Below the pieces are notes generated by a model. It ran no database searches. It was not told the origin of the DNA and was given only the letters and a program-made list of their open reading frames with translations. A DNA stretch of 60,182 nt. It comes from Thermoanaerobaculia bacterium. GTDB taxonomy: Bacteria; Acidobacteriota; Thermoanaerobaculia; Multivoradales; UBA5704. The translations under genes were made by a program, and so were the position numbers. The stretch is taken from assembly GCA_044226625.1 (NCBI GenBank), contig JBGAGQ010000037.1, positions 1-60,182 of the forward strand, given 5' to 3'. This document shows, in pieces, positions 1 through 60,182 of this stretch. Numbering within the stretch: the first letter of the stretch is position 1; every line of letters begins with the position of its first letter.

Positions 1-413
1 TCTTCCTGCTGATCCAGCGCGAGGGGAGCGTCCACTGGTTCAGCGGGTTGATGACCGGCTGGATCGCCTGGGTCTTTCGCGGCCCGCTCCTGGTCGTTTC
101 CGTCGCCGCCGCGGGCCTCGATCCCAAACCCTACTGGGGCATGTCGTTCCGCTGGTGGATCCTCTACTCGACCTGCGGCTTGGTGCTCGGAATTCTGGCG
201 CGCCCCGCAGAGCCCCGGCCCGATCCTTCCGCGGAGCGCGCCGAAGCGCCTGAGACGATGAGACCGGTGGGACCCGAACCGCCTGCGGTTCCCGCGCGGG
301 CGCCCGAACCGCCGCTCGGTTCGCTCGGAGAGCGGGAGACCCCGGTGCCCCCAGTAACCCCGGCAACTCCGCCCTCCGACGAGCCGCCGGGCACCGCGGG
401 GCCCGCCGCTTGA
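1..413 (+). CDS. Membrane protein, 3' part only (starts upstream of the window), Pro-rich C-terminal tail
   Basis: Frame open from base 3 (FLLIQREGSVHWFSGLMTGWIAWVFRGPLL...); hydrophobic segments; stop TGA overlaps the TTG start of the next gene. Confidence 0.6.
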   Translation, partial: FLLIQREGSVHWFSGLMTGWIAWVFRGPLLVVSVAAAGLDPKPYWGMSFRWWILYSTCGLVLGILARPAEPRPDPSAERAEAPETMRPVGPEPPAVPARAPEPPLGSLGERETPVPPVTPATPPSDEPPGTAGPAA

Positions 414-1471
414 GAGTCGCCGCCGTCGGCTCCGCGCTGCCGACCCACTTCTACGACCAGGCAACCCTGCTCTCGGCGCTCGAGAGGCGGTGGCAGGACC
501 GCCTGTTCAATCTCGACCGGCTGAAGCGGCTGCACGAAAACGTCCTGGTCGGCGGGCGGTACCTGGCCTTGCCGATCGAGGAATACGACCGGCTCGAGAC
601 CTGGGGCCAGGCGAACGACGCCTGGATCCGCGTCGCCCAAGAGGTCGGGGACCGGGCGATCCGCCGGGCGCTCGAACGCGCGGGGCTCGCCGCGACCGAC
701 GTCTCGGCTTTCTTCTTCACCACCGTTACGGGGGTCGCCACCCCGTCGATCGACGCGCGGCTGATCAACCGTCTGCGCATGTCGCCCCGGATCAAGAGGC
801 TGCCGATCTTCGGTCTCGGCTGCCTCGCGGGCGCCGCCGGGATCGCACGGGCGGCGGACTACGTGCGCGCCTATCCGGATCAGGTGGCGCTGCTGCTCTC
901 GGTCGAGCTCTGCTCGCTCACGCTCCAGAGCGAAGACCTGTCGATCCCGAACCTGATCGCCTCCGGCCTGTTCGGCGACGGCGCGGCGGCCGTCCTGGTC
1001 GCCGGAAGCGAGCGGACCGACCTCCCGGCCACGGCCGGCCCCGAGATCGTCGCGACCCGCTCGATCTTCTACCCCAATTCCGAGCGGGTGATGGGCTGGG
1101 ACATCTCGGAGACCGGCTTCAAGATCGTCCTCTCGGCCGACGTGCCGAAGGTCGTCGAAGAGCACATGCGGGAGGACGTCGACGCCTTCCTCGGGGACCA
1201 CGGCCTCACCCGCGCCGACATCGCGAGCTGGGTCTGCCACCCCGGGGGCCCGAAAGTGCTCGAAGCGATGCAGTCGACGCTCGACCTTCCCGAAGGCGCG
1301 CTCGACGTCACCTGGCGGAGCCTGCGCGAGGTGGGGAACCTTTCGTCGACCTCCGTCCTGATCGTCCTCGAAGAGACGATGGCGAACCACCGTCCGCCCC
1401 CGGGCTCCTGGGGACTCCTCACGGCGATGGGGCCGGGGTTCTGCTCGGAATTGGTTCTCTTGCGCTGGTAG
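410..1471 (+). CDS. Type III polyketide synthase (chalcone/stilbene synthase family, alkylresorcinol/alkylpyrone-synthase-like)
   Basis: Catalytic triad motifs GLGC, CHPGGPKVL, VGNLSS; LFGDGAAA; C-terminal AMGPGF; 353 aa. Confidence 0.95.
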   Translation: MRVAAVGSALPTHFYDQATLLSALERRWQDRLFNLDRLKRLHENVLVGGRYLALPIEEYDRLETWGQANDAWIRVAQEVGDRAIRRALERAGLAATDVSAFFFTTVTGVATPSIDARLINRLRMSPRIKRLPIFGLGCLAGAAGIARAADYVRAYPDQVALLLSVELCSLTLQSEDLSIPNLIASGLFGDGAAAVLVAGSERTDLPATAGPEIVATRSIFYPNSERVMGWDISETGFKIVLSADVPKVVEEHMREDVDAFLGDHGLTRADIASWVCHPGGPKVLEAMQSTLDLPEGALDVTWRSLREVGNLSSTSVLIVLEETMANHRPPPGSWGLLTAMGPGFCSELVLLRW

Positions 1472-1487
1472 GTCAGAGCGAGGCGTC

Positions 1488-1724
1488 ATGACCGACCTGC
1501 GGGACGAATTTCTGAGCGAGGAAGATCTGGACCTGCGGAATCTAACGGAGGCCGAGCTGAACGCGGTCTGGAACCTTTGGTTCAGGCAGGCCCAGGCGAC
1601 GAACGACCTCGACGCGGCGCTCTATTCGCACGGAGTGTTCGACCTCGACCCGGCGCCCAACCCCTCTTCCCGGCTTGGGGGGAGCGGAACCGTGCGCTCG
1701 GCGTATCGAGATCCCCGACGGTAA
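1488..1724 (+). CDS. Small acidic hypothetical protein (78 aa)
   Basis: ATG 16 nt after PKS stop with GAGG upstream; protein-like composition (DEFLSEEDLDLRNL...WNLWFRQAQATND). Confidence 0.6.
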   Translation: MTDLRDEFLSEEDLDLRNLTEAELNAVWNLWFRQAQATNDLDAALYSHGVFDLDPAPNPSSRLGGSGTVRSAYRDPRR

Positions 1725-1892
1725 TCGGGTGCAAGAGGCGCCCCTTCTGAAGCGAAATCGCTCCGCCCCTTCACCGTGCTCCCCTCCTGAAGACCGCGAT
1801 CGGCCGTCCGCAGATCGAAGAAATCGGTGGGGCGGTCGGCATTTCCCACGAGAGTAGGCGGGCGACCCTTGCTAGCGCCCGCCCCAAGGCGT

Positions 1893-1913
1893 CCCTCCCC
1901 CCGCTTGCGGGGG
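1893..1913. repeat. Truncated REP-like palindrome at the IS left junction
   Basis: CCCTCCCCCC-GCTTGC-GGGGG; the expected closing GAGGG is replaced by the IS end. Confidence 0.6.
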
Positions 1914-3310
1914 GGTACGGCCGGAGACATGGGTAACACTTCAGAACGGGGACATGGGTAACAGTCCTGGGAGCGGTTGATCGATGGATCCCGGTCCGCA
2001 AATGGGGCGGCGGCTCCGAAGGGAGCCCGGAGGGCGACCGAAGGGCCGCCGCGCGCGCTGCATTCCCGGGGATTAAAACAGTTTGCCCTCGGCCTCGTGA
2101 AATCGCGCCAGCTCGACGGCGCAGAAGTGCACCGCCCAGATCCGTTCGTCGACCTCTTCCAGGCCGATCCGCTCTCCTCGGAGGGTCTTGCTGACCAGGA
2201 CCTCCCGGCCGCGCCAGTAGATGAAGCCTTCCGATTGAACGCTGCGCACTTCGTAGTGCCCCGGGTACTCCGGCTCCGGCAGCTTCTCCGGGTAGGGCCG
2301 GCGGGATGGCTCGTACACACGGGCGGGCGGTTTCTGGTCTAACCCCTCGTGCGGTCTCTCTTCGTTGTAGCTGCGCCGGAACTCCTCGAAACGAGCCTGC
2401 TGCAATAGGCCGTTTCCCGCGGGCGGCCGCGCCGTCTCGGCTTTCAACGTCCGATGCATCCGCTCGTGACGGCCATTCTGCTCCGGGTGCCCCGGCGTGA
2501 TCCGCTCCGGGCGGATTCCAAGTCGCAGCCACCGCACTGAGAGGCGCGATAGGTGCCCCAGACCCGACGACGCGAAAGGGCTGCCGTTGTCCGTGCGAAT
2601 GCCCGACGGCAAGCCATACTCGCGGAAGAGCCGCTCGAACTGAGGCCACGTGACGGCCTCCTGAACCGAGCTCAACCCTTGAACCTTCAGCAAAAACCGG
2701 CTGGCCGCATCGACCACCGTCAAGGGATAGCACAGCCGATGATCCCCGGTGAGAAACTGGCCCTTGAAGTCGCTGGTCCACAGATCGTTGGGCGCCACCG
2801 GCTGGCTCAACGAGCCGAGCGCCGAGCCGACCTGCCGCAACGGTCTCCTGCGAACGGCGACCAGTCCATGACGCTTCAGAACATCGCCGATCGTGCTCGC
2901 GGCGGGCCACGAGATCTCGGGACGCCGGTCTTTCAAGTACGCCTGCAGCTTACGTGGTCCCCAGAACGGGTGCTTCCGTCTCAGAGCGACGATCGCAGCT
3001 TCCAGCTCTTCCGACGTGCGAGAAGGGCAGCTTTTCGGCCTCCGGGATCGGTCCCTCAGGTCGGAGAACTCCGCTTCCTCATACCGGTCAGACCACTTGT
3101 AGCCGGTTTCCGACTGATCCCGAATCGACGACACAGCTCGCTCATCGAGTAGAGACCGCTCGAAAACTCCAACAAAAATCGAGCTCTTTGTTGCATTTGA
3201 GTCGCCTCGGTCCAAGGCATTGAGGGCCTCCTCCAGCCCTCAATGCTCTCCCAGACGACTGTTACCTATGTCCCCGGTCTGAACTGTCACCCATGTCCCC
3301 GGTTTGTACC
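1914..3310 (-). mobile_element. IS481-family insertion sequence (~1.4 kb)
   Basis: Imperfect ~53-bp terminal inverted repeats starting GGTAC, each containing two copies of GG(G/A)GACAT(G/A)GGT(A/G)ACA; encloses a DDE transposase. Confidence 0.9.
2073..3220 (-). pseudogene. IS481-family transposase with a 1-nt frameshift near codon 38
   Basis: True start MPWTEATQMQQRARFLLEFSSGLYSMSELCRRFGISRK (ATG 3220, GGAGG SD) joins ETGYKW... in another frame at the A-run 3107-3109; rve core WTSDFKG, IRTDNGSPF, QNGRHERMHRTLK, YNEERPHEGL. Confidence 0.85.
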
Positions 3311-3312
3311 GG

Positions 3313-3367
3313 AGAGGGGCTGGGGGTGAGGGCTGAATAACCAGAGGGGCCGGGGGCGAGGGCTGAA
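3313..3367. repeat. Two tandem REP-like right-arm copies (25 bp, 30-bp period)
   Basis: AGAGGGGCTGGGGGTGAGGGCTGAA (3313-3337) and AGAGGGGCCGGGGGCGAGGGCTGAA (3343-3367), 2 mismatches. Confidence 0.75.
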
Positions 3368-3429
3368 CCATCGAGACGTCGCCCCTGGTTCGCGTCTTTT
3401 CTAGGGAACACTTCTGCCGAAAGGAGGCG

Positions 3430-3458
3430 TTGACTATGAGTCCACATGTAGCTACATT
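3430..3458 (+). promoter_or_regulatory. Sigma70-type promoter of the TA operon with overlapping palindromic operator
   Basis: TTGACT (3430-35), 17 bp, TACATT (3453-58); perfect palindrome ATGTAGCTACAT (3446-3457); ATG 7 nt downstream. Confidence 0.75.
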
Positions 3459-3465
3459 GCCGGAC

Positions 3466-3768
3466 ATGCGAGACGTAGGAATCCGCGAGTTGAAAGCGCA
3501 GCTGAGCCGGGTGGTCCGCGAAGTCGAGGAGGGAGAGACCGTGATCGTCACCGACCGTGGGCGGCCCATCGCCGAGATCCGGCCCGTCGCCGTGGCCCCG
3601 CCGGCCGAGGAGCACCCCGGCCTGCTCAAGATGGCGCGAGAGGGTCGGCTCCTGCTCCCCCAGGTGCGCAACCATCCGGGCCTCTACGCCCGCCGTCGAT
3701 CGCTCGGCCGAGCCCACCCGACCGTCCAGGAGCTGCTCGACGCCGGCCGCGAGGAGCGCCATGGATAG
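3466..3768 (+). CDS. Phd/YefM-family antitoxin
   Basis: MRDVGIRELKAQLSRVVREVEEGETVIVTDRGRPIAEIRP is a typical Phd N-terminus; overlaps the toxin start. Confidence 0.92.
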   Translation: MRDVGIRELKAQLSRVVREVEEGETVIVTDRGRPIAEIRPVAVAPPAEEHPGLLKMAREGRLLLPQVRNHPGLYARRRSLGRAHPTVQELLDAGREERHG

Positions 3769-4246
3769 CGACCCAAGTGCCGATCGACCGGACGAGTCCG
3801 CGCCCACCCTCTACGCCGAATCGAGCGCGATCCTGAACCTCCTGCTCGGCGAGCCGGGGAGCGACCGCGTGGCCGATGCGCTCGGCAAGGCCGGCCGCGT
3901 CGTGGTCTCCGAGCTCACGCTCGCCGAGACCCACCGCACGCTCCTCCGCGCTCGGGCCGTGGGCAAGCTCACCGACGCGGAGCTCGACCAGGCGCGCGCC
4001 GACCTCGAGCACGCCGGCCTCGGCTGGTCGCTCCAGCGGCTCGACGCCGAGACATACCTGCGCCTCCGCCGCCCGTTCCCCGCCGAGCCGATCCGCACCC
4101 TCGACGCCCTCCACCTCGCCGGCGCGCTCGCCGCGAAACGCGAAGTCCCGGAGCTCCGCCTGCTCAGCCTCGACGCCCGGATCCGCGACAACGCCCGCGA
4201 GCTCGGCTTCGCGGTCGAGCCGGAAGACGACCGATCGGCCGAATGA
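3761..4246 (+). CDS. vapC: VapC-family PIN-domain toxin
   Basis: LYAESSA, SELTLAET, IRTLDALHLA, LLSLDARI motifs; downstream of Phd antitoxin. Confidence 0.9.
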   Translation: MDSDPSADRPDESAPTLYAESSAILNLLLGEPGSDRVADALGKAGRVVVSELTLAETHRTLLRARAVGKLTDAELDQARADLEHAGLGWSLQRLDAETYLRLRRPFPAEPIRTLDALHLAGALAAKREVPELRLLSLDARIRDNARELGFAVEPEDDRSAE

Positions 4247-4250
4247 CTCC

Positions 4251-4778
4251 TCACGCCGGCGGCTGGATCCCCGCGTAGGCCGAGGCCGCGCGCAGAAGGT
4301 TCCAGACCGCTTCGGGTTCCCGCTCGAACGAGCGGTTGAACAGCTCCTCGGCTTTCGCGCGGTCGCCTTTCAGCATGTAGTAGCTGCCGATCTCGGCCAG
4401 CCAGTCGGCGTCCTTGGGATCCAGCTGGAGCACCTTGTCGAGAGCGCGCTTCGCTTTGTCCCATTCGCCGGCCTCCCAATAGATGCGGCCGGCGCGGATC
4501 CACTCGCCCCCCTCGGCTTTGGGGCCGGTGAACCTGTCGATCATCGCTTGGCCGGCCGCCTTGTTACCCGACAGGTAGATCACACGGGCGACGCCGAGGT
4601 TCTCCCAGGTGCCGTCCTCCGCCGCCTCTTGCGCCAGAGCGAGTAGCGCGGCGCTGGCATCCTTCGGCTGGGATCCGACGTAGAGGCTGGAGACGTTGGT
4701 CTTCTTCGCGGCGTAACCGACCGCCGCACCGAGCGCGAAGATCGAAACGAGGACGAGAGCTTGAGCTTTGCGGGTCAT
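4251..4778 (-). CDS. Exported TPR-repeat protein
   Basis: Signal peptide MTRKAQALVLVSIFALGAAVGYA; TPR-like WIRAGRIYWEAGEWDKAKRALDKVLQLDPKD; GGGGAG SD. Confidence 0.8.
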   Translation of the reverse strand: MTRKAQALVLVSIFALGAAVGYAAKKTNVSSLYVGSQPKDASAALLALAQEAAEDGTWENLGVARVIYLSGNKAAGQAMIDRFTGPKAEGGEWIRAGRIYWEAGEWDKAKRALDKVLQLDPKDADWLAEIGSYYMLKGDRAKAEELFNRSFEREPEAVWNLLRAASAYAGIQPPA

Positions 4779-4877
4779 GGCGATCTCCCCTGAACGGAAC
4801 GAGGTCAAAGAGTACCGATGAAATCTCTACAAATTTTACCGCACCTCCGCGCACGGGTCGCCGTGCTAGCCTCGGTC

Positions 4878-5831
4878 GTGCCCAAGCCGCCCCGACGTGC
4901 CGCTGTTCGCTGCGCCGGCCAGCTCCTTCCCCTCCTCTCTCTGATTTCTCTAGCCGCCGCGGGCTGCGCGTCGTTTACGCCGTACGCAACGATTCGCGCG
5001 TACTTGCCGCCTAGCGACCTTCTCTCGATCGACGGCCGAAGCGTCCACGTCGAGCAGCGCGGCGCGGGCGAGCCTCTGCTCCTGCTCCACGGCTTCGGCG
5101 AGTCGACCTACACGTGGCGCGAGGTGGTCCCGGCGCTCGCGGAGCGCTATCGGACGATCGCCGTCGACTTGAACGGGTTCGGCTACACCGAGCGGCCGAA
5201 GGAGCCCGCCGCCTATTCGCGCGACGGCCAGCTGCGGTTGATCGTGAGCGTGCTCGACGCGCTCGGGATCGATTCGGCGCACGTGGGGGGGCATTCCTAC
5301 GGCGGCGCGCTGTCGCTCGCGCTCGCCGCGCGGTTTCCCGATCGAGTCCGGTCGTTGATCCTGATCGACAGTGCGGCGCCGACCTATCCCGACGAGACGA
5401 AGAGCCGCCTCGCGCGCTCGCGCACCCTCTCGCGCCTCGCGCTCGGGATCGCGCTACGGCCGGGATCGATCCGGCGGAGCCTCGAACGGGCCTACTTCGA
5501 CGATTCGCTCGCCACGCTCGAAACCGCGCGGGCCTACGCCTCCCGGCTCGCGATCGAAGGGGTGCTCGATGCCTACGTCGGCCTGTCGCAGCCTCCCCCG
5601 TCGGCCGGACCGCCGATCGACCTCACCGCGATCGCGAAGCCGTCGCTCTGGATCTGGGGGGTCGAAGACCGCACGGTGAAGATCGAAGGCGGCCGCATCG
5701 CGGCGGCGAAGATGGCCGGCTCGAAGTTCGTCGCGATCGAGCGCAGCGGGCATTCGCCGATGGAAGAGAAGCCGGACCAAGTGGTGCGCGCGATGCTCGA
5801 CTTCCTCGACGACCCGACCGGCGCGCGCTGA
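4878..5831 (+). CDS. Alpha/beta-fold hydrolase, probable lipoprotein
   Basis: LLHGFG oxyanion motif, GHSYGG nucleophile elbow, WGVEDR, SGHSP; lipobox AAGC; start chosen from TGcTAGCCT 5 nt upstream of GTG. Confidence 0.88.
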   Translation: MPKPPRRAAVRCAGQLLPLLSLISLAAAGCASFTPYATIRAYLPPSDLLSIDGRSVHVEQRGAGEPLLLLHGFGESTYTWREVVPALAERYRTIAVDLNGFGYTERPKEPAAYSRDGQLRLIVSVLDALGIDSAHVGGHSYGGALSLALAARFPDRVRSLILIDSAAPTYPDETKSRLARSRTLSRLALGIALRPGSIRRSLERAYFDDSLATLETARAYASRLAIEGVLDAYVGLSQPPPSAGPPIDLTAIAKPSLWIWGVEDRTVKIEGGRIAAAKMAGSKFVAIERSGHSPMEEKPDQVVRAMLDFLDDPTGAR

Positions 5832-5860
5832 AGCCGGGTCCTCGCGTCCCGTGCGCGCCT

Positions 5861-7051
5861 TCAGCCGGCCGCCCGCAGCGCTTCGATCCGCGACACCCGG
5901 CTCTTGGGGCTGTCGAGGCTGAACGAACGGGCGTCTTCGGGGTCGTTTCGAACGTAGCTCTCGGTCGCCGCGACCGCCTGTTCGAGCGCGGCGTTGCGCG
6001 GGACGAACGAGGTCCAGGCGATCGAGGCGCGGTCGACGTCGTACTCCCAAAGCCCGACGATCCGCCCGCGGTCGACGATCGCGTGATTCGGTAGGTCGGC
6101 GAGGCCTCCGAGCGGCTTCGAGTCCTTCTCGACGAAGACGCTCCGTTCCTTGTCCTCGTCGGCGATCAGGCTCGTGAGGTTGCGGCGCAGCAGGAACAGC
6201 GCGTCGAGCCCGCTCACGAGCGAGTATCGCGGCTCCGTAGGTGGTTTGAAAGCGAGCAGCGCGTCGCGATCCTCGGGGAGCAGCAAGCGCTCGTCGCCGG
6301 GGCCGAGGGGAACGAGCTCGAGCAGCTCGACGGCGGACTTCGCCGCCTTGACGCCCAGCCCCGAGAACCCCTGGAACTGCGCGAGCGTCGCGGGGCCGAT
6401 CCAGCGGAAATAGTTCGCCGCGATCTCCACGTACGCCTCCTCCAGCGTCAGCCGATAGCCCGCGAGGGGGTTCGGGTTCCAGAGGGCGTAGCGGTATCTC
6501 TGTTGATCGAGCCGCCCGTCGGTCGGAATCCGGCGGATCTCCCCCTCGGCTTGGAGCTTGCCGAGCGCGAGCGGCAGCGTCGTCGTGAGGCCCTTCTTCT
6601 TCCCTTCGGCTCCGAGGCTCCGAACCGCCCCGCCGGCCGCCGCGCGCAGCTCGTCCGTCCCAAGGGGGCCACCGGCGAGAGCCGCCACGACGGCGGTCGC
6701 CAGGCGATCGATCTCCTCGTCGGTCACGCCGATCTTCCGCGCGACCTTCATCTCCTGATCGTGGCCGAACCCCTGCCCGACCTTGAGTGCCAACGCGAAC
6801 TCGGGCGCCGGGACGACGTACGTGCAGCCCCGAGCGGACGGAAGTTCATGGATCTCCAGCCGCGCGACCGCGGCATCCGCCGCCGCGCGGCCGATCCCCG
6901 CCCGCGCATGGAGCGTGAGATAAGGCCCCACCCCACCGACCGACCGCGCCCACCCGGTCTGGGCGAGAACCTCCAAAGCCGATGCGTTCTTGAGAGCACC
7001 GTCGAGGCCTTGCCGATGCCACCACCAAGCGCGGAGTTTCGAGTCGTCCAT
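5861..7051 (-). CDS. HTH_42 (AlkZ/YcaQ-like) winged-helix protein, putative DNA crosslink glycosylase family
   Basis: RAWWWHRQGL, PYLTLHAR, YFRWIGPATLAQFQGFSGL, AIVDRGRIVGLWE match the family layout; 396 aa. Confidence 0.7.
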   Translation of the reverse strand: MDDSKLRAWWWHRQGLDGALKNASALEVLAQTGWARSVGGVGPYLTLHARAGIGRAAADAAVARLEIHELPSARGCTYVVPAPEFALALKVGQGFGHDQEMKVARKIGVTDEEIDRLATAVVAALAGGPLGTDELRAAAGGAVRSLGAEGKKKGLTTTLPLALGKLQAEGEIRRIPTDGRLDQQRYRYALWNPNPLAGYRLTLEEAYVEIAANYFRWIGPATLAQFQGFSGLGVKAAKSAVELLELVPLGPGDERLLLPEDRDALLAFKPPTEPRYSLVSGLDALFLLRRNLTSLIADEDKERSVFVEKDSKPLGGLADLPNHAIVDRGRIVGLWEYDVDRASIAWTSFVPRNAALEQAVAATESYVRNDPEDARSFSLDSPKSRVSRIEALRAAG

Positions 7052-7209
7052 GGGTCGGGGTTCCTCCGGGGCGAAGGATAGCCCAAGCGTCCCGGGCGTC
7101 GGCGCCGCGAGGGGGAGCCCCGAACCGAGGTCAAGCCGCCCTAACCCATGAGTCGGCGACCCGGCGCGGGATCGCGGAGCCCCCTCTCCCCGCCAAGCCC
7201 TTCGAGATC

Positions 7210-7234
7210 GGGGGAGGAGAGCGACTCCTCCCCC
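7210..7234 (-). terminator. GC-rich hairpin just downstream of the peptide gene
   Basis: GGGGGAGGAG-agcga-CTCCTCCCCC, perfect 10-bp stem; no clear U-tract. Confidence 0.5.
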
Positions 7235-7243
7235 ACACCGCCG

Positions 7244-7468
7244 CTACGCGCAGCAGATTTGGACGGAGCCGGTGCAGGTGTACTGGCAGGTGAACTCGCA
7301 GGTCCCGTTGCACGACCGCTGGCAGGTGAGCCACCAGGAGACCGGAATGATCGTCGCGTCCGCGTCCGCTTCGATCTCTGTCCCACCGCGCGCCGCGGCC
7401 ATCTGGGGGTGAGTCAACGAACCGAGGGTCTCTTTCGCCAGGTGCAGTTTGCGACGCTTCTTCTCCAC
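7244..7468 (-). CDS. RiPP precursor peptide (lanthipeptide-like), 74 aa
   Basis: GAGGAG SD + GTG; leader KKRRKLHLAKETL...ARGG (LxLxKxxL plus double-Gly); core with five (S/T)C repeats at period 4 and 7 Cys. Confidence 0.85.
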   Translation of the reverse strand: MEKKRRKLHLAKETLGSLTHPQMAAARGGTEIEADADATIIPVSWWLTCQRSCNGTCEFTCQYTCTGSVQICCA

Positions 7469-7567
7469 GAGTCTCTCCTCTTCCAGATCACCGGGGACGG
7501 TCCCGAGATCGAACCTCTTGGATTGCGGGTGCCAGATGCTTCGAGACGAAGGAAAGTGGATGCTCGA

Positions 7568-7596
7568 AGTTTAGGTCGGCCGGCCGGCCGGGGCAA
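7568..7596 (-). promoter_or_regulatory. Putative sigma70 promoter of the RiPP precursor gene
   Basis: Minus strand TTGCCC, 17 bp, TAAACT, about 100 nt upstream of the start. Confidence 0.6.
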
Positions 7597-7701
7597 GCGT
7601 GGACTCCCGAGCCGGACCGGCTACAGTGGTGCACGTCTTTTCCAGCCGACAATCTGTGGCCTCTGCAGCACGGATCGAAGCGCGCCGTCGCTCCCGTTTC
7701 C

Positions 7702-8541
7702 CTACAGATCCACCCGCCGCAGCCTCCGCAGCGCCCACAGCGGCGGTCCGACAATCCAGAACAGGAGCGAGGCCCCGAGGCAGATTCCGGCGCCGAGGGG
7801 TCCGTGGGTGAACCGCAGCAGGGCGAGCGATCCGGCGCCGAAGGCGGCGGTTCCTTCGATTCCGAGCATCGTGCCGGTGCGCACTACGTCGACCGGGTTG
7901 GCGAGCACGGTCGCGATCAGGACGCGCGAGGCGGAGAACGACGGGAGGAGGGACGCCACTCCTAAGGCCACGACGTCGATCAGGACGACCGCCGCGAACC
8001 AGACGACGAGGGCCAGGGCGAGCGCCCGCGACCTCTTGCGGCCGACCGCCGAGGCGGAGAGCAGGGCGGCCAAGCCGAGGAACACGGCGGTGAGGGCCAG
8101 CGAGCCGAGGAAGAGCAGGACGAACCCGCCCCAGCCTTGCCCTCCCGACTGGGCGAAGATCACGAGACCGGCGGCGCCGAAGCCGAGCGCCTGGGCGGCG
8201 GCGAGCGCCTCGAACAACCCGAGCAGCTTGCCGAACAGCAGCATGCCGCGGCCGATCGGCTGCGAGAAGAGGAGCTCCGCGGCGCCGCGCTCGGGCGCGA
8301 GCGACGTCACGCCGATCAGGAGCGAGGTGAGCGGCACGAGGAGGAGCACCAGGCGGACCAGCGACGAGGAGGTCCGCGCGAAATCCTGCATGCCGCTCCC
8401 CCCCGAGAGGACGTAGCCGGACGCCGCGACCGCCAAGGACAGGGCGGCGAAGACGATCGCGAACACCTGGGTCCATCGCGAGCGGAGCGCGAGCGTCAGT
8501 TCCAGGCGCGCGAAGAGCCCTAAGGATCGGCGATCGAACAT
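7702..8541 (-). CDS. nosY: ABC transporter permease NosY
   Basis: Multi-TM; LLVPLTSLLIG, ERGAAELLFSQPI, LANPVDVVR; in nos cluster. Confidence 0.92.
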   Translation of the reverse strand: MFDRRSLGLFARLELTLALRSRWTQVFAIVFAALSLAVAASGYVLSGGSGMQDFARTSSSLVRLVLLLVPLTSLLIGVTSLAPERGAAELLFSQPIGRGMLLFGKLLGLFEALAAAQALGFGAAGLVIFAQSGGQGWGGFVLLFLGSLALTAVFLGLAALLSASAVGRKRSRALALALVVWFAAVVLIDVVALGVASLLPSFSASRVLIATVLANPVDVVRTGTMLGIEGTAAFGAGSLALLRFTHGPLGAGICLGASLLFWIVGPPLWALRRLRRVDL

Positions 8542-8592
8542 CGGAGCCCTGCCTTTCTCGTCTCGAGGCGTGGACGGCAATCGGTCCTCGCC

Positions 8593-9063
8593 TCAGTTGC
8601 CGCCGGCGGGCGGCCCTTTCGGTCCGAACAGCTCGTGCATCTCGACCGGCACGCTCCCCTTCGCCTGGGGATCTTCGCGCCAGGCGAGGACGTTCCGGTG
8701 GGCGATCAGGCGCGACCCCATCGGCGTCTCGAGGCCGGTCGCGCGGTGATAGGTCGCCTGGTCGGCGCGGAGCCACTCCCCGCTCCGATGATCGGCGACG
8801 TAGGCGACCGCGCCGGACGGCAGGCTGGTCTGCGCCGCCAGATAGTCGCGCAGGCAGCCGATCTCGTCGAAGAACTTCGGCTCCTCGTTCGGCGCCACGA
8901 GCTGCGCCGCGAGCCTGTGGTCGGAGATCGCCATGCGGCACCAGGCACAGCTGTCGTTGTGGAGATCCAGGTCCTCCGGGGCCGGCATCCCTCCGGCGCA
9001 GCCGAGCGCCACGCACAGCGCGAGGAGCAGCGGACCGTGGACGACGTTTCGTTTGGGTTTCAT
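8593..9063 (-). CDS. nosL: Copper chaperone lipoprotein NosL
   Basis: Lipobox ALGC; CAWCRMAI, FDEIGCL, TPMGS. Confidence 0.92.
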   Translation of the reverse strand: MKPKRNVVHGPLLLALCVALGCAGGMPAPEDLDLHNDSCAWCRMAISDHRLAAQLVAPNEEPKFFDEIGCLRDYLAAQTSLPSGAVAYVADHRSGEWLRADQATYHRATGLETPMGSRLIAHRNVLAWREDPQAKGSVPVEMHELFGPKGPPAGGN

Positions 9064-10007
9064 GGAGTGTCCTCCTTCTGACGAACGATCTTCGACCCGG
9101 CTCCGCCGCGGTCCGCGAGCTCGACCAGCTCCAGATAGAGCTCGTCGAGCCGCCCTTCTTCGGCGGTGAGACCGCTGATCCGCGCTCCCGCCTCGCGCAC
9201 CAGGTCGAGTACCGTCGGACGCATCGCCGCGGGCCCGGGCACGCGAAGCTCGTCGTCCGACCAAGCCGCCTCGGGAGCGAGCCGACGGACCGCTTCGAGC
9301 AGCCCCGGCGGCCGGTTCTCGAAGCGGAGGCGCAGCACCCCGCGCGACGCGAGCCGGTCGGCGAGCTCGCGCTCGGAGAGCGTCGCCACGAGCCGCCCTT
9401 CGACCAGCACCATGAAGCGATCGGCCAGCCGCTCCACGTCGCCGAGGTGATGCGAGGTGAAGAGCACCGCCCGGCCCGCGCTGCGGCCGTCGCGGACCAG
9501 GTCGTAGAAAGCGGCGAGGCCGGAGGGATCGAGCGCCGCGGTCGGCTCGTCCAGCAACAGGACGGGCGCTTCGGGCAGCGCGGCGACCGCGAGGCCGAGG
9601 CGCTGCACCATGCCGCCGGAATACGTGCCCACCGCCCGAACCCCCGCGCCGTTGAGCGAGGCGAGGCGCAAGACCTCGTCGCTTCGCGCGGGTGGGGCGC
9701 CGCGGAGCGCGCGGAAGAACTCGACGACCTCGCGTCCCGAGAGCGCCTCGGGAAACGAGACCCGCTGCGGCAGGTACGAGAGGATGCGGCGCGCCGCGGG
9801 ATCGGACGCCGGCAAGGCGCCCTCTCCGAGGAGCACGCCGCCGGCGCTGGGATGAAGCAGACCCGCGGCGGCCTTGAGGCAGGTCGTCTTGCCCGAGCCG
9901 TTCGGTCCGAGCAGGGCGACCACCTCCCCCGCTTCGACTTCGAACGAGACGTCTTCGACCGCCAGGCGATCGCCGTAACGCTTGGTGAAGCGGTCGAAGC
10001 GGATCAT
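9060..10007 (-). CDS. nosF: ABC transporter ATPase NosF
   Basis: Walker A GPNGSGKT, signature YSGGMVQR, Walker B LLLDEP; ATGA overlaps at both ends. Confidence 0.92.
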   Translation of the reverse strand: MIRFDRFTKRYGDRLAVEDVSFEVEAGEVVALLGPNGSGKTTCLKAAAGLLHPSAGGVLLGEGALPASDPAARRILSYLPQRVSFPEALSGREVVEFFRALRGAPPARSDEVLRLASLNGAGVRAVGTYSGGMVQRLGLAVAALPEAPVLLLDEPTAALDPSGLAAFYDLVRDGRSAGRAVLFTSHHLGDVERLADRFMVLVEGRLVATLSERELADRLASRGVLRLRFENRPPGLLEAVRRLAPEAAWSDDELRVPGPAAMRPTVLDLVREAGARISGLTAEEGRLDELYLELVELADRGGAGSKIVRQKEDTP

Positions 10008-11407
10008 CGAGGTCCTTTCAAGCCACGCGAGAGGACGAGCGAGCCCAGGCTCACCGCGGCGAGCGAAACGGCGAGGCCCTTGGCGTCGGCGGTTCTCTCC
10101 CGCTCGTCGGGGCGCGGCACGCGCGGCAGCGACGGGGGGCGGGCGAGCGGATTGGGGTCCTCGACCGGCAGCGCCTCGAGCACCGGAAACGCCTCTTCGG
10201 CAAGCGCCAGCGCGGAGGCGGCGAAGCCCTCCGCCATCAAATCGGCGGCCGTGAGATTGCCGCGGAAGTGGTCGAAGACGTCGCTCAGGCGGTAGGGTCG
10301 ATCGCTCCGTCCGTCGCCGTCCAGATCGGGGACGCGATCGTCGGACCAGTAGTTCCCTTCGAACCGGGTATCGGTGCGCCGCCCGACCAGGTTGAGCGGC
10401 GAGAGGTTGCCGACGAACGAGTTGCCCAGGAACCGGTTGTCGCCGCACGAGTCGTAGAGCACGAGCGCGGCGTCCGACTCGGCGATGACGTTGCCGCGGA
10501 AGAGGTTGTGGTACGAGCCTTCGAGGAAGATTCCGCGGGCGTTGTCGGCGATCAGGTTGTCTTCGGCCACGATGTCGTCGCACGCCTTGAGCAGCAGGCC
10601 TACCGACGCGAAGCCGCGGTTGTGAAGGAAGCGGTTGCGCCGGAACACGATCCGCTTCGAGTACATGAGCGCCGTGCCCGCCGCGCCGTTTTCGAACGTG
10701 TTGTCCTCGAACAGGTTGTCGTCGGAGAACATGTAGTGCAGGCCGTACCGCAGGTCGCGCGCCGTGTTGCCGCGGATGACGCCGTGCGACGAAGACTGGA
10801 TGTAGACGCCGTCGCGCACGTCGACGATCACGTTGCCGGTGAGCTGGAAGCCCTGGGTGTTCCAGACGTGGAGGCCCGACCCCTTCTCCCCCGGCTCCTT
10901 GCCCGGAATGCCCTGCACCGTGGACCTCTCGACCACCGCGCCGTCCGCCTCGCGCAGGTAGATGCCGAACAGGCTGCCGGCGACCCGGCAGTCGCGGATC
11001 GTCGCCGCCTTGCCCGAGACGTGAATTCCGGAGGTGTCCCGCCCGAGATCGCCGCCGCCGCGGCCGTCGACGTCGAAACCCTCGACCGTGACCCGATCGG
11101 CGCGCACCCGTACCACGCTGCCCGAGCCCGAGCCGACCAGCCGCGGTCGCCCCTTGCCCACCAGCCGGAGCGGTCGGTCGATCACCAGATCGCCCCGGTA
11201 GATGCCAGCGGGCACGACCACCGTCGAGCCCGGCGGCGCGGCGTCGATCCGCGCCTGGAGCGGCGAGGCGTCGCGCGCGGCCGGCCGCCCTTCGAGCGTC
11301 GTCGCGGCCGGCATCGCGTCCGACGGCTCGGCGGCGCTTAGAGCACCAGCGCTCGTGGCGGTCCCCACGAACAGGACCAGCGCGAGGCCCCAGGCGGCCC
11401 GGCTCAT
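10004..11407 (-). CDS. nosD: NosZ maturation protein NosD (beta-helix)
   Basis: Signal peptide; VRDGVYI, LRYGLHYMFSDDN, ALMYSKR, GNYWSD...DLDGDG. Confidence 0.95.
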   Translation of the reverse strand: MSRAAWGLALVLFVGTATSAGALSAAEPSDAMPAATTLEGRPAARDASPLQARIDAAPPGSTVVVPAGIYRGDLVIDRPLRLVGKGRPRLVGSGSGSVVRVRADRVTVEGFDVDGRGGGDLGRDTSGIHVSGKAATIRDCRVAGSLFGIYLREADGAVVERSTVQGIPGKEPGEKGSGLHVWNTQGFQLTGNVIVDVRDGVYIQSSSHGVIRGNTARDLRYGLHYMFSDDNLFEDNTFENGAAGTALMYSKRIVFRRNRFLHNRGFASVGLLLKACDDIVAEDNLIADNARGIFLEGSYHNLFRGNVIAESDAALVLYDSCGDNRFLGNSFVGNLSPLNLVGRRTDTRFEGNYWSDDRVPDLDGDGRSDRPYRLSDVFDHFRGNLTAADLMAEGFAASALALAEEAFPVLEALPVEDPNPLARPPSLPRVPRPDERERTADAKGLAVSLAAVSLGSLVLSRGLKGPR

Positions 11408-12036
11408 CGCGGCTCCCAGCTCCTCGCGCCGCGCCAACCGAGCGCGAGCGCCGCAAAGAGCAGCAGGGCCACCGCCCCGAGACAGTACGAGGCGGCGGCG
11501 GGGTACGAATAGACCTGGAAGTTCGCGAGCTGCTTGAAGCCGAACAGCGGCGGCATGAACGGCGGCACTTTGACCGCCGCCGTGGGCAGCAGGTGATGCC
11601 CGTAGCTCCAGAGCTTGTGGGCGAACGACCAGAGCGAGAAACCCGCGAAGTAGACGTAGAGCACGACCACGTCGACCAGCTTGCCGAGCTCGCCATGGAC
11701 CGCGGCGCGCAGGAATAGCAGGCCGAGCCCGCCGATCGCGAGCGGCAGCCAATGGAACTCGGTGAAATCGTCGGCCGCGAGGTCGTGCATGCCGATGTAG
11801 TGGTTGAGGAGGTTGATTTCCTTCAGGTCCTGGCCGGCGTTGCCGCCGACCAGTTGGTAGCTGTAGATGTGGAGGCGCAACCCGTCCGGATACTGGGGCG
11901 CGAACATCGTCATGTCCCAGAGCGGCGCGAGATAGGCCGGGATGAGCAGCAGGGCCGCGAGCACAAGCAGCAGCCGCGGCGCGCCGCCGAGCGGCGCGTG
12001 CAGCAATTTCGTCTCTCGATCCAGCTTCGTGCCCAT
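11404..12036 (-). CDS. nosB: NosB-like membrane protein of clade II nos clusters
   Basis: APQYPDGL and INLLNHYIGM motifs, ~4 TM segments, directly after nosZ. Confidence 0.85.
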   Translation of the reverse strand: MGTKLDRETKLLHAPLGGAPRLLLVLAALLLIPAYLAPLWDMTMFAPQYPDGLRLHIYSYQLVGGNAGQDLKEINLLNHYIGMHDLAADDFTEFHWLPLAIGGLGLLFLRAAVHGELGKLVDVVVLYVYFAGFSLWSFAHKLWSYGHHLLPTAAVKVPPFMPPLFGFKQLANFQVYSYPAAASYCLGAVALLLFAALALGWRGARSWEPR

Positions 12037-12092
12037 GACAAACCTCGCTTCCGCTTTCCGGACGGGAGCGCTCCCGTCCTCCGTTCAGATCG

Positions 12093-13946
12093 TCAGTTCT
12101 CGACGATCAGGTAGCCCTGCATCTCCTGGTGGAGCGCCGAGCAGAAATTGGTGCAGTAGTAGGGGTAGACGCCCGGCTTGTCAGCCTTGAAGGTGAACGT
12201 CTTCGTCTCCCCCGGATCGACCACGATGTTGACGTTGTAGTCGAGCAGGCCGAAGCCGTGCAGCTCGTCCGTGGTCTGCTCGATGTTGGTGATCGCGACG
12301 GTGACCGTGTCCCCCTTCTTCACCGAGAACGAGGTCGGCGTGATCGTCGAGCGCACTTCGACGACCTTGACCGTGACGTGATCTCCCTGCCGCGTGACTC
12401 CCGCGTCCTTGACGTCCCAGGCCGCGAGCGGATGGTGGTTCTCTTCCTTCGGATAGACCTCGATCGGATGGAGCTTGTCCGCCTTGATCATCTGGGCGTA
12501 GTGCGGCTCGGGCTCGGTGAAGGCGTCGTAGAGCAGCTTCATCTTCTCGCCCGAGATGTCGACCAGCTCGGAGGATTCCGGCTGCGACGGGCCGACCGAG
12601 AGGTGCCGGCCGTGCGACAGCTTGTTCAGACCCACCAGGTACTCGCCCTTCGGATGCGCCGTGTCCCCTTCGGCGGCCGTGAGGTGGCCAATCGAATACG
12701 ACATCGGAACCTTGTCGACCACTTCCCAAGTGCCGAGCTTCCATTTCGCGATCGCGCTGTCGACGAACAGCGAGGTGTAGGCGAAACCGTCGGGACCGAA
12801 CTGGGTGTGCAGCGGACCGAGGCCGACCGGCACCTCGGCGTCCTTGATCGACTCGTACTTCAAGACCGGAATGCCGTCCTCGTCCCCGGTGAAGTCCTTG
12901 TTGCGGATCGCCGTCTGGATCTTCTCGAAGTTGAAGACCGTGGTGACGCCCTGGAGCTTGCCCGAGCCGACGACGTACTTGCCGTCCGGCGAGACGTCGA
13001 CGCCGTGGGGCGACTTGCCGCAGGGCAGCAGATAGACGAGCCCCGGGACCTTCGCCGGATCGATCACCTTGACGCCGCCGATCAGCTCGCCCGCCCCGGC
13101 GGCCGCCGCTTTCTCCGCGGCGCGCCAGTCGATCGCCGCGATGTAGTCGCGGTCGCGCTGGGTCGAGGTCGTCTCGAGCTTGCCCGTAGCGCGCTCGGTG
13201 TTGTACGAGGTCCAGAACATCCAGCCGTCGGAGGCGCCCTTGCCCGCGTCGCCGAGGTCGTAATCGAACGGCGGCATCAAGATTTCCCAACCGAGCGAGA
13301 GCTCGCCGCTCTTCGGTTCGATCTTGATCGCGGCGACGACCCCTTTATATTGCGTGCCGTAGCTGTCGACCGGCGCCACGGTCCCCTTGGGAATCGGGAT
13401 CGAAAAACGCGAGGCCATCATGCTGTACTCGCTGTTCGGCGTGACGAATGCGGACGCGTGGTTGCCCGAGACGTTCGGCACCGGGCCGAAGATCTGCTTG
13501 GTCTTGAAATCGCGCAGGTCGATGCGCGCCACCCGGCCGTTCATCTCGTTGACGAACAGCCAACGCCCGTCGTAGTCGCCGTTGGTCTCGGAGAGCGCCG
13601 GATGGTGGACGTCGCCCCAGGTCAGATTGCCGAGCATCTTCTTCGAGTCGTCGTCGAAGCCGTAGCCGGTCGCCGGGTACGGCGTGAACACCGGAATCGT
13701 CGAGATGTGCCGCATCGACGGCACGCCGTAGACGTAGACCTGGCCGGAATGGCCGCCCGAGGCGAAGAGGTAATACTGGTCGAGGTCACCGGGGGCGACG
13801 TAGGTCTTCTGCGCCGCGTACGCGACGTCGGAGACCGCGCGCCCGGGCTCGGCTCCTTTGGGCGCCTTCGGTGCGCATCCCCAGGCGATCGCGAACAACA
13901 GGGCGGCGGATGCGATCCCGCCCACGATCAGGTTCTTCTTGCTCAT
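12093..13946 (-). CDS. nosZ: Sec-dependent clade II nitrous oxide reductase
   Basis: CuZ His motifs DVHH, GNH, PHG, PLH, GHL, EPH; CuA HGF...CTNFCSALHQEM; no twin-Arg; 617 aa; GGAGGGAG SD. Confidence 0.98.
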   Translation of the reverse strand: MSKKNLIVGGIASAALLFAIAWGCAPKAPKGAEPGRAVSDVAYAAQKTYVAPGDLDQYYLFASGGHSGQVYVYGVPSMRHISTIPVFTPYPATGYGFDDDSKKMLGNLTWGDVHHPALSETNGDYDGRWLFVNEMNGRVARIDLRDFKTKQIFGPVPNVSGNHASAFVTPNSEYSMMASRFSIPIPKGTVAPVDSYGTQYKGVVAAIKIEPKSGELSLGWEILMPPFDYDLGDAGKGASDGWMFWTSYNTERATGKLETTSTQRDRDYIAAIDWRAAEKAAAAGAGELIGGVKVIDPAKVPGLVYLLPCGKSPHGVDVSPDGKYVVGSGKLQGVTTVFNFEKIQTAIRNKDFTGDEDGIPVLKYESIKDAEVPVGLGPLHTQFGPDGFAYTSLFVDSAIAKWKLGTWEVVDKVPMSYSIGHLTAAEGDTAHPKGEYLVGLNKLSHGRHLSVGPSQPESSELVDISGEKMKLLYDAFTEPEPHYAQMIKADKLHPIEVYPKEENHHPLAAWDVKDAGVTRQGDHVTVKVVEVRSTITPTSFSVKKGDTVTVAITNIEQTTDELHGFGLLDYNVNIVVDPGETKTFTFKADKPGVYPYYCTNFCSALHQEMQGYLIVEN

Positions 13947-13997
13947 TTCGTTCTCCCTCCCAGCGGTTGGTTCGCAGTACTCCGTCCGCACGCCGGG

Positions 13998-15281
13998 CTA
14001 ATGGCCCGGGAGCGCGCCGGCAACCGGAGCGGCCGACGGATTCGAGGCGGCGAGCGATGCCGGGGCGGCCGATGCCCCACCCGCCGCGGTTTGACGTTGG
14101 TGCTCGAGGAAAGCCTCGCGAAGCTTCTGCACCGCGATCGCCTTCTCTTCGGGCGACAAGATGATTTGGCGCGACAGGACCACCGACATCGTGCCGGTCG
14201 GCTCGCGCAGGAAGTCGTCGATCGTCCGGCCGAAGCGCGATTGCACGTCCTCGACCGCGGTCGAAAGGTCGGGGCCGATCTGCGCCGGGCTCGTGACGCC
14301 GAGCGAAGAGATCGAGTGGCAGACGAAGCAGCCGGTCTTGACGAACCAGGCGCCGGGACCGTTCTTCATCGCCGCTTCCTTCGCGGCCTCTTCCGGCGTC
14401 GTCGGATCGGTGCGCGGCGCGCCGGCGAGGTATTGGGCCGGCAGGTCGCTCCGCTTCCACGACAGGACGAGCATGGCGAGCGCCTGCGCCTCCTCGGTCG
14501 TGAAATCGAAGCTCGGCATCACCGTGTCCTCGACCATCGCGCGCGGGTTCTTGAAGTGCGCCACGTGCCAGGCGAACGCCGTCTTCTGGCCGAACGTGCG
14601 GCTGTAGTCGTACTGCTCGGGCGCCTTGTCGCCCACGTTCGTGAGATCGGGGCCGATCGTGCCGCCGCGACCGTTGATCACGTGACAGGCGCGGCAACCC
14701 TTGCTCTGCACCAGCGCCTTCGCCCGATCGATCGCCGCCATCCCCGGCGTCTCGCGGTCGTAGCGGTGACATACGTTGCAATTCATTTGGAGCAGGGAGC
14801 CTCGATCGCCCGCGAGCGTGTAGGCCTCGCCGAGCCGTCGTCCGAGGAGCGGCTCTTCCCAATGGGCCATCTCGCCGTGCGCCGCGGCGGTGTCGATCGC
14901 CCATCCCTGACCGCCGTGGCACGGGGTACAGCCGAACTTCTCGACCGGATGTTTGGCGAGCGGCTCGACCGGGTGCGTGCGGAACGGCTCCTCGGCGTTC
15001 TCGAAGCCTTTCCAGGTCGTCGCCTGATGGCAGGTGATGCAGCGGTCCGCGCGTCCGAGGTCGGCGATCCAGTGCTGCTCGATTCCTGCCGGGATCGATT
15101 TGGCTTTGTCCGCGCCGTACTTTTCGCTTACCTGGCGGCGGAATTCGTACTGGTAATAACGCCAGTCGTGCACCCGGTCGCGCCAGGCGAAGAGGGCGGT
15201 CGAAATCACCAGCGCCACGCCGACCAGGGCGAGGATCGGCCGATCGCGGCGCGGGTAGGGCGAGCTCGTGCGCTGTTCCAT
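13998..15281 (-). CDS. Membrane-anchored pentaheme cytochrome c
   Basis: N-terminal TM helix; CITCH, CTPCH, CNVCH, CRACH, CFVCH; starts 2 nt after cyt b stop. Confidence 0.92.
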   Translation of the reverse strand: MEQRTSSPYPRRDRPILALVGVALVISTALFAWRDRVHDWRYYQYEFRRQVSEKYGADKAKSIPAGIEQHWIADLGRADRCITCHQATTWKGFENAEEPFRTHPVEPLAKHPVEKFGCTPCHGGQGWAIDTAAAHGEMAHWEEPLLGRRLGEAYTLAGDRGSLLQMNCNVCHRYDRETPGMAAIDRAKALVQSKGCRACHVINGRGGTIGPDLTNVGDKAPEQYDYSRTFGQKTAFAWHVAHFKNPRAMVEDTVMPSFDFTTEEAQALAMLVLSWKRSDLPAQYLAGAPRTDPTTPEEAAKEAAMKNGPGAWFVKTGCFVCHSISSLGVTSPAQIGPDLSTAVEDVQSRFGRTIDDFLREPTGTMSVVLSRQIILSPEEKAIAVQKLREAFLEHQRQTAAGGASAAPASLAASNPSAAPVAGALPGH

Positions 15282-15283
15282 GG

Positions 15284-16642
15284 TCAGATCCTCGACGGGA
15301 CTTCGGGCCAGCTCTCCCAGGGCCAATAGAAATGCCAGTAGGGGCCGCGGCAGAGGGTGCCCACGAGAGTGAGCCCGAGGATCAAGAGACAGAGGAGGAG
15401 GAAGACGAGGTTCTGCCGCTTGCGCTCCGCCGCGAACCAGGCGCCGGTCGCCTCGCGCGAGCTGCGGTCGAGCCAGGGCCAGACCGTGAGCAGGCCGACG
15501 AGCAGGCCCGGCAGGATCACGCCGCCCAGGAACGCGCCGTTGATCGTGAAGCTCCCGAGGTGGATCGTCGTGTCGGTGACGATCTCCTGCAGCCAGAGGA
15601 AGTACCAGGGCGCCTTGGCCGGGTTCGGGGTGACCAGCGGGTTCGCCGGCTCTTCGAGCGGCGACGGGATGAACAGGGCGAGCGAGCCGACCAGCGCGAG
15701 CGTGCCGAGGACGACGATCGCCGCGCGGCGCAGCAGATCGGGGACGGAGTTGACCGTCGCGTCCGGCGCGTCGAGCGTCGCGGCGTGGATGCGCGGCGAC
15801 GTGCCGCGCGCGACACCGAGCAAGGTGTAGGTCTTCGTCTTGCCCGCGGGGATCTCGCGCTTCTCGGCCAGCAAGACCGAGCGGTCCGCCCGCGCGAGCC
15901 CGCCGTCCTTGCGGATGCGCCACATGTGGTAGAGGAACAGGCCGCCGAGCAGGCCGGGCAGCGCGAGGACGTGCAGGACGTAGAAGCGGATCAACGTCGG
16001 CTGCTCGATCGTGCGGCCGCCGATCAGCAGCTCGCGGACCGAGGCGCCGATCCAGGGGATCGACGAGGCGATGTTGGTCCCCACGGTGACCGCCCAGTAG
16101 GCGAGCTGGTCCCATGGGAGCAGATAGCCGGTGAACGAGAGGAACAACGTCGCGAGGAACATCGCGACGCCGATCACCCAGTTCCAACGCCGCTCCTGGC
16201 CGCGACCGACGCCGTTCTTGTAGGCGCCGGTGAGGAAGACGCGCGCCAGGTGGAGGAAGGCGACCGCCACCATCAGGTGCGCGGAGATCCGATGCACGGC
16301 GCGGATCCACGAGCCGAAGGCCACGACGTATTCGATGTCCTTGACCGAGGCGTACGCCCGCTCGACCGAGGGGATGTAAAGGAAGAGGAGCGGCCCGCCC
16401 GAGAGGATCAGCAGCAGGAGGAGCGCGGCCGACACCGTGCCGAGCCAGTAGGAGTAGTTCCAGTCGAGCGACGACTTCGCGATCTTCGCCGGGAACCAAT
16501 GGAGCAAAAAGTTCGAGACCACCGCGTCGCCCGCCTCGCGGTCGGAGCGCGGGCGCAGGCTCCAGAACCTCCGCGGGTGGACGCCCGGCGCGGACGGCGC
16601 GATCGTCGCGAGATCGGTGGGGATCGGTTTCGGCTCGGCCAT
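15284..16642 (-). CDS. Cytochrome b of a Rieske/cyt b complex (b6-like domain fused to subunit IV-like domain)
   Basis: His pairs HRISAHLMVAVAFLH and HVLALPGLLGGLFLYH; FTGYLLPWDQLAYWA; KAPWYF at the PEWY position. Confidence 0.93.
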   Translation of the reverse strand: MAEPKPIPTDLATIAPSAPGVHPRRFWSLRPRSDREAGDAVVSNFLLHWFPAKIAKSSLDWNYSYWLGTVSAALLLLLILSGGPLLFLYIPSVERAYASVKDIEYVVAFGSWIRAVHRISAHLMVAVAFLHLARVFLTGAYKNGVGRGQERRWNWVIGVAMFLATLFLSFTGYLLPWDQLAYWAVTVGTNIASSIPWIGASVRELLIGGRTIEQPTLIRFYVLHVLALPGLLGGLFLYHMWRIRKDGGLARADRSVLLAEKREIPAGKTKTYTLLGVARGTSPRIHAATLDAPDATVNSVPDLLRRAAIVVLGTLALVGSLALFIPSPLEEPANPLVTPNPAKAPWYFLWLQEIVTDTTIHLGSFTINGAFLGGVILPGLLVGLLTVWPWLDRSSREATGAWFAAERKRQNLVFLLLCLLILGLTLVGTLCRGPYWHFYWPWESWPEVPSRI

Positions 16643-16652
16643 GGCGACTCCC

Positions 16653-17186
16653 CTACGCCAGCGTCAGGCGGAAATCGGGATCGACTTCGGCCGCGAGATC
16701 GACCACCAGTTGGCTGTCGTCGGGAGAGACCGAAAGGCGATACCAGGTGAGCGGTTTGGGCGCCGGGCCGGAGACGTTGGTCCCGTCGCCGTCGTAGCGC
16801 GAGCCGTGGCAGGGGCAGAGGAAGCGATGGGTCAAACGGAGCGGGGCGCCGCCGACCTCCTTGGTCTCCGGACGCGACAGAGCCTCCGCCCGGACCGTGC
16901 AGCCGAGGTGGGTGCAGACCGCCGAGATCGCATGGAAGGTCTTGCCGTCGCGAAAGACGAAGAGCCGTTGATCGGGAAGGTATTTGAGACCGTCGGGAAA
17001 CTCTTGGGTGAGACCGAGCTTCACGGTCGTCGGAGCGTCGTAGGAGACGTTCGGAACCAGCGATCGAAGCGAGGCGACCGCCTGGCCGCCGAGCGCCGCG
17101 ATGCCGGCGCCCGTGCCCAGTTTCAGGAGGAAATCCCGGCGGCTCTCTCCGCGCGCCGTTTCGGCCGTGGGTTGCTCGTCGCTCAT
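16653..17186 (-). CDS. Rieske [2Fe-2S] protein, Tat-exported
   Basis: SRRDFL; CTHLGC and CPCHGSRY. Confidence 0.95.
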   Translation of the reverse strand: MSDEQPTAETARGESRRDFLLKLGTGAGIAALGGQAVASLRSLVPNVSYDAPTTVKLGLTQEFPDGLKYLPDQRLFVFRDGKTFHAISAVCTHLGCTVRAEALSRPETKEVGGAPLRLTHRFLCPCHGSRYDGDGTNVSGPAPKPLTWYRLSVSPDDSQLVVDLAAEVDPDFRLTLA

Positions 17187-19231
17187 CTCGCGGCTCCCTC
17201 TCGGGCCGGGAGAGCCTCGGCGGCTTCGGCCCAACGTTCGGTGATCGTGAAGCGCTCCATCGTCATGGCGTCGGTCGGACAGCGGATGGCGCAGAGGCCG
17301 CATCGAATACAGCGGTCGTCGTCCTTGATCATCGCGGCGAGCGGCAAGCCGTCCGCCGCGGCGCGCTCGGACAGCGCCTGCCGTTCGTCCTCCGGCAGAT
17401 CGAGTTCGGACAGCGGCACGATCGCCAGGCAGTACTCCGGGCAGGCGTCGACGCAGCGGCTGCAGAGGACGCAGAGCTCCGGGTCGTAGATCGTCTGGAC
17501 GTGGCAGACCAGGCAGCGCGCCGCCTGCTCGCGCGCGGCCTCGGCGTCGTAGCCGGTCTCGACCTCGGCGATGCCGGTGCGTCGCCCGACGTCGAGCGTC
17601 GGCGGCACCTCGCGGTCGAACAGCTCGAAGCCGGCCGCCATCCGGTAGCGGGAGGTCGGGATCTTCTCGATCTCGAGCAGCGCCTCGATCCGCGGCGGCT
17701 CCTCCGCTCCGAGACCGGCCAGGTGCTCGTGGATCGAGCGCGCCGCGAGCTTGCCGTTCGCGACCGCCTCGATCAGGTTGCGCGGCCCGAACGCGACGTC
17801 GCCGCCCGCGAACACGCCCGGGGCCGACGTGGCGAGCGTCTTCGGATCGACGCGGATCGTGCCGCCCGGCGTGAGCTCGACGCCGTCCTCGGGGCGGAGG
17901 AACGAGAGGTCGGCCCGCTGGCCGATCGCGAGGATGCAGGCGTCGGCCGGGATCGTGATGCAGTCGCTCGGGTCGTACGCCGGAGCGAAGCGTCCGGCGT
18001 CGTCGAACACCGCGGTCACCTTCTTGAGCTCGATCGCTTCGAGCCGGCGCTCGCCGAGGAATCGTTGCGGACCGCGCCGGGTGAGGAAGTGGACCCCCTC
18101 CTTCTGCGCTTCGACCAGCTCCTCGTGCCCCTGCGTGGTCTTGAGCACGGGCATCTCTTCGAACTGCTCGAGCGAGACGATCGTGACCTCGGCGGCTCCG
18201 CCGCGCAGCGCCGCGCGCGCCGAGTCGAACGCCTCTTTGACCCGCGCGTCCGCCGCGCCGGCCCCTTCGGCCGCTTCGACGTGACGCTCCAGCTCGTCGA
18301 CTTCCTCTTCGCTCTCGAGGTGTCCGAGGCGCAGCGCCGTGCGCGCCGCGTCGAAGGCGACGAATCCGCCGCCCACCACGACCACGCGCCGGCCGAGATC
18401 CATCCGGAATCCGCGGTTGACGTTCAACAGGTAGTCGACCGCCTTGACCACCCCGTCGAGCTCGACGCCGGGAATCGCGAGATCGCGCCCCGCCGAGACG
18501 CCGACCGAGAGGAAGGTCGCTTCGAAACCCTGCTCGCGCAGCGCGGAAAGGCCGAAGTCGGCCGAGAGCGGAGCGTTCAACCGAAGCGTCGCGCCGAGCG
18601 CGAGAATCTTGTCGATCTCGGAGCGGATCAACGTCCGCGGCAGGCGGTACTCGGGGATGCCGAAACGCATCATGCCGCCGGGCTCGGCGGCGGATTCGAA
18701 GACCGTCACCGCGTACCCGAGCAGCGCGAGGTCGTGCGCCGCCGCGAGCCCCGCGGGGCCGGCGCCGATCACCGCGACCTTGCGCTCGCGTCCCGATGAA
18801 GTGCTTCCCCGAGGGCTTTCCGCAACGTCCTGGCCGACGACCGGAAAGAGCGTCCGGACCGGCCCCGTCGACGAGTGCCCGGGGTAGCGGTTTCCTTCGC
18901 CGAACCCTTCGCGGAACAGGCGATCCTGCGTGTCCGGGCGGATCGACTCGACGCCGAAGCGCTCGGTGACATAGCGCTTGAGCGCGCGAATCGAGACCGG
19001 GGCGTCGATCGCGCCACGGCGGCAGGCGTCTTCACAGGGGGCGGCACAGACGCGCCCGCAGACCGAGGCGAACGGGTTCGGCGAGCGCGCGACGAGGAAC
19101 GCGTCCTCGAGGCGACCCTCCGCGATCAACTGCACGTAGCGCCCGGCATCGGTGCGAACCGGGCAGCCGGTCTGGCACTTCACTTGGCGCTGCCAAGCCG
19201 AAAGGTCGGGTGCCTTCGCGCGTACGCTCAT
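17183..19231 (-). CDS. Cytoplasmic FAD/NAD(P)H oxidoreductase with N- and C-terminal Fe-S domains (GltD/NfnB/DsrL-like architecture)
   Basis: CQTGCP, CGRVCAAPCEDAC; GAGPAG and GGGFVA Rossmann motifs; ARCLVC; two CxxCxxCxxxCP motifs; no signal peptide. Confidence 0.92.
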   Translation of the reverse strand: MSVRAKAPDLSAWQRQVKCQTGCPVRTDAGRYVQLIAEGRLEDAFLVARSPNPFASVCGRVCAAPCEDACRRGAIDAPVSIRALKRYVTERFGVESIRPDTQDRLFREGFGEGNRYPGHSSTGPVRTLFPVVGQDVAESPRGSTSSGRERKVAVIGAGPAGLAAAHDLALLGYAVTVFESAAEPGGMMRFGIPEYRLPRTLIRSEIDKILALGATLRLNAPLSADFGLSALREQGFEATFLSVGVSAGRDLAIPGVELDGVVKAVDYLLNVNRGFRMDLGRRVVVVGGGFVAFDAARTALRLGHLESEEEVDELERHVEAAEGAGAADARVKEAFDSARAALRGGAAEVTIVSLEQFEEMPVLKTTQGHEELVEAQKEGVHFLTRRGPQRFLGERRLEAIELKKVTAVFDDAGRFAPAYDPSDCITIPADACILAIGQRADLSFLRPEDGVELTPGGTIRVDPKTLATSAPGVFAGGDVAFGPRNLIEAVANGKLAARSIHEHLAGLGAEEPPRIEALLEIEKIPTSRYRMAAGFELFDREVPPTLDVGRRTGIAEVETGYDAEAAREQAARCLVCHVQTIYDPELCVLCSRCVDACPEYCLAIVPLSELDLPEDERQALSERAAADGLPLAAMIKDDDRCIRCGLCAIRCPTDAMTMERFTITERWAEAAEALPAREGAAR

Positions 19232-19280
19232 CGAGGGTTTCTCTCGAGGCGAAACCTCTCGCGAGAGAACCCCGCCGGCC

Positions 19281-19296
19281 TATGACCGGCGTCATA
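19281..19296. promoter_or_regulatory. Crp/Fnr-type box upstream of the oxidoreductase-Rieske-cytb-cytc-nos operon
   Basis: Perfect palindrome TATGAC-CGGC-GTCATA about 50 nt upstream of ATG 19231; FNR-box geometry. Confidence 0.75.
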
Positions 19297-19371
19297 CCCC
19301 GAGCCCCGGAACCGCTTTCCGCGGCACGCCGACGGGGAGGTGTGGGCCTACCCCTTGGGGCGGTTGACGAA

Positions 19372-20055
19372 TCAGCCCTGCGCGATGTCGCTCAGAGCGT
19401 CGCGATCGAGCAGGAGAAACCCTTCGGGCTCGGTGCGGACGATCCCGTCCTTGCCCCACCGGCTCATCACCCGAATGGCGGTCTCGATCGTCGTGCCGCA
19501 GAGATCGGCGAGCTCCTGGCGGGAGAGGCGTACCGGCACGAACAGCCCGTCGGCCCGCCGTTCGCTCTCCGTCTCCGCAAGACCGAGGATCGAGCGCGCG
19601 ATCCTCGCTTCGACCCGCAACCCGGTCAGGTCGGACAGCCGCGCGGTCAGCTCCACCAGGCGGAGCGAGAAGCCCGAGAGAAGCCCGCGCACGAGCGAGG
19701 GATGGGCATCGAGCGCGGCCAGGAACGCGTCGCGCTCGAACCCGATACAGGTTGCGTCGACGAGCGCGATCGCCGCCGCGGGAAACGGCCTCGCTTCGAA
19801 GACCGCCACGGCGCCCACGGGATCGCCCGGTCCGAACAGGTCGAGGATCAGATCGCGACCGCTCGGCGTCGACTTGACGACTTTGATCCGGCCGGTGACG
19901 ACGAGGTAGAGGACGAGCGACGGATCCCCTTCGCGGAACAACACCTGGCCTCGCGCGAACGTCTCCAGGCGAGCAAGCCCGGCGAGCCGCGCACGATCCT
20001 CCGCGGCCAAGCGTCGAAACATCGGCACCCGGGCGATCTCGTCCTCGAGCGTCAT
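19372..20055 (-). CDS. Crp/Fnr-family regulator (DNR/HcpR-like, no N-terminal Fe-S Cys cluster)
   Basis: cNMP-like domain LFREGDP...GRIKV; HTH LSRQELADLCGTTIETAIRVMS; GGAGG SD. Confidence 0.92.
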   Translation of the reverse strand: MTLEDEIARVPMFRRLAAEDRARLAGLARLETFARGQVLFREGDPSLVLYLVVTGRIKVVKSTPSGRDLILDLFGPGDPVGAVAVFEARPFPAAAIALVDATCIGFERDAFLAALDAHPSLVRGLLSGFSLRLVELTARLSDLTGLRVEARIARSILGLAETESERRADGLFVPVRLSRQELADLCGTTIETAIRVMSRWGKDGIVRTEPEGFLLLDRDALSDIAQG

Positions 20056-20083
20056 CCTCGTCCTCCCCGCGAAACCCGACGAT

Positions 20084-20125
20084 ATGACGGGGATCATGCA
20101 CGCCTCGCGCGGCCCGCGCTAGGGT
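20084..20125 (+). promoter_or_regulatory. Second Crp/Fnr-type box with class II promoter geometry for ric
   Basis: ATGAC-GGGG-ATCAT (20084-97), then TAGGGT -10 at 20120-25, placing the box centre near -41.5. Confidence 0.7.
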
Positions 20126-20164
20126 CCTCTCGATCGAGCCTTTGACGAAACGAGGAGACGCGCC

Positions 20165-20902
20165 ATGACCCCATTCCAAACCGACCAACCCGTGGGCGAC
20201 ATCGTCGCCCGGTTCCCCGGCGCGAGCCGGCTGTTCGAGCGTCACGCCATCGACTACTGCTGCGGCGGCCGGACCTCGCTCGATGACGCCTGCGCCGAAC
20301 GCGGCCTCGAGCCCGGAGCGATCCTCGCGGAGATCGAAGCCGCCCGTGCCACCGCCCCCGCCGTCGATCGCCGCGACTGGACGACGGCCCCGATCTCGGA
20401 GCTGATCGACCACATCCTCGTCGCGTACCACGCGCCGCTCCGCGAAGACCTCGCCCACCTCACCCGCCTTTCGAGCCGAGCGCTCACGGCCCACGGCGAC
20501 GATCGGCTCCCCATGACCAGGCTCTGCCGCGTGCTCGGAGACCTCCGCGCCGAGCTCGAATCGCACCTCCTCAAGGAAGAGATCGTCCTCTTCCCGGCAG
20601 CCGGACGCCTCGCAGCGGCAGCCGCGGCACCCTCCTCTGGCGTGAGGGTCGCCGAACCCTGCGGCTCGATCGCCGTCCCGATCCAGGCCATGGAGCACGA
20701 GCACGCCGACGCGAGCGCCCAGCTCGCCGCCCTCCGCGAAATGACCGGCGGCTACGCCGTCCCCTCCTGGGCCTGCCCCACGTTGACCGAGCTGATCCAA
20801 GGCCTCCAGAAGCTCGAGGAGGATCTCCACCGGCACATCCACCTGGAGAACGAGGTCCTGTTTCCGCGGACTTTGGAGCTGACGTCGCGGAACGCGGGCT
20901 AG
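20165..20902 (+). CDS. ric: Iron-sulfur cluster repair di-iron protein (RIC/YtfE/ScdA)
   Basis: IDYCCGG; hemerythrin ligands HLLKEE..LFP, MEHEH, HIHLENEVLFP. Confidence 0.95.
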   Translation: MTPFQTDQPVGDIVARFPGASRLFERHAIDYCCGGRTSLDDACAERGLEPGAILAEIEAARATAPAVDRRDWTTAPISELIDHILVAYHAPLREDLAHLTRLSSRALTAHGDDRLPMTRLCRVLGDLRAELESHLLKEEIVLFPAAGRLAAAAAAPSSGVRVAEPCGSIAVPIQAMEHEHADASAQLAALREMTGGYAVPSWACPTLTELIQGLQKLEEDLHRHIHLENEVLFPRTLELTSRNAG

Positions 20903-21043
20903 ACGGCCGGCCGCGCGAGCCCCTTCGCCGCGCGGCCGATCGAGGCTCCCGATCGGGCGGAGGATTCCTCTGAGCATCTCGGACCGGACGCGATACAATT
21001 TCTCGCGTTCGTATCCAAGGATTCTCCCCCGGTCAGGAGTCCT

Positions 21044-22589
21044 ATGCCGCGACCCAAAGCCACACCTGTAGACGCCCCCTCCCCGCTCGGCTTCGAGGCG
21101 AAGCTCTGGGCCGCCGCGGACGCCCTGCGCAACAACATGGACGCGGCGGAGTACAAGCACGTCGTCCTCGGGTTGATCTTCTTGAAGTACATCTCGGACG
21201 CGTTCGAGGCGAAGCACGCCGAGCTCGAAGCGCAGACCGCCGAGGGGGCCGATCCGGAAGACCCGGACGAGTACCGCGCCGCGAGCATCTTCTGGGTGCC
21301 GATGGAGGCGCGCTGGTCGCACCTCAAAGCGAGCGCTCCGCAGCCGACGATCGGCGAGGTCGTGGACGGCGCGATGGCGGCGATCGAGCGCGACAACCCG
21401 ACGCTCAAGGGGGTATTGCCGAAGGAGTACGCCCGCCCGGGGCTCGACAAGCAGCGCCTAGGACAGATCGTGAATCTCGTCTCGGATATTGCGCTCGTCG
21501 ACAGCGTCTCGAAATCGAAGGACCTGCTCGGAAAAATCTTCGAATATTTCTTGAAACAGTTCGCCAGCGCTGAGGGGAAGAAAAGCGGCCAGTTCTACAC
21601 ACCTGAGCACGTGGTGCATCTGCTGGTCACGATGCTCGCCCCGTACAAGGGGCGGGTTTACGACCCCTGCTGCGGATCGGGTGGGATGTTCGTTCAGAGC
21701 GAGAAGTTCATCGAGGCGCACGCGGGCAAGCTCGACGACCTTTCGATTTTCGGCCAGGAGAGCAACTACACGACCTGGCGACTCGCCAAGATGAATCTCG
21801 CGATCCGCGGTATCGACGCGCGGATCGAGCACGGAGACTCGTTCCACAACCATCGCCATCCGGACCTGAAGGCGGACTACGTGCTCGCGAACCCTCCGTT
21901 CAACGACAGCGACTGGCGCGGGGAGCTGCTGGCGAAAGACCCGCGTTGGGTCTACGGGCAACCGCCCGCGGGGAACGCGAACTTTGCGTGGGTGCAGCAC
22001 TTCCTCTACCACCTCGCGCCGAACGGCATCGCGGGCTTCGTGCTCGCGAACGGCTCGATGTCGACGAATCAATCGGGCGAGGGAGAGATCCGCAAGGCTA
22101 TCCTCGAAGCCGATCTCGTGGACTGCATGGTGGCGCTGCCCGGGCAGCTCTTCTATTCGACGCAGATTCCGGTGTGCCTGTGGTTCCTCGCGCGGGGGCG
22201 ACAGAACGGACGGTTCCGCGACCGGCGCGGGAAGACGCTTTTCATCAACGCACGCAAGATGGGCACGATGGTCGATCGCGTGCATCGCGAGCTGACCGAC
22301 GGGGACATCGCGCGCATCGCCGGGACCTACCACGCCTGGCGCGGCGACCCGGGCGCGGGGGAGTATGAGGACGTGGCGGGGTTCTGCAAGAGCGCGACGA
22401 TCGATGAGATCCGTTCTCACGGGCATGTGTTGACGCCGGGTCGGTATGTCGGTACTGCGCCGCTGGAGGAGGATGAGGAGCCGTTCGAAGAGAAAATGCG
22501 GCGGCTGGCGGCGACGTTGCGGGAGCTGCAGGCGGATGTGGCGAGACTAGATAAGGAGATCGCCGCAAACTTGAAGGAGCTTGGGTTTG

Positions 22590-22597
<8 letters not shown>
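21044..22597 (+). CDS. hsdM: Type I R-M methyltransferase subunit (m6A)
   Basis: [21 protein letters not shown]; N-terminal LWAAADALR. Confidence 0.97.
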
Positions 22598-23900
<1,303 letters not shown>

Positions 23901-23910
23901 TGGCGCAAAT

Positions 23911-24954
23911 ATGCGACTGCACATTCACCGTAGTCAGTTCGAGGCATGCCCTCCCTATAACGACTGGCTGGATCGAAACCATGCCAATGAATACGGAACG
24001 CTCGACATCCACGGATTCCAGCCTCGACCGAGTGAAGTTCTTTTCATTTTGAGCCCCGATACTTATCAGGCAGCCTTCGAGGACTTTCAGAGAGAATGGG
24101 AGGAAGATCTTAAAGAGAGGGTCTTCACCGCCTTCCCATCGCCAATTGCTCACTACTTCTACCGCTTTGTAACCGGCTATGAAAGCGACCTCCAACGATT
24201 GCACTTCCTGCGTGATACATGGGAGTCAATTGTGGATATTCTTCACGCGATCGCGATTTCTGAATGCAGACATATTGGCTTGTCGCTCGCCGAGCCCATG
24301 AAGTTTTCAGATCTCATGTCGGACAAGATGTCACTACGCTTGTTGAACATAGAGCGAATCATCCTCGCGGGAGAGAGCGCCGGCCGTACATTGAAGATTG
24401 CGGGAATTGTGTCTACCGCTACGCTCGAGAAGATGCGCGAACTGAATCAGACCAGAAACGCCTTTTCCCACGGCGCGGCTCTGTCTGAAGCCCAAGCACG
24501 AGTTTGGATTTCGGAATGCTATGCAGACGTTATCGACGTGCTCGACGATATTGTCGGTCTGGCCGATGTTGAAGTTTGGCGATACTTCGGCCAGTCGGAT
24601 GGAAATACTTTGCGCTGTGAGACATTCCGCGGTCACGGATTGACGCGCACTATTAAGAGTATGTCCTTGAGTCCAACTCAAGTTGCCGAATCGCGACAGT
24701 ATTTTCAACAGGGTCAGATCCTTGTCTCTTGCGCTGGGGACCTTTTCAGCCTCCGCCCGCTTGTTTACTTCAAGGAAGATACGTCGGGGCACATGACCAA
24801 GCTGTGCGTCTACCGCCGCACACATGGAGATACGTCGGGCCGAAAGGTGGAATATGAGATCGTTGGTGAAGGATCCCGCCTGAGCGAGGACCGAGCCACA
24901 GTCCAGTCTGACATTAACGATCTTCGATCCTTGTTCGGCCTTTCTCCGGAGTAG
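23911..24954 (+). CDS. Hypothetical protein with HEPN-like RNxxxH motif, inserted between hsdS and hsdR
   Basis: 347 aa, visibly lower GC; [12 protein letters not shown] (RNAFSH at 24454-24471); 10 nt after hsdS and 4 nt before hsdR. Confidence 0.8.
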
Positions 24955-24958
24955 GGAA

Positions 24959-27900
24959 ATGACCACCTTCTCCGAATCCCTCGTCGAAGAGGCCGCCCTC
25001 GGCTGGCTCGCCGACCTGGGCTACACCGTCCTGCACGGAACCGAAATCTCCGTCGGCGCCCTCTACGCCGAGCGCCACGATGCCGCCTATCGCGACGTCC
25101 TCTTACTGGGCCGGCTGCGCGATGCCCTAGCCCGTCTCAATCCCGATCTTCCACCCGAGGCCCTCGACGACGCGTACCGCAAGCTCACCCTCTTGAGCGG
25201 GCCCTCTCTGATCGAACGCAACCGAGACCTGCATCGCCTGCTGGTCAATGGCGTCAACGTCGAATACCGCCGCCCGGACGGCTCGATCGGCGGCGGGCAG
25301 GCGCAGGTGCTCGACTTCGACGATGCGGAGCGAAACGACTGGCTCGCCGTGAACCAGTTCACCGTCTCAGAAACGCACCACACCCGCCGGCCCGACGTCG
25401 TCCTGTTCGTGAACGGCCTTCCCCTAGCCGTGATCGAGCTCAAGAACGCCGCCGACGAGAAAGCTACCGTCGCCTCCGCGATCCGGCAGCTCCAGACCTA
25501 CCAGGAACAGATCCCCTCCCTCTTCAACACGAACGCCCTCCTCGTCGCCTCCGACGGTACCCAGGCGCGCGTTGGCTCGCTCGGCGCCGGCCACGAATGG
25601 TTCAAGCCGTGGCGGACGATCGAGGGCCAAGGAGACGCGCCTTCGTCGATGTCCGAGCTGCACGTCCTCCTCGAAGGCGTCTTCGAAAAGCGGAGGTTCC
25701 TCGACCTCGTCCGCTACTTCGTCGTCTTCGAGGACGGAGGCACCGGAAAGCTCGCGAAGAAGGTCGCGGGCTATCACCAGTTCCACGCCGTCAACGTCGC
25801 CGTCGAAGAGACCCTGCGCGCGGCCGTCACTCAATCTCTCCCGTCGATGATCCGCGAGACGCCGGGCCGCTACGGCGCGGGCCCGGGACCGGGCGGTGAC
25901 CGGGGCGATCGGCGCGTCGGCGTCGTCTGGCACACCCAAGGATCCGGCAAGAGTCTCACCATGGCGTTTTACGCCGGGCGCGTGATCCTCCATCCGGCGA
26001 TGGAGAACCCGACGATCGTCGTGCTCACCGACCGCAACGACCTCGACGATCAACTGTTCGGCACCTTTGCCCGCTGCCGCGACCTGCTGCGCCAGCCGCC
26101 GGTCCAGGCCGCGGATCGCGCCGACTTGCGTGCCAAGCTCACGGTCGCCTCGGGCGGAGTGGTCTTCACCACGATCCAGAAGTTCTTCCCCGAAGAGAAA
26201 GGGGACCGCCACCCGATCCTCTCCGAGCGGCGAAACGTCGTCGTCATCGCCGACGAGGCCCACCGAAGCCAGTACGACTTCGTCGACGGGTTCGCCCGGC
26301 ACATGCGGGATGCGCTCCCCAACGCCTCGTTCGTCGGCTTCACCGGTACGCCGATCGAGAAGGCCGACGCCAACACCCGCGCCGTTTTCGGCGACTACAT
26401 CAGCATCTATGACATCCCCCGCGCCGTCGCCGACGGTGCCACGGTCCCGATTTACTACGAAAACCGCCTTGCCAAACTGGAGCTGCTCGAAAGCGAGAAG
26501 CCGAACATCGACCCCGACTTCGAGGAGGCGACCGAGGGCGAAGAGGTCGAGCGCAAAGAAAAGCTCAAGAGCAAGTGGGCGCAGCTCGAAGCCGTGGTCG
26601 GCGCCGACGCGCGGCTCGATCGCCTGGCGCGCGATCTCGTCGAGCACTACGAGCGCCGGTGCGAGGCGCTCGACGGCAAAGCGATGGTCGTCACCATGAG
26701 CCGGCGCATCGCCGTCGAGCTCTATCGGAAGCTCGTCGCCCTGCGACCGGAATGGCACGCGGACGGAGACGAGAGCGGCGCGCTCAAAGTGATCATGACC
26801 GGCTCGGCCTCCGACCCGCTCGAATGGCAGCCGCACATCCGCACCAAGGCGCGGCGCGAGGCGCTCGCGAAGCGCTTCCGCGATCCCGCCGATCCGTTCC
26901 GCATCGTGATCGTGCGCGACATGTGGCTTACCGGCTTCGACGCCCCGAGCCTCGCCACCCTGTACGCCGACAAGCCGATGCAGGGGCACGGCCTCATGCA
27001 GGCGATCGCGCGGGTCAACCGCGTCTTCAAAGACAAGCCGGGCGGCCTCGTCGTCGATTACCTGGGGCTCTCGAACGAGCTCAAAAAAGCGGTCGCCACT
27101 TACACCGAAGCGGGCGGCACCGGCCAGGCAAAGCACGATCAGGCCGACGCGGTCGCGGTGATGCTCGAAAAGTACGAGATCTGCCTCGGGCTGTTCCACG
27201 GCTTCGATTGGAGCGCGTGGCATACGGGCACGCCGCAGCAGCGCCTCTCGCTCCTCCCCGGGGCGCAGGAGCACGTGCTGGCGCTCGACGACGGCAAGAG
27301 CCGGATCCTGCGCGCCGTCGACGATCTGTCCAAGGCCTTCGCCCTCGCCGTGCCGCACGACGAGGCGCTGCGTATCCGCGACGACGTCGGCTTCTTCCAG
27401 GCCGTGCGGGCGGTGATCGCCAAACGCGCGCCGGGCGAACGGAAGTCCGACGAAGAGATCGAGCATGCGATCCGGCAGATCGTTTCCAAGGCCGTCGTTT
27501 CGGACGAAGTCGTCGACATATTCGCCGCCGCCGGCCTGAAGAAGCCCGATATCTCGATCCTCTCGGACGAGTTCCTCGCCGAGGTGCGCGACATGCCGCG
27601 GCGGAACCTGGCGGTCGAGCTGCTCCAGAAGCTCCTCAAAGGAGAGATCCGCACCCGTCAGCGGCGGAACGTCGTCCAGGCGCGCTCGTTCGCCGAGCTG
27701 CTCGAGCAGGCGATCCGCCGCTACCAGAACCGCGCGATCGAAGCGGCGAAGGTGATCGAAGAGCTGATCCAGATGGCGAAGGACCTGCGCGCCGCCGACG
27801 CTCGCGGCGAGACGCTCGGGCTCTCGGACGACGAGCTTGCCTTCTACGACGCGCTCGAAACGAACGACAGCGCGGTGCAAGTTCTCGGCGACGAGGCCCT

Positions 27901-28108
27901 CCGCGCGATCGCCCGCGAGCTGGTGGCGACCGTGCGCAAGAACGTCACCATCGACTGGACGATCCGCGACAACGTGCGCGCCCAGCTCCGCGTGCTGGTG
28001 AAGCGGATCCTGCGGAAGTACGGCTACCCGCCGGACAAACAGGAGAAAGCGACCCAGACCGTGCTCGAACAGGCGGAGGTCCTGTCGGAAGCTTGGACCG
28101 TCGCATAG
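24959..28108 (+). CDS. hsdR: Type I R-M restriction subunit
   Basis: RPD...IELK nuclease motif; HTQGSGKS; DEAH; FTGTP; MQAIARVNR. Confidence 0.97.
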
Positions 28109-28152
28109 GCGGCCCGGTACGCGGCGCCCGAGGTCCCATGGTAGCCTCCGAC

Positions 28153-29340
28153 GTGCCCGTTCCCTCCCGTTCCTCTTCTTCCCTGCTCGGCCTGGTGGCG
28201 ACCTGCGCGCTCGGGCTCGAGGATTTCGTTGCGGCCGAGCTCGCCGGGCTCGGCATGGCGGGGATCGAAAAGAGCCGCGGCGCGGTCGCGTTCCATGGCG
28301 GATGGGACGAGGTGTACCGCGCGAATTGGCGGCTGCGTACGGCGAATCGGGTCCTGGTCGAGATTTCGAGCTTCGAGGGGGCCGACGGCGATGCGCTGTA
28401 CCGGGGGGCCAAGGGGCTCGTCGGCCGGGCCGGACGCCCCGGCGCTCCTCGTTGGCTGGCTGAGCTGTTCCATCCCGATCGATCGTTCGCGATCCATGCG
28501 ACGGCCGCGGTCTCGGAGATCCGCGACTCGCGGTGGGCCGCGCTCAAGGTGAAGGACGGGATCGTCGACGCCCAACGGGATCGCTACGGCCGGCGCGGCA
28601 ACGTGCAGAAGGACGATCCCGACGTCTCGTTCCGCCTGCGACTCCACGAGGACCAAGCGACGTTGCTCCTCGATACTTCCGGCGAGCCGCTCGACCGTCG
28701 CGGTTATCGATTGGACGCGGGGACCGCTCCGGTCCGCGAGCACCTCGCCGCGGCCTGCGCGATCGCCGCGGAATGGGATGGGAACGGGCCGATCGTCGAT
28801 CCGATGTGCGGCGCGGCGACGCTCTTGATCGAGGCAGCGGACCTCGCTCTCGGTCGTGCTCCGGGCCGGTTGCGGAAGGCCTTTGCCTTCGAGCACCTGC
28901 CCGGGTTCGAGCCGAGCCGTTATGCCCGGGTCCGCGCCGAGGTGATCCCATCGGTCGCCACGCCGGAGTGCCTCGCGCTCTACGGCAACGACCTCTCGGG
29001 CGCAACGCTCGCCGCCGCGACAAAGAACCTCGAGAGGGCCGATCTGCTCGGTTGCGCCCGGCTCACCCGCGGCGATGCGTTTGCCCTCGAAGCGCCCGCT
29101 CCCCCGCCGGGTCTCGTGGTCGTCAATCCGCCGCACGGCCACCGGCTCGCCGAGGCCGGCGCGCCCGACGACCTCTGGCGCCGGCTCGGGGATCTCCTCA
29201 AGCAGCGGTTCCGCGGCTACCGCGCCGTCGTCCTCGCGGGCGAGGACCGCGGCAAGGGGATCGGCCTCAAACCCAAGCGCAGGATCCCGGTCTGGAACGG
29301 TCCGCTCGAGGGTCGGATCCTGGTCTTCGACCTCTACTGA
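28153..29340 (+). CDS. THUMP-domain SAM-dependent RNA methyltransferase (RlmL-like)
   Basis: TCALGLE, LRTANRV, GEPLDRRGYR, DPMCGAATLLIE, NPPHG; start GTG 28153 or ATG 28138. Confidence 0.88.
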   Translation: MPVPSRSSSSLLGLVATCALGLEDFVAAELAGLGMAGIEKSRGAVAFHGGWDEVYRANWRLRTANRVLVEISSFEGADGDALYRGAKGLVGRAGRPGAPRWLAELFHPDRSFAIHATAAVSEIRDSRWAALKVKDGIVDAQRDRYGRRGNVQKDDPDVSFRLRLHEDQATLLLDTSGEPLDRRGYRLDAGTAPVREHLAAACAIAAEWDGNGPIVDPMCGAATLLIEAADLALGRAPGRLRKAFAFEHLPGFEPSRYARVRAEVIPSVATPECLALYGNDLSGATLAAATKNLERADLLGCARLTRGDAFALEAPAPPPGLVVVNPPHGHRLAEAGAPDDLWRRLGDLLKQRFRGYRAVVLAGEDRGKGIGLKPKRRIPVWNGPLEGRILVFDLY

Positions 29341-29352
29341 ATCGGAGCCCTG

Positions 29353-29392
29353 AAAACGAAACCGCCCGCGCCTCCGGTCCGGAGGGCGGGCG
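29353..29392 (-). terminator. Intrinsic terminator between convergent genes
   Basis: CGCCCGC(G)CCTCCGG-T-CCGGAGGGCGGGCG hairpin followed on the minus strand by GTTTCGTTTT. Confidence 0.65.
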
Positions 29393-29433
29393 TGCGTTCG
29401 AGGTCTCTCTCGGACCGCGGCGCGGCTTTCGGC

Positions 29434-30759
29434 CTACTTGATGCCGACCACCGTGAGGCGCGAGAACTTCCAACCGTAGGGCGGGAAGTACGCGTCGTCA
29501 GCGACGCCCGGAAGGCCAAGCTCCAGGAGCGGCTGCGCGTCACCCACGGCGTTCAGGTCCTCGTTGAAGAGCCCCATGACGAGGTTCATCTTGGTGACGC
29601 CGTCGCTGTTCCTGACCAGGTAGGTGATCGTCCGGGTCTCCGTGTTCAGCTCGATCTGGAAATGGAGGAAGTTCACTCCGGAGAAGTCGAGCGCCCGCTT
29701 GACCGTGGTCTCGATGTAGGGCGTCCCGGGATCGATCAGGATGCGCGGTCCGCCGGTGCTGTCCAGTCGGTCGTAGCTGCCGAAGAAGAGCGTCGTGTTG
29801 AACCGGCGACCGCCGGAACGGAACAGGCCGACGATTCCGCGCAGGACCGAGAAGCCTTCCGGATCGGAGGTCCTCACGTCGAAATCGATCTTGATCGAGC
29901 GATACCGCGGACCGGCGGCGCCGGGGGTGGTGGATTTCTCGAGCGGCAGGACGAAGTGGGCCACGGGGTTTTCGGGCGCGACGGTGAGGAACGTTCCCGT
30001 CCGGCTCGCGAGAGTCACCGGCGTACCCGCCGGACGCAGCTCCCGGACGGGATAGAAGACGCGGACCTTCGTACGGTCCGCGCTCGGCAGCGCGCCCAGG
30101 GCGTAGAACGGCTGGTTGCAGGTGACCGAGGCGTTCGCCTTGCCGTTGCCGGTGATCCGGCGCAGCACGTCGTCGAAACGGACGGCGCCCACGGCCGGCA
30201 CGTTGATCCCCGTCCGCTCTTCGATCGTCGTTCCCACCGGGCGGAGGACCTTGAAGCTGCAGGTCGCCGCGGCCGGCCCGAGGTTAAAGATCGAGAGGTT
30301 CGAGGTATCCGCGCCGCTCTTGGTCAGGTTCAGCACGAAAGCCGTCGTGTTCGGGTTGAAGTCGCTCGCGTCCGAGAGAAGCGGCAGCTCCCAGGCGCCG
30401 TTGGTCGGCGCCTTCCCGGCTTCCAGCGACACCTCGTTCGAGGACAGGCCCGGCTCGGCGTTGAGGATGATCAGCCCCGAGGTCGAGGGGGTGATGTTCA
30501 AGAGGGGGAAGAGCTTCTTCGTCGAGGGGCCGGTGTAGACCTGCGCCCGCACGGGTTGCACGGTCGTGCCGGAGACCCCTTCGGCGATGCGGGTGATGTC
30601 GACGTTCTTCGGGGCGTCCGTCTGCCGCTGGTACTCGGCCAGGATCTTGATCGTTCCCGAGCCGACGTTCGGGATGGGTACGTAGCGCAGCTCGGCGAGC
30701 GACGGAGCCGCGGCGGCGAGCGCCAGGCAGGGCAGTACGAAGGCGAACCGTTTCATCAT
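29434..30759 (-). CDS. Secreted hypothetical protein (441 aa, beta-rich)
   Basis: Signal peptide MMKRFAFVLPCLALAAAAPSLA; strong codon bias; GAGGA SD; one Cys pair in the mature part. Confidence 0.85.
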   Translation of the reverse strand: MMKRFAFVLPCLALAAAAPSLAELRYVPIPNVGSGTIKILAEYQRQTDAPKNVDITRIAEGVSGTTVQPVRAQVYTGPSTKKLFPLLNITPSTSGLIILNAEPGLSSNEVSLEAGKAPTNGAWELPLLSDASDFNPNTTAFVLNLTKSGADTSNLSIFNLGPAAATCSFKVLRPVGTTIEERTGINVPAVGAVRFDDVLRRITGNGKANASVTCNQPFYALGALPSADRTKVRVFYPVRELRPAGTPVTLASRTGTFLTVAPENPVAHFVLPLEKSTTPGAAGPRYRSIKIDFDVRTSDPEGFSVLRGIVGLFRSGGRRFNTTLFFGSYDRLDSTGGPRILIDPGTPYIETTVKRALDFSGVNFLHFQIELNTETRTITYLVRNSDGVTKMNLVMGLFNEDLNAVGDAQPLLELGLPGVADDAYFPPYGWKFSRLTVVGIK

Positions 30760-31206
30760 GTCGTGCTTTCCTCTTCTTGGACCACGTTGTCCGGGCGTCG
30801 GCGATGGGGTCGCCCTGTGAAGCCCCTTACGTACATCGGCGTTTCGACGTTCAAGGCGGGTACGTCCCGGCCGTAACGTCCACCTCCCGCGTCATCGACT
30901 CGGGGCGCCGACGGCGCGCTACGCGAAACGCGGAGCGTGCAATCTGAAACGAAGCTCGATTGTAGGGCATTCTCGACCGGTTGACTGCATAGAAACCTGT
31001 GCAAAATGCCCGGGGTCTCCCCTCGATGGCGCGAAACCGAAGCCTGAAACCCGCCATCGAGGCATTTCCTGCGTCGGGCGCCGGAAGCGCCTTCGGCATT
31101 GCTCCTCGCCGGGCTCGTTATTTAAACTTGACCCCTGAAGTCTTAATAGCGGACCTCGCTATTCAGTTTTCCTGAATCGGCAGCTGCACCGTTACGGCTC
31201 TCCCCC

Positions 31207-33120
31207 CTAACCCCCGGACGGTGATGCCGCATGCCGCCGGATGATGATCGGGCCTTTCTCCTCTTCCCCGCCCTTCTCCTCGGCGGTCTCGATGTCGAAG
31301 CCGATCTTCCCCTTGCCTCCGGGGACTTGGAGCGAGAGACGGTAGAGACTCCACGGGTCGTCGCTCCACCACATGGCGTGGGTGGCGCGTGGGCTTTCGA
31401 GATGGAGGACGTAGGCGATGCCGCCGTCGGGGCGGAGGATCCTTTCGCCCAGGGTGCCGCCTTTTACCTGCAGAGTGCTCGGGGCGTTCGGGGCGAGGTC
31501 GATCTGGACGGCGAGCAGCGGCTTCGGGCTGCCGAGCAGGATCTCTGCCCGGCCGTCCCCTTCGATGTAGGCCCGGCCACCGTCTTGGCCGGCGGGCCCG
31601 TCGAGGAATTTGATCCAGAGGCCGTGCTCGGAGAGATCTTGCCCGCCGGGAACGTGGCTCTGGGTCGTCTCGTACGGCAGCAGGGCGCGGGCGACCGAGG
31701 AGGTGTGGGCGTAGCGGCCGTCGGGCGCGATCGGGAACGCTCGCGGATGGCTCCAGAGCGGCCAGAGGAACGGCGCCGCGAGGGCGGCGACCGCGAGCGC
31801 CCGGGCGACGCCTCCCCGGCCCGGGGGAAGACGGGCGGCCAGGAACCAGAACGCGGGATAGAGCGGCAGGAAATAGCGGTTGCCGATCGCCCCTCCCCCG
31901 CCGTAGAAGTTGAACGGCCGGATCGCGAGGAAGCAGAGGGACGCGACCGCGACGGCGATCGGGATCGCCCACCGCCCGCGATCGCCCGCGTAGGCCAGGA
32001 GCGCGAGCAGGATCGGCAGGAAGTACGGCAGGATGCCGACGTTCTCGCCCGCGATCAGGTAGACGACGTTCCAGCCCCAGAGCTTCGGATCGGCGCTCGG
32101 GGTGATTGCCCCCTCCTGCGTCCACGAGGTGTTGCCCCATTTCCGGATCGACCGGTCCCAGTCGCTCGCCGGGAAGTCGACCTCCGGATAGCCGGTCCGC
32201 GGATAGAACCCTTGCCGCTCGCCGCCGTAGCCGGTGAAGCTGCCGCCGGCCGCCGTCTGGATCGCGCCGGTAGCGCCGAGGAGCAGGACCGCTCCCAGCG
32301 CGAGCCCCGCGAGCCCCGCGCCGCGCTTGGCGCGCGGTACCGCGAGGGCGGCGGGTACGAGCAGCGCCAGATAGAAAGGCCGGAACGATCCGGGAATCGC
32401 GATCAACACGCCCGCGGCGAAGTAGCGCCAGAAAACGCGCGAGGAGGGAATCGTCTCCTCCCCCTCGTAGATCTCGGGCAGAGGCGCCTCGCGGGTCCGG
32501 CCGCCGCCGTAACAGACCGCGAAGCCGGCGGCCACCGCCGAGAGCAGGAACAGGTCGGCGTGCACCCAGAACGCGTAGGCGAACGACACCGAGGCGAAGG
32601 CGAACACGGCGACCCAGAGCGGAGCGACGCCGCCGATCCGGCGCCGGAGGGTCCGCGCCGAGAGCCAGCACGCGAGCGCGAAAGCGAGGACGTTGCCGAT
32701 CAACGCGCCGCCCTGGGGCGACGCGCGAACGAAGGGCGCCGAGAAGAGAGCGTAGGCGGCCGGTTTGCCGTACGTGAGCGCGCGGGGCGCACGATCCGAG
32801 GCGCTCCGCTCGCGGGTTTCCAGGATCAGGCCGTCCGGCGGGCCACCCCAATCGTGGACGAAACGGTCGTAGTCGCCCCGTGTGTAGCGAAGGTCGAAAT
32901 CGAACGCGAGCGACGCCGCTTGCATGGCGTAGGTCGCTTCGTCGCCGACGAGCGAGGGTCGGCCGACCCGCGAGAAGGTGGCGGCGCCGACGAGAAGGGC
33001 CAGGAACAAGGCGGCCAGGAGGCCCCAGCCGGCGCGCTCGGTTGTCCCCATGCGGGGCCCCATCCGGGGCTCCATCCGGGCCCCCATCCGATCCATCCGG
33101 AAGTCCGGACTTTCGCTCAC
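31207..33120 (-). CDS. Polytopic membrane protein, probable GT-C fold glycosyltransferase
   Basis: GDEATY acidic motif after first TM, ~10 TM segments, GNRYFLP; GTG start overlaps upstream TGA. Confidence 0.7.
   Translation of the reverse strand: MSESPDFRMDRMGARMEPRMGPRMGTTERAGWGLLAALFLALLVGAATFSRVGRPSLVGDEATYAMQAASLAFDFDLRYTRGDYDRFVHDWGGPPDGLILETRERSASDRAPRALTYGKPAAYALFSAPFVRASPQGGALIGNVLAFALACWLSARTLRRRIGGVAPLWVAVFAFASVSFAYAFWVHADLFLLSAVAAGFAVCYGGGRTREAPLPEIYEGEETIPSSRVFWRYFAAGVLIAIPGSFRPFYLALLVPAALAVPRAKRGAGLAGLALGAVLLLGATGAIQTAAGGSFTGYGGERQGFYPRTGYPEVDFPASDWDRSIRKWGNTSWTQEGAITPSADPKLWGWNVVYLIAGENVGILPYFLPILLALLAYAGDRGRWAIPIAVAVASLCFLAIRPFNFYGGGGAIGNRYFLPLYPAFWFLAARLPPGRGGVARALAVAALAAPFLWPLWSHPRAFPIAPDGRYAHTSSVARALLPYETTQSHVPGGQDLSEHGLWIKFLDGPAGQDGGRAYIEGDGRAEILLGSPKPLLAVQIDLAPNAPSTLQVKGGTLGERILRPDGGIAYVLHLESPRATHAMWWSDDPWSLYRLSLQVPGGKGKIGFDIETAEEKGGEEEKGPIIIRRHAASPSGG
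33046..33100. repeat. Imperfect 12-bp tandem repeat encoding RMD-RMGA-RMEP-RMGP-RMG
   Basis: CCCCATGCGGGG / CCCCATCCGGGG / CTCCATCCGGGC / CCCCATCCG / ATCCATCCGG. Confidence 0.8.
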
Positions 33121-34748
33121 AGGTCGCGCTCCCACCAGGGCCCCGAGAGGCGCGAGAAGCCGAGGCCGCCGAACAGGTGCGGCTCGATGCGCAGGCGCGC
33201 GGGCCCGGGCGGCCGGCGGACCTCGGTGACGAACCGCGCCTCCTCCCCTGGAGCGAGATCGCGCGGCAGGGGCAGCCAATGGCGGTTTTCGAGCAGATCC
33301 TCGCCCCCCTCTCCGCCGTCGAAGAGCTTGATCACTAGGGCAACCCCACCGGGGCCGCGCTCACCCCCGAGCCACCGGGCGAAACCGCGATTGGCGAGGC
33401 GGATGTCGAGCCGGCGCCGCTCGCCGGGAGCCCAGGGGAGGTCGGCTCCCTCCACCTCGATCGCTCCCCGACATTCGTGCCAGGTGAGGCTCGTGGGCGG
33501 AGCCGCTTCCGTCGTCCGAACCGGCGCCGGTCCCGGAGGTGGCAGGTCGCGCCACTCGAGACAGGCCGCAACGATCGCCTCGGCCGCCGCTTCCGGCGCG
33601 TTGCGCAGGCGGACGTGCTCGCGCGCCGCCTCCCCCATCGCACGCAGCCGGTCGGGCGTTCCGAGCAAATCCCGGAGGGCCGCGGCGAGCGCCGGGACCT
33701 CTCCGTCCCCGACGGGAACCTTGAGCGCGATCTCCTCCGGCAGATCGGAGAACTGGGCGTAATCCGAGACGATGGCCGGCCGGCCCACGGCGAGCACCCG
33801 CAGGAGCGACGCCGACGTCTCGCCGGCCGTGGGATAGCGGAGGTTCAAGCAGAGGTCCGACGCGGCGATCGCCAGCTCGAGCTCGGCGAACGGCAGGAAG
33901 CCGAGATGGGTCACCCGGTCGGCGACGCCCGCGCGCCGCGCGAGCTGCTCGATGTCGAGGCCGGACGATTCGCCGACCACGAGAAGGTGGAGCCGTTCGA
34001 GCCCGGGGGCCGCGAGCGCCTCGATCGCCACGCCCGTCCGCTTGATCGGAGTCTGGAAACCGAACGATCCGAGGATCGGCGTGTCGAGCGGCAGACCGTG
34101 CCGGAGACGAAAAGCTCGGCCGGCCTCGGCATCCGCGGGCGGCGGCAGCGGGATGCCCATCGGCACCGCGCGAACCCGCAGGTCGGGATCGTCCCGGAGC
34201 AGCTCGCTCGCCGCCCAGGCCCCGTGGACCAGGATGCCCCGGTGTCGGCGCAGCAGCGCGCGCCGCGCCGGCAGGCCGAAGACCGGAGCCTCGCCGTACG
34301 CGCTCCACCGTTTGACCAGCGCGGTCGCCCGGCCGATCCACCCCTCGTCCTCTTCGAGCAGATCGCAATAGAGGTCGAAGTCCTCGCGCCCGCGCTCTCG
34401 GCCGAGCGTCGCGTCCAGGCGCAGGTGATGCAGGAACGGATCGTGGAGCACCAGCACGCCGGGCCTTTCGAGCGCCCATCGCAGGACGTCAAAGTGATAG
34501 CGGTTGTTGCCCATGTGGTAGAGCGGCAGCCGCCCCCCCTCTCCCACGCGCTCGGAAGGCTCCGGATGCCAGGCCTCGCGGACCTGCTCGGAGACCGGTA
34601 GGCCGTCCGGAGCGAGCACGCGGACGTCGGCGCGCGCGGCGAGATGAGGCAGCAGGTCGGTCGAATAGTCGGCGATACCCGACCGGACCGGCGGGAGCGG
34701 CGAGAGGTAGTCGAGGGCCAGAGCGGGTGCGCGCGGGGTGCCGGACAT
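33117..34748 (-). CDS. Glycosyltransferase family 4 protein with C-terminal beta domain
   Basis: SPLPPVRSGIADYS, YHMGNN, NLRYPTAGETSASLL. Confidence 0.9.
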   Translation of the reverse strand: MSGTPRAPALALDYLSPLPPVRSGIADYSTDLLPHLAARADVRVLAPDGLPVSEQVREAWHPEPSERVGEGGRLPLYHMGNNRYHFDVLRWALERPGVLVLHDPFLHHLRLDATLGRERGREDFDLYCDLLEEDEGWIGRATALVKRWSAYGEAPVFGLPARRALLRRHRGILVHGAWAASELLRDDPDLRVRAVPMGIPLPPPADAEAGRAFRLRHGLPLDTPILGSFGFQTPIKRTGVAIEALAAPGLERLHLLVVGESSGLDIEQLARRAGVADRVTHLGFLPFAELELAIAASDLCLNLRYPTAGETSASLLRVLAVGRPAIVSDYAQFSDLPEEIALKVPVGDGEVPALAAALRDLLGTPDRLRAMGEAAREHVRLRNAPEAAAEAIVAACLEWRDLPPPGPAPVRTTEAAPPTSLTWHECRGAIEVEGADLPWAPGERRRLDIRLANRGFARWLGGERGPGGVALVIKLFDGGEGGEDLLENRHWLPLPRDLAPGEEARFVTEVRRPPGPARLRIEPHLFGGLGFSRLSGPWWERDL

Positions 34749-35004
34749 CGGAGGCGGAGTCTATCCGCAGCCGTCGCGCGCCGGCCGGAAGGGATCCTCG
34801 TACCCCATCCGTCGGTTTGTCCCGTTCCCCCTTCTCGAAGCACCTCCTTTTTTAGACGCTCGTTTATCCAATCTGCCCGAACTCGGCTCGGCTTTCGAGA
34901 GCTGTGTGCCGTTCACGCCCGGTTGCCCCGAGGTTCGCCCTCCCAAGGCGCCCTCGAGGATCCATCCCTCCGGTGCGTTCTTTGAAGGTAGAAGGAGAAG
35001 CGAC

Positions 35005-36240
35005 ATGAGCAGAGCGACGAAGTGGATCCGCCGGCTGGCGATCCCGGTAGGGATCGTGTCGGTCCTCGGAGCGGTCCCGTTGATGTTGAACGGCGTCACC
35101 GCCACCGAGGCCCCGACTGGATTCGACGGCCTGACGAACGGCATGGTGTCGCAGGCCCAATTCGACCTCGACAAGGAGACGTTCGAAGGACGCGAGGACA
35201 TCGAGGATGGCCTCGGCCCGCTGTACAACGCGCAAGCGTGCGCCGAGTGCCACCAGACTCCGGTGACCGGCGGCACCAGCCAGATCACCGAGCTGCGCGT
35301 CGGCCGCTACGACGGCTTCACGTTCACCGACCGTCCGGGCGGTTCGCTGATCAACGACCGGGCGATCAACGCAGCCATCCAGGAGCGGGTCGGCGGCGAG
35401 GACAACGTGGCCGATTTCCGGTCTTCGTTGAACGTGTTGGGCGACGGTTTCATCGAGGCGATCGCCGATTCGACGTTCACGACGATCCGCAACTCGCAGC
35501 CCTCGAGCATGAAGGGGCAGATCATCAACGTGCCGGTCCTCGAGGCGCCGGGCCAGACCCGCGTCGCGCGCTTCGGTTGGAAGAACCAGCACGCCAGCCT
35601 GCTGTCGTTCTCGGCCGACGCCTATCTGAACGAAATGGGGATCACCAGCCCGCTCCAGCCGACCGAGAACACCTCGAACGGCACCTCCGTCGCGGCCTAT
35701 GACACCGTGCCCGATCCGGAAGAGGCGGCGACCTCCGGCAATCCGTTCGGGCCGGACGTCGAGTTCTTCGCCCGCTTCATGCGAGCGAGCAAAGCTCCTC
35801 CGCGCGACACCGTCGCCGCGGCGACGGCCGACGCGGTCGCCGGAGCGAATCTGTTCACCTCGATCGGCTGCGCCAACTGCCATCGGACGTCGATCACCAC
35901 CGCTCCGGCGGGCACGGTGGTCAACGGCGGCACGTTCGTGATCCCACCGGCGCTCGGCGACAAGATCATTCACCCGTACAGCGACTTCATGCTCCACGAC
36001 GTCGGCACCGGCGATTTCATCGTCCAGAACGGCGGCCAGAGCACCCTCACCAAGATGCGCACGCCGCCGCTCTGGGGCCTGCGCACCCGTTCGCGCATGA
36101 TGCACGACACGGTGACGTTCACGCGCAACGACGCCATCCTGCGCCACGACAACGAGGCGTACAACCCGGCGGCGACCTACTACTACAACCTGAGCCTCAC
36201 CCAGAAGAACCAGCTGATTGCTTTCCTGAATTCGCTCTAG
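35005..36240 (+). CDS. Di-heme oxidoreductase (DHOR) family exported protein
   Basis: GLGPLYNAQACAECH, ARFGWK, AYLNEMGIT, CANCH, YSDFMLHD, RTPPLWG; AAGGAG SD. Confidence 0.9.
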   Translation: MSRATKWIRRLAIPVGIVSVLGAVPLMLNGVTATEAPTGFDGLTNGMVSQAQFDLDKETFEGREDIEDGLGPLYNAQACAECHQTPVTGGTSQITELRVGRYDGFTFTDRPGGSLINDRAINAAIQERVGGEDNVADFRSSLNVLGDGFIEAIADSTFTTIRNSQPSSMKGQIINVPVLEAPGQTRVARFGWKNQHASLLSFSADAYLNEMGITSPLQPTENTSNGTSVAAYDTVPDPEEAATSGNPFGPDVEFFARFMRASKAPPRDTVAAATADAVAGANLFTSIGCANCHRTSITTAPAGTVVNGGTFVIPPALGDKIIHPYSDFMLHDVGTGDFIVQNGGQSTLTKMRTPPLWGLRTRSRMMHDTVTFTRNDAILRHDNEAYNPAATYYYNLSLTQKNQLIAFLNSL

Positions 36241-36277
36241 ACAAAAAGAGCCATCCATCGCGTCGCAGGAATCGAGG

Positions 36278-36319
36278 GCCGGCCGATCGTCGTCGAACGA
36301 TCGGCCGGCTTTTCGTTTT
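36278..36319 (+). terminator. Rho-independent terminator of the DHOR gene
   Basis: 13-bp perfect stem GCCGGCCGATCGT/ACGATCGGCCGGC followed by TTTTCGTTTT. Confidence 0.85.
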
Positions 36320-36322
36320 CAG

Positions 36323-36498
36323 CCCGAATTTCTCACCGGGTTTCGTAGCGAGGCGGAAGTGATGCCGGTGAATGCAAGGCGCGCGAAGGGAGGACGACGT
36401 AGGCGTAGTTGGCACTCCGTCGAGGAGTGCGAGCGAGCGCAACGTAGCACGCGCCGGCAGATTTTCCGCCGCAGCAGAAACCCGGTGAGAAGTTCGGG
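36323..36498. mobile_element. 176-bp MITE-like palindromic element
   Basis: 22-bp terminal inverted repeats (21/22 match, CCCGAAYTTCTCACCGGGTTTC), flanked by TCAG/TTAG; internal arms also pair. Confidence 0.75.
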
Positions 36499-37833
36499 TT
36501 AGAGCTGGCCCCGGATCAACGGCGCGAGCAGCTGCAGCCAGCGGAGCTTGCGGACCTTCGATTTCGGCACGCCGGGAAAGCGCTCGTTCGCTCCTTCGGG
36601 CAGGCCCCGGCGATCGATGCGCCATGAGCTTCGGAGGTGGGCTTCCATGATGCCGATCTCGGTCGCCGCGAGAGCCGGGCTGTCGAGCTCGACCGCGACC
36701 TCCGAGTTCAGGTATTCGGAGCGCGGGTCGATGTTGAACGACCCGACGATGAGATATCGCGAGTCGATCACCGCGACTTTCGAATGCAGGCTCTCCTCGC
36801 CGTGGTACTCCCAAAGCTCGATGCCGCCCTCGACCAACTTGCGCTCGCTGCCGACGTAGCCGGCCTGCGCCCAGAGGTTGTCGGTGGTCGCCAGCGAATT
36901 GGTGAGGATGCGGATCTTCACGCCCCGTTTCATCGCCCGCACGATCCCCTTGCGGAACGACCGCGTCGGAATCAGGTACGGCGATTCGATCGAGACCGAG
37001 TCGCGCGCCGAGTCGAGCCGCGCGAGCAGCTCCGGGCCGACGCCCCGCTCGGGGTCCTTCCGGCCGATCGGATCGTGGAGGAACCGCAGGCTCGCGACGT
37101 CGACCGGCTCGTCGAGCAGGGGCACGCCGGTCCGGCGCGCGGTCGCGATCCTCGCGTCGAGCCACTCCTGGTAGGAGTCGAGGCGGCGGGCCGCCTCGGC
37201 TTTCTGCGCCGGCGTCGCCCGCTTCTTCCGCTCCTTGACGTGGTGGCTGTTCCAGAGCGCGAGGAAGTAGTCGCGCGCATCGGCGGCGAGCGGCCCGCGC
37301 ACCTCGACGTCGCAATCGATGTAGTTGCGCCGTCCCATCTGCGACGGCCCGAGGCCGAAGTAGGGGCTCTCGATGTTGCGTCCCCCGGCGATCAGGATCT
37401 CGCCGTCGATCAGGACCAGCTTGTCGTGCAGCCGGCGGGTGAGCCAGTGGAGGTTGCCCCAGGTGAACGGGTGATAGGTCCGGATCTCGATCCCTTCGTC
37501 TCGCAGATGGGCCTGGACCGCGACCGGGATGCGGTTCCACTGGCTGTCGATCAGGAGCTTCACCGAGATGCCGCGCCGCGCGGCGTCGCGGAGCAGCGCG
37601 AGAGCGCCGAGCGAAAAGGGATCGTCGCCGACGATGAACGACGACGTGAGGATCTCCCGCTTCGCTCCGAGCACGCCGCCGACCCGAGAGGCCGCCGCCT
37701 CGAGCACGGTGTCGAGCAGACGGACCTGATCGGCCCGGCCCGGCACCGGGGCCCAAAGCAGCGAGGCGACGACGGTGAGAACGGCGAAGGTGCGATACGA
37801 GCCACGCCGGCTGCGAAAAGGCGAATCGGTCAC
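36499..37833 (-). CDS. Phospholipase D family protein (cardiolipin synthase ClsC-like), exported
   Basis: Two HKD motifs LHDKLVLID and LHSKVAVID; GGRNI; GSFNIDPRSEYLNSE; N-terminal signal-like helix; start approximate. Confidence 0.9.
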   Translation of the reverse strand: MTDSPFRSRRGSYRTFAVLTVVASLLWAPVPGRADQVRLLDTVLEAAASRVGGVLGAKREILTSSFIVGDDPFSLGALALLRDAARRGISVKLLIDSQWNRIPVAVQAHLRDEGIEIRTYHPFTWGNLHWLTRRLHDKLVLIDGEILIAGGRNIESPYFGLGPSQMGRRNYIDCDVEVRGPLAADARDYFLALWNSHHVKERKKRATPAQKAEAARRLDSYQEWLDARIATARRTGVPLLDEPVDVASLRFLHDPIGRKDPERGVGPELLARLDSARDSVSIESPYLIPTRSFRKGIVRAMKRGVKIRILTNSLATTDNLWAQAGYVGSERKLVEGGIELWEYHGEESLHSKVAVIDSRYLIVGSFNIDPRSEYLNSEVAVELDSPALAATEIGIMEAHLRSSWRIDRRGLPEGANERFPGVPKSKVRKLRWLQLLAPLIRGQL

Positions 37834-37860
37834 GATGCGCAAAGTGTACGATGCCCCGCC

Positions 37861-39507
37861 ATGACGAACCCCGATTCGGGAGACGGAGCCGGGCTGGAGA
37901 CCGGCGGGAAGAGCGACCCGAGCGCGGTCGCGACCGTGGCCTCGCGAAGGGTGTGGCTCGCCGCGGCGGGCGCGGTGTGGGTCTTGCCGCTCTGGTTCGT
38001 CCGCTACTTGCCGATGGTCGACTACCCGCAGCAGCTCGCGGCGGCGGCGATCCTGCGCTTCTACGGCGATCCCTCCCGGGCTCTCCAGGCGACGTTCGAG
38101 ATCGTTCCGTTTCGGCCACAAGGGTTGTTCGAGATGCTCGTGGCGGCCGTCGCCTTAGTCCTTCCGATCGAGGCGGCGGGAAAGCTCGTCCTCTCCCTAT
38201 CGCTCCTCGCGGTGCCGGTCGCCACCGCGCTCCTCTGCCGCCGGACCGGCCGGCCGGCGGCCTATGGGCTGCTCGCCCTCGCCCTCACCTACAACCACGC
38301 CTTCGCGTGGGGCTTCGTCGACAACCTGCTCGCCTATCCTCTCGTCCTGTTCGGCCTGGCGCTCGCGGACCGCCTATTCGACCGGCCGTTCGGCGTGAGC
38401 GCCTGGGTCCGGATCGCCCTCGTCGGCCTCGCGTTCTATACCGTCCACCTCGAGTTCCTGCTGATCTTCGCCGGCGCGGTGGGATGGCTCGCCCTGGTGC
38501 GGGCATCCGGCGCGAGACGCCTCCTCGCCCAGCTCTCGACGCTGCTCCCCGGCCTCGCGGCGGGGATCGGCGCGCTCGCCTGGGCGCACCGGAACCCCGA
38601 ATCGGCGATGACCGCGTACCAGCAGAACCTGGCCACGGAGGCTTCGCAATACGCGCCGATCGCCACCCGGCTGAGCCAGATCCCCTCGAATTTGTTCGCG
38701 GGGCCGAAGGACCTCGGGGCCTGGGCGCTGCTCGCCCTGGGGGCAGCCCTCGCGCTGCTCGCGCTCTCGTCGCGCGGGAGCTCGGATCGGGAGACCGAGG
38801 GTAAGACGCTCGTTCGCACCCGTTTCCTCACCCTAGCCGCCTGGGTGCTCCTGCTCTATTTCGTCCTGCCCAACTACACCCGCGGCTACCTGGTTTCGGA
38901 CCGCCTCCTGCCGCTCGCCGCGATGATCGCGATCCCCGCGTTCCCGCGCCTGCCGATGAGCCCGGCGCGGGTCCGCCTCGCGGCGCTCCTGCTCGGCGTC
39001 CTGCTCGCGGGCCAGTGGATGCGGACGGCGACGGGAATCCTGGCGTTTTCGTCCGAAGTGGAGGGGCTCGGAGAGCTGCTCGATTCGACCGCGCCGGGCC
39101 AGTCGCTCGCCGGGTTGATCTATGAGCCCGGGGGCGAGCAGGGGGCGAACGGTTGGGCGGCGCCGCCCTATCTCATCCACACCCCCGCCTACTACCAGGT
39201 CGGCAAAGGTGGGCGCGTCCACTTCTCGTTCGCCCAGTTCTTCAACTCGCCCGTCGCGTACCGGCCCGGCAAGAACAAGGACGATCCGCTCCTCGCCGAA
39301 TGGGACGAGTGGAACCCGCAGCGGTTCCGCTACGACCGCCACGCCTCGCACTACCGCTACTTCCTGGTGCGCGGCGGGCCGGAGCGGATCGCCCAGGCGT
39401 TCGGCCCCCATCTCTGGGGGCTCTCCGTGAAACGCGCCGGACGGTGGTTCCTAGTCGAACGGGCGCCGGGCGTGGCGCAAAGCACCTTCCCAAGCACCTT
39501 CCCCTAA
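37861..39507 (+). CDS. Polytopic membrane protein (possible GT-C-like transferase)
   Basis: PMVDYPQQL after first TM, WGFVDNLL, many TM segments, soluble C-terminal domain. Confidence 0.7.
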   Translation: MTNPDSGDGAGLETGGKSDPSAVATVASRRVWLAAAGAVWVLPLWFVRYLPMVDYPQQLAAAAILRFYGDPSRALQATFEIVPFRPQGLFEMLVAAVALVLPIEAAGKLVLSLSLLAVPVATALLCRRTGRPAAYGLLALALTYNHAFAWGFVDNLLAYPLVLFGLALADRLFDRPFGVSAWVRIALVGLAFYTVHLEFLLIFAGAVGWLALVRASGARRLLAQLSTLLPGLAAGIGALAWAHRNPESAMTAYQQNLATEASQYAPIATRLSQIPSNLFAGPKDLGAWALLALGAALALLALSSRGSSDRETEGKTLVRTRFLTLAAWVLLLYFVLPNYTRGYLVSDRLLPLAAMIAIPAFPRLPMSPARVRLAALLLGVLLAGQWMRTATGILAFSSEVEGLGELLDSTAPGQSLAGLIYEPGGEQGANGWAAPPYLIHTPAYYQVGKGGRVHFSFAQFFNSPVAYRPGKNKDDPLLAEWDEWNPQRFRYDRHASHYRYFLVRGGPERIAQAFGPHLWGLSVKRAGRWFLVERAPGVAQSTFPSTFP

Positions 39508-39509
39508 CG

Positions 39510-39547
39510 CCCGCCCCCCCGGCGTTCGGAACGCCGTCGGAGGCGGG
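39510..39547. terminator. Hairpin between convergent membrane-protein and NRPS genes
   Basis: CGGCGTT-cgg-AACGCCG core with outer CCCGCC/GGCGGG arms; no U-tract. Confidence 0.45.
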
Positions 39548-39549
39548 GC

Positions 39550-58169
<18,620 letters not shown>

Positions 58170-58173
<4 letters not shown>

Positions 58174-60182
58174 CCCTGACCTCCCTGCTGTTTCTTCGCG
58201 CGCTTCTCGGCGAGCAGCTTGCGAATCGCGTCCGGCGTCATCGCGGCGAGCTCGGTGCGGAGCTTCTCGGCATCGCGCGGCGCGGGCGCGGCGGCGGCTT
58301 CGGCGCGACGCGGCGCGATCCGTTGCGCCTCCGCCTCGGCGCTCGGGCCCTTCGCCATCAGCTCGCCGACCGTCGCGGCGAGACGCTCGATCGTCGGCTC
58401 CTCGAACAGGGTGCGCATCGGCACCTCGAAGCCGAACGTCTCGCGCAGTCGGGCGAAAACCTGCGTGGCGAGGATCGAATTGCCGCCGAGGTCGAAGAAG
58501 CCGTCGCGCACGCCGACCTTCTCCACCCGCAACACCTCGATCCAGATCGCGGCGATCTTTTCCTCGAGCGGGGTGCGCGGCTCGACGAACTCCCGTCGCG
58601 AGCCTTCGCGCGTCCCGGCCGGCAACGGCAGCGCGCGAAGGTCGACCTTGCCGTGCGCGGTGAGCGGCAGCTCGGGCAAGAGCACCACCGCGGCGGGGAC
58701 CATGTACTCGGGAAGCTTGGCCCGGGCCGCGGCGCGCAGCGCGTCGGCGTTCGTGGCGCCGTCGTCGGAGACCACGTAGGCGACCAGCCGCTTGTCCCCC
58801 GCGACGTCCTCGCGCGGCACCACGATCGCGCGGCGCACGCCGGCCTCGGCGGCGAGCGTCGCCTCGATCTCCGCGAGCTCGATGCGGAAGCCACGGATCT
58901 TCACCTGATTGTCGATCCGACCCAGGTATTCGAGGTCGAAGCGGCCGCCGTCGCCGACCCGCCGCGCGAGATCGCCGGAGCGATAAGCGCGGGCGCCAGC
59001 GCGGCCGGAGAACGCGTCGGGTACGAAGCGCTCGGCCGAGAGCTCCGGCCGTCCGAGGTAGCCGACCGCCAGGCCGGAGCCCGCGACGATCATCTCTCCC
59101 GGCACGCCGAGCGGCGCCGGGATGCCGAACGCGTCGGTCACCTGGATCGCGAGATCGGGGATCGGCACACCGACCAGGCTCCCCCGCTTCGCGTCGACGT
59201 CCGCCTTCGAGATCGGCCGGTAGGTGACGTGCACGGTCGTCTCGGTGATGCCGTACATGTTGACCAGGCGCGGCCCCGCCACGTCCCCACCGCCCGAAAA
59301 CTCCGGATGGCGTTCGAACCAGGGCGCGAGCGCAGGCAGATCGAGCGCCTCACCGCCGAAGATCACGTAGCGCAGCGAAAGCGGCGCCGCCCCGTCGGCT
59401 TCGATCACGCCGCGCTCGGCCCAGACGAACTGCTGGAACGCCGACGGCGTCTGGTTGAGCACGGTCACCTTGCGGTCGCGGACCAGGCGATAGAACGTCT
59501 CCGGCGCGCGCGAGATCTCCGTCGGGACGACCTCCAGGAGGCCGCCGTAGGCGAACGCACCCCAGATCTCCCAGACCGAGAAGTCGAAGGCGTAGGAGTG
59601 GAAAAGCGTCCAGACGTCGTCGGGGCCGAATCCGAACCAGGCCTCGGTCGACGAGAGCAGACGCGCCACCTCGCCATGCCGCACCGGCACCCCCTTAGGT
59701 TTGCCGGTCGAGCCGGAGGTGTAGATCACGTAGGCGACGTCGCCCGCATCAACCTTCGGCAGCTCCGCCCCGTCGCCATTTCCGAGGTCGTGGTCCAGGT
59801 CCGCAAGCATGCCGGCGTCGATCGTCAGCCGCGCGCCGGAATCCTCGCGGAGCAGAGCTTTCCGATCCTCGGGATAGGTGGGATCGATCGGCACGTACCC
59901 CGCGCCGCTCTGGAGCACCGCGACGAGCGCGACCGGCAGGTCCAACGAGCGATCGAGCGAGACGGCGATGAGATCGCCGGGACGGACGCCGGAGCGGACC
60001 AGCCGGCGCGCGAGGGCTTTCGCGCGAGCGTCGAGCTCGGCATACGTCAAGACCTGGTCGCCCGCCCGCACCGCCTCGCGCGCGCCATGCGCCGCGGCGG
60101 AACGGCCGAACAGGTCGACCAGCGTCGGCATCGCCTTCGAATCGACGGCCGGAGGAAGAGCCGAGGCGGCGCGGATCTGCTC
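58170..60182 (-). CDS. Upstream NRPS, 3' part only: A(Thr)-T
   Basis: Frame open to the window edge (EQIRAASALPPAVDSKAMPTL...); code DFWNIGMVHK; T motif FFDLGGNS; stop overlaps TTG of the next NRPS. Confidence 0.95.

Follow-up and report, generated by a model that had tools for sequence, protein, structure and literature searches.

Class I lanthipeptide precursors with an LxLxKx5L leader motif and a Gly-Gly cleavage site have been reported from Bacteroidetes, whose clusters often include a C39 protease (Walker et al. 2020, PMC7268733, in the portion of that report available to us). Lanthipeptide enzymes that act on many substrates have so far been of class II, namely ProcM and SyncM, with up to 79 precursors for one enzyme, according to the available text of PMC12328550. 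For Thermoanaerobaculia, the sections of PMC13083261 at hand describe ThaA/ThaM/ThaO and TheA/TheO as class II systems with clustered genes and a thiazole at a Gly-Cys motif.

The locus described here, from a genome of the same bacterial class as ThaA and TheA, has features of each of these systems. It shares with the Bacteroidetes-type class I precursors of model NF038153 the leader motif, the Gly-Gly end, a core rich in Ser/Thr and Cys, the LanB and LanC partners and the C39 protease, and differs from them in its Acidobacteriota host, its unclustered genes, the number of precursors (at least 56 in the genome) and its periodic ladder core. As with the prochlorosins of ProcM, and with SyncM, one enzyme set would face many dispersed precursors with conserved leaders and diverse cores; unlike the prochlorosins, the present system has separate LanB and LanC proteins with no LanM found, an NF038153 leader and not one of the Nif11/NHLP type, and a host of a different phylum. 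The enzymes resemble the nisin type (NisB/NisC): LanB is full-length and has both the glutamylation and the elimination domain, and LanC carries the His/Cys/Cys-His motifs. However, the LanB of this genome is nearer to 9g04 (1.8e-52) and 5ehk (1.4e-51) than to NisB 4wd9 (2.6e-22). The nisin leader has an FNLD box and a LanP site, whereas here the leader ends in Gly-Gly and the genes are unclustered. The peptide also resembles ThaA and TheA as a Cys-rich lanthipeptide-type precursor, but is assigned to class I, lies outside any cluster and has a core without the Gly-Cys motif. Finally, a Cys at each fourth residue recalls the Cxxx-repeat targets of radical SAM enzymes (TIGR04114/TIGR04115), but the peptide scores only 11.1 bits with TIGR04114, below the cut-off of 20, and no TIGR04115 maturase was found in the genome.

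The peptide belongs to a known, curated kind. Measured against what the available parts of these reports describe, what appears new is the host phylum for a class I system with the NF038153 leader, the complete lack of linkage between LanB, LanC, exporter and precursors, and the scale, at 56 or more precursors to a single LanB, together with the periodic ladder core. In the literature surveyed, we found no description of class I expansions of such kind in Acidobacteriota, although the supplementary precursor lists of PMC7268733 may hold relatives.

A conserved gene with a Ser/Thr-Cys ladder

The gene lies in the window, by which we mean the whole stretch of DNA that was analysed, that is, the entire contig C26 of 60 kb (60,182 nt). 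Translated from 7468 to 7244 on the minus strand, it gives a peptide of 74 residues, MEKKRRKLHLAKETLGSLTHPQMAAARGGTEIEADADATIIPVSWWLTCQRSCNGTCEFTCQYTCTGSVQICCA. The locus has the following features.

7244..7468, minus strand: putative precursor gene (lanA-type) of 74 codons and a TAG stop, with a GTG start, from the ORF listing
7382..7468, minus strand: leader peptide, residues 1-29, from the NF038153 match and orthologue conservation
7331..7381, minus strand: acidic variable linker, core residues 1-17, TEIEADADATIIPVSWW, from the orthologue alignment
7247..7339, minus strand: Ser/Thr-Cys ladder and CCA tail, core residues 15-45, with positions checked by script
7473..7480, minus strand: ribosome-binding site, GAGGAGAG, 4 nt ahead of the GTG and kept in three orthologous loci
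7469..7600, minus strand: conserved upstream stretch of about 130 nt, from a DNA alignment with orthologous loci
7209..7235, minus strand: stem-loop of 11 pairs with a 5-nt loop, 9 nt past the stop codon, from folding

The open reading frame is a genuine conserved gene. In a collection of 5.8 billion proteins we identified seven orthologous protein clusters with 69-87% identity, two of which have source labels of Acidobacteriota or Thermoanaerobaculia MAG proteins, and the orthologue records carry the MAG labels Holophagales, Thermoanaerobaculia and Acidobacteriota. An orthologue is present in three of the seven same-genus genomes. Six pairwise comparisons, with the orthologues from G001, G004 and G007, gave dN/dS values of 0.09-0.21, and within the ladder the orthologues differ pairwise by 0-4 nonsynonymous and 2-9 synonymous changes. 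Near-identical pieces of the gene were also found on contigs of three public DNA runs from two studies (X2, X3 and X4), where record 13 of X4 covers 7231-7472 with one difference from the window. Assembly of the reads of four DNA runs gave short contigs, none of which covers the entire stretch, and parts of it are uncovered.

The leader consists of a K/R-rich start, the segment L8-x-L10-x-K12-E-T-L-x-x-L18 and a terminal ARGG (residues 26-29), so that L8, L10, K12, L18 and G28-G29 satisfy the LxLxKx5L motif with its Gly-Gly site. The original prediction of a lanthipeptide-type leader agrees with the curated class I leader model NF038153 (lant_leader_L1a), which matches residues 1-29 with 23.2 bits and E 5.6e-5, a small margin over the cut-off of 22. 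The copy of Pfam-A that was used has no match to the peptide, and in a protein atlas the best cluster (score 0.86) carries PF28317 (Lant_leader_dom), which serves as a lead only. Among 11 orthologous sequences the leader is invariant at 23 of 29 residues, including 2-3, 5-16, M23 and 25-29, with near-invariance at residues 4 and 17 and variation at 19-22 and 24.

In the core, which has 45 residues, Ser/Thr are found at positions 1, 10, 15, 19, 23, 27, 31, 35, 37 and 39, and Cys at 20, 24, 28, 32, 36, 43 and 44. A script confirmed the exact period of 4 of the Ser/Thr from 15 to 39, the seven Cys positions, the ARGG and the core length, all as first proposed; the earlier list of Ser/Thr was right for this series and left out those at 1, 10 and 37. 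With 10 Ser/Thr and 7 Cys, there are enough Ser/Thr to pair each Cys. In the alignment of the 11 sequences, the acidic linker is the only part that has both indels and substitutions; all seven Cys are invariant and the ladder Ser/Thr are always Ser or Thr, the sole change being Thr to Ser in the last TC unit of P0007. None of 200,000 composition-preserving shuffles of the core produced a run of five [ST]C units at period 4 (the best had four units, seen six times), and the same was true of 200,000 shuffles of its 27 C-terminal residues.

The gene has its own translation signal, the strong ribosome-binding site GAGGAGAG, as had been anticipated from the sequence of the window. The expected downstream hairpin was likewise recovered as the 11-pair stem at 7209-7235: a 61-nt hairpin fold has an energy of -34 kcal/mol (z -2.69; 3 of 200 shuffles fold equally well), and the structure resembles a terminator without a T-run. 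A terminator scan called no terminator here. At the same place the orthologues have a differing sequence that is also an inverted repeat. The proposed promoter, in contrast, could not be confirmed, as a scan of 6900-7900 for the sigma-70 consensus gave no site. The conserved stretch at 7469..7600 would comprise the 5' untranslated region and probably the promoter; it has no Rfam match, and its predicted fold is no more stable than those of shuffled sequences (z +1.30). Within the genome, the 152 nt ahead of the gene occur once, and the 200 nt upstream of 55 precursors (see below) hold no shared regulatory motif beyond the multiple-testing expectation (best 6-mer p 7.5e-5).

By tblastx, homology to the orthologous loci is limited to about 7150-7590, which comprises the gene, about 130 nt upstream and the hairpin region, and the flanks differ, which indicates that the gene is a self-contained module. 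Upstream, 233 nt separate it from the gene of a NosY-like permease, with which a nos gene group ends. Since the AlkZ-like and NosY-like neighbours are absent beside the orthologues, the position at the end of this group looks incidental. The nitrous-oxide reductase gene group itself spans 7702-13991 on the minus strand, directly upstream of the peptide gene and on the same strand, and includes the following genes.

12093-13991, minus strand: NosZ-like protein
10004-11752, minus strand: NosD
8593-9264, minus strand: NosL
7702-8580, minus strand: NosY-like ABC-2 permease

Elsewhere in the window, 39550-58173 (minus strand) encodes a non-ribosomal peptide synthetase of 6207 residues, with 6 condensation, 4 adenylation and 4 carrier stretches in its first 5000 residues. 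It is preceded by an adenylation-carrier protein (58170-60131, minus strand) that reaches the contig end. A type I restriction enzyme R subunit of 1049 residues is encoded at 24959-28108 (plus strand).

Sister precursors, modifying enzymes and exporter

The assembly has 6.6 Mb in 133 contigs and is 97.9% complete, with an estimated contamination of 5.5%. A genome search for the leader, as the original prediction had called for, revealed at least 56 sister precursors on 32 or more contigs. At E up to 10, NF038153 matched 41 places, of which two lie in NRPS genes and are false hits. A leader profile was built from 38 of the NF038153 places and searched against 93,636 frames of at least 30 residues, which gave 52 frames at E up to 0.001; the seed sequences match their own profile by construction, and 14 of the 52 are non-seed. 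The 55 precursors analysed below, on 32 contigs, are these 52 and three weaker, typical frames added by eye, and an evident member outside the threshold (C106:3813-4076, E 0.0014) was left out of the 55.

The leaders of the 55 precursors are conserved, with L at position 0 in 52, L at +2 in 55, E at +5 in 51, T at +6 in 54 and L at +10 in 52, and the mean pairwise identity is 0.46 in a 17-residue leader window compared with 0.33 in the cores (gapped, per shorter sequence). The cores are diverse, with a median of 32 residues and 6 Cys, and in all 55 the number of Ser and Thr is at least that of Cys. By eye, and with no control set, a motif of the GGAG/GAGG/AGGA type is seen close to the start in all 55 upstream stretches. 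Only three of the 55 lie beside a LanC gene, and the other 52 have no adjoining enzyme gene. The precursors show no enrichment at contig ends (23 of 55 within 10 kb of an end, with 19 expected; 303 of 2000 simulations reached the observed number).

Ladders are found in a minority of these cores, with at least two units in 13 of 55 and at least three in 7 of 55, and the peptide at 7244..7468 has the longest run among the precursors with an intact leader. A second ladder copy was observed on C81 (L031, about 55560-55759, plus strand), additional to the 56 or more sisters. Its Cys ladder is longer than that of the peptide at 7244..7468 and its C-terminal module is the same, but all frames lack a canonical K-rich LxLxKETL leader. 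Since the metagenomic protein P0009 is its counterpart with an intact leader, the C81 copy looks decayed at its 5' end. Searching 1.84 billion representatives with a profile of the orthologue alignment gave no more than eight proteins at E up to 0.001. Among these, P0008 has a canonical leader and a longer ladder, and both P0008 and P0009 end in the same module as the peptide studied here; P0010, of 1345 residues, is an unrelated repeat protein and was rejected. The ladder subfamily is thus rare in current data, with a count that is a lower bound, as small genes are often uncalled in metagenomes.

The absence of a modifying enzyme from the window, as originally noted, holds for the nine families and profiles that were searched genome-wide: PF04738, PF05147, PF13575, TIGR03897, NF038151, PF13186, PF02624, PF03412 and TIGR04115 have no match on C26. 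The description of the precursor as an orphan is correct for the contig and not for the genome, in which LanB, LanC, an exporter and the sister precursors are encoded elsewhere. The genome has one full-length LanB, of 1123 residues (PF04738, 1.7e-171; PF14028, 1.1e-67), on contig C93, flanked by transport and glycine-cleavage genes. Two LanC proteins were identified (PF05147, 5.4e-43 and 3.6e-41). The gene for LanC1, on C4, has three precursors ahead of it and a metallo-beta-lactamase-fold protein after it, and that for LanC2, on C114, lies among housekeeping genes. Both proteins retain the HG..G, WCYG and CHG motifs, aligned to the corresponding stretches of NisC, which are presumably the zinc and acid/base residues. 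An exporter of 787 residues, which combines a C39 peptidase, an ABC membrane domain and an ABC ATPase, is encoded on C93, 43 kb from LanB, and is adjoined by an HlyD-like protein.

Profile searches of the genome detected neither LanM nor LanKC, nor a radical SAM maturase of the Cxxx-repeat type; for PF13575 (LanM) the positive control likewise had no match, and TIGR03897 matched only the cyclase part of the two LanC proteins, below its cut-off. This points to class I and not to the class II type of ProcM. The analogy to ProcM in the original prediction thus holds as regards dispersed precursors served in trans, and needs to be changed as regards the enzymes, which are of class I.

Several other genes were also noted. 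The metallo-beta-lactamase-fold protein after LanC1 (C4, L013:10956-11825, plus strand) is matched best by YtnP-type quorum-quenching lactonases, though its 193.8 bits fall short of the cut-off of 425. Four genes in the genome encode SPASM domains; one of these, a radical SAM/SPASM protein (C17, L029:4223-5590, plus strand), lies 343 nt upstream of the sister precursor C17:5591-5983, an arrangement that may be coincidental or may mark a second tailoring route. The single YcaO of the genome, of 414 residues, is encoded on C5, near none of the 55 precursors, in a candidate peptide-modification cluster (L050:6593-15637, minus strand) with a TfuA-related protein, a TOMM-type kinase/cyclase fusion, a Ser/Thr kinase and two small ORFs of 79 and 88 residues that have an AAIIM motif in common.

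The leader and class I enzymes across genomes

The occurrence of leader and enzymes was compared in 41 genomes, the present one and 40 relatives, at a leader threshold of E up to 0.1. The leader is present in 23 of the 41, of which 15 have 10-40 matches. All 23 leader-bearing genomes have matches to PF04738 and PF05147, and the leader was found in none of the ten genomes without PF04738, in a set of related genomes that are not independent samples. In two genomes (G015 and G029) a strong LanB is unaccompanied by any match to the leader, and in G022, with 15 leader matches, the LanB matches are fragmentary only. LanB matches split over at least two frames were observed in G018 (C13:217907-219915; 38 leader matches) and in G022 (C3:1392860-1394854), which may reflect a frameshift, an assembly error or gene decay.

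In several relatives the same leader is found next to the enzymes. Compact LanA(1-6)-LanC-LanB clusters are present in G027 (two clusters, one with six precursors), G024 and G030, and in G016 LanA and LanB on the minus strand and LanC on the plus strand lie within about 7 kb. The clustered LanB proteins of the relatives are 44-55% identical to the LanB of this genome, and their LanC proteins are 42-48% identical to LanC2. In 201 genomes sampled evenly from the phylum, the leader (E up to 0.01) was found in 10, including one match in the unpublished genome G189, and more than four matches were seen only in the present genome and in G025. Large dispersed precursor expansions therefore seem confined to the host order.

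These findings make it probable that the peptide is a class I lanthipeptide precursor (LanA) served in trans, which resembles the prochlorosins in organisation and uses class I enzymes. The suggestion of an enzyme acting in trans is supported by the single LanB, the two LanC proteins and the C39-ABC exporter on other contigs, as well as by the sister precursors. Counting against it, there is no enzyme gene within the 60-kb contig. The gene cluster by which a class I LanA would be recognised is missing here, and is present for the same leader type in G027, G024, G030 and G016. The precursor and the enzymes are linked by binning only, but a binning artefact is made less likely by the same pattern, with both LanB and LanC, in all seven genomes of the genus.

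Based on what is known of these families, the pathway would proceed as follows. The ribosome would make the 74-residue peptide, with a 29-residue leader of the form K-K-x-K-K-L-x-L-x-[K/R]-E-T-L-x-x-L and a Gly-Gly end. The leader would recruit the only LanB of the genome (C93), by which core Ser/Thr would be converted to dehydroalanine or dehydrobutyrine, and the LanC on C4, that on C114 or both would then join the seven Cys thiols to the dehydro residues, giving (methyl)lanthionine rings. According to PMC9576775, class I dehydratases taken from other phyla frequently depend on the tRNA-Glu and glutamyl-tRNA synthetase of their own organism. Cleavage after ARGG and export of the product would be carried out by the C39-peptidase ABC exporter with its HlyD-like partner (C93). 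One enzyme set would in this manner serve at least 56 dispersed precursors that share the leader and have very different cores.

A Gly-Gly leader and a C39-ABC exporter are also all that is needed by a Cys-rich double-glycine peptide, such as a bacteriocin or a signal, that is exported by this transporter unmodified or only disulfide-bonded. The Cys-rich core and the absence of LanB and LanC genes nearby would suit such a peptide, and the seven Cys could be present as disulfides. We consider this unlikely given the co-occurrence, as the leader is seen only in genomes with LanB and LanC (23 of 23, and 0 of 10 without LanB), the clustering of the leader with LanB/LanC in four relatives, and the ladder Ser/Thr, which are kept across the orthologues with all but one position unchanged and which disulfides do not explain. 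The odd number of Cys (7), and the numbers of Ser and Thr, which equal or exceed those of Cys in all 55 sisters, also argue against it.

It is similarly improbable that the ladder is the target of another enzyme class, either a radical SAM enzyme of the Cxxx-repeat/SPASM kind or a thiazole-forming enzyme, instead of or on top of LanB/LanC. The weak resemblance to TIGR04114 (E 0.44, 11.1 bits, below the cut-off of 20) and the four SPASM-domain genes, one of them upstream of the C17 sister, would agree with this, as would the class II lanthipeptide of Thermoanaerobaculia that, according to the available text of PMC13083261, receives a thiazole through a GMC oxidoreductase. However, no TIGR04115 match was found in the genome, the C17 radical SAM protein scores best with the heme-synthesis enzymes AhbD and NirJ2, below their cut-offs, the single YcaO is part of a separate YcaO-TfuA cluster that has small ORFs of its own, and the core lacks the Gly-Cys motif of the GMC-modified kind.

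The gene could in principle also be a relic of an ancestral cluster, that is, a conserved small gene whose product is unprocessed or acts as a decoy or regulator. It is unlinked from all the enzymes, and the loss of the canonical leader in the C81 ladder copy indicates that decay happens. We regard this as very unlikely in view of the purifying selection on leader and ladder, the intact translation signals, and the intact LanB, LanC and exporter, of which LanB and LanC are intact in all seven same-genus genomes. That the frame arose by chance is hardly credible: at 67.7% GC, long spurious frames are common in this genome and many ORFs overlap, but the selection analysis (dN/dS 0.09-0.21) rejects such an origin, and the unlinked contexts of the orthologues, the ribosome-binding site and the match to a curated leader model also oppose it.

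Possible ring topology and implications

If the peptide is modified as a class I LanA, its ladder suggests a possible arrangement of rings. We tentatively propose, as one option among others and from spacing statistics only, staggered and overlapping rings that run from a dehydro residue i to the Cys at i+5, pairing S15-C20, T19-C24, S23-C28, T27-C32 and T31-C36, with two closing rings onto C43 and C44 after the five staggered ones. Three clues favour this scheme. The last Cys is at the C-terminus or one residue from it in 36 of the 55 cores, so that the closing rings, if no others, must have their dehydro residue upstream of the Cys. Ser/Thr before the first Cys are commonest at -5 (25 of 55, compared with 9-19 at each of -1 to -4 and -6), and in all 11 orthologous sequences a Ser or Thr stands at core position 15, which precedes the first ladder Cys by five residues and has variable neighbours. 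Consecutive rings from Cys(i) to Ser/Thr(i+3) would fit equally well as far as spacing goes. To our knowledge, a 'thioether zipper' of staggered i to i+5 rings is not found in any characterised lanthipeptide.

The most far-reaching form of the proposal joins both aspects, namely a class I counterpart of the prochlorosins in a clade of Acidobacteriota, with one LanB, two LanC and one exporter, all unlinked, and more than 50 rapidly diversifying precursors, in which the ladder forms five to seven staggered i to i+5 rings. In this combined form the proposal is speculative and probably wrong in some part.

The system bears on how such peptides are found, since cluster-based genome mining misses most precursors of this type, 52 of 55 being without an enzyme gene alongside. 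On the ladder core one could study how a cyclase selects its partners when many pairs of Cys and dehydro residues are equivalent, and substrate-tolerant lanthipeptide enzymes are tools for libraries of cyclic peptides. If the present reading is true, a LanB/LanC pair that serves at least 50 unlike cores would be the class I equivalent of ProcM and SyncM.

Follow-up and report, generated by a model that had tools for sequence, protein, structure and literature searches.

A nitrous-oxide reductase operon that probably opens with its own flavoprotein-bearing Rieske/cytochrome b complex

Introduction

Which proteins pass electrons to a nitrous-oxide reductase (NosZ) whose gene is preceded, on the same strand, by genes for a flavoprotein, a Rieske protein, a cytochrome b and a cytochrome c, and does the flavoprotein belong to that route? 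The locus lies in a 60-kb window (the whole stretch of 60,182 nucleotides analysed, to which all coordinates refer). The clade II NosZ of Wolinella is said, after Hein, Witt and Simon in 2017, to need NosB and a quinol oxidase of the Rieske/cytochrome b type. The Wolinella Rieske/cytochrome bc complex is a general one, encoded away from nos, and we know of no flavoprotein subunit described for it. Clade II nos clusters with genes of this kind ahead of nosZ were reportedly described by Sanford et al. (PNAS, 2012). A figure in PMC11096178 places genes labelled ‘Fe-S’, ‘S’ (Rieske), ‘cy-b’ and ‘cy-c’ before nosZ in such clusters. For the anammox organism Kuenenia stuttgartiensis, PMC12954380 presents Rieske/cytochrome b complexes that include an NAD(P) oxidoreductase (Kuste4569-4574 and Kustd1480-1485), citing Kartal et al. 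2013 for the proposal and de Almeida et al. 2016 for the complexome. On balance, we favour the view that the locus is a self-contained N2O-respiration operon, the first four genes of which encode a NosZ-dedicated, flavoprotein-bearing Rieske/cytochrome b complex of the anammox kind.

Results

Operon structure and putative regulatory site

Five co-directional genes (flavoprotein, Rieske, seven-helix cytochrome b, pentaheme cytochrome c and NosZ) occupy 12093-19231 of the minus strand, which carries all operon genes, followed in turn by nosB, nosD, nosF and nosY (Table 1). The tight packing ahead of nosZ claimed in the earlier note was confirmed: read base by base, the flavoprotein and Rieske genes overlap in ATGA, 10 nt separate the Rieske TAG from the cytochrome b ATG, and two bases (‘cc’) lie between the cytochrome b TGA and the cytochrome c ATG, while the gap to nosZ is 51 nt. 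A window scan found no terminator-like site between operon genes (five sites in the window, 6.3 expected; both minus-strand ones within coding sequence), and the five genes are presumably co-transcribed. NosZ scores 896 bits against the Sec-dependent NosZ model TIGR04246 (cut-off 625). The product of the gene directly 3′ of nosZ gave no match in Pfam or NCBIfam and is a candidate NosB, so named by position only; such a gene follows nosZ directly in 15 NosZ-linked public loci out of 16, as well as in L013 and L014, and the remaining locus (L024) ends shortly past nosZ. Also as the earlier note had it, nosR, nosX, nosG and nosH were not seen in the window: a Pfam scan of 27 of its proteins gave no look-alike of their products.

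Table 1 Features of the nos operon and adjoining genes in the window.
Feature	Position	Strand	Basis or remarks
NosY-like ABC-2 permease	7702-8580	-	ABC2_membrane_2 E 8.2e-17
NosF-like ABC ATPase	9060-10007	-	ABC_tran; overlaps nosD stop
NosD	10004-11407	-	Pfam NosD E 2e-42; overlaps nosB stop
NosB-like membrane protein (candidate)	11404-12036	-	Position after nosZ; three hydrophobic segments
NosZ, Sec-dependent (clade II)	12093-13946	-	617 aa; nos_propeller E 2.7e-33 + Cupredoxin_1
Pentaheme cytochrome c	13998-15281	-	427 aa; five CXXCH; Cytochrom_C E 2.2e-15
Cytochrome b	15284-16642	-	452 aa; Pfam Cytochrome_B E 1.3e-40 + Cytochrom_B_C E 3.5e-8
Rieske [2Fe-2S] subunit	16653-17186	-	177 aa; Pfam Rieske E 3.8e-12
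Flavoprotein, FAD/Fe-S, GltD/NfnB-like, cytoplasmic	17183-19231	-	682 aa; Pfam
Palindrome TATGACGCCGGTCATA, candidate Crp/FNR-family site	19281-19296		5′ of first gene; putative function
Crp/FNR-family regulator, directly upstream	19372-20097	-	cNMP_binding, HTH_Crp_2, Crp
ScdA/RIC-type di-iron protein, divergent	20165-20902	+	ScdA_N + Hemerythrin

The palindromic box noted earlier ahead of the unit is of Crp/FNR type (TATGACGCCGGTCATA), a putative site beginning 63 nt upstream of the flavoprotein ATG. Its core, TGAY-N4-RTCA, occurs twice in the window, about one occurrence being expected from base composition; the second copy (20085-20096) lies upstream of the divergent scdA. Since this count is near expectation, the weight of the box rests on its placement and its recurrence at NosZ-linked loci, 11 of 21 of which (the window's own counted) have the core upstream of the flavoprotein gene. 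Orthologs of the Crp/FNR regulator (50-58% identity) are found near the cluster in L022, L023, L025, L026 and L075. Elsewhere, the window carries an integrase gene (2073-3215) and a type I restriction system (21-28 kb) with a dip in G+C content.

Flavoprotein

The flavoprotein (Pfam Fer4_20, E 6.1e-19; Pyr_redox_2, E 1.3e-31; two Fer4) consists of Fer4_20, a two-Rossmann Pyr_redox_2 region and, at the C-terminus, a module specific to this family that contains a 2x[4Fe-4S] ferredoxin domain. Relatives in the PDB are NfnA 9n5u, 9bov/9bp5, NfnI 5jca_L and GltD, and Foldseek indicated full-length fold likeness to 9bov_A (E 2.8e-38) and 5jca_L (E 2.1e-34); the AF2 model has pLDDT 79.9 and pTM 0.82. 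Alignment A3 contains 17 invariant Cys, and a search for a hydrophobic segment found none. Fer4_20 and the two Rossmann domains are common to NfnB/GltD/NfnABC-type flavoproteins, from which this protein differs in its additional C-terminal module (~170 residues) and in its neighbours, which are membrane respiratory subunits; Pfam matches of the window proteins reveal no neighbouring gene for an NfnA-like or GltB-like partner. Among 1.84 billion representatives, 442 clusters match the module (E <= 1e-10), which is conserved in the alignment, yet poorly ordered alone in the AF2 model. Residues 533-550 likewise combine conservation (R540 invariant; P543, P544, R550 and R551 at least 90% conserved) with low model confidence and, with the invariant cytoplasm-side residues H48, R242, R244 and K245 of cytochrome b, are candidate docking surfaces.

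Rieske, cytochrome b and cytochrome c subunits

The Rieske protein has a twin-arginine N-terminus (SRRDFLLK), and its best solved relatives, 9rk4 (E 1.7e-17) and 9rk3 (E 1e-15), rank above every Rieske protein of b6f and bc1 complexes. According to PMC12954380 these are Kuste4569 and Kustd1480, the Rieske subunits of two flavoprotein-bearing anammox complexes. Cytochrome b, in which four b6-like helices are fused to three subunit-IV-like helices (seven hydrophobic segments), has cytochrome b6 (1q90_B, E 1.5e-36) as best PDB relative, four invariant heme His and the motif APWY. Trp takes the position of the b6 heme-cN Cys, and Cys was found there in none of 72 cytochromes b adjoining a flavoprotein. 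Cytochrome c has a single N-terminal membrane anchor (hydrophobic segment at residues 15-33).

As described in PMC12954380, the anammox complexes share with the window a single cluster for Rieske, b6-like cytochrome b, a multiheme c that replaces cytochrome f/c1, and an NAD(P)-type flavoprotein that is cytoplasmic and carries FAD and several Fe-S clusters, as well as a high-potential acceptor on the periplasmic side. The analogy with them drawn in the earlier note stands at sequence level for Rieske, which is closer to Kuste4569 and Kustd1480 than to any other solved Rieske protein, and at the level of fold and relatives for the flavoprotein, the likeness running via 9bov/9bp5, solved relatives that it has in common with Kuste4570 as reported in that paper. 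Cytochrome b departs from it, with Trp in place of the b6f-type heme-cN Cys that the paper reports for the anammox complexes. As described there, these complexes also differ in having b6 plus a five-helix subunit IV rather than one fused seven-helix protein, a hexa- or octaheme rather than a pentaheme cytochrome c, an HAO-like octaheme protein rather than an operon-encoded NosZ as terminal partner, and a gene order in which the flavoprotein is not first. The hosts named in public records for the present type are not anammox bacteria, and one is a named strain of a cultured genus, Anaeromyxobacter. In an AlphaFold3 model in PMC12954380, an additional heme b sits where cytochrome b and the flavoprotein meet, and the conserved residues of both proteins here may resemble those around that heme, as judged by residue type without alignment. 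Given the Trp and the fused cytochrome b, the last electron step of the anammox path is not transferable unchanged.

Conservation across loci

The link claimed in the earlier note between the flavoprotein and Rieske, cytochrome b and cytochrome c was put to a preset refutation test and found to be conserved. An A1-based scan of one genome per species gave 557 relatives, and among the best 80 loci, from many phyla, a same-strand cytochrome b gene adjoins the flavoprotein in 72, the neighbourhood being cut by a contig end in the other eight; a Rieske gene is present in 65, multiheme c in 64, and NosZ plus NosB downstream in 16. In a Planctomycetota sample, 30 of 401 genomes match the flavoprotein at E <= 1e-60; Rieske and/or cytochrome b adjoin it in 27 of these 30 best-match loci; of the other three, one breaks off at the flavoprotein and two show neither a Rieske nor a cytochrome b match within 1.5-kb flanks. 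Since the flavoprotein keeps with the Rieske/cytochrome b core with or without nosZ, its partner appears to be that core, not NosZ.

The 16 NosZ-linked records carry the names Acidobacteriota, Anaeromyxobacter, Bacteroidota, Kryptoniota and Calditrichaceae. All 16, with L013 and L014, have the six-gene order from flavoprotein to nosB, which is identical in Anaeromyxobacter sp. PSR-1 (L027; flavoprotein 69% identity). In the trees, the flavoproteins linked to NosZ fall into a single clade of 21 tips (19 NosZ-linked, two on cut contigs; FastTree support 0.956, IQ-TREE SH-aLRT 91.6 on 47 of 84 rows), and the cytochromes b beside them likewise group together (19 tips, support 0.724); the linkage is therefore old. 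In other flavoprotein clades the linked genes encode a cbb3 oxidase or a porin-cytochrome/cupredoxin pair, and judging by these gene contexts the flavoprotein-Rieske-cytochrome b core, as a family, is not NosZ-specific.

Within the host genome, the only cytochrome b of this family and the only nosZ (sole nos_propeller match) are at this operon, ActD of alternative complex III is encoded at two other loci, and NuoD (NDH-1) at two loci. A complex ‘dedicated’ to N2O, as the earlier note had it, is therefore plausible in this organism but not for the family, given the cbb3- and porin-cytochrome/cupredoxin-linked clades. Three of 41 related genomes (G000, G004 and G023) carry nosZ, and exactly these three have a full-length flavoprotein ortholog (>75% identity). 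Flavoprotein, cytochrome b and nosZ are all present in two of eight genomes of the genus, and none of them was found in the other six (completeness 85-100%). In each of the 41 related genomes, either the whole block is there or none of it.

Discussion

The gene set is genuine, widely distributed and passed on as one block, and the flavoprotein quite likely belongs to the Rieske/cytochrome b core, either as an actual subunit or as its obligate partner. In the mechanism that we propose, quinol would be oxidised at a periplasm-side site of the seven-helix cytochrome b. One electron would reach periplasmic NosZ by way of the Rieske cluster and then the pentaheme cytochrome c, which is anchored in the membrane. 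The other would cross the membrane along the two b hemes to its cytoplasmic side, where the flavoprotein, itself soluble, would dock through its C-terminal module; FAD and about four Fe-S clusters could then connect the b hemes with the NAD(P)+/NAD(P)H couple. If the flavoprotein is a partner, the chance is roughly even that quinol oxidation drives NAD(P)+ reduction, with the very positive potential of the N2O/N2 couple as the pull (quinone-based bifurcation of the Kartal type); NAD(P)H as electron donor is possible though doubtful, and some other role is less probable still.

Run in reverse, as the earlier note had proposed, the same complex would take electrons from NAD(P)H through the FAD/Fe-S chain to a cytoplasm-side heme b or quinone site, then via Rieske and pentaheme c to NosZ, giving an NAD(P)H:N2O route that bypasses NDH-1. 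The flavoprotein has the domains of NAD(P)H enzymes that can run either way, and PMC12954380 holds refilling of the quinol pool by NAD(P)H to be conceivable; however, the NDH-1 encoded at two loci would conserve more energy, for which same reason that paper judges this direction unlikely in anammox bacteria, and we regard it as unlikely here. The NDH-1 genes make an extra NAD(P)H input redundant, but lend no positive support to NAD(P)+ reduction.

It is less likely again that the flavoprotein is a soluble, co-regulated enzyme unattached to cytochrome b, perhaps feeding NosZ copper-centre upkeep or redox balancing in place of the missing NosR/NosX, while Rieske, cytochrome b and pentaheme c run an ordinary Q cycle to NosZ. 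Gene neighbourhood and co-inheritance also fit such an enzyme, as do the lack of NosR, NosX, NosG and NosH among the 27 scanned window proteins, the lack of a membrane segment and the soluble complexes in which GltD/NfnB-type proteins normally occur. Against it stand the adjoining cytochrome b in 72 of the best 80 loci, with nosZ in only 16, the lack of an adjacent NfnA-like or GltB-like gene, the conserved but poorly ordered family-specific module, and the co-migration of all anammox subunits (complexome study cited in PMC12954380). That the module and nosZ are recent, functionally uncoupled chance neighbours on a mobile island, as their patchiness in the genus and the nearby integrase and restriction genes might suggest, is very improbable, since the conserved synteny in several named phyla already speaks against it, as does the placement in this operon of the genome's sole cytochrome b.

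We return to a membrane complex that includes the flavoprotein. Unlike in Wolinella, the Rieske/cytochrome b complex is encoded inside the nos operon, and the window showed no NosG, NosH, NosC1 or NosC2. The clade II clusters of PMC11096178 have the same cytochrome c, cytochrome b and Rieske genes before a Sec-type NosZ, and nosB and nosDFY after it, but their first gene is labelled there merely as an iron-sulfur protein, whereas that of the window encodes an NAD(P)-type flavoprotein; in the text passages returned by a literature search, this gene is nowhere called an NAD(P)-type flavoprotein or tied to anammox complexes. We read the module as an anammox-type Rieske/cytochrome b complex in a variant coupled to NosZ: with a design first described in anammox bacteria, a nitrous-oxide reductase operon would here open with its own complex-III-like quinol oxidase.

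Organization and possible regulation of the nos operon

The window (G+C ~70%) carries a run of co-directional minus-strand genes opening with that for the flavoprotein (Table). The tight packing before nosZ reported in the earlier note held at every junction: the flavoprotein stop and Rieske start codons overlap (ATGA), the Rieske stop codon (TAG) lies 10 nt before the gene for a 452-aa cytochrome b, which in turn ends (TGA) 2 nt before the gene for a 427-aa cytochrome c, and nosZ follows after 51 nt. The flavoprotein has zero hydrophobic segments, the Rieske protein has a twin-arginine N-terminus, and the cytochrome c has five CXXCH motifs and a single N-terminal membrane anchor. NosZ belongs to Sec-dependent clade II (TIGR04246, 896 bits, cut-off 625); the TAT-type model scores 430 bits, under its cut-off. 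Beyond the nosB-like gene are genes for NosD, an ABC ATPase (nosF-like) and an ABC-2 permease (nosY-like), with overlaps likewise at the nosB/nosD and nosD/nosF junctions, and no terminator-like sites were found between operon genes. The Sec-type NosZ, the nosB-like gene directly 3′ of nosZ and the presence of nosDFY are as in clade II nos clusters. In agreement with the earlier note, which had nosR and nosX as missing, a scan of 27 window proteins gave nothing resembling NosR or NosX.

Features of the window and their coordinates
Feature	Position	Strand	Characteristics
rve-type integrase gene	2073-3215		
74-aa ORF	7244-7468	minus	Just 3′ of nosY-like gene; gene-like third-position G+C
Co-directional gene run	7702-19231	minus	
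Segment between nosF-like and nosY-like genes	8581-9059		~480 nt without a clean ORF in the gene call
NosB-like membrane protein	11404-12036	minus	Directly 3′ of nosZ; named by position only, position conserved
Flavoprotein, 682 aa	17183-19231	minus	First gene; Fer4_20, two-Rossmann Pyr_redox_2 core, two C-terminal 4Fe-4S motifs (Pfam)
Second TGAY-N4-RTCA box	20085-20096		Before scdA
hsdM	21044-22597		Type I restriction-modification
hsdR	24959-28108		Type I restriction-modification
6207-aa open frame	39550-60131	minus	First 1000 residues: condensation and adenylation domains

A Crp/FNR-family regulator gene and a divergent ScdA/RIC gene lie 5′ of the flavoprotein gene. The palindromic box that the earlier note placed ahead of the first gene is present (TATGACGCCGGTCATA) and begins 63 nt upstream of the flavoprotein start. 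Its core, TGAY-N4-RTCA, has two copies in the window, the second ~70–80 nt upstream of scdA/RIC and within the first codons of the Crp/FNR gene, a placement that suggests control of both promoters by one regulator. Since ~1 copy is expected in 60 kb from base composition, the box draws its weight from position and recurrence rather than from count; 11 of 21 NosZ-linked loci, the window's among them, carry the core ahead of the flavoprotein gene. The sole sigma-70-like match in a promoter scan was on the wrong strand.

Three other segments of the window were recorded. The stretch between the nosF-like and nosY-like genes could hide a small gene that the call overlooked (nosL, for instance) or an assembly frameshift. 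The 74-aa ORF is rich in Cys towards its end, with nine among its last 27 residues, and has zero family matches. The 6207-aa open frame, preceded by a 653-aa adenylation/carrier protein, looks like part of a non-ribosomal peptide synthetase cluster.

Linkage of the flavoprotein to a Rieske/cytochrome b core

Full-length flavoprotein orthologs were found in two of 41 related genomes, G004 and G023 (83% and 76% identity), where the synteny search proposed in the earlier note recovered the same six-gene order. Four further related genomes encode homologs with 47–53% identity, beside Rieske/cytochrome b genes and without nosZ. A profile scan with one genome per species gave 557 relatives, of which the best 80 loci were kept. 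The cytochrome b gene adjoins the flavoprotein gene on the same strand in 72 of these 80, and the other eight all stop at a contig edge; the conservation of the flavoprotein with the module, on which the earlier proposal depended, is thus borne out. Among the same best 80, Rieske (tblastn) was found in 65, a multiheme cytochrome c in 64, a pair of 500-aa and 195-aa proteins in 21, NosZ then NosB in 16, and cbb3 oxidase genes in eight. For the 16 NosZ-linked loci, record titles read Acidobacteriota, Thermoanaerobaculia, Vicinamibacterales, Terriglobia, Anaeromyxobacter sp. PSR-1, Anaeromyxobacteraceae, Bacteroidota, Candidatus Kryptoniota and Calditrichaceae.

In a sample of 401 Planctomycetota genomes, 30 contain strong flavoprotein homologs, with Rieske and/or cytochrome b adjoining in 27 of the 30 best-match loci. 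Taken together, the counts over related loci and Planctomycetota identify the Rieske/cytochrome b core, rather than NosZ, as the constant partner of the flavoprotein. The family-specific C-terminal module of the flavoprotein (residues 510–682) matched 442 clusters (E <= 1e-10) among 1.84 billion representatives, lying at the C-end of proteins 600–700 residues in total length.

Subfamilies and terminal partners

Flavoprotein phylogeny (84 rows; MAFFT and FastTree, plus IQ-TREE on 47 of the 84, i.e. all 21 of the NosZ clade and 26 random rows) placed the NosZ-linked sequences in one clade, comprising 19 NosZ-linked rows and two on cut contigs (FastTree support 0.956, SH-aLRT 91.6). The cytochromes b of NosZ-linked loci also form one clade (19 tips, support 0.724), and since each protein gives a single clade the link to nosZ is old and not a local accident. 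Chance adjacency of the module and nosZ was rejected because synteny is conserved and the clades agree.

The cbb3-linked flavoproteins form a separate clade (support 0.989), and for 33 of the 84 rows no terminal partner was identified. Those partners that could be named, NosZ or cbb3 oxidase, are both of high potential, a suggestive pattern but one shared by any complex III. Gene order in the cbb3-linked clade is Rieske, cytochrome b, multiheme c, CcoN, CcoO, flavoprotein (L017:24-7286, L018, L063, L066, L067, L079, L087).

The 500-aa/195-aa pair joins the core in L015:3470-5575, L016, L019, L039-L042, L046-L049, L052, L055 and others of the best 80 loci. Its larger member (470–500 aa) has a signal peptide, one CXXCH motif, a porin-like C-terminal part and an aromatic last residue; it gave zero Pfam or NCBIfam matches, and its Atlas labels are ‘Cytochrome C family protein’ and a porin domain, the latter in 12% of one cluster. 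The smaller member (195 aa) combines a cupredoxin-like His/Cys/His/Met pattern with a CarboxypepD_reg domain. By analogy, this putative porin-cytochrome/cupredoxin pair recalls outer-membrane electron conduits of the Cyc2/rusticyanin type. In the window's own genome, 195-aa cupredoxin-like homologs lie within a few kb of both ActD loci (C17, 10217-12777; C42, 4187-11190). One related locus (L015:7527-8699) has a 390-aa ORF whose N-terminal part is Rieske-like (tblastn) and whose residues 190–370 form a cytochrome b6-like domain, apparently a naturally occurring fusion of Rieske and cytochrome b.

Comparison with anammox and other known complexes

The window's single cluster resembles the anammox-type complex in combining a Rieske protein, a b6-like cytochrome b and a GltD/NfnB-like FAD/Fe-S NAD(P) oxidoreductase, and in having a multiheme cytochrome c where cytochrome f/c1 would be; NosZ stands where the HAO-like protein does in anammox. 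In a search of all solved structures, the Rieske protein of the window matched 9rk4 first (E 1.7e-17) and 9rk3 second (E 1e-15), ahead of a b6f Rieske (E 5.6e-14) and every other b6f/bc1 Rieske. These two entries, Kuste4569 (9rk4) and Kustd1480 (9rk3), are Rieske subunits of two Kuenenia complexes with a putative NAD(P) oxidoreductase, according to PMC12954380. At two loci from Planctomycetota, the Rieske protein encoded alongside a flavoprotein homolog likewise had these entries as its top two matches. No flavoprotein-linked Rieske near-identical to 9rk3 or 9rk4 was found in the 401 Planctomycetota genomes (best, L134, E 1.1e-31). HZS_alpha (PF18582) was discarded as an anammox marker, being unspecific: it matched four of four non-anammox-looking Planctomycetota genomes and a Bacteroides control.

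All subunits of the anammox complex co-migrated in a complexome study, and AlphaFold3 sets one flavoprotein against the cytochrome b dimer on its cytoplasmic face, with a path of four Fe-S clusters to FAD (PMC12954380). An extra heme b is bound through one N-terminal His per cytochrome b, near Arg/Lys of cytochrome b and Arg of the flavoprotein (PMC12954380). In the window's family, cytochrome b H48, R242, R244 and K245 are invariant, as is flavoprotein R540, with R550 and R551 at least 90% conserved. By analogy rather than by alignment, these residues may correspond to those around the anammox extra heme b. The stretch around R540-R551 is disordered in the single-chain model, much as a docking segment would be expected to look. 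The link between the window's flavoprotein and those of Kuenenia (Kuste4570 and Kustd1483) is an indirect one, through solved relatives in common with those given in PMC12954380, namely 9bov/9bp5 and FwdF (5t5i).

The core also departs from known complexes. Its cytochrome b is fused, with seven hydrophobic segments, unlike the b6 plus 5-helix subunit IV of anammox complexes. The position of the heme-cN Cys of b6 is occupied by Trp in the window and in 15 of 16 public NosZ-linked loci, and by Tyr in the sixteenth; Cys was found there in none of 72 flavoprotein-adjacent cytochromes b. The four heme bL/bH His (H117, H131, H224, H239) of canonical b6f/bc1 complexes are invariant in the window's family, but the quinol-site motif is APWY rather than PEWY and the pentaheme c replaces cytochrome f/c1.

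The flavoprotein's best NCBIfam model, NF009410, scores 393 bits (cut-off 516), and the neighbours of its gene are those for the Crp regulator and the Rieske protein, without NfnA/GltB. A role as glutamate synthase or Nfn subunit was rejected because the partner gene is absent and scores fall under curated cut-offs. Sanford et al. in 2012 reportedly drew nos clusters with Fe-S, Rieske, cy-b and cy-c genes. The same set (‘Fe-S’, Rieske, cy-b, cy-c) is named in a figure legend of PMC11096178. The openly accessible article texts searched gave nothing that calls the first nos-cluster gene an NAD(P)-type flavoprotein or ties nos clusters to anammox complexes; either may be in print already.

Distribution of the nos block and its genomic setting

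The nosZ gene is present in three of the 41 related genomes, exactly those with close flavoprotein orthologs. Within the genus, flavoprotein, cytochrome b and nosZ occur together in two of eight genomes, and searches of the remaining six (completeness 85–100%) yielded none of them. Only one cytochrome b of this family and one nosZ are encoded in the window's genome (97.9% complete), and both lie within the operon; elsewhere the genome encodes ActD of alternative complex III at two loci and NuoD at two. With the only such cytochrome b and the only nosZ in one operon and the block present or absent as a whole, the Rieske/cytochrome b complex looks dedicated to N2O respiration, as the earlier note had proposed, and alternative complex III probably handles quinol oxidation in general. 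The flanking integrase and restriction system, the latter within a G+C dip to ~0.59, and the patchy distribution in the genus suggest that the nos block region is an acquired island.

Possible electron flow

In the proposed mechanism, quinol would be oxidized at a periplasm-side site, with one electron passing via the Rieske protein and pentaheme c to NosZ, and the second via the b hemes across the membrane to the cytoplasmic side, where the flavoprotein would join the b-heme chain to NAD(P)+/NAD(P)H. Midpoint potentials are ~+1.35 V for N2O/N2, ~-0.07 V for menaquinone and ~-0.32 V for NAD+. The downhill branch would therefore easily pay for the uphill one, making quinone-based bifurcation of the anammox type feasible at the window's complex. 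A wider reading, which we put forward tentatively and consider rather doubtful, is that many clade II N2O reducers (Acidobacteriota, Anaeromyxobacter, Bacteroidota, Kryptoniota and Calditrichaceae, by record title) respire N2O via such a complex, with two electrons per two quinols going to NosZ and another two driven uphill onto NAD(P)+, yielding NAD(P)H without proton-motive-force cost. Electrons may also run in the opposite direction, with NAD(P)H as donor; this would be less useful, as NDH-1 is present. Least likely is a soluble flavoprotein unattached to cytochrome b, because the linkage to Rieske/cytochrome b is family-wide.

Implications

The flavoprotein-Rieske-cytochrome b-cytochrome c set is a real, well-conserved gene module, and that of the window is a NosZ-coupled variant of an already known kind of respiratory complex. 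NosZ is, to our knowledge, the sole known biological sink of the greenhouse gas N2O, and electron delivery to clade II NosZ is only partly understood. The operon shows that a sizeable group among the clade II reducers has a complex-III-like enzyme of its own, fitted with an NAD(P)-type flavoprotein. Anammox bacteria are slow-growing and genetically intractable; the module extends their puzzling design to N2O reducers that are widespread. One of these, Anaeromyxobacter sp. PSR-1 (L027), has the same six genes and belongs to a genus in culture, so the anammox bifurcation proposal, long untested, would come within reach of genetics and membrane biochemistry.

Should the flavoprotein serve only as an electron input, or be a bystander, it would still be useful to annotate as respiratory subunits those genes by nosZ that now carry the label ‘glutamate synthase small subunit’ or ‘Fe-S protein’. 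If it acts as proposed for anammox, the balance of energy and reductant in N2O respiration would have to be redrawn. On the wider and rather doubtful reading given above, the core, combined elsewhere with cbb3 oxidase or the porin-cytochrome/cupredoxin pair, would be a general respiratory device for coupling any very high-potential acceptor to NAD(P)+ reduction.
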